Shown here in pieces: positions 1-64,000 of a stretch of DNA of 64,000 nt (the first letter of the stretch is position 1; every line of letters begins with the position of its first letter). This DNA is from Chloroflexota bacterium. GTDB taxonomy: Bacteria; Chloroflexota; Dehalococcoidia; Lucifugimonadales; UBA3495. The translations under genes and the position numbers were made by a program. The notes under the pieces were generated by a model. That model saw nothing but the letters and a program-made list of their open reading frames with translations, was not told the origin of the DNA and made no database searches. Location: NCBI GenBank assembly GCA_009840175.1, contig VXOI01000062.1:4727-68726 (forward strand). Direction: 5' to 3'.

Positions 1-1037
1 ACGCTGGCGCCCAGCTTATGGATATGGAGATGGTGCAGTACCATCCCACCACCCTTGCGGGCAGCGGCGTTTTGATTTCCGAGGCGGCTCGCGGCGAAGG
101 CGCCTACCTGCTGGACAAAGACGGCAATCGCTTCATGCAGAAGTACGCCCCCAACATGATGGAATTGGCCTCCCGCGATGTGGTTTCCCGCGCCGAGCAG
201 ACGGAAATAAACGCGGGCAACGGCATCAACGGCTGCGTGCTGCTGGACTGCCGTCACCTGGGCGAGTCCCTGATAATGGAGAAACTGAGCCAGATACGGG
301 AAATCGGCATTGACCTGATCGGCGTGGACATGATCAGGGAGCCCATTCCCATTCGCCCCGGAATGCACTACATAATGGGCGGCATCAAGACCGACGTGGA
401 CGGTTTGACCAATGTACCCGGCGTCTACGCAGCAGGAGAATGTGCCTGCGTCAGCGTGCACGGCGGCAACCGCCTGGGCGCCAACTCCCTGCTGGATACC
501 ATCGTTTTCGGCGAGCGCTCCGGGAATCACGCTGCCGAGGCATCGCGAGACGTTGACTATGTTGAATTCAACGTTGAGCAGGCGGTCAGGAACGAAGAGA
601 AGCGTATCCAGGAACTATTGGACCGCCCGGCAAACGGCGACCGCATTGCCAGCGTGCGCCTGGGTATGGGCGAGTCCATGAACCGCAATCTCGCCGTCTA
701 CCGCAACCAGGAAGGCATGGAGGAATCCCTGGGCGATTTGGAGCAGTTGCACGAGCGCTTCGAGACCGTGCCGGTGGAGAACAAGGGTAAGGTGTTCAAC
801 ACCGACCTGGTGTTCGCCCTCGAACTGGGCTTCATGCTGGACGTTGCGCCTTCCATTGTTGTTAGTGCCCTCGACCGTAAAGACAGCCGCGGCGCCCAGG
901 CCCGCACGGACTACCCAGACCGGGACGACGAAAACTGGATGAAGCATCTGGTTGTCAGAAAGGGCGAGACGGGACCGGATATCTCCTACGCGCCCGTAAG
1001 CATCACTAGGTGGGAGCCGGAAGAGAGGAAGTACTAG
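1..1037 (+). CDS. sdhA: succinate dehydrogenase/fumarate reductase flavoprotein subunit, C-terminal part (5' end outside window)
   Basis: The translation (..AGAQLMDMEMVQYHPTTLAGSGVLISEAARGEGAYL.., ..HGGNRLGANSLLD..) matches conserved SdhA/FrdA segments. The frame is open back to position 3. sdhB follows directly. Confidence 0.9.
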   Translation, partial: AGAQLMDMEMVQYHPTTLAGSGVLISEAARGEGAYLLDKDGNRFMQKYAPNMMELASRDVVSRAEQTEINAGNGINGCVLLDCRHLGESLIMEKLSQIREIGIDLIGVDMIREPIPIRPGMHYIMGGIKTDVDGLTNVPGVYAAGECACVSVHGGNRLGANSLLDTIVFGERSGNHAAEASRDVDYVEFNVEQAVRNEEKRIQELLDRPANGDRIASVRLGMGESMNRNLAVYRNQEGMEESLGDLEQLHERFETVPVENKGKVFNTDLVFALELGFMLDVAPSIVVSALDRKDSRGAQARTDYPDRDDENWMKHLVVRKGETGPDISYAPVSITRWEPEERKY

Positions 1038-1050
1038 GCAACTGTGGTGA

Positions 1051-1077
1051 TCCCCTCCCTCTCTTGGGAGGGTTGAG
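1051..1077. repeat. CCCTCCC/GGGAGGG hairpin repeat ('PSP/GEG' family) between sdhA and sdhB
   Basis: tcccctccctctcttgggagggttgag has an inverted repeat CCCTCCC..GGGAGGG. The same motif class occurs at 6558, 11476, 25703 and 26903. Confidence 0.5.
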
Positions 1078-1140
1078 CTGGGGTCGGAATGCCGGTGGCT
1101 GGTATCTTGAGGCAAACACCGAGAGAAAGGATAGCGACAG

Positions 1141-2109
1141 ATGAACGTCACCATCAGGGTGCAACGCCAGGACCCGGAAGCGGAAAATACTGCACCTTTC
1201 TGGCAGGACTACTCGCTGGAAGTCGAAGATAACGCTACCGTCCTGGACGCTCTCATCAAGATACGGGAGGACCTGGACGGCACTCTCAGCCTCCGTTGCT
1301 CCTGCCGCAGCTCCATCTGCGGTTCCTGCGCCATGCGTATCAATGGCCATGCCGGTCTTGCCTGCAAGACGCAGGCGGCTGCCTCTCTTCAGGAGGGAGA
1401 CGTGATCGAGGTCGAACCGGCCGGCAATATGCCGGTCATCAAAGACCTTGTGGTCAACTTCGATCTCTTCTGGGACAAGATCATGGAGGTCGAACCTTTC
1501 CTCCAGCCCCAGGGTCCGGAGCCTGAGCAAGAATACGTCGTCTCCAACGAGTCCATGCTGCACCTGTCCGGTGTTACTGCCTGCATCATGTGCGGGGCCT
1601 GCGTTTCGGACTGCACGGTGATGGAAGTTGATCCGTCCTTCCTCGGCCCGGCTGCCCTTGCCAAGGCGTATCGCTTTACCGCCGACCCGCGCGACGGCGA
1701 CGATGAGGGGGTTTCCAAGGAGCGGTTGGAGCAGTTGAATATGCCTTCGGGCATCTGGGACTGCACCCGCTGCCTGGAATGCGTTCAGGCCTGCCCGAAG
1801 GGTGTGGCTCCGATGGAGCGAATCATGGCTATGAGAGATCAGGCCATGGCCGCAGGCTTCCACAACACCAACGGCGCCCGCCACACCGAGGCGTTCTCCG
1901 AGTCGGTGGAGCATAGCGGCACGCTGGACGAACTTCGACTGGTGCCCAAGTCGCTGGGCATGACCAACGTTTCGGGATTGCTGGGCTACGCTCCGGTGGC
2001 TTTGCAGGCGCTGACCCACGGCAAGATGCCGCCAATCATGCACAAGAAGATTGAGGGCATCGAGCACGTCCGCCGTATTTTCGAGGAAGTTGACGAGACC
2101 GAGCGTTAG
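1141..2109 (+). CDS. sdhB: succinate dehydrogenase/fumarate reductase iron-sulfur subunit with C-terminal extension
   Basis: It has the 2Fe-2S motif CSCRSSICGSCAMRING plus the Cys clusters CIMCGACVSDC and CTRCLECVQACP. It sits immediately after sdhA. Confidence 0.88.
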   Translation: MNVTIRVQRQDPEAENTAPFWQDYSLEVEDNATVLDALIKIREDLDGTLSLRCSCRSSICGSCAMRINGHAGLACKTQAAASLQEGDVIEVEPAGNMPVIKDLVVNFDLFWDKIMEVEPFLQPQGPEPEQEYVVSNESMLHLSGVTACIMCGACVSDCTVMEVDPSFLGPAALAKAYRFTADPRDGDDEGVSKERLEQLNMPSGIWDCTRCLECVQACPKGVAPMERIMAMRDQAMAAGFHNTNGARHTEAFSESVEHSGTLDELRLVPKSLGMTNVSGLLGYAPVALQALTHGKMPPIMHKKIEGIEHVRRIFEEVDETER

Positions 2110-2159
2110 AACGGCATTTTCGACCAGATGGGATACTTGTTTCTGAAGGGAGACCAGAG

Positions 2160-3053
2160 TTGAGGTACGCTTTCTTTCCTGGCTGCGTTTCGCGGGGCGG
2201 TTGCCCCGAGTTGTATCCGGCGGCGGTGCTTATCTGCAAGCGGCTGGGCATAGACCTCTGGGAGATGCAGGGCGCGTCCTGCACCGGCGCAGGGGTGTTG
2301 CAGGAGAAGAACCAGTTGCTGGGCGATACGCTGAACGCCCGCACCTTCGCCATGGCGGAGTACTGGGACCTGCCGATAATGACCATCTGTAGCACCTGCC
2401 AGGGCGTGATGAGCCAGGCCAACTTCCGCCTGCGCGACCCTGAATACCGCGCCAGGGTGAACGGCTACCTGGCGGAAGAAGGGCTGGAATACAAGGGCAA
2501 CGCCGACCCCAAGCACCTTCTCTGGATCCTGATTGAGGACTACGGTCTGGACAAGCTGGAAGAGTTGATCACCCGCCCGCTTCACGGCGTGCGTCTCGCC
2601 CCCTTCTACGGCTGCTACTTGGTGCGTCCCACCGATGCCCTGCAGTTCGCCGATAACCCGGAGCGGCAGGACTCGCTGGAACGGTTGATAGAGATCTTGG
2701 GTGCGACCGTCGTGGACTTCTCGGGCAAGACCCGCTGCTGTGGGTTCCCCATTCTGACCATCAACGAGCGCAACTCATTGGCGATGGTGGGCAAGCATAC
2801 CAGTGAAGCCAAGGATCTGGGCGCCGACGCCATGATCACTCCATGCCCGCTGTGCCACTTGAACCTGGACAGCTTCCAGCCCAAGGCGGCTGCCCAGGCC
2901 GGACGCGACATCGGGCTGCCCATCCTGCATATGCCCCAGGCCATCGGTTTGGCCATGGGCATCAGCCCGCAGGAGTTGGGCCTCCGCCGCCACATCGTCA
3001 ACACCCGCCCGCTGCTGACTCAGCTCACTCCTGCCGGAGCCGGTCACCACTAG
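2160..3053 (+). CDS. CCG-domain (HdrB-like) subunit of a type E succinate:quinone oxidoreductase, or a related thiol-dependent fumarate reductase
   Basis: It has the N-terminal FFPGC.. and the ..KTRCCGFP.. / ..TPCPLCHLNL.. motifs typical of HdrB/SdhE(C) CCG proteins. It is third in the sdhAB cluster. The start is TTG at 2160. Confidence 0.7.
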   Translation: MRYAFFPGCVSRGGCPELYPAAVLICKRLGIDLWEMQGASCTGAGVLQEKNQLLGDTLNARTFAMAEYWDLPIMTICSTCQGVMSQANFRLRDPEYRARVNGYLAEEGLEYKGNADPKHLLWILIEDYGLDKLEELITRPLHGVRLAPFYGCYLVRPTDALQFADNPERQDSLERLIEILGATVVDFSGKTRCCGFPILTINERNSLAMVGKHTSEAKDLGADAMITPCPLCHLNLDSFQPKAAAQAGRDIGLPILHMPQAIGLAMGISPQELGLRRHIVNTRPLLTQLTPAGAGHH

Positions 3054-3166
3054 AGGACAGCCGTGAGGCGCAGGATTTCGCCATTACCGGGGCCGCCGCG
3101 CGGACGGCGGCCTCTTTTGCTGGAGACCGTGTCCCTAACCAACACACCGCTGACAGGGGCTACCTC

Positions 3167-3916
3167 ATGCAACAACAGGCACCCACCGAGGCAATTCCGG
3201 AAGACTGGCAGACTGCGCTGGCCGTCGTGGCCCACCCCGACGACTTGGAGTATGGGGCCGCCAGCGCCGTAGCCAAGTGGACGGCGCAAGGGAAGCGGGT
3301 CGTCTACGTCATGGTGTCTAGGGGCGAGGCGGGCATAGACGGTATGCACCCGTCGGAAACGGGGCCGCTGCGCTCGCAGGAAGAGATTGACGCCGCTCGC
3401 GTGGTGGGCGTAGACACCGTGGAGTTTATGGACTACCCAGACGGGATTATAGAATATGGGCTACCGCTGCGCCGCGACCTCAGCCGCGCCATACGAAAAC
3501 ACCAGCCCGACGTTATCCTGACCCTGAGCCACCACCTGCAATTCCCCACTGGCCACCTGAACATGGCCGACCACCGCAACGTGGGAATTGCTGTGTTCGA
3601 CGCATCCCGCGATGCTGCCAACCGCTGGATATTTCCCGAACTGCTGGAGGAGGCGCTGGAGCCGTGGAACGGAGTCAGGTTCGTCGCCACCTTCGGTCCC
3701 TCCGATCCCACCCACGGCATAGACGTTACGGGCTACTGGAACCAGGGGCTGGACTCGCTCCGCCAGCACAGGGCCTATCTGGAATATCTTGGCTCCGAAT
3801 CCGCAGATAGCACCTTCCAGTTTCTCACAGCGCACGCCGTGGAGAGCGGCCAGTCCTTCGGCTGCGAGCACGCGGTGTTCACCGAGCTGGTGCTGATTAA
3901 CGAGCCTTGGGGTTAG
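3167..3916 (+). CDS. PIG-L/LmbE family N-acetylglucosaminyl deacetylase
   Basis: The AVVAHPDDLEYGAAS motif matches the PIG-L AHPDDE signature. The ATG at 3167 was chosen because the upstream part of ORF 2843..3916 overlaps the preceding gene and is a Pro/Arg/His-rich shadow. Confidence 0.75.
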   Translation: MQQQAPTEAIPEDWQTALAVVAHPDDLEYGAASAVAKWTAQGKRVVYVMVSRGEAGIDGMHPSETGPLRSQEEIDAARVVGVDTVEFMDYPDGIIEYGLPLRRDLSRAIRKHQPDVILTLSHHLQFPTGHLNMADHRNVGIAVFDASRDAANRWIFPELLEEALEPWNGVRFVATFGPSDPTHGIDVTGYWNQGLDSLRQHRAYLEYLGSESADSTFQFLTAHAVESGQSFGCEHAVFTELVLINEPWG

Positions 3917-4013
3917 GGCGGCTATCAACCGAAACATCCGGCGGCCAGTCGGGGTAATTCAATAGGCTGGGGACGGGGCTCCCCAGCCTGGCCTTTTCCT
4001 GAATTTCCTTTTC

Positions 4014-5309
4014 CTAGCTCCGCAGCGTTGGCACAATCTTGCGGTAGGCTTCGATGGTGCGTTCTACGTCCTCGTCGGTGTGGACTGCGGACGGGTAGTA
4101 TTTCTGGCCGCCCTTGAGGACGCCGCGTTCCAGCAGCCCGGCGTTGAGGCGCCCGAGCATTGCTCCGTCGCCCGAGAGTATGTCGCGGTAGTTGTTGACC
4201 GGCTGGTCGGTGAAGCAGAAGTCGAATACCGCATCCTCGCCGCAGCTCTGCACCGGGATGCCGTTCTCTTCGCAAAGCTCCGTCATCGCGTTGCGGAGGG
4301 CCGCGCCGGAGCCATGGACGCGGCGGTAGGCGTCGGGATCGTCGCGCAGCACTTCCAGAGTGGCGAGGCCGGCGGCGCAGGCTACCGGGTTGCCGTTCAG
4401 AGTGCCGATCTGGCTGACGAAGGTGTCGCTGTCCACTTCGCCCCGGTCGTAGACCGACATAATTTCGGCCCGCCCCAGGATGGCTGCCAGTGGGTAGCCC
4501 CCACCCATTATTTTGCCCACCGAGCAGAGGTCGGGTGTCACGCCGTAGAATTCCTGCGCTCCCCCGTAGGCCAGGCGGAAGCTGGTGACCACCTCGTCGA
4601 AGATAAGGGGGATGCCGTAGCGGGTGGCAATGTCCCGCAGCCCTTGAAGGAAGCCCGGACGGGGAGCGATGATGCGCTGCATAGGTTCAACGATGACCGC
4701 CGCCAACTCGTCGTGGTGGGCTTGGACGATGGCCTCAGTGGTGGCAAGGTCGTTGAACGGCGCAATGAGCATCAGGTCTGCGATGGCCTTGGGTATGCCG
4801 CCGCTGTTGGCCTCGGATTGCGGAAACTCCAACGACGCGCTGGGTGTGACGCTCATCAGGGCATAGTCGCTGCTGCCGTGGTAGCCGCCCTCGAACTTGA
4901 GCACCTTTTCCTTGCCCGTGAAGGCGCGGCAGATGCGCATGGCCTGGAAGCAGGCGTCGGTGCCGCTGGTGGTGAAACGCACCTGCTCGGCGCAGGGGAC
5001 GGCCTCAGTCAGCGCCTCCGCGAGCATGACTGCCTTATCGTTGTTGGCAAAGAAGGTGCTGCCCTGCTCCACGGTCTTGATGACCGCTTCGACAACATGA
5101 GGGTGGGCGTGGCCCAGCAGCATCGGCCCGCTGCCCATGAGCCAGTCCACGTATTCGTTGCCGCTGACGTCCCAGACACGGGAGCCTTTGCCGCCCGAGA
5201 CGAGGAAGTCCTGCTCGGAGTTGAAGTGGAGGTTGCCCGTATTGCCGCCGGGCAGATAGCGGCCCGCCTTTTCCAGCAGGCGTTGTTCTTCAGGAGTGCG
5301 GTTGGGCAT
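4014..5309 (-). CDS. class-III (GSA-aminomutase-like) pyridoxal-phosphate aminotransferase
   Basis: 431 aa with ..YLPGGNTGN.., ..FEGGYHGSSD.., ..FDEVVTSFR.. and ..GKIMGGGYPLAA.., which are typical of the HemL-like aminotransferase family. It does not look like a canonical HemL N-terminus. Confidence 0.8.
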   Translation of the reverse strand: MPNRTPEEQRLLEKAGRYLPGGNTGNLHFNSEQDFLVSGGKGSRVWDVSGNEYVDWLMGSGPMLLGHAHPHVVEAVIKTVEQGSTFFANNDKAVMLAEALTEAVPCAEQVRFTTSGTDACFQAMRICRAFTGKEKVLKFEGGYHGSSDYALMSVTPSASLEFPQSEANSGGIPKAIADLMLIAPFNDLATTEAIVQAHHDELAAVIVEPMQRIIAPRPGFLQGLRDIATRYGIPLIFDEVVTSFRLAYGGAQEFYGVTPDLCSVGKIMGGGYPLAAILGRAEIMSVYDRGEVDSDTFVSQIGTLNGNPVACAAGLATLEVLRDDPDAYRRVHGSGAALRNAMTELCEENGIPVQSCGEDAVFDFCFTDQPVNNYRDILSGDGAMLGRLNAGLLERGVLKGGQKYYPSAVHTDEDVERTIEAYRKIVPTLRS

Positions 5310-5397
5310 GGCGGGCCTCCAACGCAGTTTATTGATCTATTTGAAAACCCTTATGACCTGCTAAGGGCTATGTGTCAATTATACTCCCGACATAACG

Positions 5398-5434
5398 AAA
5401 TCGGCTCAGTTCTCAACTGCAACTGAGCCGATTT
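5398..5434 (-). terminator. intrinsic terminator hairpin downstream of mdh
   Basis: A perfect 14-bp stem, aaatcggctcagtt / aactgagccgattt, with a 9-nt loop and T-containing flanks on both strands. Confidence 0.55.
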
Positions 5435-5485
5435 TATCCTGTCGTAGTTACCCGGATGCCGCCGAAGGGCTGAGGCTGTGGCGCG

Positions 5486-6427
5486 CTATGCAGACGCCCT
5501 TGCCTGTTGCATCACCTCCACCAGTTCCTGGACGCTGGCGGCGGAGCTTTGGAGGGCGGCCTGCTCCTCGGAGGTGAGGCGGATTTCGATGACTTGCTCC
5601 ATGCCCCCGGCGCCGAGCTTGACGGGAACGCCGACGCAGAGGCCGTTGATGCCGTATTCGCCCTGGAGGTAGGCACAAGCGGGTAGGATGCGCTTCTTGT
5701 CCAGCAACACGGCCTCCACCATCTGCGTGATGGCCGCGGAGGGGGCGTAGTAGGCACTGCCTTCCTTGAGGAGCTGGACTATCTCGCCGCCGCCCTGCCG
5801 CGTGCGCCGCACCAGTTGCTCCACCTTTTCCTCGGCCATCAGCTCGCTTATGGGAATGCCGCCGACGGTGGTGTAGCGCACCAGCGGCACCATGTCGTCG
5901 CCGTGGCCGCCGAGCACGTAAGCTTGGACATCCTCGACCGAGACGTTGAGTTCCTGGGAGATGAAGGTGCGGAACCGCGCGGTGTCCAGTACACCGGCCA
6001 TGCCGAAGACGCGCTCGCGGGGGAAGCCGCTGGCTTCGTAGATGTTCTGGACCATGGCGTCCAGCGGGTTGGTGACCGGGATGATGATGCAGTTGGGGGA
6101 GTGCTTGACCACCTGCTCGGTTACGGCGGTCGTGATGCGCATATTGGTGAGCAGCAGGTCGTCGCGGCTCATTCCGGGCCGCCGGGCTATACCAGCGGTG
6201 ATGACCACGACGTCGGAATCGGCGGTCTCCTCGTAGCCGTTACTGCCGGTGATGAGGGCGTCGGTGCCCAGGACCGGCCCGGATTCAAGCATATCCAGCG
6301 ACTTTCCCTGGGGCAGGTCTTCGACTATATCGACTATCACCACGTCGGCATAGCCCAGTTGGTGTATCCGCTGTGCGGTGGTTGCGCCGACGTTGCCCGC
6401 GCCGACTACGGTTACCTTGTTTCGCAT
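5486..6427 (-). CDS. mdh: malate dehydrogenase (LDH-like, NAD-dependent)
   Basis: [18 protein letters not shown].. is a Rossmann motif, and ..[17 protein letters not shown].. and ..[11 protein letters not shown].. are typical of Mdh type 3. The ATG at 6427 was chosen over the upstream alternative start at 6463. Confidence 0.9.
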
Positions 6428-6557
6428 TGGCTGGCTATTCCTCCAAAGTGGGGCAGCCTGCATTCATGGCTGCCGCAGATTAGTAGAGGGGAATCCCTGC
6501 GACTCCCCTCTGGATTGCCTGTACTGTGTATTCAGAATGGTGTTGCTGCCGCTATTT

Positions 6558-6584
6558 CACCCTCACCCTCAAGGGAGAGGGAAC
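6558..6584. repeat. CCCTCACCC/GGGAGAGGG hairpin repeat ('PSP/GEG' family) downstream of icd
   Basis: caccctcaccctcaagggagagggaac lies between the icd stop and the mdh start. Confidence 0.5.
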
Positions 6585-6591
6585 TGTTTCT

Positions 6592-8820
6592 TTAGATTGC
6601 GTCCACGATGGCATTCAGGGTGGCGCTGGGGCGCATGGACCTGGACGCCATATCGTCATCGGGGATGTAATATCCGCCGATCTCCACTGGCTGGCCCTGG
6701 CAGTCGATCAACTCCTGGATGATTTTGTCCTCATTCTCGGTCATCCGCTGGGCTACCCTGGCAAAGCGGGCCTGTAGCTCGGCGTCCTGGGTCTGCTCGG
6801 CGAGCGCCTGCGCCCAGTACAGCGCGAGGTAGAAGTGACTGCCCCGGGTGTCCAGTTCGTTGACGCGGCGCGATGGCGCTTTCCGCTGCTCCAGGTGCTC
6901 GCCGATGGCCTGGTCCAGCGTGTCAGCCAGGAGTTGGGCCCGGTCGTTCTTGAAGACTTGGGCACAGTGCTCGAAGGACGCGACCAGTGCGCAGAACTCG
7001 CCCAGAGAGTCCCAACGCAGGTGGCCTTCCTCTAGGAACTGCTGCACGTGCCTGGGGGCCGACCCGCCCGCCCCGGTCTCGAACATCCCGCCGCCCCTGA
7101 GAAGGGGAACGACGGAGAGCATCTTGGCGCTGGTGCCCAGCTCCAGGATGGGAAAGAGGTCGGTCAGGTAGTCGCGCAAGACGTTGCCAGTCACCGAGAT
7201 GGTATCCTGGCCGGCCCTGCTCCGTTCGATGGTGGCCTTCATGGCGTCTATGGTGGCCATCACCCGTATGTCCAGCCCGGTGGTGTCATGGGTGGGCAGG
7301 TATTTTTCCACCTTCTTGATAAGCTCGGCGTCATGGGCCCGGTTCGGGTCCAGCCAGAAGATGGCCGGCGTTCCGGTAAGCCTGGCCCGGTTGACCCCCA
7401 GCTTGACCCAGTCTTCTATGGCGGCGTCCTTGGTCTGGCACATCCGGAAGATGTCGTCTGTCTCGACGCTCTGCTCCATCAGTGTCGTTCCGGCTGCGTC
7501 CACCACCCGTATCGCGCCGTTGCCGGGAGCCTTGAAGGTCTTGTCGTGAGAGCCATACTCTTCGGCGGCCTGGGCCATCAGGCCGACGTTGGCTACGCTC
7601 CCGGTGATTGAAGGATCGAACGCCCCATTCTCCTGGCAGTCCTCAATAACCGCCTGGTACAGGGTCGAGTAGGAACGGTCGGGAATCATGGCGATGCAGT
7701 CGTGCAACTCGTTGTCGGGGCCCCAGGCGCGGCCGCCGTCGCGGATGATGACCGGCATGGAGGCGTCAATGATGGTATCGCTGGGGACGTGCAGATTGGT
7801 GATGCCCCGGTTGGAGTTCACCATGTAAAGCTCAGGGCGATTCTCGTAGACTGCCTGGATGTCCGCCTCGATTTCCTTCCGTTTGTCATCGGGGAGATCC
7901 TGAATCTTGGTGAGGATCTCCGCCACGCCGTTGTCCGGGTCAACCCCAACCTCGGCCAGCGCATCCCCATGCTTCTTGAATACGTCTTCGTAGTAGACCG
8001 ACACGCAGTGCCCAAAGATTATGGGGTCCGATATGCGCATCATGGTGGTTTTCACATGGAGGGAGAGCAGAACGCCGTCCGCATTGGCCTGGGCAATCTG
8101 GGCGGCATAGAACTCCCGCAATTGACGCACGTTCATCGCCGCGCAGTCTATGATTTCGTCGGCCAGCAGGGGAATGCCGGATTTCAGGACGGTGACTTGC
8201 CCGTCCGGAGCAACGTACTCTATGGATGCCGACCCCGATTCGGTTACGGTCAGTGCCTGTTCGGAGCCGTAGAAGTCGCCGCTCGTCATGTAGCCGACAC
8301 GGGTCTTGGACACATCCGGCCAGTCCTGCATCATCCTGTGGGGGTTGCGCTTGCCATGCTCCTTCACGGAGTTGGAGGAACGGCGGTCTGAGTTCCCCTG
8401 GCGCAGAACCGGGTTCACCGCGCTGCCGAGGACCCTGTTGAAACGCGCTCTGGCGTCCCGCTCTTCGTCGGTGGCTGGAACGTCCGGGAAATCAGGAATG
8501 TCGTATCCCTTTTCCTGCAATTCCCGAATCGCGCCCTTCATCTGGGGGATGGAGGCGCTTATGTTGGGGAGCTTGATGATGTTTGCCCCAGGATCCTCGG
8601 TCAGCTCGCCCAGCATGGTCAGGTAATCAGGGATTCTCTGCTCCTCAGTCAGCCTGTCCGGGAAGTTGGCGATGATGCGGCCAGTAAGGGAAATATCCCA
8701 AGGCTCCCATTCGATGCCGGACCCTTTGGTAAAGGCTTGCAGAATCGGCAGCAATGAATGCGTGGCCAAGGCCGGAGCCTCATCAATCTTGGTGTAGATT
8801 ATCTTGGCCGCTTCTGGCAT
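6592..8820 (-). CDS. icd: isocitrate dehydrogenase (NADP+), monomeric type
   Basis: About 742 aa with the N-terminus ..[21 protein letters not shown].., characteristic of monomeric IDH. The ATG at 8820 has an AAGGAG Shine-Dalgarno 6 nt upstream. The TTG at 8838 is probably not the start. Confidence 0.9.
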
Positions 8821-9093
8821 TTTCTTCTCCTTGCTCAATTCCAGGTTTGAATACGCCCGAAGCCGACCTGTGGATGATCCCTCGAAAGGACATAAACGCA
8901 GAGCCGCCGGGCCTCGCAGGAACGGTTGCTTCTATTCAGCGAGGGCCCGGTCGCTGCCATGGGTCATCGGCGCAATTATAAGGCCCTCCGACTTCCGGGC
9001 TGGAATCGAGCAAATTATACAACCCAACTGGCCCCTTGCGGTAGTCCTACTGTGAGCGCGCGCAGCAAGGGCTTGCGTCCCTGGCGTGATTGT

Positions 9094-9167
9094 CTGAACT
9101 TTGATTCCGTGATTCCTATGACTTTCTGAATCCTGGTAATTCATCAATCCCATGATTCATAGTTCAG
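9094..9167. repeat. about 74-nt element bounded by CTGAACT..AGTTCAG inverted termini (copy A)
   Basis: It has terminal inverted repeats and shares the internal TTTCTGAAT, AATCC and (A/T)TCATAGTTCAG blocks with the copy at 22498..22581. Confidence 0.55.
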
Positions 9168-9260
9168 GTCCGTCGGCTGCCAACGCCAATTGAAGCAAAC
9201 AAGTCTACGGTATAGACTGTTGCCGGGTCTCATCTTATATCGTACATACGCAATGGCGAT

Positions 9261-10004
9261 ATGGCAGACGGAAGCGCGAAAGCGTCCCGTCCCTCGGGGA
9301 TGCGCAGGCGAAACCGGCTCTCTCGTTCAGGGGATGGCGCCGAAAGAGTGCGGGAATGGCAGTTTGCCTTGCCAGTGGTGATAGTCAGGGCGGTGCTGAT
9401 TGTGGGATTTCTGTACCCACTGATGGCCGTCTTCTCGCGGCGGCGGACATACGGCCGGGAGGTCCTGCGCTCCCTAGACGGCCCGGTTATATTCGCGGCC
9501 AATCACTTGAGCGTGGCTGACAACCCTGCGGTCTTGCTGGCCCTGCCGTGGCGCTGGCGGATGCGGGTGGCTACTGCGGCTTCCGAGGAAGTCATGCAGG
9601 GACGGGGACGTGTACAGAGTTTCTTCGCTGCCTTGATAAGCAACGGGTTCCAGTTTTCCCAGAGGGGCAGCGTGCGGGCCAGCCTGGACCACTGCGCCAG
9701 AATTACGGACGCGGGCTGGTCGTTGCTGTTCTTCCCTGAAGGAGTGCGTTCCGACGACGGTACCATAGGGCCGTTCAAGCCCGGCATCGGTCTGTTGGCC
9801 GCACGGCTGGCGATTCCCGTAGTTCCGGTATATCTGCAAGGCACTGACAGCGTGGTGGCTAAAGGCGGAGCCCGTCCGCACCGGGGCTATATCGAGGTCA
9901 GGTTCGGTCAGCCGATACAAATTTCGGCAGACATGAAGTACGATGTCGCCACCCGGGTTATACGGGACGCCGTTACGTCGCTGTCTTCGGAGCCATTGCC
10001 GTGA
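9261..10004 (+). CDS. lysophospholipid (1-acyl-sn-glycerol-3-phosphate) acyltransferase family protein
   Basis: It has the acyltransferase motifs ..AANHLSVADN.. (HX4D block) and ..FFPEGVRSDDG.. (block III). The start codon is uncertain. Confidence 0.7.
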   Translation: MADGSAKASRPSGMRRRNRLSRSGDGAERVREWQFALPVVIVRAVLIVGFLYPLMAVFSRRRTYGREVLRSLDGPVIFAANHLSVADNPAVLLALPWRWRMRVATAASEEVMQGRGRVQSFFAALISNGFQFSQRGSVRASLDHCARITDAGWSLLFFPEGVRSDDGTIGPFKPGIGLLAARLAIPVVPVYLQGTDSVVAKGGARPHRGYIEVRFGQPIQISADMKYDVATRVIRDAVTSLSSEPLP

Positions 10005-10037
10005 CGCCCGTCAACCGGTGTTGGGAGGCTGGACCAA

Positions 10038-11456
10038 GTGACTGAAACGGGGCAAACCGCAGCCGCTCGGATGCCGCTGTTAAACAAGATGTTGTTCGCT
10101 TCAGATCATGTCGGTCTGCAAGCGATTCAGTACTTCCGGCAATCGTGGATTCTGTTCTTTCTGGTTCCTCCCATGGGCGAAGGGATAGCCAGAGTACCGG
10201 ACGTTTCGTTGCTGGGGTTCGATGTGGACGCGCGGGTGTTCGCTGGATTTCTGATTTTTGCCGGGCGTTTTATTGACGCCTTCACCGACCCGCTCATCGG
10301 CTGGTGGAGCGACCGCACCCGCAGCCGCTGGGGGAGGCGTATCCCCTTTATCCTGTTCAGCACTCCATTCTATGCTTTGTTCGCAGCTATGGTCTGGTTT
10401 CTTCCGACCGAGGACGCCAGCCTTTGGAATGCGATCTACTTTGTGATTGTTCTGGAACTGTTCTTCACAGCTGCCACGATGTCCAGCGGCGCATTGGAGG
10501 CCCTGGTGCCAGAGGTGGCCCGGGAGGCTTCCGACCGGATGAACCTGGTGGGCCTGATTTTCCTGTTCGCTATCTTTGGCGCCGTTCTTGGCCTAGCCAT
10601 CAGCGGCCCCCTGGTGGATGCCCTCGGCTTTCAGGGAGTTGGCGTCATACTGGCGGCGATGGGGATAGGTTTTCGTTACGTCTCACTGGCGGCGGTGTGG
10701 AAACACGCGCCCCGCGACACAACGCCTGCCATGGTCAGCTTCTGGCGGAGTATGCGCGAAACGATTCGAAATCCGCAGTTCGTGTACTTCCTGCCTACCT
10801 TTGTGATGTTCACCACCGGCGTCGGCGTCATGATGGGCTGGATACCCTTTTTCGCTTCTCAGGTGTTGCTGGCAGAGGAAGAGGGAACAGTTACCGGCCT
10901 CATCTTTGCACTGGCGATTCTTGGAGCGGTAGTCAGCGGCCTGGTTTTCTGGAGACTGATTAGCCGGGTCAAGATGAGCAAGCGCCGGGTATATGGTTCC
11001 TGCCTGGTTGCCAGCGGCGTCGTTTTCCCGTTGCTGGGGCTGGTGGGCCTGTTCTCCGAAAGCGGCCTGCTGGTACAGGGCCTGGCGATGGCCTTCGCCG
11101 CCGGGCTTCCGATGGCGGGAGTTTTCATGCTGCCCAAGGGTCTGACAGCCGACATCGCAGACTATGACGCTATGCTGAACGGGGAGCGGCGGGAGGCGAT
11201 GTTCTACGCGACGCAGAACTTCTTCGAGAAAATTACTTTCGCCCTGCCCCCGGCACTGTTGGCCTTGGTGCTGCTGCTGGGAGAGACCACCGAGGATCCC
11301 CTGGGCCTCCGGCTTGCGCCTGTGCTCGCAGGGGTCCTGGCGCTGCTTGGAATCGTGATGTGGCACCGATACCGGCTGCCGGATACCGTGAACCGCGAGA
11401 CGGTGACGGAGGCAGGTCTGTTGCCGCCGCGAACCGCGCCTGGCGCGGCGGACTAG
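10038..11456 (+). CDS. MFS transporter, glycoside-pentoside-hexuronide (GPH/MFS_2) type
   Basis: About 12 predicted hydrophobic segments, and the GPH signature ..DAFTDPLIGWWSDRTRSRWGRRIPF... The GTG start has a GGAGG 9 nt upstream. Confidence 0.75.
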   Translation: MTETGQTAAARMPLLNKMLFASDHVGLQAIQYFRQSWILFFLVPPMGEGIARVPDVSLLGFDVDARVFAGFLIFAGRFIDAFTDPLIGWWSDRTRSRWGRRIPFILFSTPFYALFAAMVWFLPTEDASLWNAIYFVIVLELFFTAATMSSGALEALVPEVAREASDRMNLVGLIFLFAIFGAVLGLAISGPLVDALGFQGVGVILAAMGIGFRYVSLAAVWKHAPRDTTPAMVSFWRSMRETIRNPQFVYFLPTFVMFTTGVGVMMGWIPFFASQVLLAEEEGTVTGLIFALAILGAVVSGLVFWRLISRVKMSKRRVYGSCLVASGVVFPLLGLVGLFSESGLLVQGLAMAFAAGLPMAGVFMLPKGLTADIADYDAMLNGERREAMFYATQNFFEKITFALPPALLALVLLLGETTEDPLGLRLAPVLAGVLALLGIVMWHRYRLPDTVNRETVTEAGLLPPRTAPGAAD

Positions 11457-11475
11457 GGCAGGAAAGTGGAGTACG

Positions 11476-11510
11476 CCCTCACCCTAACCCTCTCCCAGAG
11501 TGAGAGGGGA
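11476..11510. terminator. hairpin repeat ('PSP/GEG' family) acting as a probable bidirectional terminator between convergent genes
   Basis: ccctcaccctaaccctctcccagagtgagagggga has a CCCTCTC/GAGAGGG stem and is followed by cttttac. It sits between the MFS stop (11456) and the stop of the minus-strand gene (11514). Confidence 0.5.
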
Positions 11511-11513
11511 CTT

Positions 11514-13562
11514 TTACCCGGCCAGTTGGGCAGCCAGCGATTCGGCGTCGGTAACGGGGAGCTGGCAGGCGTAGTTCTCGCATACGTAGGCTGTGGGTTT
11601 GCCGTCTACCATGCCCCGCCCTTCCAGCAGCGGCAGGCCGGATGCTGCGGCTGAATCCTGGCCTGAAGCGCCAACGACCACCCGGTTTGCTATGTAGAGA
11701 CCATTCACCTCTCTCAGTAGAGAGGATGTAGCCGGGTCGTCCGGTGGCCCGATGACTGCCACTTCTTTGGGCGTGGAGAGATAGAAGTCCAGCGCCGCAA
11801 TCCAGCGACCCGTGCCAGCGGGGGCGCGGCCCATCAATTCCGCCAACGACCTCAGGGGGGCGACGGCTTTGGCGGCGTAGTCCTCGTTGCCGGTGACCAC
11901 CGACAACCGAAGCAGCATATCGGAGGCAACCGATCCGCCGCAGGGCTGGGCGTTGTCGAACACGTCGCGAGGTCGAACCACCAGCTCCTCGTGGATGCGT
12001 CCAGTGTCGTAGAAGCAGCCTTGCGGCTCGTCCCAGAACTGGGAAATCATTTCGTCGGCCAGCTCCAACGCCGAATCGAGCCAGCGGCGGTCGAAAGTGG
12101 CCTCATACAGCGACAGCAAGCCGTCGGCCACGAAGGAATGGTCTTCCAGGAAGCCGGGCAGTTTGGCCTGACCCTCCCGGTAGGAACGCAGCAGCTTCCC
12201 TTCGGGCCGCAGCTCTTCCAGCAGAAAGGCAGCGTTCCTGGCTGCCGCGTCGAGGTAGTCCTGACGCTCCAGGGCCGCCCCGGCTTCGGCAAGGGCTCTC
12301 AGCATCAGGCCGTTCCACGAGGCCAGCGCTTTGTCGTCCAGCAGCGGATGCTCGCGTTCTTCCCGCGCCAGCCGCAGCGCTTCCTTGCCGCGATTGATTA
12401 CATCCACCAGCCGCTCCAACGGGATGCCCTGTCGTTCCGCGAAGTCAGCGGCCTTGACCGATATATTCAGGATGTTCTTGCCCTCGAAGTTGCCGCGCTG
12501 GGACACCCCGAAGAAGGCGTTGAACAGGGCGGCTTCCTCGCTGCCCAGCACCGCCTCTATTTCCCCCGGCGACCAGACGAAGAATTTGCCTTCCTCGCCT
12601 TCGCTGTCGGCGTCGGTGGCGGAGAAGAAACCGCCGTGCTCACCGGTCATTTCCCGGAGCACGTAATCCAGCGTTTCCTCGGTGATTCGGCGGTATAGGG
12701 CGCGCCCCGTGGCCAGCCAGGAGTGGAGGTAAAGGCGGGCCAGCAGGGCGTTGTCGTAGAGCATCTTCTCGAAATGAGGCACCAGCCAGTAGGTGTCGGT
12801 GGAGTAGCGGTGGAAGCCGCCGGCAATCTGGTCGTAGATGCCGCCGCGAGCCATCTTTTCGAGGGTCATGTCCAGCATGGAGCGGGCGCGGTCGTTGTGG
12901 CCGTGAGCGTAGTAGCGCAGCAGTATCTCCAGCGTCATGGCCTGGGGGAACTTGGGCGCGGAGCCGACGCCGCCGTTCTGGTAATCGAAGTTGGTGGCAA
13001 GCTGATTGTAGGCGTTGTGCAGGATGCTCTCGTCCAGCGCGCCGGCGCCGCGGGGCATATTGGCGGTGCGACCCATCTGCTCGGTCAACTGCCCGGTGAC
13101 ACGCTGTATTTCCGAGTGGCTGTTGCGGTAGGCCTGGGCGACGGTCTCAAGCAGACGGGGGAAGCCGGGCATATTGTGGCGGTCTACGGGCGGGAAGTAG
13201 GTGCCGCCGTAGAAGGGCTTGCAGTCGGGCGTGAGGAACACGGTCATGGGCCAGCCGCCGCTGCCGGTGAGCATCTGGACCGCCTCCATGTAGACGGCGT
13301 CCAGGTCGGGCCGCTCTTCGCGGTCAACCTTGATGTTGACGAAGTGCCGGTTCATTATCTCGGCAATGGCGTCGTTCTCGAAGGACTCCCGCTCCATCAC
13401 GTGGCACCAGTGGCAGGCCGAATAGCCGATGCTGAGCAGGATGGGCTTGTCCTCATCTCGCGCCCGCGACAGCGCCTCCTCGCCCCACGGATACCATTCC
13501 ACGGGGTTGTTGGCGTGCTGGAGCAGGTAGGGGCTGGTCTCGTCAATCAGCCGGTTGGGCAT
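11514..13562 (-). CDS. thioredoxin-domain protein, YyaL/DUF255 (SSP411-like) family
   Basis: The N-terminus ..[38 protein letters not shown].. is the hallmark of this family. The C-terminal region looks like a six-hairpin glycosidase-like domain. Confidence 0.85.
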
Positions 13563-13645
13563 AGCGTCTCATCCTTCCCGGCTATGGCCGGACCTTGGGG
13601 ATTCTTCCCGCCCGAAGAACACAGTATGGGAAGCCAATGGTTTCA

Positions 13646-15406
13646 TTACGCCCGGGACTTGGCATCGCCCTCAAGCATCTCGATGAAGTTGTCCAGCGGA
13701 ATCGCCCCCAGGTCTCCGGCATCGCGGCTGCGGACGGCCACAGCGTCGGCTTCGGCTTCGCGGTCGCCGACGACGAGCATATAAGGCACCTTCTGCAATT
13801 GTGCGGTGCGGATTTTCTGGTTCATGCGCTCGTTGCGGCTGTCCACCTCGGAACGGAAGCCTGCTTCAGACAGAGCGGACAGGACATTCTGAGCGTAGTC
13901 CGCGTGGCGGTCTGCGATGGGGATAACCACTGCCTGCACCGGGGCCAGCCAGACCGGGAACGCGCCGCCGTAATGCTCTATCAGGACGCCCAGGAACCGC
14001 TCCATGGAGCCGAGGATGGCGCGATGGACCATGTAGGGGCGGCTGCGGCCTCCCTGGTCGTCCTGGTATGTGAGGTCGAAGCGCTCCGGCAGGTTAAAGT
14101 CGAACTGGACGGTGGTGCACTGCCAGGCGCGGCCCAGGGCGTCGGTGATGTTGATGTCAATCTTGGGGCCGTAGAATGCGCCGCCGCCTTCGTCTACGGT
14201 GAAGGGCAGGCCACGAGCGTCCAGTGCGCCTTGCAGGGAGTTGGTGGCGTGTTCCCACATTTCAAGATCACCTACGTACTTCTCCGGCCGGGTGGACAGG
14301 GCGATGCTGTAGTCGGAAAAGCCGAAAGCCTCCATCAGCTCGAAAGTCAGTTCCAGCACGCCGCCGACCTCATCTTCCACCTGTTCTGGGCGGCAAAAAA
14401 TATGGGCGTCGTCCTGGGTGAAGCCGCGAACCCGCATCAGGCCATGCAACACACCGCTGCGCTCGTAGCGGTAGACCGTGCCCAGCTCGGCGAACCGCAG
14501 GGGCAGTTCCCGGTAGCTGCGCAGGGCTGAACGGTAGATGGTGATGTGGAAAGGGCAGTTCATCGGTTTCAGGTAGTATTCCTGTTCGTCCACCTCCACT
14601 GCCGAGAACATACCCTCACGGTAGAAATCCAGGTGACCGCTGGTCTGCCACAGGGTGGAGCGGCCGATGTGCGGCGAGTACACCACGTCATAGCCGCGCC
14701 GGTAGTGGATGTCCTTCCAGTAGTCCTCTATGAGTGAGCGGACGCGCCCTCCCTTGGGGTGCCAGACCACCAGACCGGGGCCGATTTCGTCGTGAATGGT
14801 GTAAAGGCCCAACTGCCGCCCCAGGGTGCGGTGGTCGCGGCGCTCCGCTTCCTCCAGACGAGCCAGGTGGCCGGCCAGCTCATCCTCGGACTCGAAGGCG
14901 GTGCCGTAGATGCGCTGGAGCATCGGGCGTTTCTCGTCGCCCCGCCAATAGGCCCCGGCAACGCTGAGCAGCTTCATCGCCGGAATCTCGGCAGTGTTGC
15001 CCACGTGCGGGCCCTGGCACAAATCAACGAAGCCGTTGTGTCGGTAGATTGAGATTACCGCCGATTCGCCCAGCCCTTCTATCAGCTCCAGCTTATAGGG
15101 CTGGTCTGAGAACAATTCCTCGGCCTGTTGTCGGCTGAGTTCCTCGCGCTCGAAGGGAAATCTGCCAGACATGGCTTCCCGCATCAGGGACTCGATCCGC
15201 TCCAGGTCTTCGGGGGTGAAGGGGCGGGAAACGTCGAAGTCGTAGTAGAAGCCGTCCTGGGTAGGGGGGCCGATGCCCATCTTGGCTTCGGGGAACAGCT
15301 TCAACACCGCGTCGGCCATGACGTGGGCCGCCGAGTGGCGCATGGCGTGGCGGTGGGCGTGGGCTTCGCTGATGTTGGCGTGGTCGAGGGCGCCGTGGTC
15401 CAGCAT
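13646..15406 (-). CDS. thrS: threonine--tRNA ligase (starts in the editing domain; no N-terminal TGS domain)
   Basis: ..HSAAHVMADAV.. is the editing-domain HxxxH motif. ..YLKPMNCPFH.. and ..GTVYRYERSG.. are class II motifs. The anticodon-binding C-terminus is present. Confidence 0.9.
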   Translation of the reverse strand: MLDHGALDHANISEAHAHRHAMRHSAAHVMADAVLKLFPEAKMGIGPPTQDGFYYDFDVSRPFTPEDLERIESLMREAMSGRFPFEREELSRQQAEELFSDQPYKLELIEGLGESAVISIYRHNGFVDLCQGPHVGNTAEIPAMKLLSVAGAYWRGDEKRPMLQRIYGTAFESEDELAGHLARLEEAERRDHRTLGRQLGLYTIHDEIGPGLVVWHPKGGRVRSLIEDYWKDIHYRRGYDVVYSPHIGRSTLWQTSGHLDFYREGMFSAVEVDEQEYYLKPMNCPFHITIYRSALRSYRELPLRFAELGTVYRYERSGVLHGLMRVRGFTQDDAHIFCRPEQVEDEVGGVLELTFELMEAFGFSDYSIALSTRPEKYVGDLEMWEHATNSLQGALDARGLPFTVDEGGGAFYGPKIDINITDALGRAWQCTTVQFDFNLPERFDLTYQDDQGGRSRPYMVHRAILGSMERFLGVLIEHYGGAFPVWLAPVQAVVIPIADRHADYAQNVLSALSEAGFRSEVDSRNERMNQKIRTAQLQKVPYMLVVGDREAEADAVAVRSRDAGDLGAIPLDNFIEMLEGDAKSRA

Positions 15407-15524
15407 GACTCATTCCTGCCAATGTGGAAGTGGGTGTCAAACCCATTATAGCCCAACCCGGAACGGCGGAACCGACCCACACTGGCGGGAAATGCAGGAA
15501 GCCACTTTTGGTGGATGACTGTTT

Positions 15525-16496
15525 CTAGTCGTACAGGTGGCAGGATACCTTGTGGTTATTTCCGAGGTCGGTCAGCAGAGGCTCTTCCACGGAGCACCTT
15601 TCCATAGCCATCGGGCATCGCGGATGGAACCGGCAACCAGATGGTGGGTTAATGGGAGATGGGACTTCCCCTTGCAGGACTATTTCTTCCCGTTCCACGT
15701 CGGGATGAGCGGGAAGGGCAGCCGAGAACAAGGCCTTGGTGTAGGGGTGCAATGGGTTGTCGTAAAGCTCTTCGGTTGGCGAATACTCTACGATTCGCCC
15801 CAGGTACATGACCGCTGTCTGGTGGGCCATGTAACGGACGGTGGCGAGATTGTGCGCCACCAAGAGGAAAGCCACCCCGGTTTCCTCCTGCAAATCCACC
15901 AGCAGGTTCATTACCTGGGCCCGGATGGAAACATCCAGGGCGGATACCGGTTCGTCGAGCACTACCAGCTTGGGATAGGACGCCAAGGCACTGGCAACCG
16001 CTATGCGCTGCCTCTGTCCGCCGCTGAACTCGTGAGGATACAGATTGGCCTGGTTTGGGCGCAGGCCAACCTGTGCCATTACTTCCGCGACCCTGTCGTC
16101 GGTTTCCTGGCGCGAGACCTCGCGGTTTGCCCTGAGGGCCTGGGATACGATTTCGCGGACTTTCATTCTTGGGCTCAGAGAAGACCAGGGGTCCTGGAAA
16201 ACCGCTTGGACCTGGGTGCGAAACTCCTTTACCTCCGGACCACTCAGGGACTGAATATCCTTGTCGCCGAGAAGGATTTTTCCGTCGGTCGGGCGTTCCA
16301 GCCTTAGAATCAGTTTTGAGGTGGTGGTTTTGCCGCAGCCGGACTCGCCCACCAAACCCAGGGTTTCCCCTTCGTTGATGGAAAAGTCAATCCCATCCAC
16401 AGCTTGGACCTGCCCGACCGTCTTCATCAGGATCAAGCCCTTGGTTACCGGGAAATGCTTGGTCAGATTTTCGGCCCGAAGCAACTCGTTAGGCAT
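15525..16496 (-). CDS. oligopeptide/dipeptide ABC transporter ATP-binding protein (DppF/OppF type)
   Basis: Walker A GESGCGKTT, the signature FSGGQRQR, Walker B LVVLDEP, and a C-terminal oligopeptide-type extension with CRFHPRCP. Confidence 0.85.
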   Translation of the reverse strand: MPNELLRAENLTKHFPVTKGLILMKTVGQVQAVDGIDFSINEGETLGLVGESGCGKTTTSKLILRLERPTDGKILLGDKDIQSLSGPEVKEFRTQVQAVFQDPWSSLSPRMKVREIVSQALRANREVSRQETDDRVAEVMAQVGLRPNQANLYPHEFSGGQRQRIAVASALASYPKLVVLDEPVSALDVSIRAQVMNLLVDLQEETGVAFLLVAHNLATVRYMAHQTAVMYLGRIVEYSPTEELYDNPLHPYTKALFSAALPAHPDVEREEIVLQGEVPSPINPPSGCRFHPRCPMAMERCSVEEPLLTDLGNNHKVSCHLYD

Positions 16497-16519
16497 CTGA
16501 ACTCCCGTGGCGTCTGCTG

Positions 16520-18295
16520 TTACTTCACTGCCTTGATGTACTCCAGAAGTCGCGGAGGCCGGAATCCTGACGTCTTGTATTCCGCAATGACGTCTGGGTT
16601 GATGACAAACTCGACGTTGAGGGCGACCAATGGAACAGTGGCGTACTGCTCATAGAGATGGTTCCCAGTGTCTCTCAGGATTTGGTCGCGTTCTGCCAAG
16701 TCAACCGACGCCAGGAATGTCTGGTAATTCTGGTTTACAACGTCGTCGGAGTAGAACTCGCAGCATCCGGCGCTGGCGTAGATAATCCGCAACTGCTCCC
16801 GGTCGGTTTCGCGGAAGGGCGTTGCGTCGGTCCAGGCTATGCCGGATATCTTACGAGCGAAGAATTGCTCCGCGGCGTACGCCAGCTCCCGCTCCTCAAT
16901 TTGTATCGGCACGCCGATGGCCTGCCAGTAATTGGCTACCGCTTCACCCACATCCTGCACCTCAGCCAGTTCCGGGCGCGGAGACAGCCAGTATCGGGCA
17001 TTGGTCCAGTCCAGCGGCGCCCCCCGGTCGGCTTCAACCTCGGCCAGCAGTTCCTGGGCGCGTACCGGATCGTAGCCGTAGTCATCCTCAAAAGTCTCCA
17101 ACCATTCTGGGTTCCAACCGTTCAGGAATGGGAGGTAGAAAGTCACTGGCATGACCTGGCCACGTCCGCCGAGTACAGTATTCTTCAACTCTTCGCGGTT
17201 GACAGCGCGGTTCAGGGCCTCCCTCACCTTCCGGCCATTCTCTCCGGGGATCGCCCATGGGAAGTCCGGGTTGAAAAGAGAGGGGTCTTCCTGTAATTCC
17301 TCGTGTGCCAACTCTCCCAAGGAGTAATTCCCTCCGAAGATGGCGTACACGGTTGTGGATGGAATCGTGCTCTCGATGATCTTCAAACCGCCGTCTATCG
17401 CTGGTCCTTGAAGGTCGAAGGGCAGCCGTCCGAGATCAGCCTCTCCGGCCAGCAGGTTCGCCAGTTGCGTCGAGGGCTCAAGCACGATGAAAATCTGGAT
17501 CTCCTCGAAGTCCGGCTTGATTCGCCAGTGGTCGTAATCCACCCTTTCGTGCAGCACGTGCGATCCCAACACTCTCTCCACGAACTGGTAGGGGCCGGTG
17601 CCTATCATCTTGCGGTTTACACCCTCCTGCCCCTCGGCGTCGAAGTAGTCCTTGCTCACGATGTCCGAGACCTGTAGCCCGCTGAATTGGGCCAGCGCAT
17701 CAAGGAAGGGATCGGGCAGGTCCATGACGACGTTGTAGTCGTCGATTATCTCAACATGGTCCACCATGTTGTGCATATTGTAGAGCGTTGCGTTTACCGA
17801 GTCTTCCCTGGTGTACCGCTGCATGGTGTGGAAGAGGTCCTTGGCGCTGAACTCCCCCCATCCGTCGTGGAAAGGCACACCCTCGCGTAACTGGAAAGTC
17901 CAGGTCTTGCCGTCAGGAGTTACGCTCCAGTCGGTGGCCAGCATATTGCGCATCTTGAAGTTTTCGTCGTCGTCGAACAGGGTCTCGAAGACAGTGCCGT
18001 GGTACTGCGGCGTCTGATGCACGAGGCCCAGCACCGGGTCGTTATTTTCGCGGTCTACCGCCGCCAGGACCCGCAGGCGCTTCTGCACCGCCCCGACTGC
18101 CGCTGGAACGGGTGTGGCTGCCGGAGCTGCAGTAGGAACTGAGGTCGCCGCCGCTGCCGGCGCAGCGGTAGGAGTCGCTGCCGGCGGTTCGGTAGGCTCC
18201 TGCTCGGATGTGCCGTCTCCACCGCACGATACTGCGGCTATTGATGCGAAGATCAGGACAACCAGGAGCCAGATGATATTCGCTGGTCTTTTCAC
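16520..18295 (-). CDS. ABC transporter substrate-binding protein, family 5 (peptide/nickel type), probably a lipoprotein
   Basis: Signal peptide with ..AAVSCGG.., a Thr/Ala/Pro linker and a 591-aa SBP_bac_5-like body. The GTG start has an AAGGAGG upstream. Confidence 0.85.
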   Translation of the reverse strand: MKRPANIIWLLVVLIFASIAAVSCGGDGTSEQEPTEPPAATPTAAPAAAATSVPTAAPAATPVPAAVGAVQKRLRVLAAVDRENNDPVLGLVHQTPQYHGTVFETLFDDDENFKMRNMLATDWSVTPDGKTWTFQLREGVPFHDGWGEFSAKDLFHTMQRYTREDSVNATLYNMHNMVDHVEIIDDYNVVMDLPDPFLDALAQFSGLQVSDIVSKDYFDAEGQEGVNRKMIGTGPYQFVERVLGSHVLHERVDYDHWRIKPDFEEIQIFIVLEPSTQLANLLAGEADLGRLPFDLQGPAIDGGLKIIESTIPSTTVYAIFGGNYSLGELAHEELQEDPSLFNPDFPWAIPGENGRKVREALNRAVNREELKNTVLGGRGQVMPVTFYLPFLNGWNPEWLETFEDDYGYDPVRAQELLAEVEADRGAPLDWTNARYWLSPRPELAEVQDVGEAVANYWQAIGVPIQIEERELAYAAEQFFARKISGIAWTDATPFRETDREQLRIIYASAGCCEFYSDDVVNQNYQTFLASVDLAERDQILRDTGNHLYEQYATVPLVALNVEFVINPDVIAEYKTSGFRPPRLLEYIKAVK

Positions 18296-18319
18296 GGCAA
18301 GCCTCCTTGAGCGGTCTTT

Positions 18320-19387
18320 TTAGATCTGCCTCAACCTTGGATCAAGCCGGTCTCGCAGCCAGTCCCCCACCAGGTTGACTGACAGCACCGTCAGCACTAT
18401 TGCCAAGCCAGGAAAGAGGGAAACCCACCAGGCGGCCTGGATTATGAGGTCCCTGCCATCCGCCACAATGGAACCCCACGACGGCGTGGGTCTGGGAATG
18501 CCCACCCCTATGAAGCTGAGCGCGGACTCAATGATGATGACGTAGCCAACCTGTAAGGTGGCGAGCACGATGAGGCTGTTGAATACATTGGGGAACACGT
18601 GACGCGCCATGACGTACAGATGAGAGCTACCCGCCACGCGCGCCAGATTGATGAAGTCCTGAGACATAATGCTCAGTGTTTCCCCTCTGACCAGCCGGGC
18701 GTAGCGGGACCACAACACTCCGGTAATGACGATTACCAGGACTTTCAACCCGGGGCCGACCACCACCACCAGAACGAGAGCAATCAGAATAACCGGCAGG
18801 GCCATTGCCACGTCTATGATCCTGGAGATGAGGTAGTCAACCCAGCCCCCGAAATAGGAAGCCATAATTCCCAGTACGGTGCCAATCACCCCGGATATGG
18901 CGATGACCACCACTGATACCAGGAGCGAAATCTGCGCTCCCTTGATGATTCGGCTCAACAGGTCCCGTCCCAGCTTGTCGGTGCCCAGGGGGCGATTCCA
19001 GGCTCCTCCCGGTCTTTCGATAATCTCGACGGTATCGCCCACGGCGAGGTCGCCGCTCAAGCTGGGCGTTTGGCCTACCGCAGTCCCTACTTTGAGATTC
19101 CTGGCATCTTCAAGAGTTAACTCAACTCGACGGTCTTGCCGCTGGTCAACGACAGTCTTCGTGACCACTTTCGGGCCGACCCACGCAGGTGGCTCCAAGC
19201 GGTGAGACAGGTCGGAGGCTATCGGATCGTGAGGCACAATCAAGTCAGCAAAAATCGCGGGAATGATCAGCACCAGGAACATTATGATCAGCGGCAGAAT
19301 CGGATACCGCCGGGCTTCGCGGACGGCGTTGAGAATTGCGCCGGGTGAGTACCAACTTCGGCGCGCCGGAATTACTGACTCGGCCAC
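18320..19387 (-). CDS. peptide ABC transporter permease (DppC/OppC type)
   Basis: It has an OppC_N-like N-terminal region, a multi-TM BPD-transporter core and an EAA-like loop. Confidence 0.85.
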   Translation of the reverse strand: MAESVIPARRSWYSPGAILNAVREARRYPILPLIIMFLVLIIPAIFADLIVPHDPIASDLSHRLEPPAWVGPKVVTKTVVDQRQDRRVELTLEDARNLKVGTAVGQTPSLSGDLAVGDTVEIIERPGGAWNRPLGTDKLGRDLLSRIIKGAQISLLVSVVVIAISGVIGTVLGIMASYFGGWVDYLISRIIDVAMALPVILIALVLVVVVGPGLKVLVIVITGVLWSRYARLVRGETLSIMSQDFINLARVAGSSHLYVMARHVFPNVFNSLIVLATLQVGYVIIIESALSFIGVGIPRPTPSWGSIVADGRDLIIQAAWWVSLFPGLAIVLTVLSVNLVGDWLRDRLDPRLRQI

Positions 19388-19423
19388 TGGTGTCCCTCCC
19401 CCGCCGAACGGTGGACTGTAAGG

Positions 19424-20344
19424 CTAACCGTACCGGATTCGCGGGTCTAGATAGGCATAAAGGATGTCCACGATGAGGTTAAGGCCGACGAATCCGACGG
19501 CGAAAACCATCGCCACCGCCTGCACGACCTGCAGATCTCTCGCCAGCACCGCCTGGATGGCCAGCAGCCCGATGCCTGGCCAGGCAAATACCGTCTCAAC
19601 TATCACCGAACCGGTGATCAGAGCGCCGGCGATGACTCCGAAGTAGGTCAGAGGAGCGATGGCCGCGTTACGCAGGCAGTGTTTCCAGATGATCTTCCGC
19701 TCTGATACGCCCTTTATGCGGGCCAGCTTCACATATTCGCTGTCCATGGTATCCAGCATGGAAGAGCGCACCAGCCTCATTATTGCGGCGACCTCGAACC
19801 ACCCGATGGTTATGACCGGCAAAATCATGTGCGAAATGCCGCCTCGTCCCGAGGTGGGCAGCAAGCCGAGCTCCACGCCGAATATCCAGATGAGCATGAT
19901 GCCTATCCAGAAATTGGGCGCGGATTGACCCATGAGGGCGAAGATTTTGCCCACAAAGTCAAGGGGCGTATCTTTGGCCGCAGCGGTAATTACCCCAAGA
20001 ACCACGGCCATGATTGCGGCCAGTATCAAGGCCGTAAGGATGAGCTGCAAAGAGGCTACGAGGCGGGTGCTCACCAGCCCAATGGCGGTGTGTCCAGGCC
20101 ATTTGAAGGAGTCGCCGAAGTCACCCTGGACCGCGTTGCTGATGAATCGCCAATACTGGATGTGATAGGGCTGGTCCAGGCCCCAGTGTTCCGCCAGTAT
20201 CTCGAACGCCTCGGGTTCAGCATCCAACGGCAACATCAGAATAAGGGGGTTGCCGGAGGCCCGGGCCAGCGCAAAGACGATTATCGAAACGGCGAATAGA
20301 ACGAATATGGCCTGTAACACCCGGATTAGGATGTATCGCTGCAT
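19424..20344 (-). CDS. peptide ABC transporter permease (DppB/OppB type)
   Basis: MQRYILIRVLQAIFVLFAVSIIVF.. is a typical DppB N-terminus. 306 aa with 6 TM segments. Confidence 0.85.
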   Translation of the reverse strand: MQRYILIRVLQAIFVLFAVSIIVFALARASGNPLILMLPLDAEPEAFEILAEHWGLDQPYHIQYWRFISNAVQGDFGDSFKWPGHTAIGLVSTRLVASLQLILTALILAAIMAVVLGVITAAAKDTPLDFVGKIFALMGQSAPNFWIGIMLIWIFGVELGLLPTSGRGGISHMILPVITIGWFEVAAIMRLVRSSMLDTMDSEYVKLARIKGVSERKIIWKHCLRNAAIAPLTYFGVIAGALITGSVIVETVFAWPGIGLLAIQAVLARDLQVVQAVAMVFAVGFVGLNLIVDILYAYLDPRIRYG

Positions 20345-20442
20345 CTTGAACCTTGAGAAGAAAAGTGGGATTCCGTGAGAAATACAGTTCAGTTGAGACC
20401 GCTTTACAAGTATTATTACGAAATTCGACTAAGTAAGTGCGA

Positions 20443-20464
20443 TTTTAGAAATAATTTCTGAAAA
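20443..20464. promoter_or_regulatory. candidate operator, a 22-bp near-perfect palindrome in the 5' leader of the peptide ABC operon
   Basis: ttttagaaat-a-atttctgaaaa is a 6+6 perfect core with 9/10 matches when extended. It lies about 20-40 nt downstream of the predicted minus-strand transcription start. Confidence 0.4.
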
Positions 20465-20490
20465 ATTCGGCCAGTTAAAACGATTTCGCA

Positions 20491-20519
20491 AGTATAGATT
20501 TGCAAATATAGCTTGTCAA
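20491..20519 (-). promoter_or_regulatory. sigma70-like promoter for the peptide ABC operon
   Basis: On the minus strand: TTGACA (20519..20514), a 17-nt spacer, then TATACT (20496..20491), within an AT-rich intergenic region. Confidence 0.5.
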
Positions 20520-20681
20520 TTACTAATGCTCAACCGATATGGCTCAATGCGTGTAGAGACCCAACCGGGAAGTCTGTCCCGGGGCGCTGAGTTGTGCAGT
20601 CCGATGCCAACGGATTCCCTGCTTGAAGATGTAGTACAATGGCCGAGAACAGTGCAGAGCGCTAATTCTCGGAGCATGAAT

Positions 20682-21629
20682 ATGGCTACCAAAGCAGATT
20701 TGGAAGCATTTGTGAGCTCGGTCACGTGCCCTGATGATTTCGACGATTTCTGGAGCAGTACGCTGGCCGGCCTGGCGGAGTTGCCGCTGGAGCCAGCAGT
20801 CACGCCGGACCCGCTGCGCAGTAACGACGACGTCAAGGTCTATCAGGCCACTTACCGGAGCCTGGACGGACTGGACATCTTCGGCTGGTACAGCGTGCCC
20901 GCGGTGGGCGACGGCCCGTTCCCCGCAATCCTGGTGCTGCCCGGCTACAAGTCGGAGCCTGCTCTGCGCCGTGACTGGGGGCGAAAGGGCGTGGCGGTCC
21001 TGTCAGTGGCCGTGCGGGGCAAGCTGCCCAGCAGCTCCGGGTTCAACCCCGGCTATCCGGGCTTGCTTACCAGCGGCATCGAGAGCAGGGAGACCTACGG
21101 ATATCGGGGCGTGATTTCCGATTGTTCGCGGGGACTGGACTTTCTGTTGTCAAGGCCGGAAATTGACCCGGAACGCATCTACGCCAGCGGCAGCAGCCAG
21201 GGGGGAGGGCTTACCCTGATAACCGCCGGACTGCGCCCGGAAATTAAGGGAGGGGTTTCCGGCTATCCCTTCTTGTGCTGCTTCCCCGAGTCCATGCGGA
21301 TGTTGCGCTCGTACCCCTACGACGAACTCAGTTGTTACAGCCGCGCACATCCCGACCGAACCGGACAAATGCTGGAAACACTGCGTTACTTCGATGCCGT
21401 CAACTTCGCGCCACGTATCAAGTGCCCGATGGTGGTTGGCATCGCGCTGGAAGACGAGGTCTGTCCGCCGGAGACCAGTTATATCGCCTATGACCGGCTG
21501 GGCGGCGAGCGGGAGTTGTGGCTCTTCCCTGAGTCCGGGCACGGCAACGCCCACGATTACCCCAGGCAGGAATCCGCCTGGCTTGAGCAACGAATAGCGG
21601 CTTCGCAGCCCCAGGCGGTAGCGTCATGA
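20682..21629 (+). CDS. acetylxylan esterase / cephalosporin-C deacetylase family (CE7, AXE1) hydrolase
   Basis: It has the nucleophile elbow ..GSSQGGG.., plus ..EDEVCPP.. and ..ESGHG.. as triad candidates. The ATG at 20682 has a GGAG 7 nt upstream; an alternative ATG is at 20676. Confidence 0.8.
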   Translation: MATKADLEAFVSSVTCPDDFDDFWSSTLAGLAELPLEPAVTPDPLRSNDDVKVYQATYRSLDGLDIFGWYSVPAVGDGPFPAILVLPGYKSEPALRRDWGRKGVAVLSVAVRGKLPSSSGFNPGYPGLLTSGIESRETYGYRGVISDCSRGLDFLLSRPEIDPERIYASGSSQGGGLTLITAGLRPEIKGGVSGYPFLCCFPESMRMLRSYPYDELSCYSRAHPDRTGQMLETLRYFDAVNFAPRIKCPMVVGIALEDEVCPPETSYIAYDRLGGERELWLFPESGHGNAHDYPRQESAWLEQRIAASQPQAVAS

Positions 21630-22501
21630 CACCGTCCGATTTCTGGGAAATGACCGAAGCGCAATTGGCCGAAACACCCCTGGGCATATCGGTCAGCCGC
21701 GACGACTTCTACTCCCAGCCGGAATGGGATGTCTACCGCCTGAATTACAACACCACGGGCGGTCACCGTCTGTTCGCCTGGCTTTCGGTGCCGAAGGAAG
21801 GCGACGGCCCCTTCCCGGCGCTGCTGCGGATGCCCGACTACGCCAGCGTTCACGACATAATCTACACACCTCTCCGGCATCGCGCCGTTGTGATGAACGC
21901 TACCCACCGGAGCCAGCGGAACAGCGATGCGGCGTATCGGGCCAGTTATCCCGGACTGCTGACCGATGGTCTAGGCGATGGCGAGTCCTGGGTGATGCTC
22001 GGCGCATACGCCGACGCCCTGCGGGGGCTGGACGCGCTGCTACGCCAGGACGTGGCGGAAATCGGCCCGGTCGCCCTGTGGGGTGCGGGATTGGGTGCCA
22101 GCCTGGCCTTGTCGTTGGCATCTCGCCGCCCACGAATTGCCGCCGTGGCAGCCGACACTCCCATGCCGCTGGGCCACCCTTCGGCGGTAGATCCCGCTCT
22201 GGGCTATCCGCTGGGCGAAATCGGCGATTACCTGCGAGCGCACCCCAATCGTCGCGCCGACGTGGAACGGACTCTGGGTTTGCTGGATCCACTGGGGGAC
22301 GCCTCCTGCGTGTCCGCTCCGGTGCTGTTGAGCGCCGGCCGCTTTGACCGGGGAACCTGCCCGCTGGCCTTCGCCGAGGAACTGGCCCAAGCCCTGCCCG
22401 ACTGCGACCTGCGGCTGTACGACGGCGCTGCTGAGGGAGGCGGACACATCCACGCCGTAGCCCGTGTGGCCTGGCTGGAGGAAAAGCTGGGAGTAGCCTG
22501 A
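21626..22501 (+). CDS. AXE1/CE7-like alpha/beta-fold paralog lacking the nucleophile serine
   Basis: Same family architecture as the upstream gene, but the elbow reads ..WGAGLGASL.. (Gly where Ser is expected). The Asp and His candidates are retained. An ATGA start/stop overlap links it to the upstream gene. Confidence 0.7.
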   Translation: MTPSDFWEMTEAQLAETPLGISVSRDDFYSQPEWDVYRLNYNTTGGHRLFAWLSVPKEGDGPFPALLRMPDYASVHDIIYTPLRHRAVVMNATHRSQRNSDAAYRASYPGLLTDGLGDGESWVMLGAYADALRGLDALLRQDVAEIGPVALWGAGLGASLALSLASRRPRIAAVAADTPMPLGHPSAVDPALGYPLGEIGDYLRAHPNRRADVERTLGLLDPLGDASCVSAPVLLSAGRFDRGTCPLAFAEELAQALPDCDLRLYDGAAEGGGHIHAVARVAWLEEKLGVA

Positions 22502-22581
22502 ACTGGAATTTGACGGATTTCGGGATTTTCTGAATGAATCCCTATCCTGCTAATCCTTGCATCATAAGAATCATAGTTCAG
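22498..22581. repeat. about 84-nt element bounded by CTGAACT..AGTTCAG inverted termini (copy B)
   Basis: It starts on the stop codon of the esterase paralog (cCTGAACT) and shares internal blocks with the copy at 9094..9167. Confidence 0.55.
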
Positions 22582-22634
22582 ACGATTGTTATAATGGTCT
22601 TGTGTTAATTCGCTATCAGGAGACAAAGATACCC

Positions 22635-23733
22635 ATGGACCAGTTGAGACAAGACCTTGCCTACCTTTCCGAAAAGATCTCGACCGTGGTGGAGCGTCTT
22701 TGACCTCCCAGTCAAGGAAGCAACGGTCGCGGAGCTGGAGCGGGAATCCGCTGAACCGGATTTCTGGAGCGACCACCAGCAGGCCCAGCGCAAGATGCAG
22801 CAAATGGGCAGGCTGCGAGACACGTTGTCTTTGTGGCGCGAGTTTGAATCGCGCTGCCGAGACTTAATTGAACTGACCGACCTCGCTATCGAGGAAAACG
22901 AACTGTCCATTCAGGAAGAGTTGGAGACTGGGGCCGCTGAGTTGGGCCTGGAGCTGGCGCGGGAGGAGATTAAACTCACACTGTCGGGTCCTTACGATGA
23001 GCGGTCTGCCATCGTCACCATCCACTCCGGGGCCGGAGGCACGGACTCGCAGGATTGGGCCGAAATGCTGCTGCGGATGTATGCGGGATGGGCCGAGTCC
23101 GGGAAGCGTCCAATGGAGGTGATGGACCTCTCTTATGGAGACGAGGCCGGACTGCGCAGCGGAACGCTGGAAGTGGGCGGCAGCCATGCTTTCGGCTACC
23201 TGAGCGCCGAGCAGGGCGTGCATCGGCTTGTCCGGCTGTCGCCATACGACCCCAACAACCTGCGGCACACTTCCTTCGCCAACGTGGAAATTATCCCGGC
23301 GGTTGAAAGCGAGTCGGACGTGGATATCCGCGCCGAAGACGTGAAGATGGACACCTTCCGGTCCAGTGGCCCAGGCGGCCAGAACGTGCAGAAGGTGGCC
23401 TCAGCCGTCCGCCTTACCCACCTGCCCACGGGCATCGTGGTGTCCTGCCAGACCGAGCGCTCGCAGCACCAGAACCGCGAGTACGCCATGCGGATACTGC
23501 GGGCCAGGCTTCTGAAGCGCCAGGACGACGAGCGAGCCGAAGAGCTGGCCCGCATACGGGGAGAGCGAAGCAACCCGGAGTGGGGCCACCAAATCCGCAG
23601 CTACGTCCTGCACCCCTACAAGTCGGTCAAGGACCACCGCACAAACCTGCAAAGCACCAACCCGGAAGGTGTGCTGGAAGGCGGGATAGACCCGTTCATT
23701 GAGGCATACCTGATGCAGAAGCTGGGGAGCTGA
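22635..23733 (+). CDS. prfB: peptide chain release factor 2, expressed through a programmed +1 frameshift (frame 0 22635..22700, then frame +1 22702..23733)
   Basis: Frame 0 gives MDQLRQDLAYLSEKISTVVERL and then CTT TGA C. The +1 frame continues DLPVKEATVAELE.. through the GGQ motif (SSGPGGQNVQK). Confidence 0.9.
22691..22704 (+). promoter_or_regulatory. prfB autoregulatory +1 frameshift site
   Basis: ggagcgtCTTTGAc has an internal SD-like GGAG 3 nt before the slippery CTT, followed by an in-frame TGA and then C. Confidence 0.85.
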
Positions 23734-23766
23734 AGGATTCAATAGAAGGTGCACGGGGAGGGCCAA

Positions 23767-23812
23767 GGATAAAGGAACGGGACAGTCGGCCGACTGTCCC
23801 GTTCCTTTATCC
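23767..23812. terminator. 46-nt perfect palindrome, probably a bidirectional terminator between prfB and ribBA
   Basis: ggataaaggaacgggacagtcgg / ccgactgtcccgttcctttatcc, 23 nt + 23 nt (the central tcggccga would form the loop), between convergent genes. Confidence 0.6.
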
Positions 23813-23843
23813 CGTCAGGAGGAAAGTTGCCTGCGTACTGTGC

Positions 23844-25049
23844 CTAGCAGTTCCCCAGCAGGTGCCCCATCCGCAGTTTCTTGGTGATCAGGTAATTGCG
23901 GTTTTCGTCGGTAACCGATGCCTCTAAGGGAACACGGTCCTGGATTTCCAGGCCGAAGCCAGAGAGGCCGACCATCTTGCTGGGGTTGTTGGTGAGCAGA
24001 CGCAGCCTGGAAACGCCGAGGTCGAGGAGGATCTGGGCACCGGCTTCGTAATGCCGCATATCGGCGTCGAATCCGAGGGTCTTGTTGGCCTCGACGGTAT
24101 CCAGTCCGTTGTCCTGGAGTGAGTACGCCTTGATTTTGTTGTGCAGCCCGATACCGCGACCTTCCTGCCTCATATAAAGCAAGACGCCGGCGCCTTCCTT
24201 AGCCAATTCTTTCATGGCCAGCCCCAGTTGCTCACCGCAGTCGCAACGCAGACTGCCAAATACGTCCCCGGTAAGGCACTCGCTGTGGATACGCACCAGC
24301 ACCGGGTCGCCCGGCTCCCACTCTCCGGTAGTCAGGGCGATATGTTCGCCCTGGTCGAAGTAGCTGCGGTAGCCGATGGCCCGGAACTGGCCGTAGCGCG
24401 TGGGCAGCCGGGTTTCGGCTACGCGCTCGATCAGCCGTTCGCTGTGGCGGCGGTGGGCGATGATCTGGGCGATGCTGAGGATTTTCAGGCCGTGGGTGTC
24501 GGCGAACTGCTCCAACTGGGGCAGTCGGGACATGGTGCCGTCGTCGTCCATCATCTCGCAGACGATTCCGGCGGGGTACAAGCCAGCCAAGTTGCAGAGG
24601 TCAACGATGGCCTCGGTATGGCCTGGTCGCGCCAGCACGCCGCCGGGATGGTAGCGCAACGGGAACATGTGGCCGGGACGGGTGAAGTCGCCGGGGCTCG
24701 ATTCGGGGTCGAGCATAGCCTTGACCGTGGCGGCGCGGTCATAGGCGGAAATGCCGGTTGTCGTGCCCCGATTGTAGTCCACGGACACAGTGAAGGCGGT
24801 CTGGTCTTTCCTGCCGGCGTTCTGGCTGATCATCAGCGGCATCTGGAGTTCGTCCAGCCGCTCGCCAATGGTCGGCATACAGAGGAGGCCCTTGCCGTAC
24901 TTCACTATGAAGTTGATTGCTTCCGGCGTCACCTTCTCGGCGGCCATCACGAGGTCGCCCTCGTTCTCCCTGCTCTCGTCGTCCACAACAATGAGCATTT
25001 TGCCAGCCTTAAGGTCTTCCAAAGCCTCTTCAAGACTGCACAGGGGCAT
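23844..25049 (-). CDS. ribBA: bifunctional 3,4-dihydroxy-2-butanone-4-phosphate synthase / GTP cyclohydrolase II
   Basis: 401 aa. ..VVDDESRENEGDLV.. is the RibB part and ..VRIHSECLTGDVFGSLRCDCG.. is the RibA part. Confidence 0.9.
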   Translation of the reverse strand: MPLCSLEEALEDLKAGKMLIVVDDESRENEGDLVMAAEKVTPEAINFIVKYGKGLLCMPTIGERLDELQMPLMISQNAGRKDQTAFTVSVDYNRGTTTGISAYDRAATVKAMLDPESSPGDFTRPGHMFPLRYHPGGVLARPGHTEAIVDLCNLAGLYPAGIVCEMMDDDGTMSRLPQLEQFADTHGLKILSIAQIIAHRRHSERLIERVAETRLPTRYGQFRAIGYRSYFDQGEHIALTTGEWEPGDPVLVRIHSECLTGDVFGSLRCDCGEQLGLAMKELAKEGAGVLLYMRQEGRGIGLHNKIKAYSLQDNGLDTVEANKTLGFDADMRHYEAGAQILLDLGVSRLRLLTNNPSKMVGLSGFGLEIQDRVPLEASVTDENRNYLITKKLRMGHLLGNC

Positions 25050-25090
25050 AACTCAATCCTTCGTGTGCGCTCGGTTGCCGCAACCCACCC

Positions 25091-25666
25091 TTAGCGTTTG
25101 AGCAGGTTTTCCACGTACTTCGCCAGAATATCCGCCTCCAAATTCACCCTAGCACCCACTGATAGTGTCTCAAGATTAGTATTACGTAGCGTATATGGTA
25201 TCACAGCCAGCGTGAAGGAGGAAGTAGCTACTTTTACCACGGTCAAACTTATGCCGTCAACCGCGATAAACCCCTTCTCTACGATATACGGCATGAGCCT
25301 CGCGGGGGTCCTGACGCGGAAGATTATGGAGTCCCCTTCTTCTTTGGTTGACGTAATGCGTCCCGTTCCGTCCACGTGGCCTTGTACTATGTGGCCGCCC
25401 ATCCGGTCGCTGGCCGACAGGGCGCGCTCCAAGTTCACCGAGCCGCCAGCCGACAAGTCCCCCAGCGAGGTCCTGCGCATGGTCTCCGGGGACAGGTCTA
25501 CGGAAAACTCGGAGCCGGACAGAGACACCGCGGTAAGGCAAGCGCCGTTAACGGCGATACTGTCACCGAGCTTCAGGTCGGACATCACCTTTTCTGCCCG
25601 AACAGTCATGCCATTGTCGCTTATATTGACCACCGAGCCGACTTCCTCGACGATTCCGGTGAACAT
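25091..25666 (-). CDS. ribE: riboflavin synthase (alpha chain)
   Basis: It has the MFTGIVEEVG.. N-terminus and two lumazine-binding repeats. The ATG at 25666 has a GAAGGAG 6 nt upstream. Confidence 0.9.
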   Translation of the reverse strand: MFTGIVEEVGSVVNISDNGMTVRAEKVMSDLKLGDSIAVNGACLTAVSLSGSEFSVDLSPETMRRTSLGDLSAGGSVNLERALSASDRMGGHIVQGHVDGTGRITSTKEEGDSIIFRVRTPARLMPYIVEKGFIAVDGISLTVVKVATSSFTLAVIPYTLRNTNLETLSVGARVNLEADILAKYVENLLKR

Positions 25667-25702
25667 TGGCTGCTCCTTCAAGTTACTTGGACTCCGGGAT
25701 TT

Positions 25703-25780
25703 TCACCCTTACCCCCGCTTTCAAGAGGGGAGGCTCCAACCCCTTCCCTCCCTTCGGCAAGCTCAGGGCGAGCGGGGGTT
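25703..25780. repeat. composite hairpin repeat between ribD and ribE; contains the 20-mer also found inside the NUDIX gene
   Basis: ACCCCCGCT..AGCGGGGGT is a long-range inverted repeat. It contains cccttcggcaagctcagggc (25750..25769), identical to 39990..40009. It supplies the last codons and the stop of ribD. Confidence 0.55.
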
Positions 25781-26896
25781 TTGAGGGTAGCCGGTAATCA
25801 ACCAGTCTGGCCCAATCTGCCGGATGGAGGTTCGCTCAAGGCGCAGTGCCTGGGCCATCAGCTTCGCCCCTGCCCCCTCCACCGGGGAAGCGGCCTCGAC
25901 CCCGCCGATGATGACCGGCGCGACGAAAGCCTGCACCTTGTCCACCAGCCTGTCGTCGAAAAGGGACCCGAGAGTCAGGCCCCCGCCTTCCACCAACAGG
26001 TTGACTACCCCGCGACGTCCCAGGTCCGCCAATACTTCCTCCGGGCAGACTTGGCCGACAGCAGTGGCGCCCATCGTGAGCACCTCGGCCCCGGTCTCTT
26101 CCAGCCCCCGGACGTTACTGGAGGGCGCCGCAGCGGTGGTGTATACCAGCGTTTGCCCCGGCTGGTGGAGCAACTGCGACTGTGCCGGCATCCTGCAATG
26201 GCTGTCCAGCGCCACGCGGAGGGGCTGGCGGTCCAGCGGACGGCCAGCGCTGTCGCGAGCGGTAAGTGCGGGGTCGTCTGCCAGGACGGTTTTGATTCCC
26301 ACCATCACGGCGTCGGTCTCGCGGCGCATCTGCTGCACCAATTCCCGGGCGTCGGTACCGGTGACCCATTTGGAGTCGCCGGTTCGGGTGGCGATTTTGC
26401 CATCGAGGCTCATGGCGAACTTGACTGTAACGAAGGGCAGCCCGGTGCTGATGTGCTTGGCGAACCCCTCGTACAGTTCGCGGGCCTCCTCCCGGTCCGG
26501 GCAGTCATCCGGCAACATGGACACCGGGATGCCTGCTTCGCGCAACTCCGTGACGCCCTGGCCTGCCACCGCGGGATTGGGGTCGGTGACAGCAACTACA
26601 ACCTCTGAAACGCCCGCCTCGATGAGGGCACGGGTACATGGAGGAGTGCGTCCCCAGTGGCAGCACGGCTCCAGGGTAACGTAGAGGGTTGTGCCACGGG
26701 CTTCCTGTCCCGCCTGATTGAGAGCGACCACCTCGGCATGGGACTGGCCCGGCGGCTGAGTCGCTCCCCGGCCTACGATAACCCCCTCCCTGACCAGGAT
26801 TGCGCCGACAGCAGGGTTGGGGCTGGTGCTTCCCAGCGCTTGCCTTGCCAGGTCAATGGCCTGGCCCATGAAGGGCATCTGGCGGCTGTCAACCAT
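25763..26896 (-). CDS. ribD: bifunctional diaminohydroxyphosphoribosylaminopyrimidine deaminase / 5-amino-6-(5-phosphoribosylamino)uracil reductase
   Basis: Deaminase zinc motifs ..HAEVVAL.. and ..TLEPCCHWGRTPPC.., with a reductase C-terminal domain. Confidence 0.9.
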   Translation of the reverse strand: MVDSRQMPFMGQAIDLARQALGSTSPNPAVGAILVREGVIVGRGATQPPGQSHAEVVALNQAGQEARGTTLYVTLEPCCHWGRTPPCTRALIEAGVSEVVVAVTDPNPAVAGQGVTELREAGIPVSMLPDDCPDREEARELYEGFAKHISTGLPFVTVKFAMSLDGKIATRTGDSKWVTGTDARELVQQMRRETDAVMVGIKTVLADDPALTARDSAGRPLDRQPLRVALDSHCRMPAQSQLLHQPGQTLVYTTAAAPSSNVRGLEETGAEVLTMGATAVGQVCPEEVLADLGRRGVVNLLVEGGGLTLGSLFDDRLVDKVQAFVAPVIIGGVEAASPVEGAGAKLMAQALRLERTSIRQIGPDWLITGYPQNPRSP

Positions 26897-26905
26897 CCCC
26901 TTGCC

Positions 26906-27505
26906 CTAACCCTCCCCCAATGGGAGAGGGAGCGTTTGAGGGCCGGGAAACTCCTGGGAGAAGCGGCTGGCCGTCGGTTCGGTCTGTCCCTGGTACTTGC
27001 TGCCCAGCCCGTCCGAGCCGTAGAGGCGGTCGGCGGGGGTGGTCAGACGCAGGTATGAAATCTGACCGATTTTCATGCCGTAGTAGAGAGTGATGGGCAG
27101 GCGAGCCAGGTTGCTCAGTTCCAGTGTCAGGTGTCCCTTCCAGCCGGGATCCACAAAACCTGCCGTTGAGTGAATCACCAGCCCGATGCGGCCCAGGCTG
27201 CTCTTGCCCTCCAGCCGCGCCACCAAGTCGTCGGGAAGCTCAATGTGTTCCAGGGTGCTGCCCAGCACAAACTCTCCGGGATGTAGGATGAAGGGCGTTT
27301 CGTCGTCAATCTCGATAATCTCGGTCAGGTCGTCCAGTCCCTTCTTTACGTCTATATGAGGACGGCGGGAGTGGGTGAATACCAGCAGCTTGCGGTCGAG
27401 GCGCAGGTCAACGCTGGCGGGCTGGATGTCGTCCTGGCTCAGGGGGTCAATGACGATGCGGCCCTTTGCCAGTTCCTCCTTAATCGTCCTGTCGCTCAGT
27501 ACCAT
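26906..27505 (-). CDS. dcd: dCTP deaminase
   Basis: MVLSDRTIKEELAKGRIVIDP.. and ..SSLGRIGL..HSTAGFVDPGW.. are typical of Dcd. The last codons (..PLPLGEG) come from a PSP/GEG-type repeat. Confidence 0.88.
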   Translation of the reverse strand: MVLSDRTIKEELAKGRIVIDPLSQDDIQPASVDLRLDRKLLVFTHSRRPHIDVKKGLDDLTEIIEIDDETPFILHPGEFVLGSTLEHIELPDDLVARLEGKSSLGRIGLVIHSTAGFVDPGWKGHLTLELSNLARLPITLYYGMKIGQISYLRLTTPADRLYGSDGLGSKYQGQTEPTASRFSQEFPGPQTLPLPLGEG

Positions 27506-27547
27506 AAGGCAGTTTTGCCTGTCTCCCAGCCCCGAGAAGTTGCGCGA

Positions 27548-27576
27548 ATTCTAGCAACGGGGCACCCTGACCGCAA
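27548..27576 (-). promoter_or_regulatory. candidate promoter of the dcd-rib operon (extended -10)
   Basis: On the minus strand: TTGCGG, a 17-nt spacer, then TAGAAT preceded by TGc (TGCTAGAAT). The same nonamer occurs upstream of selA. Confidence 0.4.
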
Positions 27577-27623
27577 GCAGCAGAAGTATCCGGCTGCCTG
27601 CCGGGCGATTCCTCCTGTCTTCT

Positions 27624-28520
27624 CTAATCCGATTCTTCGGCAATCAGGAAAACTCCCTGGACTGTGACGGAAATGTCCATTTCGCCTGGCGAAATCGAGG
27701 TCTCGAAGGAATCCGCCATGGCGAAAGCGGCCTCCACCCGCCCGTATAGCGGCTGGGGCGGACTGTAGGCCCCACCCTCGTTGAGGTAGACCAGGCGCCC
27801 CAACTTTACCTCGGAAAGCTCGGCCAGCATTGTTGCCTTCCGTTTCATATCCGCCACGGCGTCTGCCCTGGCCTCGTCCCGTAGGGGCTGAGGGTCTTCG
27901 ATATTGAAACTGATGCCGTTGATTCGCACTAGATTACCGGCGGCTTCCGTCACCTGATCAATTATGGCTCCCACATCGTCCTGGTTGCGAATCTTTACCG
28001 TTGCCTGGTTGGAGACCGAGTACCCTGTGAGACGGCTTTCCCATATCGTGTAGCAGGTTTTCTCCGTAGTTCCCGCTTGCTCTCCCTCGCTCCCTTCGCC
28101 GTTATCGTCGCATCGTTCTATCTCCACTGACTGATAACGCGGGTTGATGTTGAAGTGGCGGGTCTGGATGTCGGCGTCGGCGATACCGGCCCGCGTGAGC
28201 GCATTCATGACGCTCTGCATGGCGCGGGCGGCATTGGCCCGGGCCGCCGCGGCCGTTTCCTCCACCGACTCGACACCCATGGAGACTACCGCAATGTCAG
28301 GGGCGCCGCTGGCTTTGCCGTTGCCCGTCACCCAGATGCCGGAAGGCCCGTTGTAGGACACGCCGGAGTCGGTGTCGGAACCAGATGCGTCCATCTCTTC
28401 CGTATCGGAGTTCTCGCCCTGCGCGCCGGCCAGAGTTACCCACCCGAAGGCAAATAGCCCCGCCAGCGCCAGGGTCGCCAGCAACAGGTAAATTCCGTTG
28501 CGTCCGCTTAACAGAGTCAT
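27624..28520 (-). CDS. SIMPL (DUF541) domain periplasmic/secreted protein
   Basis: It has an N-terminal TM/signal segment and a C-terminal ..SISPGEMDISVTVQGVF.. typical of SIMPL/BP26-like proteins. Confidence 0.7.
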   Translation of the reverse strand: MTLLSGRNGIYLLLATLALAGLFAFGWVTLAGAQGENSDTEEMDASGSDTDSGVSYNGPSGIWVTGNGKASGAPDIAVVSMGVESVEETAAAARANAARAMQSVMNALTRAGIADADIQTRHFNINPRYQSVEIERCDDNGEGSEGEQAGTTEKTCYTIWESRLTGYSVSNQATVKIRNQDDVGAIIDQVTEAAGNLVRINGISFNIEDPQPLRDEARADAVADMKRKATMLAELSEVKLGRLVYLNEGGAYSPPQPLYGRVEAAFAMADSFETSISPGEMDISVTVQGVFLIAEESD

Positions 28521-28560
28521 TGGACTCTCCTGAATGTGTCGTATCCTGGGCAGGCAGTTC

Positions 28561-29802
28561 CTAACCCTGGAAGTTCACCCGTCCGTCCAGCAAGGCGCGG
28601 GCCATGACGAACTTGTGGATTTCCGACGTGCCGCCGCCGATACGGGCATGGCGAAGCAGGTGATACCAATGGGCTATCGGGAGGTCCAGGGTCTCGCCGG
28701 TTCCACCGAAGACCTGCATAATCTTGTCAATGCTGCGGCATCCCCACTCCCCGGCGCAATACTTGATCATGGAAGCCTCAACGCGCACATCGTCGCCAGC
28801 GTCGGCGCGGGCCGCGGTCTCGCGGGTGGCTGCCCGCAGGGTCATGATGTCAATGTAGACGTCGGTCAGCATCCACTGGATGGCCTGCCGGTCGGCGATG
28901 GGACGCCCGTAGGTGACCCGCTGTTTGGCCCAATCGATAGCCATTTCCAGGGCGCGGCTCAGGATACCGATGGCCATGGAGCCGCGCAGGAGGCGGTCGT
29001 GATGCACCAGCCATTTCTGGCCCAGGGTGAAGCCGCGCCCCACCTCGCCCAGCACCTTGGTCTGTGGGACGCGCACGTTGTCCAGATGGACAGTGTGCTG
29101 TTGGTTCTTGGTGGGGTTAATCCAGATGCGGATAGGCTCGAAGGACAGTCCGGGATTGGGGTTGTCCACGATGAACATGGTAATGCCGCCCCGCTGCCGC
29201 TTCTCCGGGTCGGTCACAGCCTGTACCAGAACGTAGTCGGCGCTGGCGGCCCCGGAGATGAAAGTCTTGGTGCCGTTCAACACCCAATCGTCGCCGTCCA
29301 GCTCGGCGCGGGTCTGCATCATGCCGCCTGGGTCGGAGCCGGCCTCCGGCTCTGTCTGTCCGAAGGCATAGTGCAACTCGCCCCGGATGGAAGGCAGCAG
29401 GTATTCCTGCTCCTGCTCGGGAGTGCAATTCCCGATCATCATCATCGGCACCGGCGAGGTGGGGAGCTGCACGATGCTCTTATGCACCTCTTCGTCCAGC
29501 ACTACGTGGCCCAGGGCGCCCATGCCGCCGCCCCCGTATTCCTCGGGAACGAAGGAGGTGTATATGCCCGTGTCCTTGGAAATCTGGTTCAGACGCGCCC
29601 ACTTCTCCGGGGAGAGCGTACCCAGAATTCCCTGGAGGGCCTCGGCGATGCCCCGGGGAGCGCCCGCGTCTTCCACTCCCTCCATCGTTGGATTCGCCAG
29701 GTACTCCGTCTCCAGCGGATAGCACTCGTCCTTGACTATCTGGCGGATGGTGAGTTTCAGAGCCTCGAGTTCCGGGGGCAGCCCTGCCTGCTCTGCGATC
29801 AT
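28561..29802 (-). CDS. acyl-CoA dehydrogenase family protein
   Basis: 413 aa. ..TEPEAGSDPGGM.. and ..GGTSEIHK.. are typical ACAD motifs. GGAGGAAAG lies upstream of the ATG. Confidence 0.85.
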   Translation of the reverse strand: MIAEQAGLPPELEALKLTIRQIVKDECYPLETEYLANPTMEGVEDAGAPRGIAEALQGILGTLSPEKWARLNQISKDTGIYTSFVPEEYGGGGMGALGHVVLDEEVHKSIVQLPTSPVPMMMIGNCTPEQEQEYLLPSIRGELHYAFGQTEPEAGSDPGGMMQTRAELDGDDWVLNGTKTFISGAASADYVLVQAVTDPEKRQRGGITMFIVDNPNPGLSFEPIRIWINPTKNQQHTVHLDNVRVPQTKVLGEVGRGFTLGQKWLVHHDRLLRGSMAIGILSRALEMAIDWAKQRVTYGRPIADRQAIQWMLTDVYIDIMTLRAATRETAARADAGDDVRVEASMIKYCAGEWGCRSIDKIMQVFGGTGETLDLPIAHWYHLLRHARIGGGTSEIHKFVMARALLDGRVNFQG

Positions 29803-29919
29803 AGTGTTCTTTCCTCCGGGAGCCTTCGTAAAACCTCTGCCTGGTTACAGATAATATGCGCGGCGGTTACGAATCGTTCCATCCGCGCACAAAAGGGTCA
29901 ACATCGAAAGGTATCGGTA

Positions 29920-30108
29920 TCAATGGAAGGGGCAGACGAACTTGAAGGTGGACACTGCCGCGTTGTCGCTCCCGTTCCGCGCTGGTTCCGCTGCCGAAGT
30001 AGACGCTGCCGTGGCATCCCGAGCCTCTCCCAAGGCGGAAAACCCGACGGCGATGACCGACAGGGTGAGCAATGCAATAACGGCGAAGGCGGCGACCCTG
30101 GCTTTCAT
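29920..30108 (-). CDS. hypothetical small secreted/membrane-anchored protein
   Basis: 62 aa with a hydrophobic N-terminus (MKARVAAFAVIALLTLSVIAVGF). There is no clear SD, and a hairpin follows downstream. Support is weak. Confidence 0.25.
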   Translation of the reverse strand: MKARVAAFAVIALLTLSVIAVGFSALGEARDATAASTSAAEPARNGSDNAAVSTFKFVCPFH

Positions 30109-30254
30109 AGATCTGGCGAGCCGAATTTAGCGGGTTTACTCCATCAACTTTGTTCAATTCTATAACGGGCCGCCATCTATTGCCACCATGAGGCAATTGT
30201 CGGCCACAGGGCAAGAAGCCCAATCGCGCAGATGGAATTTTGGATCCTAAGCCG

Positions 30255-30263
30255 TGCTAGAAT
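30255..30263 (+). promoter_or_regulatory. candidate extended -10 element upstream of selA
   Basis: TGCTAGAAT lies 34 nt upstream of the selA ATG. The -35 is poor. Confidence 0.3.
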
Positions 30264-30296
30264 GTCCGTTAGCAGATACAAAGGCTATTCGACAAG

Positions 30297-31658
30297 ATGC
30301 AGTTCCGAAACCTCCCCAGCGTAGACAGCGTTCTGGCCCTGCCCAACGTGACGGCGGCCGCGGCAGCGTACAGCCGCGAGTGGGTCGTGGAGCTGGCGCG
30401 GGAGGAACTCGACGCCGCACGCCAGCGCATCCGGCAGGGTGGGGAGGCCGACGGCGCGGAGGAGATCGCCGCGCTGGTCTGCCGCCGGGCCGAGGAAGCA
30501 GGCCTGGCCGAACCGCGACGGGTCATCAACGCCACCGGCGTCGTCATCCACACGAACCTGGGCCGGGCGCCACTCAGTCGCGCCGCAATGCAGGCCGCTG
30601 AGGAGGCGGCCGCCGGATACTCCAACCTGGAGTTTGACCTTGAGGCGGGGCGGCGCGGCTCCCGCCAAGCCCGCCTGGAGTCGCTGATACGGCAGGTCAC
30701 CGGCGCGGAGGCGGCTCTGGCGGTGAACAACAACGCCTCGGCGGTGCTGCTGGGACTCTTGGCGCTGGCCGCCGGACGCGAGGTAATCGTATCCCGCGCC
30801 GAGGCTGTTGAAATCGGCGGCGGCTTCCGCGTTCCCGACGTGCTGCGTCAGAGCGGGGCGACGCTGGTGGACGTGGGCACCACCAACCGGACCTACCTGC
30901 GGGACTATGAAGAGGCCACCACCGAAGACACGGCGGCTTACTTGAAGGTTCACGCCAGCAATTTCCGCGTTGAAGGATTCACGTCCGAGGTGGACGCGAA
31001 GGAACTGGCCGCGTTGGGAGACCGCCTGGGTGTTGCGGTGTTGCACGACGTGGGCAGCGGCAGCCTGCTGCCCACCGAAAGATATGGAATGGCCCACGAG
31101 CCAATGCCGCAGGAGAGCATCCGCGCCGGCATGGGCCTGGTTTTCTTTTCGGGAGACAAGTTGTTGGGCGGGCCGCAGGCAGGGATAGTAGCGGGAAGGA
31201 GGGAACTGGTGGGTCTCCTGGCCCGGCATCCGCTGGCGCGGGCTGTGAGGATAGACAAGCTGAGCCTCGCCAGCCTCACCGCCACGCTGGTCCACTACCT
31301 GCGAGGTGAGGCGGAGCGAGAGATACCCGTCTGGCGGATGATCTCCGCCACGGCGGAATCACTGAAAGAGCGGGCCCACTCCTGGAAACGTCAACTCTCC
31401 GAGCCGTACAGCGTGGCCGAGTCGCGGTCCGCTGTCGGCGGCGGCAGCCTGCCCGGCGAGACTCTGCCGACCTGGGCGCTGGCGCTGGATGCCTCGTCCT
31501 TGCCGGAAGGAGCGGAGGGCGTGATGCGCCTGCTGCGGGAAGGCCGGCCGCCGGTTGTGGCGCGAGTTGAGGACGAGCGGGTGATGTTCGATCCGCGCAC
31601 TGTGGCCCCCGATGAAGACATGGAACTGCTGGCAGCATTGAGGGGGCTCAATGGGTAG
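30297..31658 (+). CDS. selA: L-seryl-tRNA(Sec) selenium transferase
   Basis: ..VINATGVVIHTNLGRAPLS.., ..VSRAEAVEIGGGFRVPDV.. and ..FSGDKLLGGPQAGIVAG.. (PLP-Lys region) match SelA along the full length. Confidence 0.88.
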   Translation: MQFRNLPSVDSVLALPNVTAAAAAYSREWVVELAREELDAARQRIRQGGEADGAEEIAALVCRRAEEAGLAEPRRVINATGVVIHTNLGRAPLSRAAMQAAEEAAAGYSNLEFDLEAGRRGSRQARLESLIRQVTGAEAALAVNNNASAVLLGLLALAAGREVIVSRAEAVEIGGGFRVPDVLRQSGATLVDVGTTNRTYLRDYEEATTEDTAAYLKVHASNFRVEGFTSEVDAKELAALGDRLGVAVLHDVGSGSLLPTERYGMAHEPMPQESIRAGMGLVFFSGDKLLGGPQAGIVAGRRELVGLLARHPLARAVRIDKLSLASLTATLVHYLRGEAEREIPVWRMISATAESLKERAHSWKRQLSEPYSVAESRSAVGGGSLPGETLPTWALALDASSLPEGAEGVMRLLREGRPPVVARVEDERVMFDPRTVAPDEDMELLAALRGLNG

Positions 31659-31675
31659 ATTATCCAGAAGATCTC

Positions 31676-31701
31676 CGTCATTCCCGGCAGACGCGGGATT
31701 C
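31676..31701 (+). repeat. REP-like palindromic unit GTCATTCCCGG..CGGGATTCC (copy 1)
   Basis: gtcattcccggcagacgcgggattcc. Related copies occur in opposite orientation at 32809..32831 and 34640..34664. Confidence 0.55.
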
Positions 31702-31805
31702 CACCTGTACCTGCTATTGGAAAGCTGGAGCATCCACCGAAACCTCTGGATTCCCCCTTTCGTGGGGATGGCGCGACTCTCAATAATACCGGAGCAAAGC
31801 AGGCA

Positions 31806-32567
31806 ATGACCGATTATCTGCTGGTGCATGGCGCAGGGCAGGGTTCCTGGGCCTGGGGCAAGGTCTGGGGGTTGATGACGGCCCCGGTGGAGCATCCTCC
31901 AACGCTGCACAAGCCCCGCCGCGCCGACCGGGTGCACCCGGTGGACTTGCCGGGTCACGGCCCGGACATAGCCGGTGACACCGCCGCCGTCCGGCTGGAG
32001 GAGTGCGTGGAGGTCATCACCCGCGCCGTGGAGCAGGAGCAGCTCCGCGACGTGGTGCTGGTGGGCCACGGGGTATCGGGTGGCATCGTGCTGGAAGCGT
32101 CCAAGCATCTGCCGACGCCGCCCAAGCGCCTGGCGCTGGTGGGCGCAGCCGTTCCGGAAGGTCAACGCCCGCTCATCGGGGGCTGCGCCAGTGGGGTGCG
32201 TTCCTGGTTCCGGCTGGTTTCCCTGCTCAGTACGCTGTCGCGGCAGGAGCTCAGGTTCTCCGGGCCGGTCATTGAACGCTTCCTGTGCAATAGCATGGAA
32301 GCCATGGAAATCGTACAGATCCTGGGCTTCTTCGGCCCCCTTCCGACGCGCTTGCTCAGGTCCAGCCTGTCTCCCGAAGCTGAAATCGGCCTGCCCGCTC
32401 CGCTGACTTGCATCGTTCTAACCGAGGACAAGCTGGTGACGCCCGCCGCGCAACGCCGCACCGCCGAGCGCCTGAACAGCGAGGAGACCCTGGAAATAGA
32501 CGCCTGTCACATGGGAGTCTGGCAAAAGCCGAAGGCCGTGGCTGACGCCCTGCTGCGCTATGCGTGA
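31806..32567 (+). CDS. alpha/beta hydrolase (methylesterase-like)
   Basis: ..YLLVHGAGQGSWAW.. and a nucleophile elbow ..GHGVSGG... 253 aa. Confidence 0.7.
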   Translation: MTDYLLVHGAGQGSWAWGKVWGLMTAPVEHPPTLHKPRRADRVHPVDLPGHGPDIAGDTAAVRLEECVEVITRAVEQEQLRDVVLVGHGVSGGIVLEASKHLPTPPKRLALVGAAVPEGQRPLIGGCASGVRSWFRLVSLLSTLSRQELRFSGPVIERFLCNSMEAMEIVQILGFFGPLPTRLLRSSLSPEAEIGLPAPLTCIVLTEDKLVTPAAQRRTAERLNSEETLEIDACHMGVWQKPKAVADALLRYA

Positions 32568-32597
32568 GCCCTTTCCGAAGTAAGAACGTACTGACAT

Positions 32598-32634
32598 GAA
32601 AACGGGCCGGGATTGTTCCGGCCCGTTACCTTTC
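32598..32634. terminator. bidirectional intrinsic terminator
   Basis: A perfect 10-bp stem, aacgggccgg / ccggcccgtt, with a 7-nt loop, flanked by gaaa and acctttc. It sits between convergent genes. Confidence 0.6.
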
Positions 32635-32669
32635 AATGCGGGGTGCGACCTGGGATGCGCTCGTTCCTG

Positions 32670-32783
32670 CTACCAGCCTGGGCGGCGCCGACCGCAGTTG
32701 CCGCAGAAGACGTCGCGCATGGGGCCGTTCTCGTAGCCGCATTTGTCGCAGGTCCAGATGGTGACAATCATCGAAGCAATCAT
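32670..32783 (-). CDS. 37-aa zinc-ribbon micro-protein (below the ORF-track size cutoff)
   Basis: MIASMIVTIWTCDKCGYENGPMRDVFCGNCGRRRPGW has CxxC..CxxC. A GAGGTGA Shine-Dalgarno lies 5 nt upstream of the ATG. It sits 90 nt downstream of groEL on the same strand. Confidence 0.6.
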   Translation of the reverse strand: MIASMIVTIWTCDKCGYENGPMRDVFCGNCGRRRPGW

Positions 32784-32808
32784 AAAAATCACCTCAGCGA
32801 TTTGCCTG

Positions 32809-32831
32809 TTCCCGGGGCTGCCGGGAATGGC
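32809..32831 (-). repeat. REP-like palindromic unit (copy 2) between groEL and the zinc-ribbon ORF
   Basis: The minus strand reads gccattcccggcagccccgggaa, with a 7-bp TTCCCGG/CCGGGAA stem. Confidence 0.5.
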
Positions 32832-32872
32832 GGTCTGCGATCCGGTTCGATGAGGCCCGGCTACGAAGGATC

Positions 32873-34480
32873 CTAATGGTGGTGGCCGTGGTGGTCGGGT
32901 TCTTCCTCTTCCTCGGGGGTAATCAGGGAGTAGGTGGTCAGTATCATGCCGGCCACGCTGGAAGCGTTTTCCAGGGCAGAGCGCGAGACCTTGGTTGGAT
33001 CAATGATGCCTCGCTCCACCATATCTCCGAACTCGCCTCGGGCTGCGTCGTAGCCGAAGTTGCTTTCGCTGCTGCGGCGCACCTCGTCCACTACAACGGC
33101 AGGCTCTCCGCCGGAGTTGCGCGCGATAATGCGCACCGGCTGCTCCAGCGCCTCCCTCAGCAGGATGCGGCCCACAGCCTCGTCTCCGACGAGGTTGACG
33201 CTGTCCAGCGCGCGCGTGGCGCGGATGTAGGCCACGCCGCCACCGGGCACGATGCCCTCTTCCACCGCCGCGCGGGTGGCCGAAAGGGCGTCTTCGACTC
33301 GGGCCTTGCGGTTCTTCAGTTCCGGCTCGGTCGGGGCGCCAACCTTGACGACTGCGACGCCGCCGGACAGTTTCGCCAGCCGCTCCTGTAGCTTTTCCTT
33401 GTCGTACTCGGAAGTAGTTTCCTCGATGAGGACGCGGATTTGTTCAATCCGGCCATGGATCATCTGCTCTTCGCCTGCGCCGCCGACTACGGTAGTACGG
33501 TCCTTGGTGGTCTCGATGCGGCGGGCCTGCCCCAGGTCTGCGACCGTGGCCTGGTCCAGCCGCCGTCCCCGCTCCTCCGAAACGACCTGCGCCCCTGTGA
33601 GTATGGCAATGTCTTCCAGCATGGCCTTGCGACGGTCGCCAAAGCCGGGGGCCTTGACGGCCAGGCAGTTTATGGTGCCCCGCAGCTTGTTGACCACCAG
33701 TACCGCGAGCGCCTCGCTCTCCACATCCTCGGCGATGACCACCAGGTTGCGGGTCACCTGCAACGCGCTTTCCAGCACAGGCACCAATTCGGCGGCAGAA
33801 GAAATCTTCTTGTCCGTCACCAGGATGTGCGGATTCTCGATGATGGATTCCATGCGTTCCGGGTTGGTGACGAAGTAAGGGCTGATGTAGCCGCGGTCGA
33901 AGTTCATGCCTTCGACGTACTCGGTCTCGGACTCGATGCCCTTGCCTTCCTCGATGGTGACCACGCCCTCGGCGCCCACCTGTTCCAGCACGTCGGCAAG
34001 CATATCGCCGATTTCGCCGTCATTGGCGGAGATTGTGGCAACCTGGGCCATTTGGTCGCGGCCCTGCACCGGGGTTGAAATGCCGGACAGTTCCTTGACC
34101 AGGGCTTGGACGCACTTGTCCAGACCGCGCTTGATGGCCATGGGGTCGGCCCCTGCGGCCACGTTCTTCATGCCCTCACGGACGATGGTGTGGGCCAGGA
34201 CCGTGGCGGTGGTGGTGCCGTCGCCAGCGACGTCGTTGGTTTTGCTGGCGGCTTCCTTGATCAACTGGGCGCCCATATTCTCGAAGGACTCGGGCAACTC
34301 CACTTCCTTGGCGATGGTGACGCCGTCGTTGGTGATGACGGGCGCGCCCCACTTCTTTTCCACCGCAACATTGCGGCCCTTCGGCCCCAAGGTGCGCCCG
34401 ACGGCGTTGGATACCATCGAGATGCCCTCCAGCAGGGCCTTTTGAGCGGCCTGATCGCTGATAATACTCTTGGCTGGCAT
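32873..34480 (-). CDS. groEL: chaperonin GroEL (60 kDa) with an acidic/His-rich C-terminal tail
   Basis: [27 protein letters not shown].. shows full-length GroEL similarity. The ATG at 34480 has an AGGAGG upstream. The tail reads ..[13 protein letters not shown] in place of GGM repeats. No groES is adjacent. Confidence 0.9.
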
Positions 34481-34639
34481 TCCTCTCTTACCCTCCTTAA
34501 GTTGAGACGGGCAGAACGCAAGATTAGTGAGAGACGTAACTGGTATAAGGATAAAACTGCCCTCGCCGCCGGTCAAGCGCAGCGAGAATGACGGCAGGGT
34601 TCCGAATAAGGTGGTCCAATTGAATGGCGACGAGGGTTT

Positions 34640-34664
34640 GGATTCCCGCCTGCGCGGGAATGAC
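34640..34664 (-). repeat. REP-like palindromic unit (copy 3) upstream of groEL
   Basis: ggattcccgcctgcgcgggaatgac has a stem TTCCCGC/GCGGGAA. Its reverse complement matches copy 1 at about 22/26 positions. Confidence 0.55.
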
Positions 34665-34772
34665 GGGTTCGCAATTTCAAGTGCGTAACTCCTAATACGG
34701 TTTCTTAGTTCTCAATAGAAAAACCAGATATTAGTAATTCTTTCTCACAATATCGTGATTGTTTTCACAGGC

Positions 34773-34801
34773 TTGACAAACATAACAATTATTGATATAA
34801 A
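34773..34801 (+). promoter_or_regulatory. sigma70-like promoter driving the small ORF at 34891
   Basis: TTGACA (34773..34778), a 17-nt spacer, then TATAAA (34796..34801), in a strongly AT-rich stretch. TGATATA is directly repeated across the -10. Confidence 0.5.
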
Positions 34802-34890
34802 TGATATAGAAGTTCTGATTCTTTAAGGAACTGACCGGCGGAGAGAAAGAAAACGTCCGCCGGAGGGAAAAATCACTGGAGGTGCAAACT

Positions 34891-35004
34891 ATGTCTACGA
34901 AAGCGAAGGTTGCGATTGCCCTGGGTACGGCAGCACTGGCCGCGGCGGCCGCGTATGGAGGCTACCGCTACTGGAAGCACCGGAAGCTGGCCCGCGCCCG
35001 CTAG
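34891..35004 (+). CDS. 37-aa single-pass membrane micro-protein
   Basis: MSTKAKVAIALGTAALAAAAAYGGYRYWKHRKLARAR. A GGAGGTG lies 7 nt upstream of the ATG, with a promoter upstream and a terminator downstream. Confidence 0.5.
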   Translation: MSTKAKVAIALGTAALAAAAAYGGYRYWKHRKLARAR

Positions 35005-35071
35005 CCTGAACGCCGGCGATGGATGTCGGCCACACCTGCGGCCTGCTGGGCCTGAGTAGAGCCTGGATCGG

Positions 35072-35809
35072 GTGGATTGGGAAGGGGATCGGGCCGCAAC
35101 AGAAAGAGCGCTTCGTTTACGGGGCGCTCTTTTCGACTACAATCGCCTTTGCCATCTTCGCCTCTACGGGAATGTTGCTGTGCTGTTGATTGCCTTCCTG
35201 CTAATCCCTTTTATAGCCTTACTGGCTCAGGTCTTCGGGTGGCAGGCTGATTCCTTCGACCTGAATGACCCGGAGGCGGCCAGGGCCAAGTATGCGGATA
35301 TTACCGCCATCGAGAGTTTTTCGGAACAGGGGCGGGCCTGGTGCAGCCTGACGGAGCGGGAAGTGCGGGCGATAGCGAGGCACACCGAAATGTCGAACAT
35401 CGTGACGACCACCACCCATACCAGCAGCGCAGGCGAAGTGTCCACCAATGCCATTGTCGAGCCCGCGCCCAACCAGGATGAACTGGTGGAAGGGGCAGTG
35501 AAACAGACTTCTGATTCGTGCCGCTACAACGTCTGGGCCAACATTGAAAAACTGCAAACCGTTACGGACGAGGAAGGGTGGGCCGAGCTGTTGTGCCAGC
35601 TTACGCGGGAAGAAGCCACAACGCTTATCAGGTTCTTGAGTGTCGGCGGTTACACGGAAGTAATCGAAGTGGCCACAAGCTCTGATGGATCATCTACCGA
35701 GACTAAGGTAAGCAGACCGCCAGAGCGGGTTGACGAAAGCGACGTAGCCGCGGGGCTGGAAGAGTTATCAGCCGAATGTGGCTGGGAGGGCGGCCAGGAA
35801 AGGCCGTAG
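35072..35809 (+). CDS. hypothetical membrane-anchored protein with an internal duplication (start uncertain; GTG 35180 is plausible)
   Basis: The codon usage looks coding. It has a hydrophobic segment LLIAFLLIPFIALLAQVF and two similar blocks, RAWCSLTEREVRAIARH and GWAELLCQLTREEATTLIRF. The ORF-track start at 35072 overlaps the terminator hairpin, so the true start is probably downstream. I recognised no family. Confidence 0.4.
   Translation: MDWEGDRAATERALRLRGALFDYNRLCHLRLYGNVAVLLIAFLLIPFIALLAQVFGWQADSFDLNDPEAARAKYADITAIESFSEQGRAWCSLTEREVRAIARHTEMSNIVTTTTHTSSAGEVSTNAIVEPAPNQDELVEGAVKQTSDSCRYNVWANIEKLQTVTDEEGWAELLCQLTREEATTLIRFLSVGGYTEVIEVATSSDGSSTETKVSRPPERVDESDVAAGLEELSAECGWEGGQERP
35103..35133 (+). 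terminator. intrinsic terminator after the micro-ORF
   Basis: aaagagcgc / gcgctcttt is a 9-bp stem with a 12-nt loop, followed by a T-run (tttt). Confidence 0.55.
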
Positions 35810-35852
35810 CTGCGTCCAGCCGGCCGGCTTGGCCTTGTGGTAGACTCGTGGA

Positions 35853-37133
35853 ATGAGCGGACAAAGGGAATTCGTCGCCGATCTGCACATCCACTCCCGC
35901 TACGCCTATGCTTGCAGCAAGAACCTTACGCTGCCTAATCTGGCGGCCACGGCGAAGGTCAAAGGCATCGGGCTGCTGGCTACCGGAGACTTCACCCATC
36001 CGGCATGGCTGTCTGAACTGGAAGCCGGACTCACGCCAGTGGACGAGGGGACCTTCCGGTACGATGGCGTCAGCTTCGTTCTCGGCACAGAGATAAGTTG
36101 CGTTTACCGGCAGGGCGGCAGGGCGCGTCGTCTGCACCTGTTGCTGTTCCTGTCGTCGCTGGAATGCGTGAAGCGGTTCAACGCACAACTGGCGCAGCGA
36201 GGCGTCAAGCTGGAAGGGGACGGGCGCCCCTCGGTGGGACTGTCGGCCAGGGAACTGGGCTCCCTGGCGCTGGACATTGACCCGGAGGCGACGGTGATAC
36301 CGGCCCACGTCTGGACGCCGTGGTACGGATTGCTGGGGTCCGTGTCCGGCTTCGACAGTCTTGAGGAATGCTTCGGGGAGTTGACTCCGATGATCAGGGC
36401 GGTGGAAACGGGGCTTTCCAGCGACCCGGCCATGAACTGGAGCGTGCCTGATATGCAGGGGAAGGCCATCCTCTCATTTTCCGACGCCCACTCCCCGCCG
36501 AACCTGGGGCGGGAAGTTACCGTGTTCACAGGGAAGCCGACTTATGGCGGCCTCAAGGAAGCCGTGGAGCGAAACTCGGTCGCATATACGGTGGAATTTT
36601 ATCCCGAAGAAGGAAAATATCACTACAGCGGGCACAGGAACTGCGGAATCAGCCAGTCTCCGAGCGATACGGCGGTACAGGGAAGCGGTCTTTGCCCGGT
36701 CTGCGGACGCCCTCTGACCCTGGGAGTGCTGCACCGAGTCAATTCGCTGTCGACTGTGCCCGAGTCGGAAGAGAAACGTGAGCCGATGCCGGGAGCGGAT
36801 GGCTTTATTCGTCCGGTGGATGACCGTCCACCCTTCCTGCGGCTGGTTCCTCTGGAGGAACTGCTGGCGGAAACGCTGGGGGTGGGCCGACGCAGCAAGG
36901 CCGTAGCGAGCGCCTATCAGAAGCTGTGCGCCGAACTCGGCAGCGAGCTGGCGGTGCTGGCCTGGGCCGATGAGGCTGATATTCGGCGGGTGTCGGGTGA
37001 GCAGGTGGCGCAGGCCATTCTGAGGGCTCGCACCGGGCAGGTCGCGGTTGAGCCGGGATTCGACGGACAGTACGGGACGGTGCGGGTGTGGAGCCTATCG
37101 CAGGGCGATCCTCAGCAGGCAGCTCTGTTCTGA
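35853..37133 (+). CDS. endonuclease Q (PHP-domain, deaminated-base-specific endonuclease) homolog
   Basis: ..VADLHIHSRYA.., ..GTGDFTHPAW.., ..IPAHVWTPW.., ..SFSDAHSP..LGRE.., ..EGKYHYSGHRNC.. and a Zn-finger ..CPVCGRPLTLGVLHRV.., ending in ..GFDGQYGTVRV. These are colinear with archaeal EndoQ as I recall it. Confidence 0.75.
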   Translation: MSGQREFVADLHIHSRYAYACSKNLTLPNLAATAKVKGIGLLATGDFTHPAWLSELEAGLTPVDEGTFRYDGVSFVLGTEISCVYRQGGRARRLHLLLFLSSLECVKRFNAQLAQRGVKLEGDGRPSVGLSARELGSLALDIDPEATVIPAHVWTPWYGLLGSVSGFDSLEECFGELTPMIRAVETGLSSDPAMNWSVPDMQGKAILSFSDAHSPPNLGREVTVFTGKPTYGGLKEAVERNSVAYTVEFYPEEGKYHYSGHRNCGISQSPSDTAVQGSGLCPVCGRPLTLGVLHRVNSLSTVPESEEKREPMPGADGFIRPVDDRPPFLRLVPLEELLAETLGVGRRSKAVASAYQKLCAELGSELAVLAWADEADIRRVSGEQVAQAILRARTGQVAVEPGFDGQYGTVRVWSLSQGDPQQAALF

Positions 37134-37273
37134 ACCGAGTACGTCCGTGGGCCGGTGGTTCGGGGCGGGTCTGTGCCATCTTGTGCTACAATTCGCGCTA
37201 TCCCAAAGGGTTGACCTTGCCCGGCATTGCGTCGGCGCAAGTATCTGCTTCCCGATTGCCGCAGTAAGTCCCA

Positions 37274-37930
37274 GTGTATCTGCGCCGTCTGAAAAAAGAG
37301 GACATAACCGAGGTCGTCGAGATTGAGCGAGAGGCGTTCTCGCCGATCTGGACGAGTTCGCCCTTCAAGCGCGATATAAACAACAAGCGGGCTTGTTACC
37401 TTGTGGCCTGCATCGAAACCGATGACTCGGAACCCCTGCCGTTGGAACCCCTCCTAGAAGAAGAGGAAGTTGATGCGCCCCGTTCATGGCTGTCGCGTTT
37501 GGCGGAGCGGTTGGGGTTTGGCGGGAACGACTCGGAGGCACCGGAGAAAGACGACTACGCTATTGCCGGTTATGTCAGCGTCTGGTACCAGGGGGACGAG
37601 GCTCACATCGTCGAAATCGCCGTGCGGGAAACGTTGCGCGGCAACGGTATCGGCGAGTTGCTGCTCATCGGGTCGCTCCGGGCCGCCGTGGAATTTGGGT
37701 CCCACGTGATGACGCTGGAGGCCCGGGTGTCCAACTTCATTGCCCAGAGACTGTATGAAAAGTACAGCTTCAAGTCGGTGGGCATTCGCAAGGGATATTA
37801 CTCCGACAACCGGGAAGACGCGGTCATTATGACCACCACTCCGATTGATAGCGAAGAATATGGGCGAATGTTCCGGGAGCTTCAGGATACTTGGGAATCC
37901 CGATGGGGGCCGATTAACATTCAGGAGTGA
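37274..37930 (+). CDS. rimI: ribosomal-protein-alanine N-acetyltransferase (GNAT) with an acidic insertion
   Basis: ..EDITEVVEIEREAF.. and the acetyl-CoA motif ..RGNGIGELLL.., plus ..YEKYSFKSVGIRKGYY... It uses a GTG start. An Asp/Glu-rich insert of about 50 aa follows ..LVACIE. Confidence 0.7.
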   Translation: MYLRRLKKEDITEVVEIEREAFSPIWTSSPFKRDINNKRACYLVACIETDDSEPLPLEPLLEEEEVDAPRSWLSRLAERLGFGGNDSEAPEKDDYAIAGYVSVWYQGDEAHIVEIAVRETLRGNGIGELLLIGSLRAAVEFGSHVMTLEARVSNFIAQRLYEKYSFKSVGIRKGYYSDNREDAVIMTTTPIDSEEYGRMFRELQDTWESRWGPINIQE

Positions 37931-37976
37931 TCCAACCCCCGAAGTTTTGCATGGCAGCTCGCTTGCGGCATTCAAG

Positions 37977-38005
37977 TTGACCATATTATGGGCGGTTGTT
38001 AGAAT
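37977..38005 (+). promoter_or_regulatory. sigma70-like promoter of the coaE / AAA+ / NUDIX / VWA operon
   Basis: TTGACC (37977..37982), a 17-nt spacer, then TAGAAT (38000..38005), 72 nt upstream of the coaE ATG. Confidence 0.55.
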
Positions 38006-38077
38006 GACGCTCATTGCGCCCTCTTGCCTGCTGTATCGTCCGGTTTCGGCTGGCAGTGAGGGCGATTCCGGGGGCGT

Positions 38078-38689
38078 ATGCTAGTCATCGGGCTGACCGG
38101 CGGTATTGGCACGGGCAAGAGCGAAGCCGCCAGACAAATGGTCTCGCTGGGAGCCGCGCTTATTGACGCCGACGTGGTGGGCCATGAAGCCTACACGCCC
38201 CACGCAGAGGCCTGGCGACAGGTGGTGGAAGCCTTCGGCGAGGGCATCCTGCAACCCAGCGGTGAAATTGACCGGCGCAGCCTGGGCGCTATCGTATTTT
38301 CGGACCCGGAGCAGTTGGCCAAGCTGAACGGCATCATGCACCCGCTCATGGCGCGGATGGTGAAGGAGAGGATCGAGGCTCTTGAGGCCGAGGGCGTAGA
38401 GGTGGTAGTGGTGGAGGCTGCCCTGCTTTTCGAGGCCGGATGGGATTCCTTGGTGCAGGAAGTCTGGGTGACCGATTCCTCTGAGGACGCGGTAATCCAT
38501 CGCCTTTCCCAGCGGAACGGAATGAGCGAGGAGGAGGCCCGGAAGCGGCTGGATTCGCAGATGAGCCGCCCCGAGCGGTTGGGCCGGGCCGATGTGGTGA
38601 TTGACAACTCCGGGGACGTTGCCGAAATGCGGGGAACGATCAGCGAGTTGTGGGAAACCAGAGTCAAAGAAAGGATTGAGCAGACATAA
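38078..38689 (+). CDS. coaE: dephospho-CoA kinase
   Basis: MLVIGLTGGIGTGKSEA.. is a P-loop, and ..IDADVVGHE.. is typical of CoaE. Its stop overlaps the next start (TAATG). Confidence 0.88.
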   Translation: MLVIGLTGGIGTGKSEAARQMVSLGAALIDADVVGHEAYTPHAEAWRQVVEAFGEGILQPSGEIDRRSLGAIVFSDPEQLAKLNGIMHPLMARMVKERIEALEAEGVEVVVVEAALLFEAGWDSLVQEVWVTDSSEDAVIHRLSQRNGMSEEEARKRLDSQMSRPERLGRADVVIDNSGDVAEMRGTISELWETRVKERIEQT

Positions 38690-39606
38690 TGGTTGAAGCC
38701 GTAGAGCAAGAACAACAACATTACAGCGAGTACGCGATTGAGGAGTTTCTGGTCAGGGCCGAACCGTACTACCGTGCGGTGGGCGACGAAATGGAGCTGT
38801 TCGCCGCGGCTTACCAACAGCACATTCCGGTGCTGCTCAAGGGGCCGACCGGCTGCGGCAAGACCCGTTTCGTGGAATATATGGCCTGGAAGCTGGGGCG
38901 CCCTCTGACCGTGATCCGAGAGCAGGAGAAGGCCTCCGGCGCAGCGCAGGAAGTTCGGGAAGGCGAGGTGCGTGTGCCCCTGGTCACCATCGCCTGCCAC
39001 GAGGACCTCACCGCCAGCGACTTGGTGGGCCGGTACTTGCTGGACGCGGAAGGCACCCGCTGGATTGACGGTCCAATGACCCGCGCGGTCAAAGCCGGCG
39101 CCATCCTGTACTTGGATGAGGTGGTGGAAGCCCGCAAGGACACCACGGTGCTGATACATCCCCTCACCGACCACCGCCGTATTCTTCCGGTGGAGAAGAC
39201 CGGCTCGATCATCGAGGCCGATGACCGGTTCCTGCTCTGCATCTCGTACAATCCCGGATACCAGAGCGCGCTGAAGGACCTGAAGCACAGCACGCGGCAG
39301 CGTTTCATCTCGATAGAGTTCTATTACCCGCCACGGGAAATCGAACGGGAGATTATTCAGCAGGAGGCCGGCTGCACCGAGGAGCAGGCCGACGCCTTGG
39401 CCAAGCTGGGCGAGAAGATTCGCAACCTCGAGGACCATGGCCTGCAGGAAGGAGCCAGCACACGGCTGCTCATCTATGCTGGACGGTTAATGTCCGAGGG
39501 CATCCCCGCCCGCCGCGCCTGCCAGGTCGCCATCGTCTGGACGCTGACCGACGACCCGGAGTTGCAGCGCAGCCTTGAGGAAGTGGCCTCCTCGATATTC
39601 GAGTAG
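38689..39606 (+). CDS. CbbQ/NirQ/NorQ/GpvN-family MoxR-like AAA+ ATPase
   Basis: ..EPYYRAVGDEMELF..VLLKGPTGCGKTRFVEYMAWKLGRPL.., ..ACHEDLTASDLVGRYLL.., ..LYLDEVVEARKDTTVLIHPLTDHRRILPVEK.. and ..ISYNPGYQS..KDLKHSTRQRF.. are near-colinear with CbbQ as I recall it. Confidence 0.85.
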   Translation: MVEAVEQEQQHYSEYAIEEFLVRAEPYYRAVGDEMELFAAAYQQHIPVLLKGPTGCGKTRFVEYMAWKLGRPLTVIREQEKASGAAQEVREGEVRVPLVTIACHEDLTASDLVGRYLLDAEGTRWIDGPMTRAVKAGAILYLDEVVEARKDTTVLIHPLTDHRRILPVEKTGSIIEADDRFLLCISYNPGYQSALKDLKHSTRQRFISIEFYYPPREIEREIIQQEAGCTEEQADALAKLGEKIRNLEDHGLQEGASTRLLIYAGRLMSEGIPARRACQVAIVWTLTDDPELQRSLEEVASSIFE

Positions 39607-39664
39607 GTCATTGGAATCAGGGCATCTTGGAACGGGAGCGTAAGCAGTCCTGACGCCGCCGGAA

Positions 39665-40246
39665 TTGATCAAGCGGGCGCTGGCAGACCGGCCCACCGAG
39701 AGGGTGGCCGGGGATGATCTGACGCCCGCCGCCGTCATGGTGCTGCTGTATCCCAAGGACGGCGACTACTGCGTGCTGCTCAACAAGCGTTCCCAGGAAG
39801 TCGAACACCACAAAGGGGAGATCTCCTTTCCCGGCGGCGCCACCGACCCCGAAGACCGAGACTCCCTGGATACTGCCCTCCGCGAGACCGAGGAGGAAAT
39901 GGGGATTCACCGGGACGACATTACCGTCCTAGGCGAGATGGACGAGGTGGCGACCCGCTCCCGTTTTCGAGTCAACGTATTCGCTGGCACCCTTCGGCAA
40001 GCTCAGGGCCACCCTTACGAGTTCCGTCCCAGCGCTGACGAGATAGCGGAAATCGTGGAATTCCCGGTCAGCGCCCTGCGAGACCCTGCCAGCGTTCGAG
40101 TAGAAACTCACTGGCAGGACGGCGCTCCTTCCACGGTCTACTCATACGCCTACGACAAGCACTTGGTTTTCGGCGCAACTGCCAGAATCCTCCAGCAATT
40201 CCTGCAGCTCTTGGAGAATGGGCTGGAAAGCGAGGGTCACAATTGA
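39665..40246 (+). CDS. NUDIX hydrolase, CoA pyrophosphatase (NudL/NUDT7-like) type
   Basis: ..VLLNKRSQEVEHHKGEISFPGGATDPEDRDSLDTALRETEEEMGI.. has the NUDIX box with NudL-like spacing, plus a partial match to the CoA motif upstream of FPGG. TTG start. A 4-nt overlap (TTGA) links it to the next gene. Confidence 0.7.
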   Translation: MIKRALADRPTERVAGDDLTPAAVMVLLYPKDGDYCVLLNKRSQEVEHHKGEISFPGGATDPEDRDSLDTALRETEEEMGIHRDDITVLGEMDEVATRSRFRVNVFAGTLRQAQGHPYEFRPSADEIAEIVEFPVSALRDPASVRVETHWQDGAPSTVYSYAYDKHLVFGATARILQQFLQLLENGLESEGHN

Positions 40247-43200
40247 CGAGTAGCGCTCCACAACCCGAAATCGAACAGGAACTGGCCAAACTTCCCCCCG
40301 CCGTATTGGAAGCCTATCAAGAGGCTGTCGGTCCGGTGAAGGAGGCTTTCGGCCCGGACGAAGTAAGCCTCTGGGCCAAGGAGGGAGTCTCCATAGGCTC
40401 CCAGACCATCCGCTCATGGGAAGCGGCCATCGAGTATTACAAGGTCAGCCCCCATGTCTGCCGGTTCCTTTCTTTCCCGTCCTTCATGCAGTGGGCCCGC
40501 TGCGGCACTTACCTGGCGCAGGACTCCCCCACGCTGGCGGTGTCGTTCTTCAAGTCCAGCGTGGCTATCGTCCCCAACCTTCGCCCACAGTACATACCCC
40601 GCTGGGCCGGCTTGGGACGCAGCCTGTACAAGGGCACCTGGAAGTCCAGCACCCTGGCCGCGAAGTTCTTCGAGGTTTCACCGGAGCTGGTGCGCAGCCT
40701 TCCCTTCTGGGACGTTGAGGTGTTCGCCTCGCTGATAGAGGCCCTTTCGTACAAGTCCTACGACGTTGCCAGCGAGTGCCTTACGCTGGGCAAGGACGTG
40801 CTGCCCGGCATGGGACGGGAGCGGGAGCCGTTCCTGGCGATGACCCGCGCCTTGATTGACACCAGTTGGAGGGAGGTCAAGACTTGCTTGGAACTGGTGC
40901 CCCGCGCCCTCCAGCACGTGGACGAAGCCCAGACGGGCCGCTTCCTCAAGCTGGGCGAGCGGCTGGCCAAGGTGGGGCTGCGCGACACATCCCGCTTCCT
41001 GGCCGACGGCACCCAGGCGCTGGGCCGTGTGCCCCAGGGCAACCAGGGCTACATCCTTGACCTTTGCGACCAGCTGGTGGCCGTGGCCCCGGAGGCCGTT
41101 CCCCCCTTCCTGCGGAGCCTCGACAGCGTTCTCACGCGGATAACCGTCAGCCAGCTCGACACCTGGTACCAGCATGGGATGCGGCTGTTGCAGGAGAACC
41201 CGGAGAGCGGCATCGCCTTCTTCAAGATCGAGTCAAACACTTCGGAGCAGATGCTGGAGACCCTCTCATCCAGCCTGGAGCTTGACCGCGTGAAGGGCAT
41301 CATTCGCCTGTACTGCCGGGCATTGTCCGGGGCGGGCGTGGAAATCATGAGCACCCAGGAACTGGTGCGGCGCAACATCGGCTGGGTGGAGGAAGACACG
41401 GCATCTACAGACGGCTCCAAGGTGTTCCTGCCGCCGGTGGTTGACCGGTATTTCAACAAGCAGGACAACTTCTCATGGTTCAAGGTGGTGTCCACCCACC
41501 AGATAAGCCGCCTGGAATTCGGCAGCTTTGAGTTCCAGTTCGACAAACCGGCTACGCAGTTTGACGACCGCCGCCATGCCATGGAAGAGGAAATCAATGC
41601 CAGGAAGGCGGAGGAACTGGCGGCGCGTCAGGCGATGATCGAGATGGCCCGGGAAATGGCCGGGGGCGAGGCCGATGTGGAGGTTTCGTTCGTTGAGATG
41701 CGGCCGGACGGTTCTTCCTCGGCGATGCAAGGCCCGGTGCCGGATAGCCCCGGCTCCATGCGGGCCTACACCGACATCGGTCGGTTCCTGTCCATGTTCG
41801 AGAACGGCAAGCTGGCCTTCGACCTGTTCACCGTTCTGGAAGACGGCCGACTGGACTATCGCATAAATGTGGAGTACCCCGGCATTCGCCGGGCCGCTTC
41901 CCGCGTGCAGCAGGACGCCCTGGAAGGCCGCCCTCCCATCGAGCAGATGCCCCTCCAGCAGGCAATGGTTGAGTTGCTCGTTCACATGAGCTTGGAGCGG
42001 TTCACTGCTCCTGTGCCGGAGGAATACGAAGAGGTCGCGGTGATGCTCTCCCGCATCCTGCACAACCTGCGCACTATCGAGGCCAACGTGGAAGACACCG
42101 CCGAGGCCACCCTGAGAGCCTACGAAATCATCTCCCGCCTGCCCAACCAGCAGGAGGAAGAGGACCAGTGGGACGAGCAGGACCTGGAGGAACCCGGCGA
42201 CTTCAACGAGGAAGAGTTCCAGGACCTCGTAGACCGCCTTCAAGCCGATATGGATCAGCGCGGCGAAGGTCAGGAAGGCGACGATTCCTACGAATCGCCG
42301 GAGCCGGTGGACTATCGCGGCGACTTCAAGCCGGAGATGGTGCAGTTGTTGACCCGTCTCCAGGCCGACAGCAGCGACCAGGACGGCGAGGCCCAGCCCA
42401 TGACCCAGGAGATGCTGGAACAGCTTCTCCAGGACAGCGACGAGCTGGAGCTGGACGCCGAGCAGGGCGACATAACCGACGCCATGACCACCTTCGCCCA
42501 GAACATAATGAAAGAGGCGGGCGCGCCGCCGCCCAACTCCCAGCCCGGCCAGGGCTATGGCCCGCTGCTCAACGACGACGAGCAGGGCGGCGAGTTGGAG
42601 GCCCGGGAGCCGCAGACGTTCCTGTACGACGAGTGGGACTTCCGCGCCAACGACTACAAGCCCCGCTGGTGCATCGTCAAAGAAAAGACGGTTGAAGAAG
42701 GCGACATAAACTTCTACCAGGACGCCCTGAAGAACTACTCGTCGCTTTCCAACCACATCCGGCGCCAGTTCGAGCTGATAATGCCGGAGAGTATGCGCAA
42801 GACCTACCGGCTCATTGACGGCGAAGACCTGGACCTCAACGCGACGCTGGAGGCCTGGGTTGACCTGAAGATGAACATCCCGCCGGACGACAAAATTTAC
42901 TGGCACCGCAATCGCAACCGCCGCGACGTGGCCGTGGTGTTCCTGCTGGACATGAGCGCCTCCACTGCCGAGGCCATTGATGAGGGCCGCCAGATGGTGG
43001 ATGACCGCGACGCGCCCGACGATCCGGTGGAGTACATGGTCTGGCTGCGCCGACGCCGCGAGGGGCTGGTGCGCCGCAACTACAAGCGCATCATCGACCT
43101 AGAGAAGGAAAGCACGGCGCTGCTGGTGAACGCTCTGGAGTCCATCGGCGACACCTACGGCATCTACGGCTTCTCCGGCTATGGCCGGGAAAACGTCGAG

Positions 43201-43629
43201 TTCTATGTGATCAAGGACATCAACGAAAACTTCGGCGACAAGGTCAAGCGGCGGATTGACAAGATCACGCCGCTCCACGCCACCCGCATGGGCGCGGCCA
43301 TCCGCCACGCCATCACCAAGCTGGAAAACCAGGACGCGCACACCAAGATAATGTTCCTGGTCAGCGACGGGCGGCCCCAGGACCGGGGCTACAGCCGCGA
43401 GGGCGTGGAGAAGGAGTACGCCGTCCACGACACCCACATGGCGCTGGTGGAAGCCCGCCAGAAGTCCATCACGCCGTTCTGCCTGACGGTAGACAAGGCG
43501 GGCCATGACTACCTGAAGAGTATGTGCGGCGACATGGGCTACGAGGTCCTGGGCGAAATCTGGTCCCTGCCCGAGCGCCTGCCCATGCTCTACCGCGAGC
43601 TGACGGCGCGGAGGTTCGCGCGACGGTAG
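40243..43629 (+). CDS. CbbO/NorD-like von Willebrand factor A protein, unusually large (1128 aa)
   Basis: ..LELDRVKGIIRLYCRALSG.., ..TDGSKVFLPP.., ..FKVVSTHQISRLEFGSFEF.. and ..YDEWDFRANDYKPRWCIVKE.., with a C-terminal VWA carrying MIDAS DMSAS (..VVFLLDMSASTAE.., ..LVSDGRPQD..). These are all CbbO/NorD hallmarks. Confidence 0.8.
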   Translation: MTSSAPQPEIEQELAKLPPAVLEAYQEAVGPVKEAFGPDEVSLWAKEGVSIGSQTIRSWEAAIEYYKVSPHVCRFLSFPSFMQWARCGTYLAQDSPTLAVSFFKSSVAIVPNLRPQYIPRWAGLGRSLYKGTWKSSTLAAKFFEVSPELVRSLPFWDVEVFASLIEALSYKSYDVASECLTLGKDVLPGMGREREPFLAMTRALIDTSWREVKTCLELVPRALQHVDEAQTGRFLKLGERLAKVGLRDTSRFLADGTQALGRVPQGNQGYILDLCDQLVAVAPEAVPPFLRSLDSVLTRITVSQLDTWYQHGMRLLQENPESGIAFFKIESNTSEQMLETLSSSLELDRVKGIIRLYCRALSGAGVEIMSTQELVRRNIGWVEEDTASTDGSKVFLPPVVDRYFNKQDNFSWFKVVSTHQISRLEFGSFEFQFDKPATQFDDRRHAMEEEINARKAEELAARQAMIEMAREMAGGEADVEVSFVEMRPDGSSSAMQGPVPDSPGSMRAYTDIGRFLSMFENGKLAFDLFTVLEDGRLDYRINVEYPGIRRAASRVQQDALEGRPPIEQMPLQQAMVELLVHMSLERFTAPVPEEYEEVAVMLSRILHNLRTIEANVEDTAEATLRAYEIISRLPNQQEEEDQWDEQDLEEPGDFNEEEFQDLVDRLQADMDQRGEGQEGDDSYESPEPVDYRGDFKPEMVQLLTRLQADSSDQDGEAQPMTQEMLEQLLQDSDELELDAEQGDITDAMTTFAQNIMKEAGAPPPNSQPGQGYGPLLNDDEQGGELEAREPQTFLYDEWDFRANDYKPRWCIVKEKTVEEGDINFYQDALKNYSSLSNHIRRQFELIMPESMRKTYRLIDGEDLDLNATLEAWVDLKMNIPPDDKIYWHRNRNRRDVAVVFLLDMSASTAEAIDEGRQMVDDRDAPDDPVEYMVWLRRRREGLVRRNYKRIIDLEKESTALLVNALESIGDTYGIYGFSGYGRENVEFYVIKDINENFGDKVKRRIDKITPLHATRMGAAIRHAITKLENQDAHTKIMFLVSDGRPQDRGYSREGVEKEYAVHDTHMALVEARQKSITPFCLTVDKAGHDYLKSMCGDMGYEVLGEIWSLPERLPMLYRELTARRFARR

Positions 43630-43664
43630 ACATGCCCCGACAACGGCAAATCACTGGCAGCAAG

Positions 43665-43694
43665 AAGCCCGCTCCTATGATTCGGGGCGGGCTT
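43665..43694 (+). terminator. candidate terminator after the VWA gene
   Basis: aagcccgc / gcgggctt is an 8-bp stem with a 14-nt loop. The T-tail is weak. Confidence 0.35.
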
Positions 43695-43819
43695 ATTGGT
43701 GTCATCATTCCGGCTTCGTTTGGTTTTGGAACATACGGGGCATCCCTGCGCCTCATAATCCAAAAACGCGCGGGACCCCTAGGTGGTCTGTTGCCGTTCC
43801 AAAGTAGCCTTTCAATGTC

Positions 43820-44977
43820 TCACAGAGCAATAACTCGGCTCAGAAACTCTTGGGCAGCCTGATCATCAATTTGTGAATCAGGATTCTCGATAAGCTCGTT
43901 TATCGCCTTCCCTTCAAATTGGGATACACCCCTCGAGTTTCGTCCAGCCCAGTGTCTCAAAAGAATTGTAGCCTTGAGCAGATCCCTCTGGAACATGGAT
44001 ACTAGGACAGTATTTACGATTTTACCAGGGTCTATGCCAACAAAATAGAACATCAATACAGACCTGGAATTTGCAAGAAATTCCAGCATTTTGTCCAAGT
44101 TATACGCTTTGGGGTTGGAACTCAGGATCATTACCTTTGTTTTGACGTCAGTTTCCGTGTCAAAGAGATTGAAATTTCTTCGATAGTCCCCCAAGGTGTT
44201 ATCCGTTCTGAACTGAGGTAGGCCAGGAGTGTCCGATTTCAGAGCAGCAATAAGACTCTGGCGAAGCGCCTCATCCTCTCCAGCAATCAGGTATTCTATT
44301 ACTCGTCCACGAACATTAACATTGTCAATGAGAGCTGCTAAAAGAATCTCCTTCTTGAACTCCTCAACTTTGTAGTCGAGTTCAGATTTTAGCGTGTGCG
44401 CTTCGGAAGACGCGACGAAACGGATGGCTCTATCTGGGGCCTCAAGTATGGCCTGACGTTCGCTATCACCTACGGTAAACTTGCTCCCAGATGGAGAGAT
44501 GTTGTTTGTCGCCTCCACGAGTCGCGCTAAGTTGCCTTCGAAACCGATTTCAGCATGGATGTCATACAGTCGCCTGATGTTTTCTGTGGAATTAGAGATA
44601 CCTTCAAAAGCTCTGACGATATCGGACCCATTGAAACTTCCCCTGATATTGTTCTCTCTGAGCTCTTGTGAGCTGTGGCTTATTTTCCTCAAGAAGGTTG
44701 TGTTCGCAATGAGACAGAAGTTTCTGACCGGAGTGACGAGACAGACGATGAATGGGCGATCGTCATACTTACGTAGATTAGATAGCGAGAGAACTGTATT
44801 CCCAAAATTAGGACGAGCTGACGAGCTGAAGCGAATCGCGTACTCGCGACAATAAAAAACGGACCGATCTTTGATTAGGCGAAACTCCCTACAAATGAGT
44901 TGAGCCAAAAGGTCTTTGTCATTTATTCCATCGTTTTCATGGATGAGTTCAAAAAGAGACTTAAGAGGATCTGTCAT
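43820..44977 (-). CDS. putative type II restriction endonuclease (family not recognised)
   Basis: 385 aa and AT-rich. It overlaps the 3' end of the upstream methyltransferase gene by 17 nt. A possible PD-(D/E)xK-like ..FDTETDVKTK.. is present. The functional call rests mainly on context. Confidence 0.5.
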   Translation of the reverse strand: MTDPLKSLFELIHENDGINDKDLLAQLICREFRLIKDRSVFYCREYAIRFSSSARPNFGNTVLSLSNLRKYDDRPFIVCLVTPVRNFCLIANTTFLRKISHSSQELRENNIRGSFNGSDIVRAFEGISNSTENIRRLYDIHAEIGFEGNLARLVEATNNISPSGSKFTVGDSERQAILEAPDRAIRFVASSEAHTLKSELDYKVEEFKKEILLAALIDNVNVRGRVIEYLIAGEDEALRQSLIAALKSDTPGLPQFRTDNTLGDYRRNFNLFDTETDVKTKVMILSSNPKAYNLDKMLEFLANSRSVLMFYFVGIDPGKIVNTVLVSMFQRDLLKATILLRHWAGRNSRGVSQFEGKAINELIENPDSQIDDQAAQEFLSRVIAL

Positions 44978-45956
44978 CGAAGAACTCCATCATAGATTCC
45001 ATCGACACTTCGTTTCTAAGGGGCTTTTGGCCCTTCATGCTATTTCGTTCCCAAAATACGCCATCCCGATATCCTTGAATGCTTGGGTCAGTATCCGCTT
45101 TATCTAGACGCTTCAGCGCCCAGCAGCAATACTCGCGGTTAAGTTCTATGCCACAGAAATTTCGTTGGAGCTTCTTGGCAACCACGGCTGTTGTTCCGCT
45201 CCCCAGAAATGGGTCAAATACGAAATCTTGCGGATTGGAACTGGCAAGAACTAACTTGGCGAATAGTTTTTCTGGCTTTTGCGTGGGGTGATCGGTATTT
45301 TCAGGCATCGACCAGAAAGGAATTGTTATATCTGACCACAGGTTAGATGGGTGTGTAAGTCTGTATTTCCCGATGCTGGTCTCATTCCAATCCTTTGGTT
45401 TCCCGTCCTCTCGACGATATGGCGCGAGAACCCGCCTCTTTAGCTTCACAGCATCAACATTGAAGGTATATTCCTCACTAACGGTACAAAACCAAATATC
45501 CTCGGTGTTGTTTTTCCAATTGACTTTAGCTCCTCGCCCCTTCTCCCGCTCCCATGTGATTCGGTTCCTGACTCGTAAATGTCTGTCTAGGATGGGATAG
45601 ATCAGCGTCGAAGATTGCCAATCACTGCAAACGTAAACCGTCGCTGTGCGACGCAACAGAGGGACTGTGAGGGACAGGAGTTCGTCGAACCAAGAGGCAT
45701 AGGATTCCGCGTCTTGGGCTCGAAACACATTCCCATTGAAATCCTTTGTCAGATTGTAAGGCGGATCGAGAATTAACAGGTCGACGAAAGAATCTGGGAG
45801 AAAGGGACAGGCAAACTGAAAGTCTTGATTGATGACCCTGCCTCGAAGCAACTCAGTTGTCGCCGGCTGTGATAATTCGAGGAGATGAGTGGACAGAGCA
45901 GTCTCCTCCTCTATCGTGCATCTCAAAGTCCTATTTCGTGGGGCACGCTTGTTCAT
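44961..45956 (-). CDS. site-specific DNA methyltransferase, beta-class (N6-adenine or N4-cytosine)
   Basis: Motif IV ..LILDPPYNL.. precedes the AdoMet motif I ..FDPFLGSGTTAVVAKKL..GIELN.., which is the beta-class order. An AAGGAA SD lies before the ATG. Confidence 0.85.
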   Translation of the reverse strand: MNKRAPRNRTLRCTIEEETALSTHLLELSQPATTELLRGRVINQDFQFACPFLPDSFVDLLILDPPYNLTKDFNGNVFRAQDAESYASWFDELLSLTVPLLRRTATVYVCSDWQSSTLIYPILDRHLRVRNRITWEREKGRGAKVNWKNNTEDIWFCTVSEEYTFNVDAVKLKRRVLAPYRREDGKPKDWNETSIGKYRLTHPSNLWSDITIPFWSMPENTDHPTQKPEKLFAKLVLASSNPQDFVFDPFLGSGTTAVVAKKLQRNFCGIELNREYCCWALKRLDKADTDPSIQGYRDGVFWERNSMKGQKPLRNEVSMESMMEFFDDRSS

Positions 45957-46115
45957 GATCGTTCCTTAGTAGCCGACGTTGATTAACCAGCAATTGAATT
46001 GGCAGTAATTATGCCCGCCAGCGATGGGTTCCGTCCATTTTTGGAGTATGAGGCGTACGGGTACCACCCATACTCCAAAGCCAAACGGAGCCATCGTTTC
46101 TTTCTGGCTGTGCAA

Positions 46116-47075
46116 TCAGGCCGTCGGCTTCACGCTCTCGAAGTGGCGGCGGGGGTTCTCGATCATCATGCGGTCTATGGTTTCCTGCTTCGTGCCCAGC
46201 TCCATCAACTGGGGGATGAACTTGTTGCTGAGCCACAGGTAGCCGTCGGGGTTCTGGTCGCGGCTGGGGAACCCGGATGTGCCGATGCGGGAGAGCACCA
46301 CGTTCCAGTCGTGGGACAGCATCATGTTGGACTCGATGCCCTCGTCCAGCAGGTTTTTGAGGTACTCGGCGCGCTGCTCCCACGGCGGCAGGTGGGGGCG
46401 TCCGAAGGCGTTGTTGATGTCCCAGCCCAGCCACACGCCTAGGCGCGCCAGCTCGCGGTGATAGTCCGGGTCGAGGGTCTGGTTGATGTGGCCGACGTAG
46501 ATGTTCTGCGGCTCAACGCCCTCCTCGGTCAGGATTTTCACCTGCCGCTCGCCTATGCGCGACATCGGCGGCGTGTGCGTGGTGATGGGGATGCCCGTCC
46601 GCAGGTGGGTTCGGGCGGAGGCGCGCAGCATCAGCTCTTCGTGCTCGGTGATGGGGTCGCTGGTGGCTACCTTGATGATGCCGGCCTTGATGTCCGTGCC
46701 GTCTATGCCCTCTTCGACTTCCCGTACCCAGAGGTCGGCGATGAAGTCCTTGTCGCGCCACCAGAAGCTGCGGGGGATGTCCAGCCAGCAACCAGTGCAG
46801 CATATGAAGTTGACGCCGGTAGCCTCGGACACCTGCTTCATCAACGCCACGTCGCGGCCCAGGTCCATGGGGGAAACCTCGATCACGGTGTGGACACCGC
46901 CAGCCTTGGCCTTCCCGAAGTCCTCCACGGCCATGTCAAAGGCCCGGTCCCGCAATTCCAGCTCGCCGTAGCTGATGCGGATGCCTGCCGATGAGTCAAT
47001 GAGATGCTCGTGGGGCAGGGTGAAACCCATTTCCGATGAATCAATCGTTCCAAGGACCGTGTTGACGGTTGCCAT
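46116..47075 (-). CDS. phosphotriesterase-family (PTE/PHP, amidohydrolase-fold) protein
   Basis: ..GFTLPHEHL.. is the HxH metal motif, with ..VATSDP.. and ..ITTHT.. also present. 319 aa from the ATG at 47075, which has a GGAGG upstream. The longer ORF-track N-terminus was rejected. Confidence 0.75.
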   Translation of the reverse strand: MATVNTVLGTIDSSEMGFTLPHEHLIDSSAGIRISYGELELRDRAFDMAVEDFGKAKAGGVHTVIEVSPMDLGRDVALMKQVSEATGVNFICCTGCWLDIPRSFWWRDKDFIADLWVREVEEGIDGTDIKAGIIKVATSDPITEHEELMLRASARTHLRTGIPITTHTPPMSRIGERQVKILTEEGVEPQNIYVGHINQTLDPDYHRELARLGVWLGWDINNAFGRPHLPPWEQRAEYLKNLLDEGIESNMMLSHDWNVVLSRIGTSGFPSRDQNPDGYLWLSNKFIPQLMELGTKQETIDRMMIENPRRHFESVKPTA

Positions 47076-47219
47076 CTCGAACCTCCGGCCTGCGCTGCCT
47101 CTGGATTCCCGCGAGATCGGGAACGACGGGGCGCAGATGCAGTTATGGTTGCAGCGGTCTTGGCGCCGATTATACTGGCATTGGTAACAGTCCGGTAGCC
47201 GGATTTTGGAGGATGCCAG

Positions 47220-48371
47220 ATGGCGCTGCATTTCACCGAGCAGGAACTGAAGTCCCGACGCGACCGGGTGGTCGCAGAGTTGCAGACCCGCGGACTGGCC
47301 GCCTTGCTGATCTTCCGGCAGGAGAGTATGTACTACCTGACCGGCTACGACACCACCGGATATTCCCAGTTCCAGTGCCTGTACCTGGGCGCGGACGGGA
47401 AGATGGTGCTGCTGACTCGCTCTGCGGACCTGCGGCAGGCGCGGCTCACGTCAGTGGTCGTGGACATTCGCATCTGGGTGGACCGGGCTGGCGTAGATCC
47501 GGGGCAGGACCTGTGGGCCATACTGGAAGAGCAGGGCTGCCGAGGCCGGAGGGTGGGTGTCGAGCTGGAGGCCTGGTGTCTCACTGGCAAGCGGTGGGAG
47601 TACGTCCGCGCCGCTATGGAAGGCAAATGCGATTGGGAAGACGCGTCCGAACTGGTCAGCCGCCTGCGCCTGGTCAAGAGCGATGTCGAGATAGAGTACG
47701 TGCGCCAGGCCGCAGCACTTTGCGACGAAGCCTGGCTTGCCGCGCAGCGGACGGCCATCGCGGGAACGCCGGAGCAGGACGTGCTGGCGGCCATGACTTC
47801 AGCGGTCTTCCAGGGCGGCGGAGACTACACGGCGACGCGGTTCATCATCGGCTCCGGCGAGAACGCTCTGATGGTGCGCAACTTTACCGGATACGGGACA
47901 CTCGGCGAAAACGACCAGTTGCAACTGGAGTTCGGCGGCGCTTACCGCCACTACCATTCCTGCCTGATGCGCACCATCCTCACCGGAGAAGCCGACCCGA
48001 AGCACGTCGCCATGCACGCCGCCTGCGCCGAGGCCCTGCAAGCCTGCAAGGACGCCTGTCGTCCCGGCGCCACCTTCGGCGACATATTCCAGGCCCACGC
48101 CGATTCCTTCGACCGCGCCGGGTTCGGCGAACACAAGCTCAACGCCTGCGGCTACAGCCTCGGCGCTCTCTACCCGCCGACGTGGATGGACTGGCCGATG
48201 ATCTTCCGCGACAACCCGGTGGTGGTGCAGCCCAACATGGTCATCTTCATGCACATGATCCTGCTGGACTGGGACAACAAGCTGGCAATGTCCGTCGGCG
48301 ACACCGTGCTGACCACCGCCGAAGGCTGCGAGACGCTGACCAAGCTGGGGCAGGGGCTGGTGGTTAACTGA
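47220..48371 (+). CDS. M24-family metallopeptidase (Xaa-Pro peptidase/creatinase-like)
   Basis: It has a creatinase-like N-domain (..LLIFRQESMYYLTGYDT..) and a pita-bread C-domain. GGAGGA lies 6 nt upstream of the ATG. Confidence 0.75.
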   Translation: MALHFTEQELKSRRDRVVAELQTRGLAALLIFRQESMYYLTGYDTTGYSQFQCLYLGADGKMVLLTRSADLRQARLTSVVVDIRIWVDRAGVDPGQDLWAILEEQGCRGRRVGVELEAWCLTGKRWEYVRAAMEGKCDWEDASELVSRLRLVKSDVEIEYVRQAAALCDEAWLAAQRTAIAGTPEQDVLAAMTSAVFQGGGDYTATRFIIGSGENALMVRNFTGYGTLGENDQLQLEFGGAYRHYHSCLMRTILTGEADPKHVAMHAACAEALQACKDACRPGATFGDIFQAHADSFDRAGFGEHKLNACGYSLGALYPPTWMDWPMIFRDNPVVVQPNMVIFMHMILLDWDNKLAMSVGDTVLTTAEGCETLTKLGQGLVVN

Positions 48372-48387
48372 GTGGCGGATAGTAGTA

Positions 48388-48431
48388 GAAAATGGCCCAT
48401 CCCTGATTTGGGATAGGCCATTTCTTGATTT
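48388..48431. terminator. bidirectional terminator between the M24 peptidase gene and the convergent micro-ORFs
   Basis: gaaaatggcc / ggccatttc is a stem of about 9 bp, followed by ttcttgattt. Confidence 0.5.
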
Positions 48432-48462
48432 CCGTCGGGTGGGGAGTCATGGCGTAGGAATG

Positions 48463-48666
48463 CTACGCAACTTCTTTGCGCCCTTGGTCTTCCCTTTCCC
48501 GCCACAGTTGTATCAGGTAATCCCACTTCCGGTCGATTTCATCCTGTTTAGCATTAAAGCGGGCATCGTCGGCTTTGTCGCGACGCCGACCGATTTCGAG
48601 ATAAATTACCGCCCCCAAAACAGCCAGTCCGACGGCAATGTAAGGCGCGATTGAGAGAATGTCCAT
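48463..48666 (-). CDS. small single-pass membrane protein (67 aa)
   Basis: MDILSIAPYIAVGLAVLGAVIYLEIG is a TM segment followed by a highly charged tail. Its ATG overlaps the stop of the upstream micro-ORF (TAATG). Confidence 0.5.
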   Translation of the reverse strand: MDILSIAPYIAVGLAVLGAVIYLEIGRRRDKADDARFNAKQDEIDRKWDYLIQLWREREDQGRKEVA

Positions 48667-48845
48667 TATCCGCCCCTGTCTCGGTTGATAGAGGAGTTGA
48701 TGAACCTGTCAACCCTGTCTGCTTCCCTGTCGTAAATCCTGTCCATACGCTCTGACAGCTTGTTGGCCCGGCGCTCGGCCCGAAAGACCCCGGCAAGGGC
48801 AATGACAGACAGAACAACGGATACCCATGAAAGCACTTCAGACAT
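48666..48845 (-). CDS. small single-pass membrane protein (59 aa, below the ORF-track cutoff)
   Basis: MSEVLSWVSVVLSVIALAGVF is a TM segment followed by an Arg/Asp-rich tail. It is translationally coupled to the 67-aa ORF. No clear SD. Confidence 0.4.
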   Translation of the reverse strand: MSEVLSWVSVVLSVIALAGVFRAERRANKLSERMDRIYDREADRVDRFINSSINRDRGG

Positions 48846-49068
48846 TTCTGTTAGTCTATCGAATGCTGCTCTGATGATTCAACTGCCTGAAAGGGTCTAA
48901 TAAGGACGGAGCAACAGGAGTGCCTCCCTCCGCAGTGAGTGTCGGGTTGGTGTTCAACCTGCACCTCGCAAAGCGGGAAGATTAGTGTAAGGATTATACC
49001 GCCTCACTGCCCCAATGCTCTGTATCCAATGAACTGGTCTCCATCCCGATCTTTTTCAAGAAAAAACT

Positions 49069-49764
49069 CTATCCTGACATCCCCACCATGGGACATCTTC
49101 CCCAAAGCCTGACAAGCGAACCTTTCCTCGGTACTGGAAACCTCCGTCGATTCATAAATTTTGAGCAAGTAGCGTGAGTAGTATACTCGCTCCTCTTTTC
49201 GGAAAGGGTGATAATACCGTCAACAAGAAATGAGCACTCATATTCGCTCACTGGTAGTTTTTCAAATGAGATGCCTCCCCGAGAACTACGAATAAACTTT
49301 CTCGGATAAGTATCATGCGAGGCTCTGTGTAGAATACCCTTGCACTCGATCAAAAGCGGGCCGCGGGATATTTCCTTCACCAGCGTAATATCGGCAACCC
49401 TCTCGTCGGCAGACAGATTAGTTCTCGACCATTTGATGTATTCGGAAGCGACATCGGCACAGTCCAAGTCTGACAAAGTAGGCGTGGGTGTAGGAGTAGG
49501 TCTGGGTGTCGGCGTTGGCTGCCGCGTTGCCGTGGGCTGTGGTGTGGCTGTCGGCCTCTGAGTGGGCTCTGGCGTCTAAGTAGGCTCTGGTGTCCATGTT
49601 GATGGCGGCATCCATGTTGGCTCCGGCCTCGGTGCGGTAGTCGGCGGAACGGATGTATCCTGTATTTCCGGGTGGACGGACGTGGGTTCGCCTCCGCCAC
49701 ATGCCAAGCCTGCCACCAATATCAGGATCAGTGTCAAGGATAAGGAATACGCGGCAATTCTCAC
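49069..49764 (-). pseudogene. secreted/lipoprotein-like gene with a Pro/Thr linker, interrupted by one in-frame TAG at 49576..49578
   Basis: ORFs 49576..49764 (signal peptide ..LVAGLACGGG.. plus PT-rich segment) and 49069..49476 are in the same frame. The stretch between them translates without stops as TPEPTQRPTATPQPTATRQPTPTPRPTPTPTPT. The TAG sits where the adjacent repeat unit has CAG. Confidence 0.6.
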
Positions 49765-49771
49765 GGTAATT

Positions 49772-51019
49772 CTATTCCCCTGCCTCCACCAGCTTGCGTA
49801 GCTCTATCAGCGCCTGATTGCTTATCCGGCGCTTGATGGTGATGCGGCGGGGCGGAACGCGGAGTTCCAGCTCCTTGATTACCTGGGGGCCGGCGTTGGT
49901 GGCTCGGGCAATGGCCAGATAGCAGAGGCCCATAGGACGGCCGTCCAGTTCGCCGGGGCCGGGTGCGCCCGTTACTCCGATGCCGTAGTCGGCGTCGAGC
50001 TGCACCAGGGCGGCGGAGGCCATGGCGTTGGCCGTTTCCTGGCTGACCGCGCCGTGGTTGTCCATCAGCGCCGGGGGAACGCCGGCGGCAGCCAGCGACT
50101 CTGCGCCGAAGGCTACTATGCTGCCCCGGAAGTGGCGCTGCGCCTCGTTGACGTCTGTGATGGCGTTGGTGAGAAACCCGCCGGTGCAGTACTCCATTGC
50201 CGCCAGCGTCTTGCCGCGCGACTGAAGGACCTGGGCCACCGCCTGCTCCGGGGTTTCGTCGTCGTAGCCCCAGACGTATTCGCCCAGCCGGTCGTGCACC
50301 GCCTGCTCTACTGGCACTATCATGCGCCGGGCGGTGGCTTCGTCGGCGGCGCGGGCTATGACCCGCAGGTGGATGCCGTCGGCCTTGGAGTAGATGCCGA
50401 GGTAGGGGTTTTCGTGGCCGAAATACTCCGACATGATTTCGTCCACCGCCGCTTCGCCCAACCCCATGGTTTTGACGTTGCGGGTGATGGTGACCTCCTC
50501 GGTAACCAGTTCGCGCAGGCCCGGCTCAACCTGCTCGCGGAAGATGGCCTGCATCTCCACCGGCGGGCCGGGCATGATGATGATGTGCTTGCCGTCGCGT
50601 TCGGCCCACCAGCCTGGTGCCGTGCCGTTGCGGTTGGGGATGAACTTTGCGGAGGGGATCAGCCACGCCTGCTTGGTATTGTGCGACGGCATATCCTGGC
50701 CCCGGTTGCGGAAGTACTGGCGTAACTCCTCCACCATGTCTTCCTGTACCGTGGGCGTCTCGCCCAGGGTCGCTGCCACAGCCTCGCGGGTCAGGTCGTC
50801 CTGCGTTGGGCCAAGCCCGCCGGTGGTGAAGATGATGTCGGAGCGCTTGAGACCCTGCTGGAAGGCGTGGGTCAACTGGCCCAAGTCGTCACCCACCAGC
50901 GTTACCCATTGCAGCGTTATGCCCAACGGCGGCAGGCGAGTGGCAATCCAGCCTGCGTTGGTGTCGTTGAGTTCGCCCATCAGCAGTTCGGTGCCGATGC
51001 CCATTATCTCTGCTTTCAT
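49772..51019 (-). CDS. cinA: competence/damage-inducible protein CinA (MoCF-binding domain plus nicotinamide-nucleotide amidase)
   Basis: MKAEIMGIGTELLMGELNDTN.. and ..TTGGLGPTQDDLTREA.., with a C-terminal PncC-like domain. GGAGGA lies upstream. Confidence 0.88.
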   Translation of the reverse strand: MKAEIMGIGTELLMGELNDTNAGWIATRLPPLGITLQWVTLVGDDLGQLTHAFQQGLKRSDIIFTTGGLGPTQDDLTREAVAATLGETPTVQEDMVEELRQYFRNRGQDMPSHNTKQAWLIPSAKFIPNRNGTAPGWWAERDGKHIIIMPGPPVEMQAIFREQVEPGLRELVTEEVTITRNVKTMGLGEAAVDEIMSEYFGHENPYLGIYSKADGIHLRVIARAADEATARRMIVPVEQAVHDRLGEYVWGYDDETPEQAVAQVLQSRGKTLAAMEYCTGGFLTNAITDVNEAQRHFRGSIVAFGAESLAAAGVPPALMDNHGAVSQETANAMASAALVQLDADYGIGVTGAPGPGELDGRPMGLCYLAIARATNAGPQVIKELELRVPPRRITIKRRISNQALIELRKLVEAGE

Positions 51020-51045
51020 GGCGTTCCTCCAGTCCGGGGTTTCAA

Positions 51046-51127
51046 CACAGAGGACGCGGAGAATCCCGCAGGGAACGCGGAAATATGCAACCTCCGTGCT
51101 CTCTGTGCGATCTCTGTGCCCTCTGCG
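51046..51127. repeat. CACAGAGG..CTCTGTG hairpin element with CTCTGTG heptad reiteration
   Basis: cacagaggacgcggag (51046..51061) pairs with ctccgtgctctctgtg (51092..51107) at 13/16 positions, followed by cgatctctgtgccctctgcg. It is intergenic between DUF4340 and cinA. Confidence 0.5.
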
Positions 51128-51135
51128 TTGGCTTT

Positions 51136-52119
51136 CTAGGGAGATACTAGCGGGTCGCTGGCCAAAGTCTCGATGCCTTCCAGCCGGGATTTCTTCATCA
51201 AGTATATCTTTTCGTCAATGTCATTCACTGACCGCGAGTAGTAGCTGTCGGTGCCGGGAGGCCCGTCGGCCAACAGAAACTCTACAGCTGCCTGGCCGCG
51301 GCGGGCTATCACAACCCGCACCGCCGGGTTGTCGAATCCGTACTCGGCCAGCTTCTCGGTTTCCCGGTCCATGACCTGCTGCTCGACAATCTCGTCTATG
51401 CGCGGGGCTGCCAACATAACCAGCCAATCCGCCCACTCCCCTGATGCTGGGGCAGCCTTCTCGATGTCCACCGGCGGCGGGCCTTCGCTGACCAGCCACT
51501 GGCCGCCCTCGAGGAAATAGACCGCCGTTGAATCACCGGCGTTTACTTCGACAACTGTTATGAATTCAAGCTCTAGATCGAACATCCGGCCATAGGGAGG
51601 GTCCAGGGCGAGGCGGTTGACCACGTCGGCCCATACCTTGGGCAAGGTGTACAGGGCGTCGTCGCCGACCAGCCGGGCGTACTGGTTGGCGCCGTCGGGC
51701 GTGGGTATGCCCATGTGGAACTCGAAGGTGTTGCCGTCCCAGTCCGCTACCCGCACGATGCTCTCCGGCGGGTCCAGCCCGTAATCCGCCGGGTTGGTGA
51801 TGGTCTCTCTGAGTCCCCGGTTGACCCTCGGGCCGCTGAGAAGCAGGGGCGTTCCACCCCATTTCTGCTGAAAGACGGGATAATCGGGGTCGCCCAGAAT
51901 CATCCACAGGTGGCTGCCTGCATCCCGGGCGTACTCCGCCGATTTCCCGCCGTGCGTGACCTGGATATAGGAAATAGTCCCTTCGTCTATGCTGAAGAGC
52001 CAGGGCTTTTCCTCTTTGACTTCGCCACGGGACACGATGTCGGTAAACTCGATGACGGCCCAGGCCCCTCCGGCGATAGCCACCACGACCACCATCAGAA
52101 TGGTTAGCCTAACATTCAT
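51136..52119 (-). CDS. DUF4340-domain protein (accessory to the GldG-type ABC-2 system)
   Basis: It has an N-terminal TM and repeated beta-rich modules. It occupies the position after a gldG-like gene, as in other operons of this type. Confidence 0.6.
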   Translation of the reverse strand: MNVRLTILMVVVVAIAGGAWAVIEFTDIVSRGEVKEEKPWLFSIDEGTISYIQVTHGGKSAEYARDAGSHLWMILGDPDYPVFQQKWGGTPLLLSGPRVNRGLRETITNPADYGLDPPESIVRVADWDGNTFEFHMGIPTPDGANQYARLVGDDALYTLPKVWADVVNRLALDPPYGRMFDLELEFITVVEVNAGDSTAVYFLEGGQWLVSEGPPPVDIEKAAPASGEWADWLVMLAAPRIDEIVEQQVMDRETEKLAEYGFDNPAVRVVIARRGQAAVEFLLADGPPGTDSYYSRSVNDIDEKIYLMKKSRLEGIETLASDPLVSP

Positions 52120-52213
52120 GCTTCAGTCTGCCCTGCGATGACATCTTCGCTCTCGCGTTGCTCTGCCGCAACGTTGACCTGTCCCGTTGATACTCAGCCT
52201 GTCGAATAACACC

Positions 52214-54118
52214 CTAGCGCCGCAGCCACCACACCAGCCCGGCGGCCAGCGCCATCAAGCCCGGCAGGAACAGCCAGGAAGAAAAGCGCACGAAATTGTA
52301 CTCGTTGCGGTCCAGGTTGAACTCACGGAAGGCCAGCGCCTTGGGCCGGATGGATACCAGCGAGTAGTCGCCCAGCAGGTAGTTGGTGGAGTTTACGAAC
52401 ATATCCAGGCCGCTGCCGCGCCCTATGTTGCTGTTGGCCACGAAGTCGGCGTCGCCAAAGGCCATTATCAGCGAAATGTCGCTTTCCACAGGGCCTTCTT
52501 CCGGCAGGGCCATGCCGACCTTGGCCGCGGAGCGCATCAGCATCGCGGGGATGAAAGGCCCCGGCACATCGGCGTTCTCGCCTTCGGTGACCGGGTCGGT
52601 GCGGTCCGGGTCGCCGATGATATAGCTGTTGGGCGAAGTCACCGACAAGGCCAGCGGGAGCCTCGCGCCGTCGGTGACGGGAAGAGGACTGAGAGCGGCG
52701 GCGTCCGGCATGAAGATATCCTGCAACTGCTGGCCTTCCGGAGCCACAATCTCGAAGGCCGCTTCAAATGCGCTCTGCATTGCCGCTTCATTGTTGCCCA
52801 GAACCAGCAGATTGAAGTTCACGATTGTATTGAAGTCCATGTTCAGAGCAAGGGTCTGGGGGAGTCCAGGCACCGAGGACTCTATGTCCCTGATGTAGCC
52901 GGGCAGAAGGATGATTCCCCACTGTATGAGAAATTCCCGCCAGGAATCCGGGGTATCCGGCTCGGCCAGGAAAATCATGCTGCCGTTCTCACGCCTTCGC
53001 TGGCCTTCGGCATCCCGGCCCAGCAGGTACAGGTCAAGGGCAAGAGCATGGTCAACCGGCAAATCCGAGGTCGGCCCGGCCACCACCACCAGCGCGGCGT
53101 CTTCCGGTACCTCCACGTCGGTGCTGTTGCGTGGCCAGACCAGGCCTTGAGCCAGATAGTTTTCCTGCTCCAGGGCCTGCCTGAGCAGCGCGTAACCGTC
53201 TCCTCCGCCGCTGTCCAGGTTTCGTTCGCCGTGACCGCCCAGGAAGTAAACCGTCTTCTGCTCCAGTCCGGTGGCGACGTAAAGGCTGGTGACCAGGTCT
53301 TGCTCCAGTTGACCGAAGGCTATGTCGGTCGGTTGAAGCGAGTCGAACTCGCCGGTGGTGAGATTTTCGATGACCACGGTTTCGCTGACAAAGCCTGTAG
53401 GCCGCGCTCCGAAATAGGCAGCCACGATGCTTGGCTCCAGGTCCGGGTCCACCACCCGATAGGTGAACTTGCCGGAACGGGCACTGAACTCATCCAGCGT
53501 ATCCACCACGCGATTGCGCCGCGCCGCAACGTTGGCGTCGGGAGTCTCTTCCAGAGCCTTGTAGAAGGCAGTGGCTTGGATGTCGTCCTCCAGGCCTTCC
53601 AGCAGCTCCTTGGTGCGCTCCGACAGGCTGAATTGATTGGTGGCGGTGACGTCTGACCTCTGCTTGTTCTCAAACGACACCACGTTTATCACGATGACAA
53701 TGCCTATGAACGCCGCCAGCAGTATCAGCGTGTTGATTCCGTAACGGCCCGTGCGGCTGAGGAAAGCGGCAATCACCGTGCTGATGAAGACCGCCCCAAC
53801 CAGCCCGATGAGGGATGCGCCGATGGCGATGTCTATCCAGCCGTACAGGCGCATCGAGCTGACAAAGGCTACGACCACGATGCCGGTCACCAGCCCGATA
53901 ATGCCGGCGACGAGAAGGGGAGCGCCGAATATGCCGACGACGTCCACGGCGGGGTCAAGGAAACTGATCAGGGTACGGGAGGTCTGCTCCTCCGGCTCAT
54001 CCGCCGAATGGTCTCCGGATTCCTCCGGTGCCGCCTGCGCAGACTGTTCCTGGAGTGGACGCCTGCGCCGTCTGCGCCGCCAGTCTCGGGGTCCCTCGTC
54101 CTGCTGTCGAGTGCTCAT
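52214..54118 (-). CDS. GldG-like ABC-2 transporter auxiliary component
   Basis: 634 aa with an Arg-rich N-terminus, TM segments at both ends and a large extracytoplasmic domain. It follows ABC-2 ATPase and permease genes. Confidence 0.65.
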   Translation of the reverse strand: MSTRQQDEGPRDWRRRRRRRPLQEQSAQAAPEESGDHSADEPEEQTSRTLISFLDPAVDVVGIFGAPLLVAGIIGLVTGIVVVAFVSSMRLYGWIDIAIGASLIGLVGAVFISTVIAAFLSRTGRYGINTLILLAAFIGIVIVINVVSFENKQRSDVTATNQFSLSERTKELLEGLEDDIQATAFYKALEETPDANVAARRNRVVDTLDEFSARSGKFTYRVVDPDLEPSIVAAYFGARPTGFVSETVVIENLTTGEFDSLQPTDIAFGQLEQDLVTSLYVATGLEQKTVYFLGGHGERNLDSGGGDGYALLRQALEQENYLAQGLVWPRNSTDVEVPEDAALVVVAGPTSDLPVDHALALDLYLLGRDAEGQRRRENGSMIFLAEPDTPDSWREFLIQWGIILLPGYIRDIESSVPGLPQTLALNMDFNTIVNFNLLVLGNNEAAMQSAFEAAFEIVAPEGQQLQDIFMPDAAALSPLPVTDGARLPLALSVTSPNSYIIGDPDRTDPVTEGENADVPGPFIPAMLMRSAAKVGMALPEEGPVESDISLIMAFGDADFVANSNIGRGSGLDMFVNSTNYLLGDYSLVSIRPKALAFREFNLDRNEYNFVRFSSWLFLPGLMALAAGLVWWLRR

Positions 54119-54119
54119 G

Positions 54120-54833
54120 CTAACGCCACCGCCGTGCTTCCAGCGCGCGCACCGACAGGAAGAGGAAGAAGGTGATGACGCTGAGATAGTAGACGATGTG
54201 CTTGGTGTCTATGATGCCCCGGTCGAAATCGTCGAAGTGGGTCTTCATGCCCAGCTCGCCGATAATTTCACCGGGAAAACCGCCAACAGCGCCAAAGGCG
54301 AGGTCGGCGAAGAACAGGGCCAGCAGAATGCCCATTGCGACCACTGCGGCCACTATCTGGTTATTGGTCAGCGTGGATGTCAGCAACCCCACGGCCAAGG
54401 CGGCGGCTCCGTAAAGCACCAAGCCCAGGTAACCTGCATATATCGGCCCCGGGTCCGGGCTGGCGTAGACAAACAGCAGGATCACGTAGAAGCCCGACAT
54501 GGCAACCAGCGCGAGGAAGAAAATCAGGCTGGCAAGGTACTTGCCGAGGATTACTTCCCAGTCGCGCACAGGAGAAGTGAGCAGTAACTCTATGGTTCCC
54601 AGCTTGGACTCTTCGGCGATGAGACGCATCGTCAAAGCCGGGGCCAGCAGGATGAAAATCACCACAGCCCCCTGGAAGAAGGGGCTGAGAGTCGCTTCGG
54701 GGAATGGATCCCCCAAATCGCGGGAAAAGAAAAACCCGGCCAATGCCAGAAAAATCAGGCCGACGATGTATGCCGTGGGACTCAGGAAAAAAATCTGGAT
54801 TTCCTTCCAGGCCACTGCCCGGACAGTTCGCAT
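54120..54833 (-). CDS. ABC-2 type transporter permease (GldF-like)
   Basis: MRTVRAVAWKEIQIFFLSPTAYIV.. with 6 TM segments. The ATG at 54833 is 2 nt after the ATPase stop. Confidence 0.75.
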   Translation of the reverse strand: MRTVRAVAWKEIQIFFLSPTAYIVGLIFLALAGFFFSRDLGDPFPEATLSPFFQGAVVIFILLAPALTMRLIAEESKLGTIELLLTSPVRDWEVILGKYLASLIFFLALVAMSGFYVILLFVYASPDPGPIYAGYLGLVLYGAAALAVGLLTSTLTNNQIVAAVVAMGILLALFFADLAFGAVGGFPGEIIGELGMKTHFDDFDRGIIDTKHIVYYLSVITFFLFLSVRALEARRWR

Positions 54834-54835
54834 AA

Positions 54836-55789
54836 TTACAGGTCCTCTTGCGTGGTGAGCCGCAGGAATATCTCCTCCAGGCTCATTCCCACCATCTGCA
54901 TACCCCTCAGGCTCCATCCGTTGCTTATGACGGCGCGGGATATTTCGTCGCGCAGGTCGCGGCCTGGCCTCGCCTGTACGATGTAGGTGTGGCGGCCCTG
55001 GTTGTTGCGGTGACTGACGGAAATGACACCGTCAATCTTCTGCAACACGGGCAGCACATCGGCGGACGGGCCTGCCACTTCAACTTCCAGCCGCTCAACC
55101 CCTTGCAGGGATTCGGCGAGGTTCTGAGGCGTATCCTCAGCGACGATACGGCCTTCGTGGATGATGAGCACCCGCTCGCAGATCATGCTGACTTCGGGCA
55201 GGATGTGGCTGCTCAGGACAACCGTCTGCGCACGGCCCAGTTCCTGGATCAGGTTGCGCGTTTCCACCACCTGGATCGGGTCTATGCCGATGGTCGGTTC
55301 GTCCAGCACCAGCACTTCCGGTTCGTGGATGATGGCCTGGGCGATGCCCACACGCTGCCGGAAGCCCTTGGAGAGCTTGCCTATATGTGTCTTGCGGTAG
55401 TCGCCGAGACGGCAGACGTCTATTACCTCGCCCAGCCGGGAACGAATCCGTCCCGCAGGCATCCCGCGCAGCGTTCCCATGTATTTCAGGTAGTTGGTCA
55501 CCGTCATGTCGGTGTAGAGCGGCACCGTTTCCGGCAGGTAGCCGACCCGCTTCCTCACTTCCAGCGATTTTTCCACCACGTCAAACCCGTCGAGGCTCAC
55601 CGACCCCCGGGAGGGCGGCAGAAACCCGGTCAGGATCCGCATGGTGGTCGTCTTGCCAGCCCCGTTGGGCCCCAGGAAGCCCAGAACCTCGCCCTTGCGT
55701 ACGTTGAAGTTCACGTCCTGGATTGCCGGGTACGGCCCGTAGTAGTGGGTCACATCGCTGGCCTGTATCATTGAAGGCTGCGTGGTCAT
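54836..55789 (-). CDS. ABC transporter ATP-binding protein (ABC-2/GldA-like)
   Basis: Walker A GPNGAGKTTT, signature LSKGFRQR, Walker B LVLDEPT. The ATG at 55789 (GGGGAGGG upstream) is preferred over 55846. Confidence 0.85.
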   Translation of the reverse strand: MTTQPSMIQASDVTHYYGPYPAIQDVNFNVRKGEVLGFLGPNGAGKTTTMRILTGFLPPSRGSVSLDGFDVVEKSLEVRKRVGYLPETVPLYTDMTVTNYLKYMGTLRGMPAGRIRSRLGEVIDVCRLGDYRKTHIGKLSKGFRQRVGIAQAIIHEPEVLVLDEPTIGIDPIQVVETRNLIQELGRAQTVVLSSHILPEVSMICERVLIIHEGRIVAEDTPQNLAESLQGVERLEVEVAGPSADVLPVLQKIDGVISVSHRNNQGRHTYIVQARPGRDLRDEISRAVISNGWSLRGMQMVGMSLEEIFLRLTTQEDL

Positions 55790-55982
55790 ACCTGTCAGCG
55801 CCCTCCCCTTGCCTGTTTCCGGCGCGTTATTGTACTCGATATGCATGCCGCCCGCTTCCGGGGTGACGGATAGCGAGGCGGTTTATTTGTGCTCGAACGC
55901 GACAAATGATATTGTATACAACTGGTTTTGCCAACTATCACGATATGCCGTTGTCTCTCAAAAGACTGCGTTTGGAGATGAA

Positions 55983-56438
55983 ATGCACCTGGTTATTGAC
56001 GGATTCGGTGGGAATGCGAGCAAGATGTGGGACGAACAACTGGTCCGTCAATTCTTGACCGATTACCCGGATGCCCTGGAAATGACCCGAATCACCGAGC
56101 CCCGCGTTCTGGTATACGACGCGCCCAAGTCGGAGGATTCAGGTGTTTCCGGCTTTGTCATCATCGCAGAGAGCCATATCAGTATCCACACCTTCCCCCG
56201 GAAGAGCTACGTCAACATAGACATTTTCTCCTGCCGTCCCTTCGACCACGACCGCGCCCTGGAAGACGCCAAGAAGCTGTTCGATCTGGACGACACCCAG
56301 TCGTGGCTGCTGGACCGCGGCCTCGAGTGGCTGGACGAGCGCCAGGGCATGGCGGAAGCGCAGGCACAGCGGGCCGCCCTGGAGTCTGAGCAGGAAGGTG
56401 GCTTGGAAATGAGCCGCCCCGGATTCCGCCGTGTCTGA
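55983..56438 (+). CDS. speH: S-adenosylmethionine decarboxylase proenzyme (class 1, pyruvoyl)
   Basis: ..FVIIAESHISIHTFP.. is the self-cleavage E-S site. The ATG at 55983 has a GGAG 6 nt upstream. The ORF-track N-terminal extension was rejected. Confidence 0.85.
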   Translation: MHLVIDGFGGNASKMWDEQLVRQFLTDYPDALEMTRITEPRVLVYDAPKSEDSGVSGFVIIAESHISIHTFPRKSYVNIDIFSCRPFDHDRALEDAKKLFDLDDTQSWLLDRGLEWLDERQGMAEAQAQRAALESEQEGGLEMSRPGFRRV

Positions 56439-57327
56439 CCAGCCCGACGGCCACGGTTCGGCCCTGCCGTGGGTCTACCAGGGCTTCCTGGCCCTGACCC
56501 CCGAGCAGTCCGCCTTGGAAACTGCCCGTGTCGTTCTGATCCCTGTACCATACGACAGCACCACATCCTACCGCGGCGGGGCGCGGGATGGCCCGGCCGC
56601 CATAATCGCCGCATCCGGCCAGATGGAAGACTATGACCCGGAGCTGGACCTGGATGTGGCCGGGTTGGGCATTCACACCACCCCCTCCCTCGAGCCGCAC
56701 ATGGGCGGCCCGGCCCTTATGGTGCAGCGGGTCAGGGAAGCCGTAGCATCCCGCATAGCTCCCGGTCGCGTCGTTGGCTTGCTGGGGGGTGAGCACTCCC
56801 TCACCGCTGGTAGCGTACAGGCCCACTTCAAGGCCCGTCCGTCCCTGAGCGTGCTCTATCTCGATGCCCACGCCGACTTGCGCGACGAGTACCAGGGCAC
56901 GTCTTGGGGCCATGCCTCCGCCGCTCGCCGGGCCTTCGACCATTGCCCGGTCGTGCTGGCCGGCGTTAGAAGCCTCTGCCTCGAAGAGCGCGATTTCATC
57001 CGTGACAACAGCATTCCGGTGTGGCCATGCCCCCCCGACGGCGACCTTCTGCCCGCCGAAGATATAGTGGCCGCGCTCGGCGATGAGGTCTACGTCAGCG
57101 TGGACCTGGACGTGTTCGATCCGTCGCTGATGTCTGCGGTGGGAACACCGGAACCCGGCGGCCTCAGCTGGGTGCAGGTGGTGTCGCTGCTGCGCCGAGT
57201 GGGCGAGTCCCGCCGCATCGTTGGCTTCGACGTGTGCGAGTTGTCGCCGGGCGAAGGCCCGACGGCCTGCTCCTACACAGCCGCAAGATTAGTGGCGAAG
57301 CTGGCGGCCTACTCCACCCTCTGCTGA
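56431..57327 (+). CDS. speB: agmatinase / arginase-family ureohydrolase
   Basis: The Mn-binding motifs ..GGEHSLT.., ..LDAHADL.. and ..SVDLDVFDP.. are present. It overlaps the speH stop. The start (GTG 56431) is uncertain. Confidence 0.8.
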   Translation: MSDQPDGHGSALPWVYQGFLALTPEQSALETARVVLIPVPYDSTTSYRGGARDGPAAIIAASGQMEDYDPELDLDVAGLGIHTTPSLEPHMGGPALMVQRVREAVASRIAPGRVVGLLGGEHSLTAGSVQAHFKARPSLSVLYLDAHADLRDEYQGTSWGHASAARRAFDHCPVVLAGVRSLCLEERDFIRDNSIPVWPCPPDGDLLPAEDIVAALGDEVYVSVDLDVFDPSLMSAVGTPEPGGLSWVQVVSLLRRVGESRRIVGFDVCELSPGEGPTACSYTAARLVAKLAAYSTLC

Positions 57328-57389
57328 AATGGCCTGTGGTTTGGTATCCTAGATATATAACTTTCAGTGAAGCGGAAGCGCGAGAGCGT

Positions 57390-58121
57390 ATGGGCAAGTC
57401 CCTGCGGCTGGGCCGGATATTCGGTATTCCGGTCGAGATCAACATCACTTGGGTCATCGTATTCCTGCTCTTGACCTATTTGCTGGTCAACCGTTTTGAT
57501 GCCTCCTACCTGCGCTGGCCGGTAGCGCAACAGTGGGCCGTGGCCGTAATAACCGTAGTCTTGTTCTTCCTCTCGGTGCTGGCGCACGAGCTTTCCCACA
57601 GCCTGGTAGCACTCAGCCGAGGAATTCGGGTGGAGGGCATCACGCTCTTCATATTTGGCGGCGTCTCCCATCTCGCCCGCGAACCCGAGCGACCCTCCGA
57701 GGAGTTCCTGATTTCCGTGGTGGGGCCGATGACCAGCATTGCCCTGGCGGTTGTGGCCGGCGGAGTCTTGTGGGGTTTGAATCCGGGGAGTTGGCCTTGG
57801 ACGGCCCGCGTAAGCTCGCCAGTGGAGATAGTGGCCCTGCTGCTGGCCTGGGGGAATCTCAGCGTTGGAATCTTCAACATGGTTCCCGGATTTCCACTGG
57901 ACGGCGGGAGGGTGTTGCGGGCTATCGTGTGGGCGGGCTCCGGCAGCCTGTTCCGGGCGACGCAGGTGGCGGCCCGGTGCGGTCAGGGTGTGGGGTTGCT
58001 GATGATCGTGGGCGGCATCGTGTACGCGCTGAGAGGCAACCTGGTGGATGGAATCTGGGCTGTGGTAATTGGAGCGTTCCTGCTTTCCGTAGCCACCCAC
58101 AGCTACCCGCGAGAGGCGTGA
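57390..58121 (+). CDS. site-2 protease (M50) family metalloprotease
   Basis: [18 protein letters not shown].. with HELSH (HExxH) in a TM helix and ..[12 protein letters not shown]... The ATG is at 57390. Confidence 0.8.
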
Positions 58122-58221
58122 GGCCGTCTTGCGCTGGTTAAGAAGAAGCGACGTTTCTTTGTTTCTGGCTGTGCTAAAATATGGGGCGCTACCCAGAGAT
58201 TATTCTGACGACTTGGAAAAT

Positions 58222-59424
58222 ATGGCAGGAAACAGGGACATCGGTATCGTTTACATGGACCACGCTGGCACTACTCCGCTGGCGTCGGAGGTGCTGGGGG
58301 CGATGACGCCATATTTCACCCAGCTTTTCGGCAATCCGTCCAGCATCCACACTGTGGGCCAGGAAGCGCGTTACGCGCTCGACGAGGCCCGCGAGCGGGT
58401 GGCGAGGGTACTCAACTGCCGCCCCCGCGAGGTGGTGTTCACCAGCGGCGGCACGGAGTCCGACAATGCTGCCATAGTGGGCGTAGCCACAGCCCTGCAA
58501 GAGACGGGCAACCATATCATCACCTCTAGCGTTGAACATCACGCTGTCCTGCACACCTGCCAGCACCTGGAATCACAGGGGTACGAAGTAACCTACCTCC
58601 CGGTCGACGCCGACGGCGTGGTGCAGCCTGAAACTGTTCACCGGGCGATTACGGAACGCACCACGCTGGTGTCGCTGATGTACGCCAACAACGAGATTGG
58701 CGTCATCAACCCTCTGCCGGAAATATCTGCTGTGGTGAAGCAGCGGGCCGCCGAGCTGTCCCGCACCATCGTACTGCATACCGACGCGGTGCAGGCGGCC
58801 GGATTCCTGGACCTTGACGTAAAGAAGCTGGGCGTGGACTTGCTCAGCCTGTCCGGCCACAAGTTTCACGGCCCCAAGGGCACCGGAGTGCTGTTCGTCC
58901 GCCGGGGAACCGCCTTTCTGCCCTTCATACTGGGCGGCGGCCAGGAACGGGAGCGGCGTTCCGGCACCGAGAACATCCCGGGAATCGTGGGCCTTTCGGT
59001 GGCGCTGGAGGCAGCCAACGCCCGGCGTGAGGAGCATGGCCGACACTGCGCCGCCCTGCGTGACCGCATCGTCGAGCAGGTGCTGGAGCGGGTGCCGGGC
59101 AGTAAGCTCAACGGCCATTCCACCCAGCGGCTTCCCAACAACGCCAACTTCTCTTTTTCAGGAATCGAAGGGGAGCCGATCCTGCTGGGGCTGGACATGG
59201 CCGGAATCGCCGCTTCCAGCGGCAGCGCGTGCAGTTCCGGCTCCCTGGAGCCCTCCCATGTCCTGCTGGCGTTGGGCCAGTCGGCGGAGGTGGCGCGGGG
59301 CAGCCTGCGCCTGACTTTGGGTAAGGACAACACCTCAGAAGAAGTGGATTATCTGCTGGAAGTTCTGCCGGACCTCGTTGAGCGTCTGCGAAAACTGCCC
59401 AGCCTCACCACTGCCCGGCCTTGA
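58222..59424 (+). CDS. cysteine desulfurase (NifS/IscS class)
   Basis: ..YMDHAGTTP.., ..[10 protein letters not shown].., ..[10 protein letters not shown].. (PLP-Lys) and ..SSGSACSS.. (catalytic Cys loop). The ATG is at 58222. Confidence 0.88.
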
Positions 59425-60320
59425 ATTTCGTAAACAGCGAACAGAGAGATAGCCCGCGCCTTTCTCGCGCCAATGACAGGCGGGCGACTTTCAACTTTGC
59501 AGGCGGTTGCAGGAAGCTGGCGTTGGCGTTCCTGTTTGGGGTGTTGGCGGCGCTGGCGGCGTGTACGTCCGACTCTGCAACCTTCGGCCAGTATTTCCAG
59601 GGACGGACATTGCACGTCAGCGTGGTCAGCCTGGAGCAGGTGCCTGAGCTTCGCTACTCAACCATCGACCCCAACCAGGTTGTTCGCCAGTGGAGCCTGT
59701 CGCCCTCGACGCCAGGCAACGAACTGGTGCTGGCGCGGCTCAAGGTGGAAAACCACACCGCGGTCAGCGCTATCATCAACATTGACCGCTCCGCCGCAGA
59801 GCTGAGGGACTTTTCCAACTCCAGCTATCGGCCTCTGACGGTGTCTCAAACGGTCTGGCAGGATTTCCGAGGAGAATCGGAAGCCTTGGTGCGAATGGAT
59901 CTGGGCCAGTGCTTCGACGGCACTCGCGCCCTGATAGACCCGGGAACCACGGTGCGCTGGCAAAGTGAAGCCGAAATGGATCAGTATGTGGCCTTTGGGG
60001 ACGCTGCCGTCGGAGTCGGGCCCGGCGGCCGGGCTGAACTTGCCCCCGGGACGTCGCTCTCACATACCTTCAGCCAGCCTGGAAACTATTCATACGTGTG
60101 CGGCGGAGGTACCCCCCCCGAATTCCCTGCGGAGGTTCGGGTGGCCCCGGGCGAGGAGCCGGACGATGCCGCAGTCCGCTCGGTGCAGTTCCTGGAAGGC
60201 TCCTTCGAGTTGCTGAGAGGCCACGGACTGGATGGCTACATGGTCTTTGAAGTACCGGCAGGCACCGAGTTTCGTGACCTGCGCTGGCGGGCCGGCGACT
60301 CCGTCACCATCCGCTTCTAG
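59421..60320 (+). CDS. hypothetical lipoprotein with a cupredoxin-like C-terminal motif
   Basis: It has a lipobox ..LAALAAC.. and a C-terminal ..[16 protein letters not shown].. that resembles a cupredoxin loop but lacks the distal His/Met. The start is uncertain (TTG). Confidence 0.45.
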
Positions 60321-60388
60321 GATTCGGGCGTCTACAGTAGTCCCGAATTTTTACCCGGCCCGTCCCCTCCGCAACTTTCCCGGAGGCC

Positions 60389-61048
60389 TTGCTCTTGTTG
60401 CAGCGAATCGCCTCGCTGGTAGTGTTCGGGGGCGAGCGGCGTCCTTCGACTGGTTCAGGAGGTACGGCTGCCCAGCCGAGAATCTGGCGGCGGCTGTTCC
60501 ATGTCGTGGCCGGTTCCTGCATTCCAATCGCCGGAATCTTCGCGCCCCATAGCGAGTTCGTAGTCGCCCTGGTGGTCCTGGCTGCCGGCGCGTTGCTCCT
60601 CGACCTCTCCCGGTTCGGCATTGGTCCGCTCAACCGGCTTTATCTCCGCCTAATGGCGCCGTTGCTCAAGAGCGACGAGGAATCTCACATCACCGGCGCA
60701 ACCTATATGCTCATCGCCGCGGCGCTGGTGTTCTGGCTCTTCGGTAGAGAGGTGGGCGTTCCGGTGATGCTTTACCTGTCGCTGGGCGACCCGGTGGCGG
60801 CCATCGTGGGAAGGCGAATGCCGGGACCTCGCCTTCTGGGTAAGTCGCCAGGCGGGACGGCGGCATTCATGGCCGTGGGTGCCGCCGTAGCAGGCATCCT
60901 TATCGCTGCCGGGGTTGTCGAACACCACTGGGCGCTGTGGGCGGGGGCTGCCATCGCAGCCCTCGTCGAACTGGCCGGGATTCCACCCGACGACAACTTG
61001 GTCATACCCCTGGTTGCGGGGGCCGCGATGTGGGCTATGGGAGTGTAA
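60389..61048 (+). CDS. CTP-dependent polyprenol/phytol/dolichol kinase-like integral membrane protein
   Basis: A multi-TM protein with ..HITGATYMLIAAAL.., ..LSLGDPVAAIVGRR.. and ..KSPGGTAAF.., typical of the DolK/VTE5/CdsA-like superfamily. Confidence 0.55.
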   Translation: MLLLQRIASLVVFGGERRPSTGSGGTAAQPRIWRRLFHVVAGSCIPIAGIFAPHSEFVVALVVLAAGALLLDLSRFGIGPLNRLYLRLMAPLLKSDEESHITGATYMLIAAALVFWLFGREVGVPVMLYLSLGDPVAAIVGRRMPGPRLLGKSPGGTAAFMAVGAAVAGILIAAGVVEHHWALWAGAAIAALVELAGIPPDDNLVIPLVAGAAMWAMGV

Positions 61049-61092
61049 AGCCCACGACCTGCCAGGCTCAGTGTATGGGGAAATGACAGCGG

Positions 61093-62442
61093 CTAATTGG
61101 CAGCGCCGTCAAACCGGAGGGTTTGTGCGCGGTCTCGCTGGAATCTCAGATAGGCCGACCGGGACATTGCGGGCTTGTGGGCCGACTTTACTTCCTTGGC
61201 CTTCTTCGCCCCATCCACCAGCAGGTCAATAACCGACATCGCCATGATCTTGGCCGGGTTGATGACCGCCGTTTCGTAGTCCGTGATGACATAGCTCTTG
61301 CTGTGGCCCGGCCCCGTGGCCCCTGCGGTGTAGGGGTGTATGGCCGGCATCAGGTGCGACAGATCGCCCATGTCGGTCGAACCGCCCCGGTTGCGTCCCG
61401 ACGGCATAACCATCGTGCCCTTCTCCCCCACCACGTCCGTCGCGTTGCTGCGGAAGAGATCCTGCAACTGCGAATCGTTACGCATCGGCAGGTATCCCGG
61501 TATGGTTGTTATTTCCACTTGAGCGCCGACGGCCAGCGCTCCCGCCTTGAAGCACCGGTCCACCGCCTCGGAGTTCTTGACCACTACCTGCGGCGTGGCC
61601 GAGCGCACCCGCCACTCCAGGCGCACGTCGGCGGGAACGGCGTTCACCGCCTCTCCGCCCTTGGTAATGATGCCGTGGATTCGCACGGTGTCTTCGCCCC
61701 GGTGGGTCTCCCGGGTCGCGTTGATGGCCTGCAAAGCGAAGGAAGCGGCGTTGAGCGCGTTGATGCCCAGGTGAGGCGAGCTGCCCGCGTGGGCCCCCCG
61801 CCCGAGGTAGCGCACGTACTTGACCACGTGCCCGTTGCTGGTCCCCCCGATGGCGAACTTGCGCTCGCCCATGTCGCTGGCGGTGTGGCACATCATGGCC
61901 ATGTCCACGTCGTCGAATCCGCCCAGGCGAATCAGCTCCTGCTTGCCGCCCAGGAATTCCAGCTTCTTCTGCGCCCGCAGCTCCAGGCGCTGCTCCACCT
62001 CGATGAACTCTTCAGCTGGCACGGCGAAGGGCACGATCTCGCCGTTCAATCTCTCCAGCACTTCCGGGGTCATCAGCCCCATGGTCGCGCCCAGCATCAT
62101 GCCAATCTGGCAGTGGTGCCCGCAGGCATGGGCCGCTCCGGTCTCCGGGTCGGCGTTGGGATGCTCGGTGACCACCAGCGAGTCCAGCTCGCCGATTATG
62201 GCCACGCGGGGCCCGGACCCTGCCCCTCCGGGAACGCGCCCCTTTAGCCCGGTGAGGGCCAGCCCGCTCTCGTGAGGGATCTGTAGCTCGCCGAATTTCT
62301 GCGCCACCAGTCCGGCGGTGCGGTATTCGCGGAATCCGGCTTCCGGGTGCGACAACACCTGTTGGGAGACTCCGATGATTTCCTTTTTCCGCTTTTCGAT
62401 GGTCTCGCAGGCCCGCCGCTTCAACTCTTCGACAGTCAACAT
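61093..62442 (-). CDS. M20-family amidohydrolase (paralog 1)
   Basis: ..GAAHACGHHCQIGMMLG.. is the metal-binding region. 449 aa, clearly similar to the adjacent paralog. Confidence 0.75.
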   Translation of the reverse strand: MLTVEELKRRACETIEKRKKEIIGVSQQVLSHPEAGFREYRTAGLVAQKFGELQIPHESGLALTGLKGRVPGGAGSGPRVAIIGELDSLVVTEHPNADPETGAAHACGHHCQIGMMLGATMGLMTPEVLERLNGEIVPFAVPAEEFIEVEQRLELRAQKKLEFLGGKQELIRLGGFDDVDMAMMCHTASDMGERKFAIGGTSNGHVVKYVRYLGRGAHAGSSPHLGINALNAASFALQAINATRETHRGEDTVRIHGIITKGGEAVNAVPADVRLEWRVRSATPQVVVKNSEAVDRCFKAGALAVGAQVEITTIPGYLPMRNDSQLQDLFRSNATDVVGEKGTMVMPSGRNRGGSTDMGDLSHLMPAIHPYTAGATGPGHSKSYVITDYETAVINPAKIMAMSVIDLLVDGAKKAKEVKSAHKPAMSRSAYLRFQRDRAQTLRFDGAAN

Positions 62443-62444
62443 AA

Positions 62445-63797
62445 CTAAGCGCCCTTGAAGGTTTCTTCCTTGGCTAACCCACGCATGAACTTCAGATACT
62501 CTGCCCGGGTCATTTCGGGCCGGTGGCCCGATACGATCCCGCTGCCCACGGTCGCCCCGTCGGCCAGCAGGTCTATGGCCGTGTAGGCCAGGGCCTTGGC
62601 CGCGGTGATGACCGCCAGAGAGTAGTCATGCACCACGTAGTCCGCGCCGTGGCCTATGCCGGTGGCTCCGCCCACGTAGGGATGGATTGCAGGCATCAGA
62701 TGGCTGATGTCCCCCATATCAGTGGAGCCGTTCCGGGCCGCGATATGACCTACGTTTTCCGCGCCCACCAACTGGTTGGCGTTGGCCTCGAACACATTGT
62801 TCATTGCGCCGTTCTGGCGGAGTGGCAGGTAACCGGGGATGGTCTGGATGACTACGTCGCCGCCCACCGCCATCGCCCCCGCCTTGAGGGCACGGTCAAC
62901 CTTGACGTTGGCGTCCATGATGGCGTCCAGGGTGCGGCCCCGGACGAAAGTCTCCATGCGAACGTCGGCAGGCACGGCGCTCACCGCTTCGCCTCCCTTA
63001 GTGATGATGGGATGCACCCGTATGCTGTCTTCGTCCCGGAAGGTCTCGCGGTTGTAGTGAATGGCGCTGAGGGCCAGGGTCGCGGCATTGAGCGCATTGA
63101 TGCCCAGGTGGGGCGCTCCGCCTGCGTGGGCCCCTTTACCGATGAACTGTATCTTCTTCGCCAGGGTGCCGTTGTTGGTCCCGCTGATGCACAACTGCCG
63201 CTCATCCGGGTTGGCGGTCGTATGGCACATCATGGCGAGATCAATGTCATCGAACTCGCCCAGCCGCACCATTTCCGGTTTCCCACCCAGGAACTCCAGT
63301 TTGCCTGCACGTCTCAGGGAGTCGCGGTACTCAATCTCGATATATTCCTCCGCGGGCACCGCTATGAAGGCCAGACGTCCGCTCAGGTGTTCTAGGACTT
63401 CAGGCTGCTTCAGGGCCATGGCTGCGCCCATGATCATGCCCATCTGGCAGTGGTGGCCGCAGGCGTGGGCCGCGCCCGTCTCGCTATTGGCGTGAGGGTG
63501 CTCATTGACGATAAGCGAGTCCAGCTCGCCGATGACCGCCAATGCCGGACCTGGGCTGCCGCCCACCAGGTCGGCCCGTAGGCCCGTCAGGGCCAGGCCA
63601 ATGCGGGCCTGCATTCCCATTTCGGCGAACTTGCCGGCCACCAGCCGCGCCGTCGTCGTCTCCCGAAACCCCGGCTCAGGGTTCGCCAGGATCGTTTTGG
63701 AAAGGCTGACAAGTTCATCAGCCCTGGAGTCAATGGCCTCGGTCGCCATGCGTTTCAGGTCTTCCCTGGAAGGCGTGGCGACCCCTGCTGAAGACAT
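62445..63797 (-). CDS. M20-family amidohydrolase (paralog 2)
   Basis: ..GAAHACGHHCQMGMIMG... 450 aa. Its stop is 2 nt upstream of the paralog 1 start. Confidence 0.75.
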   Translation of the reverse strand: MSSAGVATPSREDLKRMATEAIDSRADELVSLSKTILANPEPGFRETTTARLVAGKFAEMGMQARIGLALTGLRADLVGGSPGPALAVIGELDSLIVNEHPHANSETGAAHACGHHCQMGMIMGAAMALKQPEVLEHLSGRLAFIAVPAEEYIEIEYRDSLRRAGKLEFLGGKPEMVRLGEFDDIDLAMMCHTTANPDERQLCISGTNNGTLAKKIQFIGKGAHAGGAPHLGINALNAATLALSAIHYNRETFRDEDSIRVHPIITKGGEAVSAVPADVRMETFVRGRTLDAIMDANVKVDRALKAGAMAVGGDVVIQTIPGYLPLRQNGAMNNVFEANANQLVGAENVGHIAARNGSTDMGDISHLMPAIHPYVGGATGIGHGADYVVHDYSLAVITAAKALAYTAIDLLADGATVGSGIVSGHRPEMTRAEYLKFMRGLAKEETFKGA

Positions 63798-63962
63798 GGT
63801 GCTACCTCTTGATTCAGGATGGCCCAGGCTATTTCATAAATGAAAGGGAACGGCTGACAGGAAACGCCCCCATCTTTCCCGCGATTGTAGCACGTAGCCC
63901 TATCCCTCGTATCGGGCATCTTATGCAGTGGAGCGCCGGGCTTAGGTGTATAATCGCTCCCT

Positions 63963-64000
63963 ATGAAGATAGTAATTGCTCCCCAGGGTTTCAAGGCAGG
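63963..64000 (+). CDS. possible 5' end of a glycerate kinase gene (only 12 codons in the window)
   Basis: MKIVIAPQGFKA.. resembles the conserved glycerate kinase N-terminus MKIVIAPDSFK... TATAAT at 63949..63954 lies only 8 nt upstream of the ATG. Confidence 0.3.
   Translation, partial: MKIVIAPQGFKA

What the first reader, a model, noticed from the sequence alone, without database searches (positions are those of the whole stretch)
37977..43629. Orphan CbbQ/CbbO-type AAA+/VWA remodeller operon fused to CoA metabolism (coaE, Q, CoA-type NUDIX, giant O)
Seen in sequence:
- One strong promoter (TTGACC-17-TAGAAT) precedes four tightly packed genes.
- coaE's stop overlaps the AAA+ start (TAATG).
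- The NUDIX stop overlaps the VWA start (TTGA).
- A hairpin follows the VWA gene.

The AAA+ is colinear with CbbQ/NorQ. The 1128-aa protein carries the CbbO/NorD hallmarks (YDEWDFR..WCIVKE and a C-terminal MIDAS VWA).

Established knowledge: Q/O(D) pairs are dedicated remodellers. CbbQO is a Rubisco activase that releases inhibitory sugar phosphates. NorQD matures NO reductase. Both are normally encoded next to their client. No Rubisco, NOR or other known client is in this window.

Instead, the pair brackets a NudL/NUDT7-like NUDIX and follows dephospho-CoA kinase.

Inference: this may be a 'release and destroy' module. The AAA+/VWA pair would strip a tightly bound CoA-type nucleotide or inhibitor from an unknown enzyme, and the NUDIX would hydrolyse it. 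This parallels Rubisco activase working with the XuBP phosphatase CbbY. I know of no description of such a Q-NUDIX-O arrangement.
Basis: partly seen in the sequence, partly recalled or inferred. Interest (0 to 1): 0.75.

Follow-up and report, generated by a model that had tools for sequence, protein, structure and literature searches.

The report
CoA-linked giant CbbQO-type remodeller operon
Marine SAR202 bacteria keep a four-gene operon that joins the last enzyme of coenzyme A synthesis and a CoA-cleaving hydrolase to an oversized relative of the Rubisco and NO-reductase "repair motor". This points to an undescribed client for that motor, possibly in CoA metabolism, but the client is still unknown.

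Summary
The four + strand genes are coaE, a CbbQ/NorQ-type AAA+ (Q), a CoA-type NUDIX and a 1128-aa CbbO/NorD-type VWA protein (O). They form one operon with overlapping stop/start codons. A promoter upstream of coaE is conserved in 53 of 78 related loci.

The order coaE-Q-NUDIX-O is kept in every SAR202/Dehalococcoidia species representative with enough flanking DNA (73 complete loci, no counter-example), down to 43% O identity and about 30% NUDIX identity.

O belongs to a large "giant-O" family. Its body resembles CbbO/NorD, and it carries an extra ~345-residue helical-repeat solenoid at the N-terminus. Outside SAR202 the pair is usually a bare Q-O with no shared neighbour. In Candidatus Tectomicrobia the order is (PHP)-Q-O-coaE. 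The SAR202 and Tectomicrobia O clades are not sisters (bootstrap 99/100).

coaE is therefore the only recurrent partner, and the NUDIX is a SAR202-only addition.

I conclude that this is a new variant of the CbbQO/NorQD remodeller with an unknown client, plausibly tied to CoA metabolism. The specific "release and destroy" mechanism is untested and only weakly supported.

The parts
37977..38005 (+). Sigma-70-type promoter: -35 TTGACC, 17-nt spacer, extended -10 TTGTTAGAAT
   Evidence: scores it 10/12 with a TG extension. In one search a TTGACN-16..18-TANNWT match lies upstream of coaE in 53 of 78 SAR202 loci; in the examples printed the hexamers are conserved and the spacers differ.
38078..38689 (+). 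coaE, dephospho-CoA kinase (203 aa). P-loop GGIGTGKS at 38099-38122.
   Evidence: PF01121 7e-55. TIGR00152 scores 171.5 bits against a cut-off of 65.55. PDB CoaE matches reach 2e-41.
38689..39606 (+). Q: CbbQ/NorQ-type MoxR AAA+ ATPase (305 aa). Walker A GPTGCGKT at 38842-38865. Walker B ILYLDE at 39103-39120. Variable loop insert, residues 74-96, at 38908-38976.
   Evidence: AAA_5 plus CbbQ_C. CbbQ 5c3c 1e-102 and NorQ 9qhd 2e-86. The loop is variable in all giant-O-linked Qs.
39665..40246 (+). CoA-type NUDIX hydrolase (193 aa). NuCoA-like motif LLNKRS...FPGG at 39776-39838. Nudix box at 39833-39904.
   Evidence: NF007980 CoA pyrophosphatase 1e-26, below cut-off. PDB 1nqy 3e-18, AtNUDT11 and NUDT7. 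In SAR202 orthologues the NuCoA-like motif is kept in 70 of 81 and the Nudix box in 77 of 81.
40243..41277 (+). O residues 1-345: N-terminal all-alpha solenoid of 4-6 repeats of ~38 aa (W-x3-G ... A-x2-FF-x2-SP). This part is absent from the CbbO-sized relatives.
   Evidence: AF2 pLDDT is about 90 and the region is all helices. Repeat HMM. The short ~690-790-aa relatives align only from about residue 340. Foldseek matches only designed helical repeats.
41278..42162 (+). O residues 346-640: conserved mixed alpha/beta middle domain. It is shared with the short forms and probably corresponds to the NorD/CbbO N-terminal, Q-binding region.
   Evidence: Invariant residues include N409, K414, H419, Q420, E533, R536, D538 and others. 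A weak alignment links O 345-383 to NorD 36-76. Confidently folded.
42163..42612 (+). O residues 641-790: acidic linker (29% D+E), helical in its first half and of low model confidence mainly from about residue 710
   Evidence: pLDDT varies by block (about 84-91 for residues 641-670, 63-85 for 671-700, 31-72 for 701-790; below 50 at 712-716, 738-742 and 761-787). Composition. It corresponds in position to the functionally essential NorD linker (PMC13036017).
42613..43629 (+). O residues 791-1128: YDEWDFR/WCIVKE beta-hairpin module followed by a VWA domain with a complete MIDAS (D903, S905, S907, T1014, D1042)
   Evidence: NorD 9qhd_G 2e-34 by sequence. Foldseek NorD VWA 1.4e-14 with TM 0.74, and midasin MIDAS 4e-6. 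Invariant columns.
43655..43704 (+). Terminator-like inverted repeat downstream of O
   Evidence: 21-nt arms, 81% complementary, 8-nt loop. The T tail is weak, and the stricter terminator scan did not call it.

Best explanation
This is a conserved SAR202 operon. It couples CoA turnover genes to a distinct 'giant-O' branch of the CbbQO/NorQD family of MoxR-AAA+/VWA remodellers. The CoA genes are coaE (the last step of CoA synthesis) and a CoA-type NUDIX pyrophosphatase.

Shown:
- One promoter drives four genes, with translationally coupled junctions.
- Q has intact Walker A and B motifs and is about as close to CbbQ as CbbQ is to NorQ.
- O has a complete MIDAS VWA domain structurally like NorD's, a conserved middle domain, an acidic linker, and an extra N-terminal helical-repeat solenoid.
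- coaE is linked to giant-O pairs in two unrelated phyla, in two different gene orders.

Inferred by analogy with CbbQO and NorQD:
- One O binds a Q hexamer.
- O's MIDAS, together with the extra solenoid, grips an acidic surface of a client protein.
- ATP hydrolysis by Q twists or stretches O's linker and so remodels the client.

Inferred from gene linkage only:
- The client, or the process served, involves CoA or 3'-phospho-ADP nucleotides. It could be CoaE itself or a CoA-binding enzyme.
- In SAR202 the NUDIX adds a lineage-specific CoA-cleaving step.
- The 'strip a CoA-type inhibitor, then hydrolyse it' scheme is one possible version of this, and not the best supported.
For: - Operon anatomy and promoter.
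- Family assignments.
- coaE-Q-NUDIX-O is found in 73 loci with complete flanks, plus 9 truncated but consistent loci. There is no counter-example among 80 SAR202 species representatives, with O identity 43-94%.
- Overlapping junctions are common across the clade.
- The NUDIX keeps CoA-type motifs.
- Q-O-coaE, usually preceded by a PHP gene, is conserved in Candidatus Tectomicrobia/Entotheonellaceae and relatives at 50-93% O identity.
- The SAR202 clade groups with plain Q-O lineages to the exclusion of the Tectomicrobia clade in 99 of 100 bootstraps. The two are sisters in 4 of 100.
- The AF2 model has pLDDT 79. Foldseek matches the NorD VWA domain.
- Mechanistic precedents: PMC4660213 and PMC13036017.
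Against: - Most giant-O lineages are bare Q-O pairs, without coaE, NUDIX or any shared neighbour. One has O alone.
- The NUDIX is confined to SAR202.
- O has no recognisable CoA- or nucleotide-binding module.
- coaE is a housekeeping gene that often sits in mixed operons, so the linkage may only secure constitutive expression.
- The two coaE proteins are fairly similar (46% identity). An old block transfer followed by rearrangement is therefore not excluded.
- The NUDIX scores below the NCBIfam equivalog cut-off.
- The Tectomicrobia PHP protein has no assignable specificity.
Confidence: 0.45

Rival explanations
1. Operon hitch-hiking. Q/O is a dedicated remodeller or metal-insertion chaperone for a client encoded elsewhere and unrelated to CoA. 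On this reading coaE and the NUDIX are merely co-transcribed housekeeping passengers, which gives Q/O constitutive expression.
For: - Bare Q-O pairs with heterogeneous neighbours dominate outside SAR202 and Tectomicrobia.
- The window neighbourhood is housekeeping: groEL, EndoQ, rimI, CinA.
- In a few SAR202 loci the operon tolerates unrelated insertions between Q and NUDIX: a PhnB-like gene, and an R-M/PIN cassette.
Against: - The same housekeeping gene, coaE, is immediately adjacent in two non-sister clades from different phyla, in different orders. My rough estimate for this arising by chance is about 1%.
- The coaE-Q and NUDIX-O stop/start overlaps are kept across deep divergence.
- The NUDIX sits between Q and O rather than at an operon edge.
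Confidence: 0.3
2. CoaE itself is the client. Canonical Q/O(D) pairs are encoded next to their client. By that rule, the giant-O complex would remodel dephospho-CoA kinase, for example by releasing tightly bound product or changing its oligomeric state.
For: - coaE is the only recurrent neighbour.
- In the window it is translationally coupled to Q; a coaE-stop/Q-start overlap is seen in 34 of 78 SAR202 loci. In Tectomicrobia it lies 12-35 nt downstream of O.
- The client-adjacency rule for CbbQO and NorQD is stated in PMC4660213 and PMC5437159.
Against: - CoaE here is an ordinary 203-aa P-loop kinase. It has no extension or unusual feature compared with solved CoaEs.
- No metal centre or known dead-end complex calls for a remodeller.
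- Most giant-O lineages do not have coaE nearby.
Confidence: 0.12
3. Release and destroy. Q/O strips a tightly bound CoA-type inhibitor from an unknown enzyme and the NUDIX hydrolyses it. This would parallel Rubisco activase working with CbbY.
For: - The Q-NUDIX-O insertion and the CoA-type motifs are conserved across SAR202.
- coaE linkage.
Against: - The NUDIX is absent from all non-SAR202 giant-O lineages and from the sister groups of the SAR202 clade. The core machine therefore works without it.
- No candidate inhibited enzyme has been identified.
- No direct evidence exists.
Confidence: 0.1
4. An ordinary Rubisco activase or NOR maturation factor serving a cbbL/cbbM or norCB locus elsewhere in the genome.
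For: - High similarity of Q to CbbQ and NorQ.
- Public sources label relatives 'NorD'.
Against: - O forms a separate family with an extra 345-residue domain.
- The pair is universal in 80 SAR202 species representatives. To my knowledge SAR202 is largely heterotrophic; the papers I read neither confirm nor contradict this.
- The pair also occurs in Spirochaetota and Desulfobacterales, with no such client nearby.
- No Rubisco or NOR is in the window.
Confidence: 0.03

Closest known systems
CbbQ-CbbO Rubisco activase (Acidithiobacillus, Halothiobacillus; PDB 5c3c, 6l1q)
   Same: - The AAA+ motor is of the same subfamily (AAA_5 plus CbbQ_C; 5c3c at 1e-102).
[quoted passage not shown]
- A Q6O1 adaptor-motor logic is expected.
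   Different: - No Rubisco lies nearby.
- O is about 350 residues longer, because of an N-terminal helical-repeat solenoid.
- A NUDIX gene is inserted between Q and O.
- The operon is headed by coaE.
- Q carries a variable loop after the Walker A strand.
NorQ-NorD, Fe(B)-insertion chaperone of cNOR (PDB 9qh4-9qhg; PMC13036017)
   Same: - The VWA domain matches by sequence (2e-34) and by structure (Foldseek 1.4e-14, TM 0.74).
- An acidic, flexible linker lies between the N-terminal part and the VWA domain, as in NorD, where the linker is essential.
   Different: - There is no nor operon.
- Only the last ~340 residues align significantly.
- The N-terminal 790 residues are unrelated or only faintly related.
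- The client is unknown.
CoA pyrophosphatases of the Nudix family (D. radiodurans DR1184 1nqy, E. coli NudL, mammalian NUDT7, Arabidopsis NUDT11)
   Same: - The NuCoA-type motif lies upstream of the Nudix box.
- The Nudix box has the NUDT7-like spacing.
- These are the best PDB hits.
   Different: - The score is below the NCBIfam equivalog cut-off.
- The gene sits between an AAA+ gene and its VWA partner, a context I did not find described.
Other MoxR/VWA pairs: RavA-ViaA, CoxD-CoxE, CobS-CobT
   Same: The general principle is the same: a MoxR AAA+ hexamer works with a VWA adaptor to remodel or metallate a dedicated client.
   Different: These belong to different MoxR subfamilies and their adaptors have different architectures. 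None is reported in an operon with coaE or a NUDIX.

Membership tests
CbbQ/NorQ-type MoxR AAA+ (CGN subfamily) | AAA_5 ATPase core plus the CbbQ_C lid domain | tested here: met
   PF07728 4.8e-27 and PF08406 1.9e-30. 5c3c 1e-102 and 9qhd 2e-86.
CbbQ/NorQ-type MoxR AAA+ (CGN subfamily) | Intact Walker A and Walker B motifs | tested here: met
   GPTGCGKT at residues 52-59. ILYLDE at residues 139-144, read from the alignment. The two P-loop-region cysteines, C56 and C103, are also present.
CbbQ/NorQ-type MoxR AAA+ (CGN subfamily) | Encoded with a VWA partner | tested here: met
   O lies 636 nt downstream in the same operon, with the NUDIX in between. Q and O are directly adjacent in most relatives.
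CbbO (Rubisco activase adaptor) | [quoted passage not shown] | tested here: met
   D903, S905, S907, T1014 and D1042 are invariant.
CbbO (Rubisco activase adaptor) | About 770 aa, encoded downstream of cbbQ in a Rubisco operon | tested here: not met
   O is 1128 aa with an extra solenoid. No Rubisco is in the 64-kb window or in the 170 related loci, none of whose conserved or recurrent neighbour families is Rubisco.
CbbO (Rubisco activase adaptor) | Activates inhibited Rubisco | not testable with these tools
   This needs biochemistry.
NorD (cNOR maturation) | VWA domain with a pore-inserting finger, and a C-terminus that binds NorQ | tested here: inconclusive
   The VWA fold matches NorD VWA chains that include the finger. 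I did not map the finger residue by residue. O has a 28-residue insert after the first MIDAS loop relative to NorD.
NorD (cNOR maturation) | Encoded in a norCBQD-type cluster and required for Fe(B) insertion | tested here: not met
   No nor genes are in the window or in any related locus. The rest of the genome was not searchable.
CoA pyrophosphatase (NudL/NUDT7-type Nudix) | Nudix box plus the upstream NuCoA motif (LLTxRSx3Rx3Gx3FPGG) | tested here: met
   LLNKRSQEVEHHKGEISFPGG and GGATDPEDRDSLDTALRETEEEMG. There is one deviation: E at the R/K position, where DR1184 has P. Conserved in 70 of 81 and 77 of 81 orthologues respectively.
CoA pyrophosphatase (NudL/NUDT7-type Nudix) | Scores above the curated equivalog cut-off | tested here: not met
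   NF007980 scores 93.8 bits against a cut-off of 134.
CoA pyrophosphatase (NudL/NUDT7-type Nudix) | Hydrolyses CoA or acyl-CoA to 3',5'-ADP plus 4'-phosphopantetheine | not testable with these tools
   This needs an enzyme assay.
Dephospho-CoA kinase CoaE | Scores above the TIGR00152 equivalog cut-off and has a P-loop | tested here: met
   171.5 bits against 65.55. GGIGTGKS.

The most novel reading that the evidence does not exclude
Giant-O/Q pairs are a third functional class of CbbQ-type MoxR/VWA remodellers, besides Rubisco activation and cNOR metallation. Their client would lie in coenzyme A metabolism, either CoaE itself or a CoA-binding enzyme that becomes trapped in a dead-end nucleotide complex. 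On this reading, the abundant deep-ocean SAR202 lineage has built a complete make/repair/destroy CoA module (coaE-Q-NUDIX-O) around the pair.
Probability: 0.3. Interest if true: 0.8.

Novelty: new variant of a known kind. Interest (0 to 1): 0.6.

Why it matters
CbbQO and NorQD are the only members of this motor/adaptor family with known clients, and both were found because the client is encoded next door.

Here a large, deep family is universal in SAR202 and is also present in Tectomicrobia, Desulfobacterales, Spirochaetota and probably Actinomycetota. The representative search for the whole O protein returned 1,368 clusters at 50% identity below 1e-30; that count also includes shorter, CbbO-sized relatives and may include canonical CbbO/NorD. 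The giant forms have an added client-binding-like solenoid and no known client.

The only recurrent genomic partner is the last enzyme of CoA synthesis. That gives a concrete, testable entry point to a new client class for MoxR/VWA remodellers.

It also hints that CoA handling in organisms with very large acyl-CoA enzyme repertoires may need ATP-driven enzyme repair or regulation.

Tried and rejected
- **Defence system.** PADLOC gave no hits for O, NUDIX or CoaE, and only marginal P-loop-level hits for Q. The adjacent R-M island is a strain-specific insertion.
- **A PHP/pAp-phosphatase theme linking the window to Tectomicrobia.** The window's upstream 426-aa protein is an Endonuclease Q homologue (5zb8, 2e-56), not a nucleotide phosphatase. 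The Tectomicrobia PHP protein passes only the generic CehA/McbA metallohydrolase domain model. Its resemblance to 3',5'-bisphosphate nucleotidase is weak and limited to the N-terminus. I dropped this as evidence.
- **CoA enzymes as recurrent neighbours of plain Q-O pairs.** Two of the first three loci suggested this. A survey of 106 neighbour proteins from plain Q-O loci showed ECH in only 3, and no dominant family. Rejected.
- **The Q loop insert (residues 74-96) as a SAR202-specific feature.** It is a variable loop in all giant-O-linked Qs.
- **Structural clue from the N-terminal 790 residues.** Foldseek against PDB matched only designed helical repeats.
- **Rfam and tRNA scans of the window.** Nothing found.
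- **Literature.** No paper in the held library combines coaE, dephospho-CoA kinase or CoA pyrophosphatase with NorQ, CbbQ or MoxR in a relevant way.

Full report
**1. Observation**

The region holds four + strand ORFs:
- coaE, 38078-38689
- an AAA+ gene (Q), 38689-39606
- a NUDIX gene, 39665-40246
- a 1128-aa gene (O), 40243-43629

The coaE stop shares a base with the Q start (TAATG), and the NUDIX stop overlaps the O start by 4 nt. The promoter-like site TTGACC-17-TAGAAT at 37977-38005 is the best in the region, at 10/12 with a TG extension. An imperfect hairpin follows O at 43655-43704, with 21-nt arms that are 81% complementary.

Family scans confirm each assignment:
- CoaE passes the curated equivalog cut-off.
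- Q has AAA_5 plus CbbQ_C. It matches the CbbQ crystal structure 5c3c at 1e-102 and NorQ at 2e-86.
- The NUDIX is closest to CoA pyrophosphatases: NF007980 at 1e-26, which is below the cut-off, then 1nqy at 3e-18, Arabidopsis NUDT11 and NUDT7.
- O matches NorD only over residues 793-1121, at 2e-34.

The rest of the window is housekeeping: succinate dehydrogenase, MDH, IDH, ThrRS, the riboflavin operon, RF, SelA, GroEL, an Endonuclease Q homologue, RimI-like GNAT, PTE, CinA and ABC transporters. There is no Rubisco or NOR.

**2. Is it conserved?**

O has 585 word-sharing homologues. The best 120 are 74-99% identical and come from marine Chloroflexota/Dehalococcoidia.

A scan of one genome per GTDB species returned 80 loci. 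All were Dehalococcoidia or SAR202-type MAGs, with O identity 43-94%. By tblastn, every one with enough upstream DNA has coaE-Q-NUDIX-O in that order. Over all loci fetched, that is 73 with complete flanks and 9 truncated but consistent, with no counter-example. NUDIX identity falls to about 30% and coaE to about 37% while the order persists.

Further signs of selection on the operon:
- A TTGACN-16..18-TANNWT match lies within 260 nt upstream of coaE in 53 of 78 loci; in the 25 examples printed it is TTGACC with an (often TTGn-extended) TAGAAT-type -10 and variable spacers, which is a phylogenetic footprint.
- Overlapping coaE/Q junctions occur in 34 of 78 loci, and overlapping NUDIX/O junctions in 40 of 78.
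- The NUDIX orthologues keep the NuCoA-type motif in 70 of 81 cases and the Nudix box in 77 of 81.

**3. The wider family**

An exhaustive profile-free search of 1.84 billion representatives found 4,138 relatives, 1,368 of them below 1e-30. These fall into two classes:
- Many are full-length proteins of about 1000-1100 aa at 28-50% identity.
- A second class of about 690-790 aa aligns only from O residue ~340 onward. Its members come from Actinomycetota and are labelled NorD by their sources.

Giant-O proteins also occur in Spirochaetota, in Desulfobacterales and in other lineages known only from metagenomes. In those lineages Q is directly followed by O, with no NUDIX and no coaE. Their neighbours are heterogeneous. 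In a survey of 106 neighbour proteins, the top families were transporters, histidine kinases and MBL-fold proteins, and ECH appeared in only 3.

A separate lineage turned out to be Candidatus Tectomicrobia/Entotheonellaceae and relatives. It has (PHP)-Q-O-coaE-RNase PH, conserved from 50 to 93% O identity.

On an NJ tree of the C-terminal 620 residues, the SAR202 clade groups with plain Q-O lineages (L120, L130, L132) and with the short forms. The Tectomicrobia clade sits in the other major branch. The SAR202 plus L132-group clade excludes all Tectomicrobia sequences in 99 of 100 bootstraps, and the two coaE-linked clades are sisters in only 4 of 100.

The sister lineages have Q adjacent to O (L172) or O alone (L171). 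Two conclusions follow:
- coaE is the only recurrent partner. It was either recruited twice, or it is ancestral and was repeatedly lost.
- The NUDIX is an innovation of the SAR202 clade.

**4. Anatomy of O**

An AF2 model built from a 54-sequence alignment has mean pLDDT 79 and pTM 0.60. It divides as follows:
- **Residues 1-345:** an all-alpha solenoid at pLDDT about 90. It is built from 4-6 repeats of ~38 aa with the signature W-x3-G...A-x2-FF-x2-SP, and it is missing from the short forms.
- **Residues 346-640:** a conserved mixed alpha/beta domain. Its start aligns weakly with NorD residues 36-76.
- **Residues 641-790:** an acidic linker with 29% D+E; model confidence is mixed and falls below 50 mainly from about residue 710.
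- **Residues 791-1128:** the YDEWD/WC beta-hairpin and the VWA domain, with invariant MIDAS residues.

Foldseek against PDB matches only the VWA part: NorD VWA at 1.4e-14 with TM 0.74, then midasin MIDAS. The solenoid resembles only designed repeat proteins.

The published models for CbbQO (MIDAS binds an acidic client residue; Q6O1 stoichiometry) and for NorQD (finger in the pore; a linker stretched by ATP-driven rotation) supply the likely mechanics.

**5. Interpretation**

The most defensible reading is that this is a new variant of the CbbQO/NorQD remodeller with an unknown client. Its genomic linkage to coaE in two phyla, and to a CoA-type NUDIX in SAR202, suggests a role connected to CoA metabolism. 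I put this at about 0.45.

The rivals are:
- Co-transcription with housekeeping genes and no functional link (0.3).
- CoaE itself as the client (0.12).
- Service to a distant Rubisco or NOR (0.03).

The release-and-destroy scheme is weakened because the machine exists widely without the NUDIX.

A defence role is unlikely: there were no PADLOC hits.

**6. Novelty**

Orphan CbbQ/CbbO-like pairs are known to exist (PMC5437159). I found no description of the giant-O architecture, of the Q-NUDIX-O arrangement, or of any coaE linkage in the held literature.

**7. Limits**

- The trees are NJ trees, and the choice of outgroup is arbitrary.
- A block transfer of coaE together with Q and O, followed by rearrangement, is not excluded. 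The two coaE proteins are 46% identical.
- The host genomes could not be searched for Rubisco or NOR.
- No biochemical property has been tested.

Noticed in passing
window 43820-45956 (- strand): A type II restriction-modification pair sits in a low-GC island: REase_II at 1.6e-152 plus an N6/N4 DNA methyltransferase, at 46% GC against about 61% for the window. It lies between O and the PTE gene. In the closest relative, L004, O is followed directly by PTE, so this looks like a recent strain-specific insertion.
   Followed up: partly
window 35853-37133 (+): A bacterial homologue of Endonuclease Q (PDB 5zb8, 2e-56; TIGR00375 family). It is conserved upstream (EndoQ, RimI-like GNAT, coaE) in the closer SAR202 clade only. 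EndoQ is mostly known from archaea.
   Followed up: partly
L167-L170, and L105-L129 (Tectomicrobia-type loci): A PHP/PHP_C metallohydrolase gene of the CehA/McbA type lies immediately upstream of Q. It overlaps or abuts the Q start in the (PHP)-Q-O-coaE-RNase PH operon. Its specificity is unknown, and only its N-terminus weakly resembles 3',5'-bisphosphate nucleotidases.
   Followed up: partly
L170 8001-11310: In one 4.6-Mb assembly the O gene is called as two overlapping ORFs of 881 and 235 aa. This is either a frameshift or pseudogene, or a sequencing error.
   Followed up: no
window 38908-38976 (Q residues 74-96): A low-complexity loop is inserted right after the Walker A strand, relative to CbbQ and NorQ. 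Its length varies across the Qs paired with giant-O proteins examined; it is longest in SAR202.
   Followed up: yes
L030, L031, L058 and L072 (~570-nt gap) and L054 (2.7-kb gap), between Q and NUDIX: In L030 a PhnB-like gene (PF06983) is inserted between Q and the NUDIX; L031, L058 and L072 have the same ~570-nt gap but their ORFs were not examined. L054 carries a methyltransferase/Mrr fusion plus a PIN gene there. The operon tolerates insertions at this junction.
   Followed up: yes
window 37274-37930 (+): The RimI-like GNAT matches the rimI model only over residues 94-186. It has an acidic insertion of about 90 residues in its N-terminal half.
   Followed up: no
window 28534-30165 (+), 59421-60320 (+), 60389-61048 (+), 35072-35809 (+): These sizeable ORFs have no Pfam family at E <= 1e-4 (35072-35809 at E <= 0.01). 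Some may be high-GC shadow ORFs rather than genes.
   Followed up: no
L171 8001-11336: A giant-O gene with no adjacent Q, in a polysaccharide-biosynthesis neighbourhood. Q is presumably encoded elsewhere, or the adaptor works alone.
   Followed up: no
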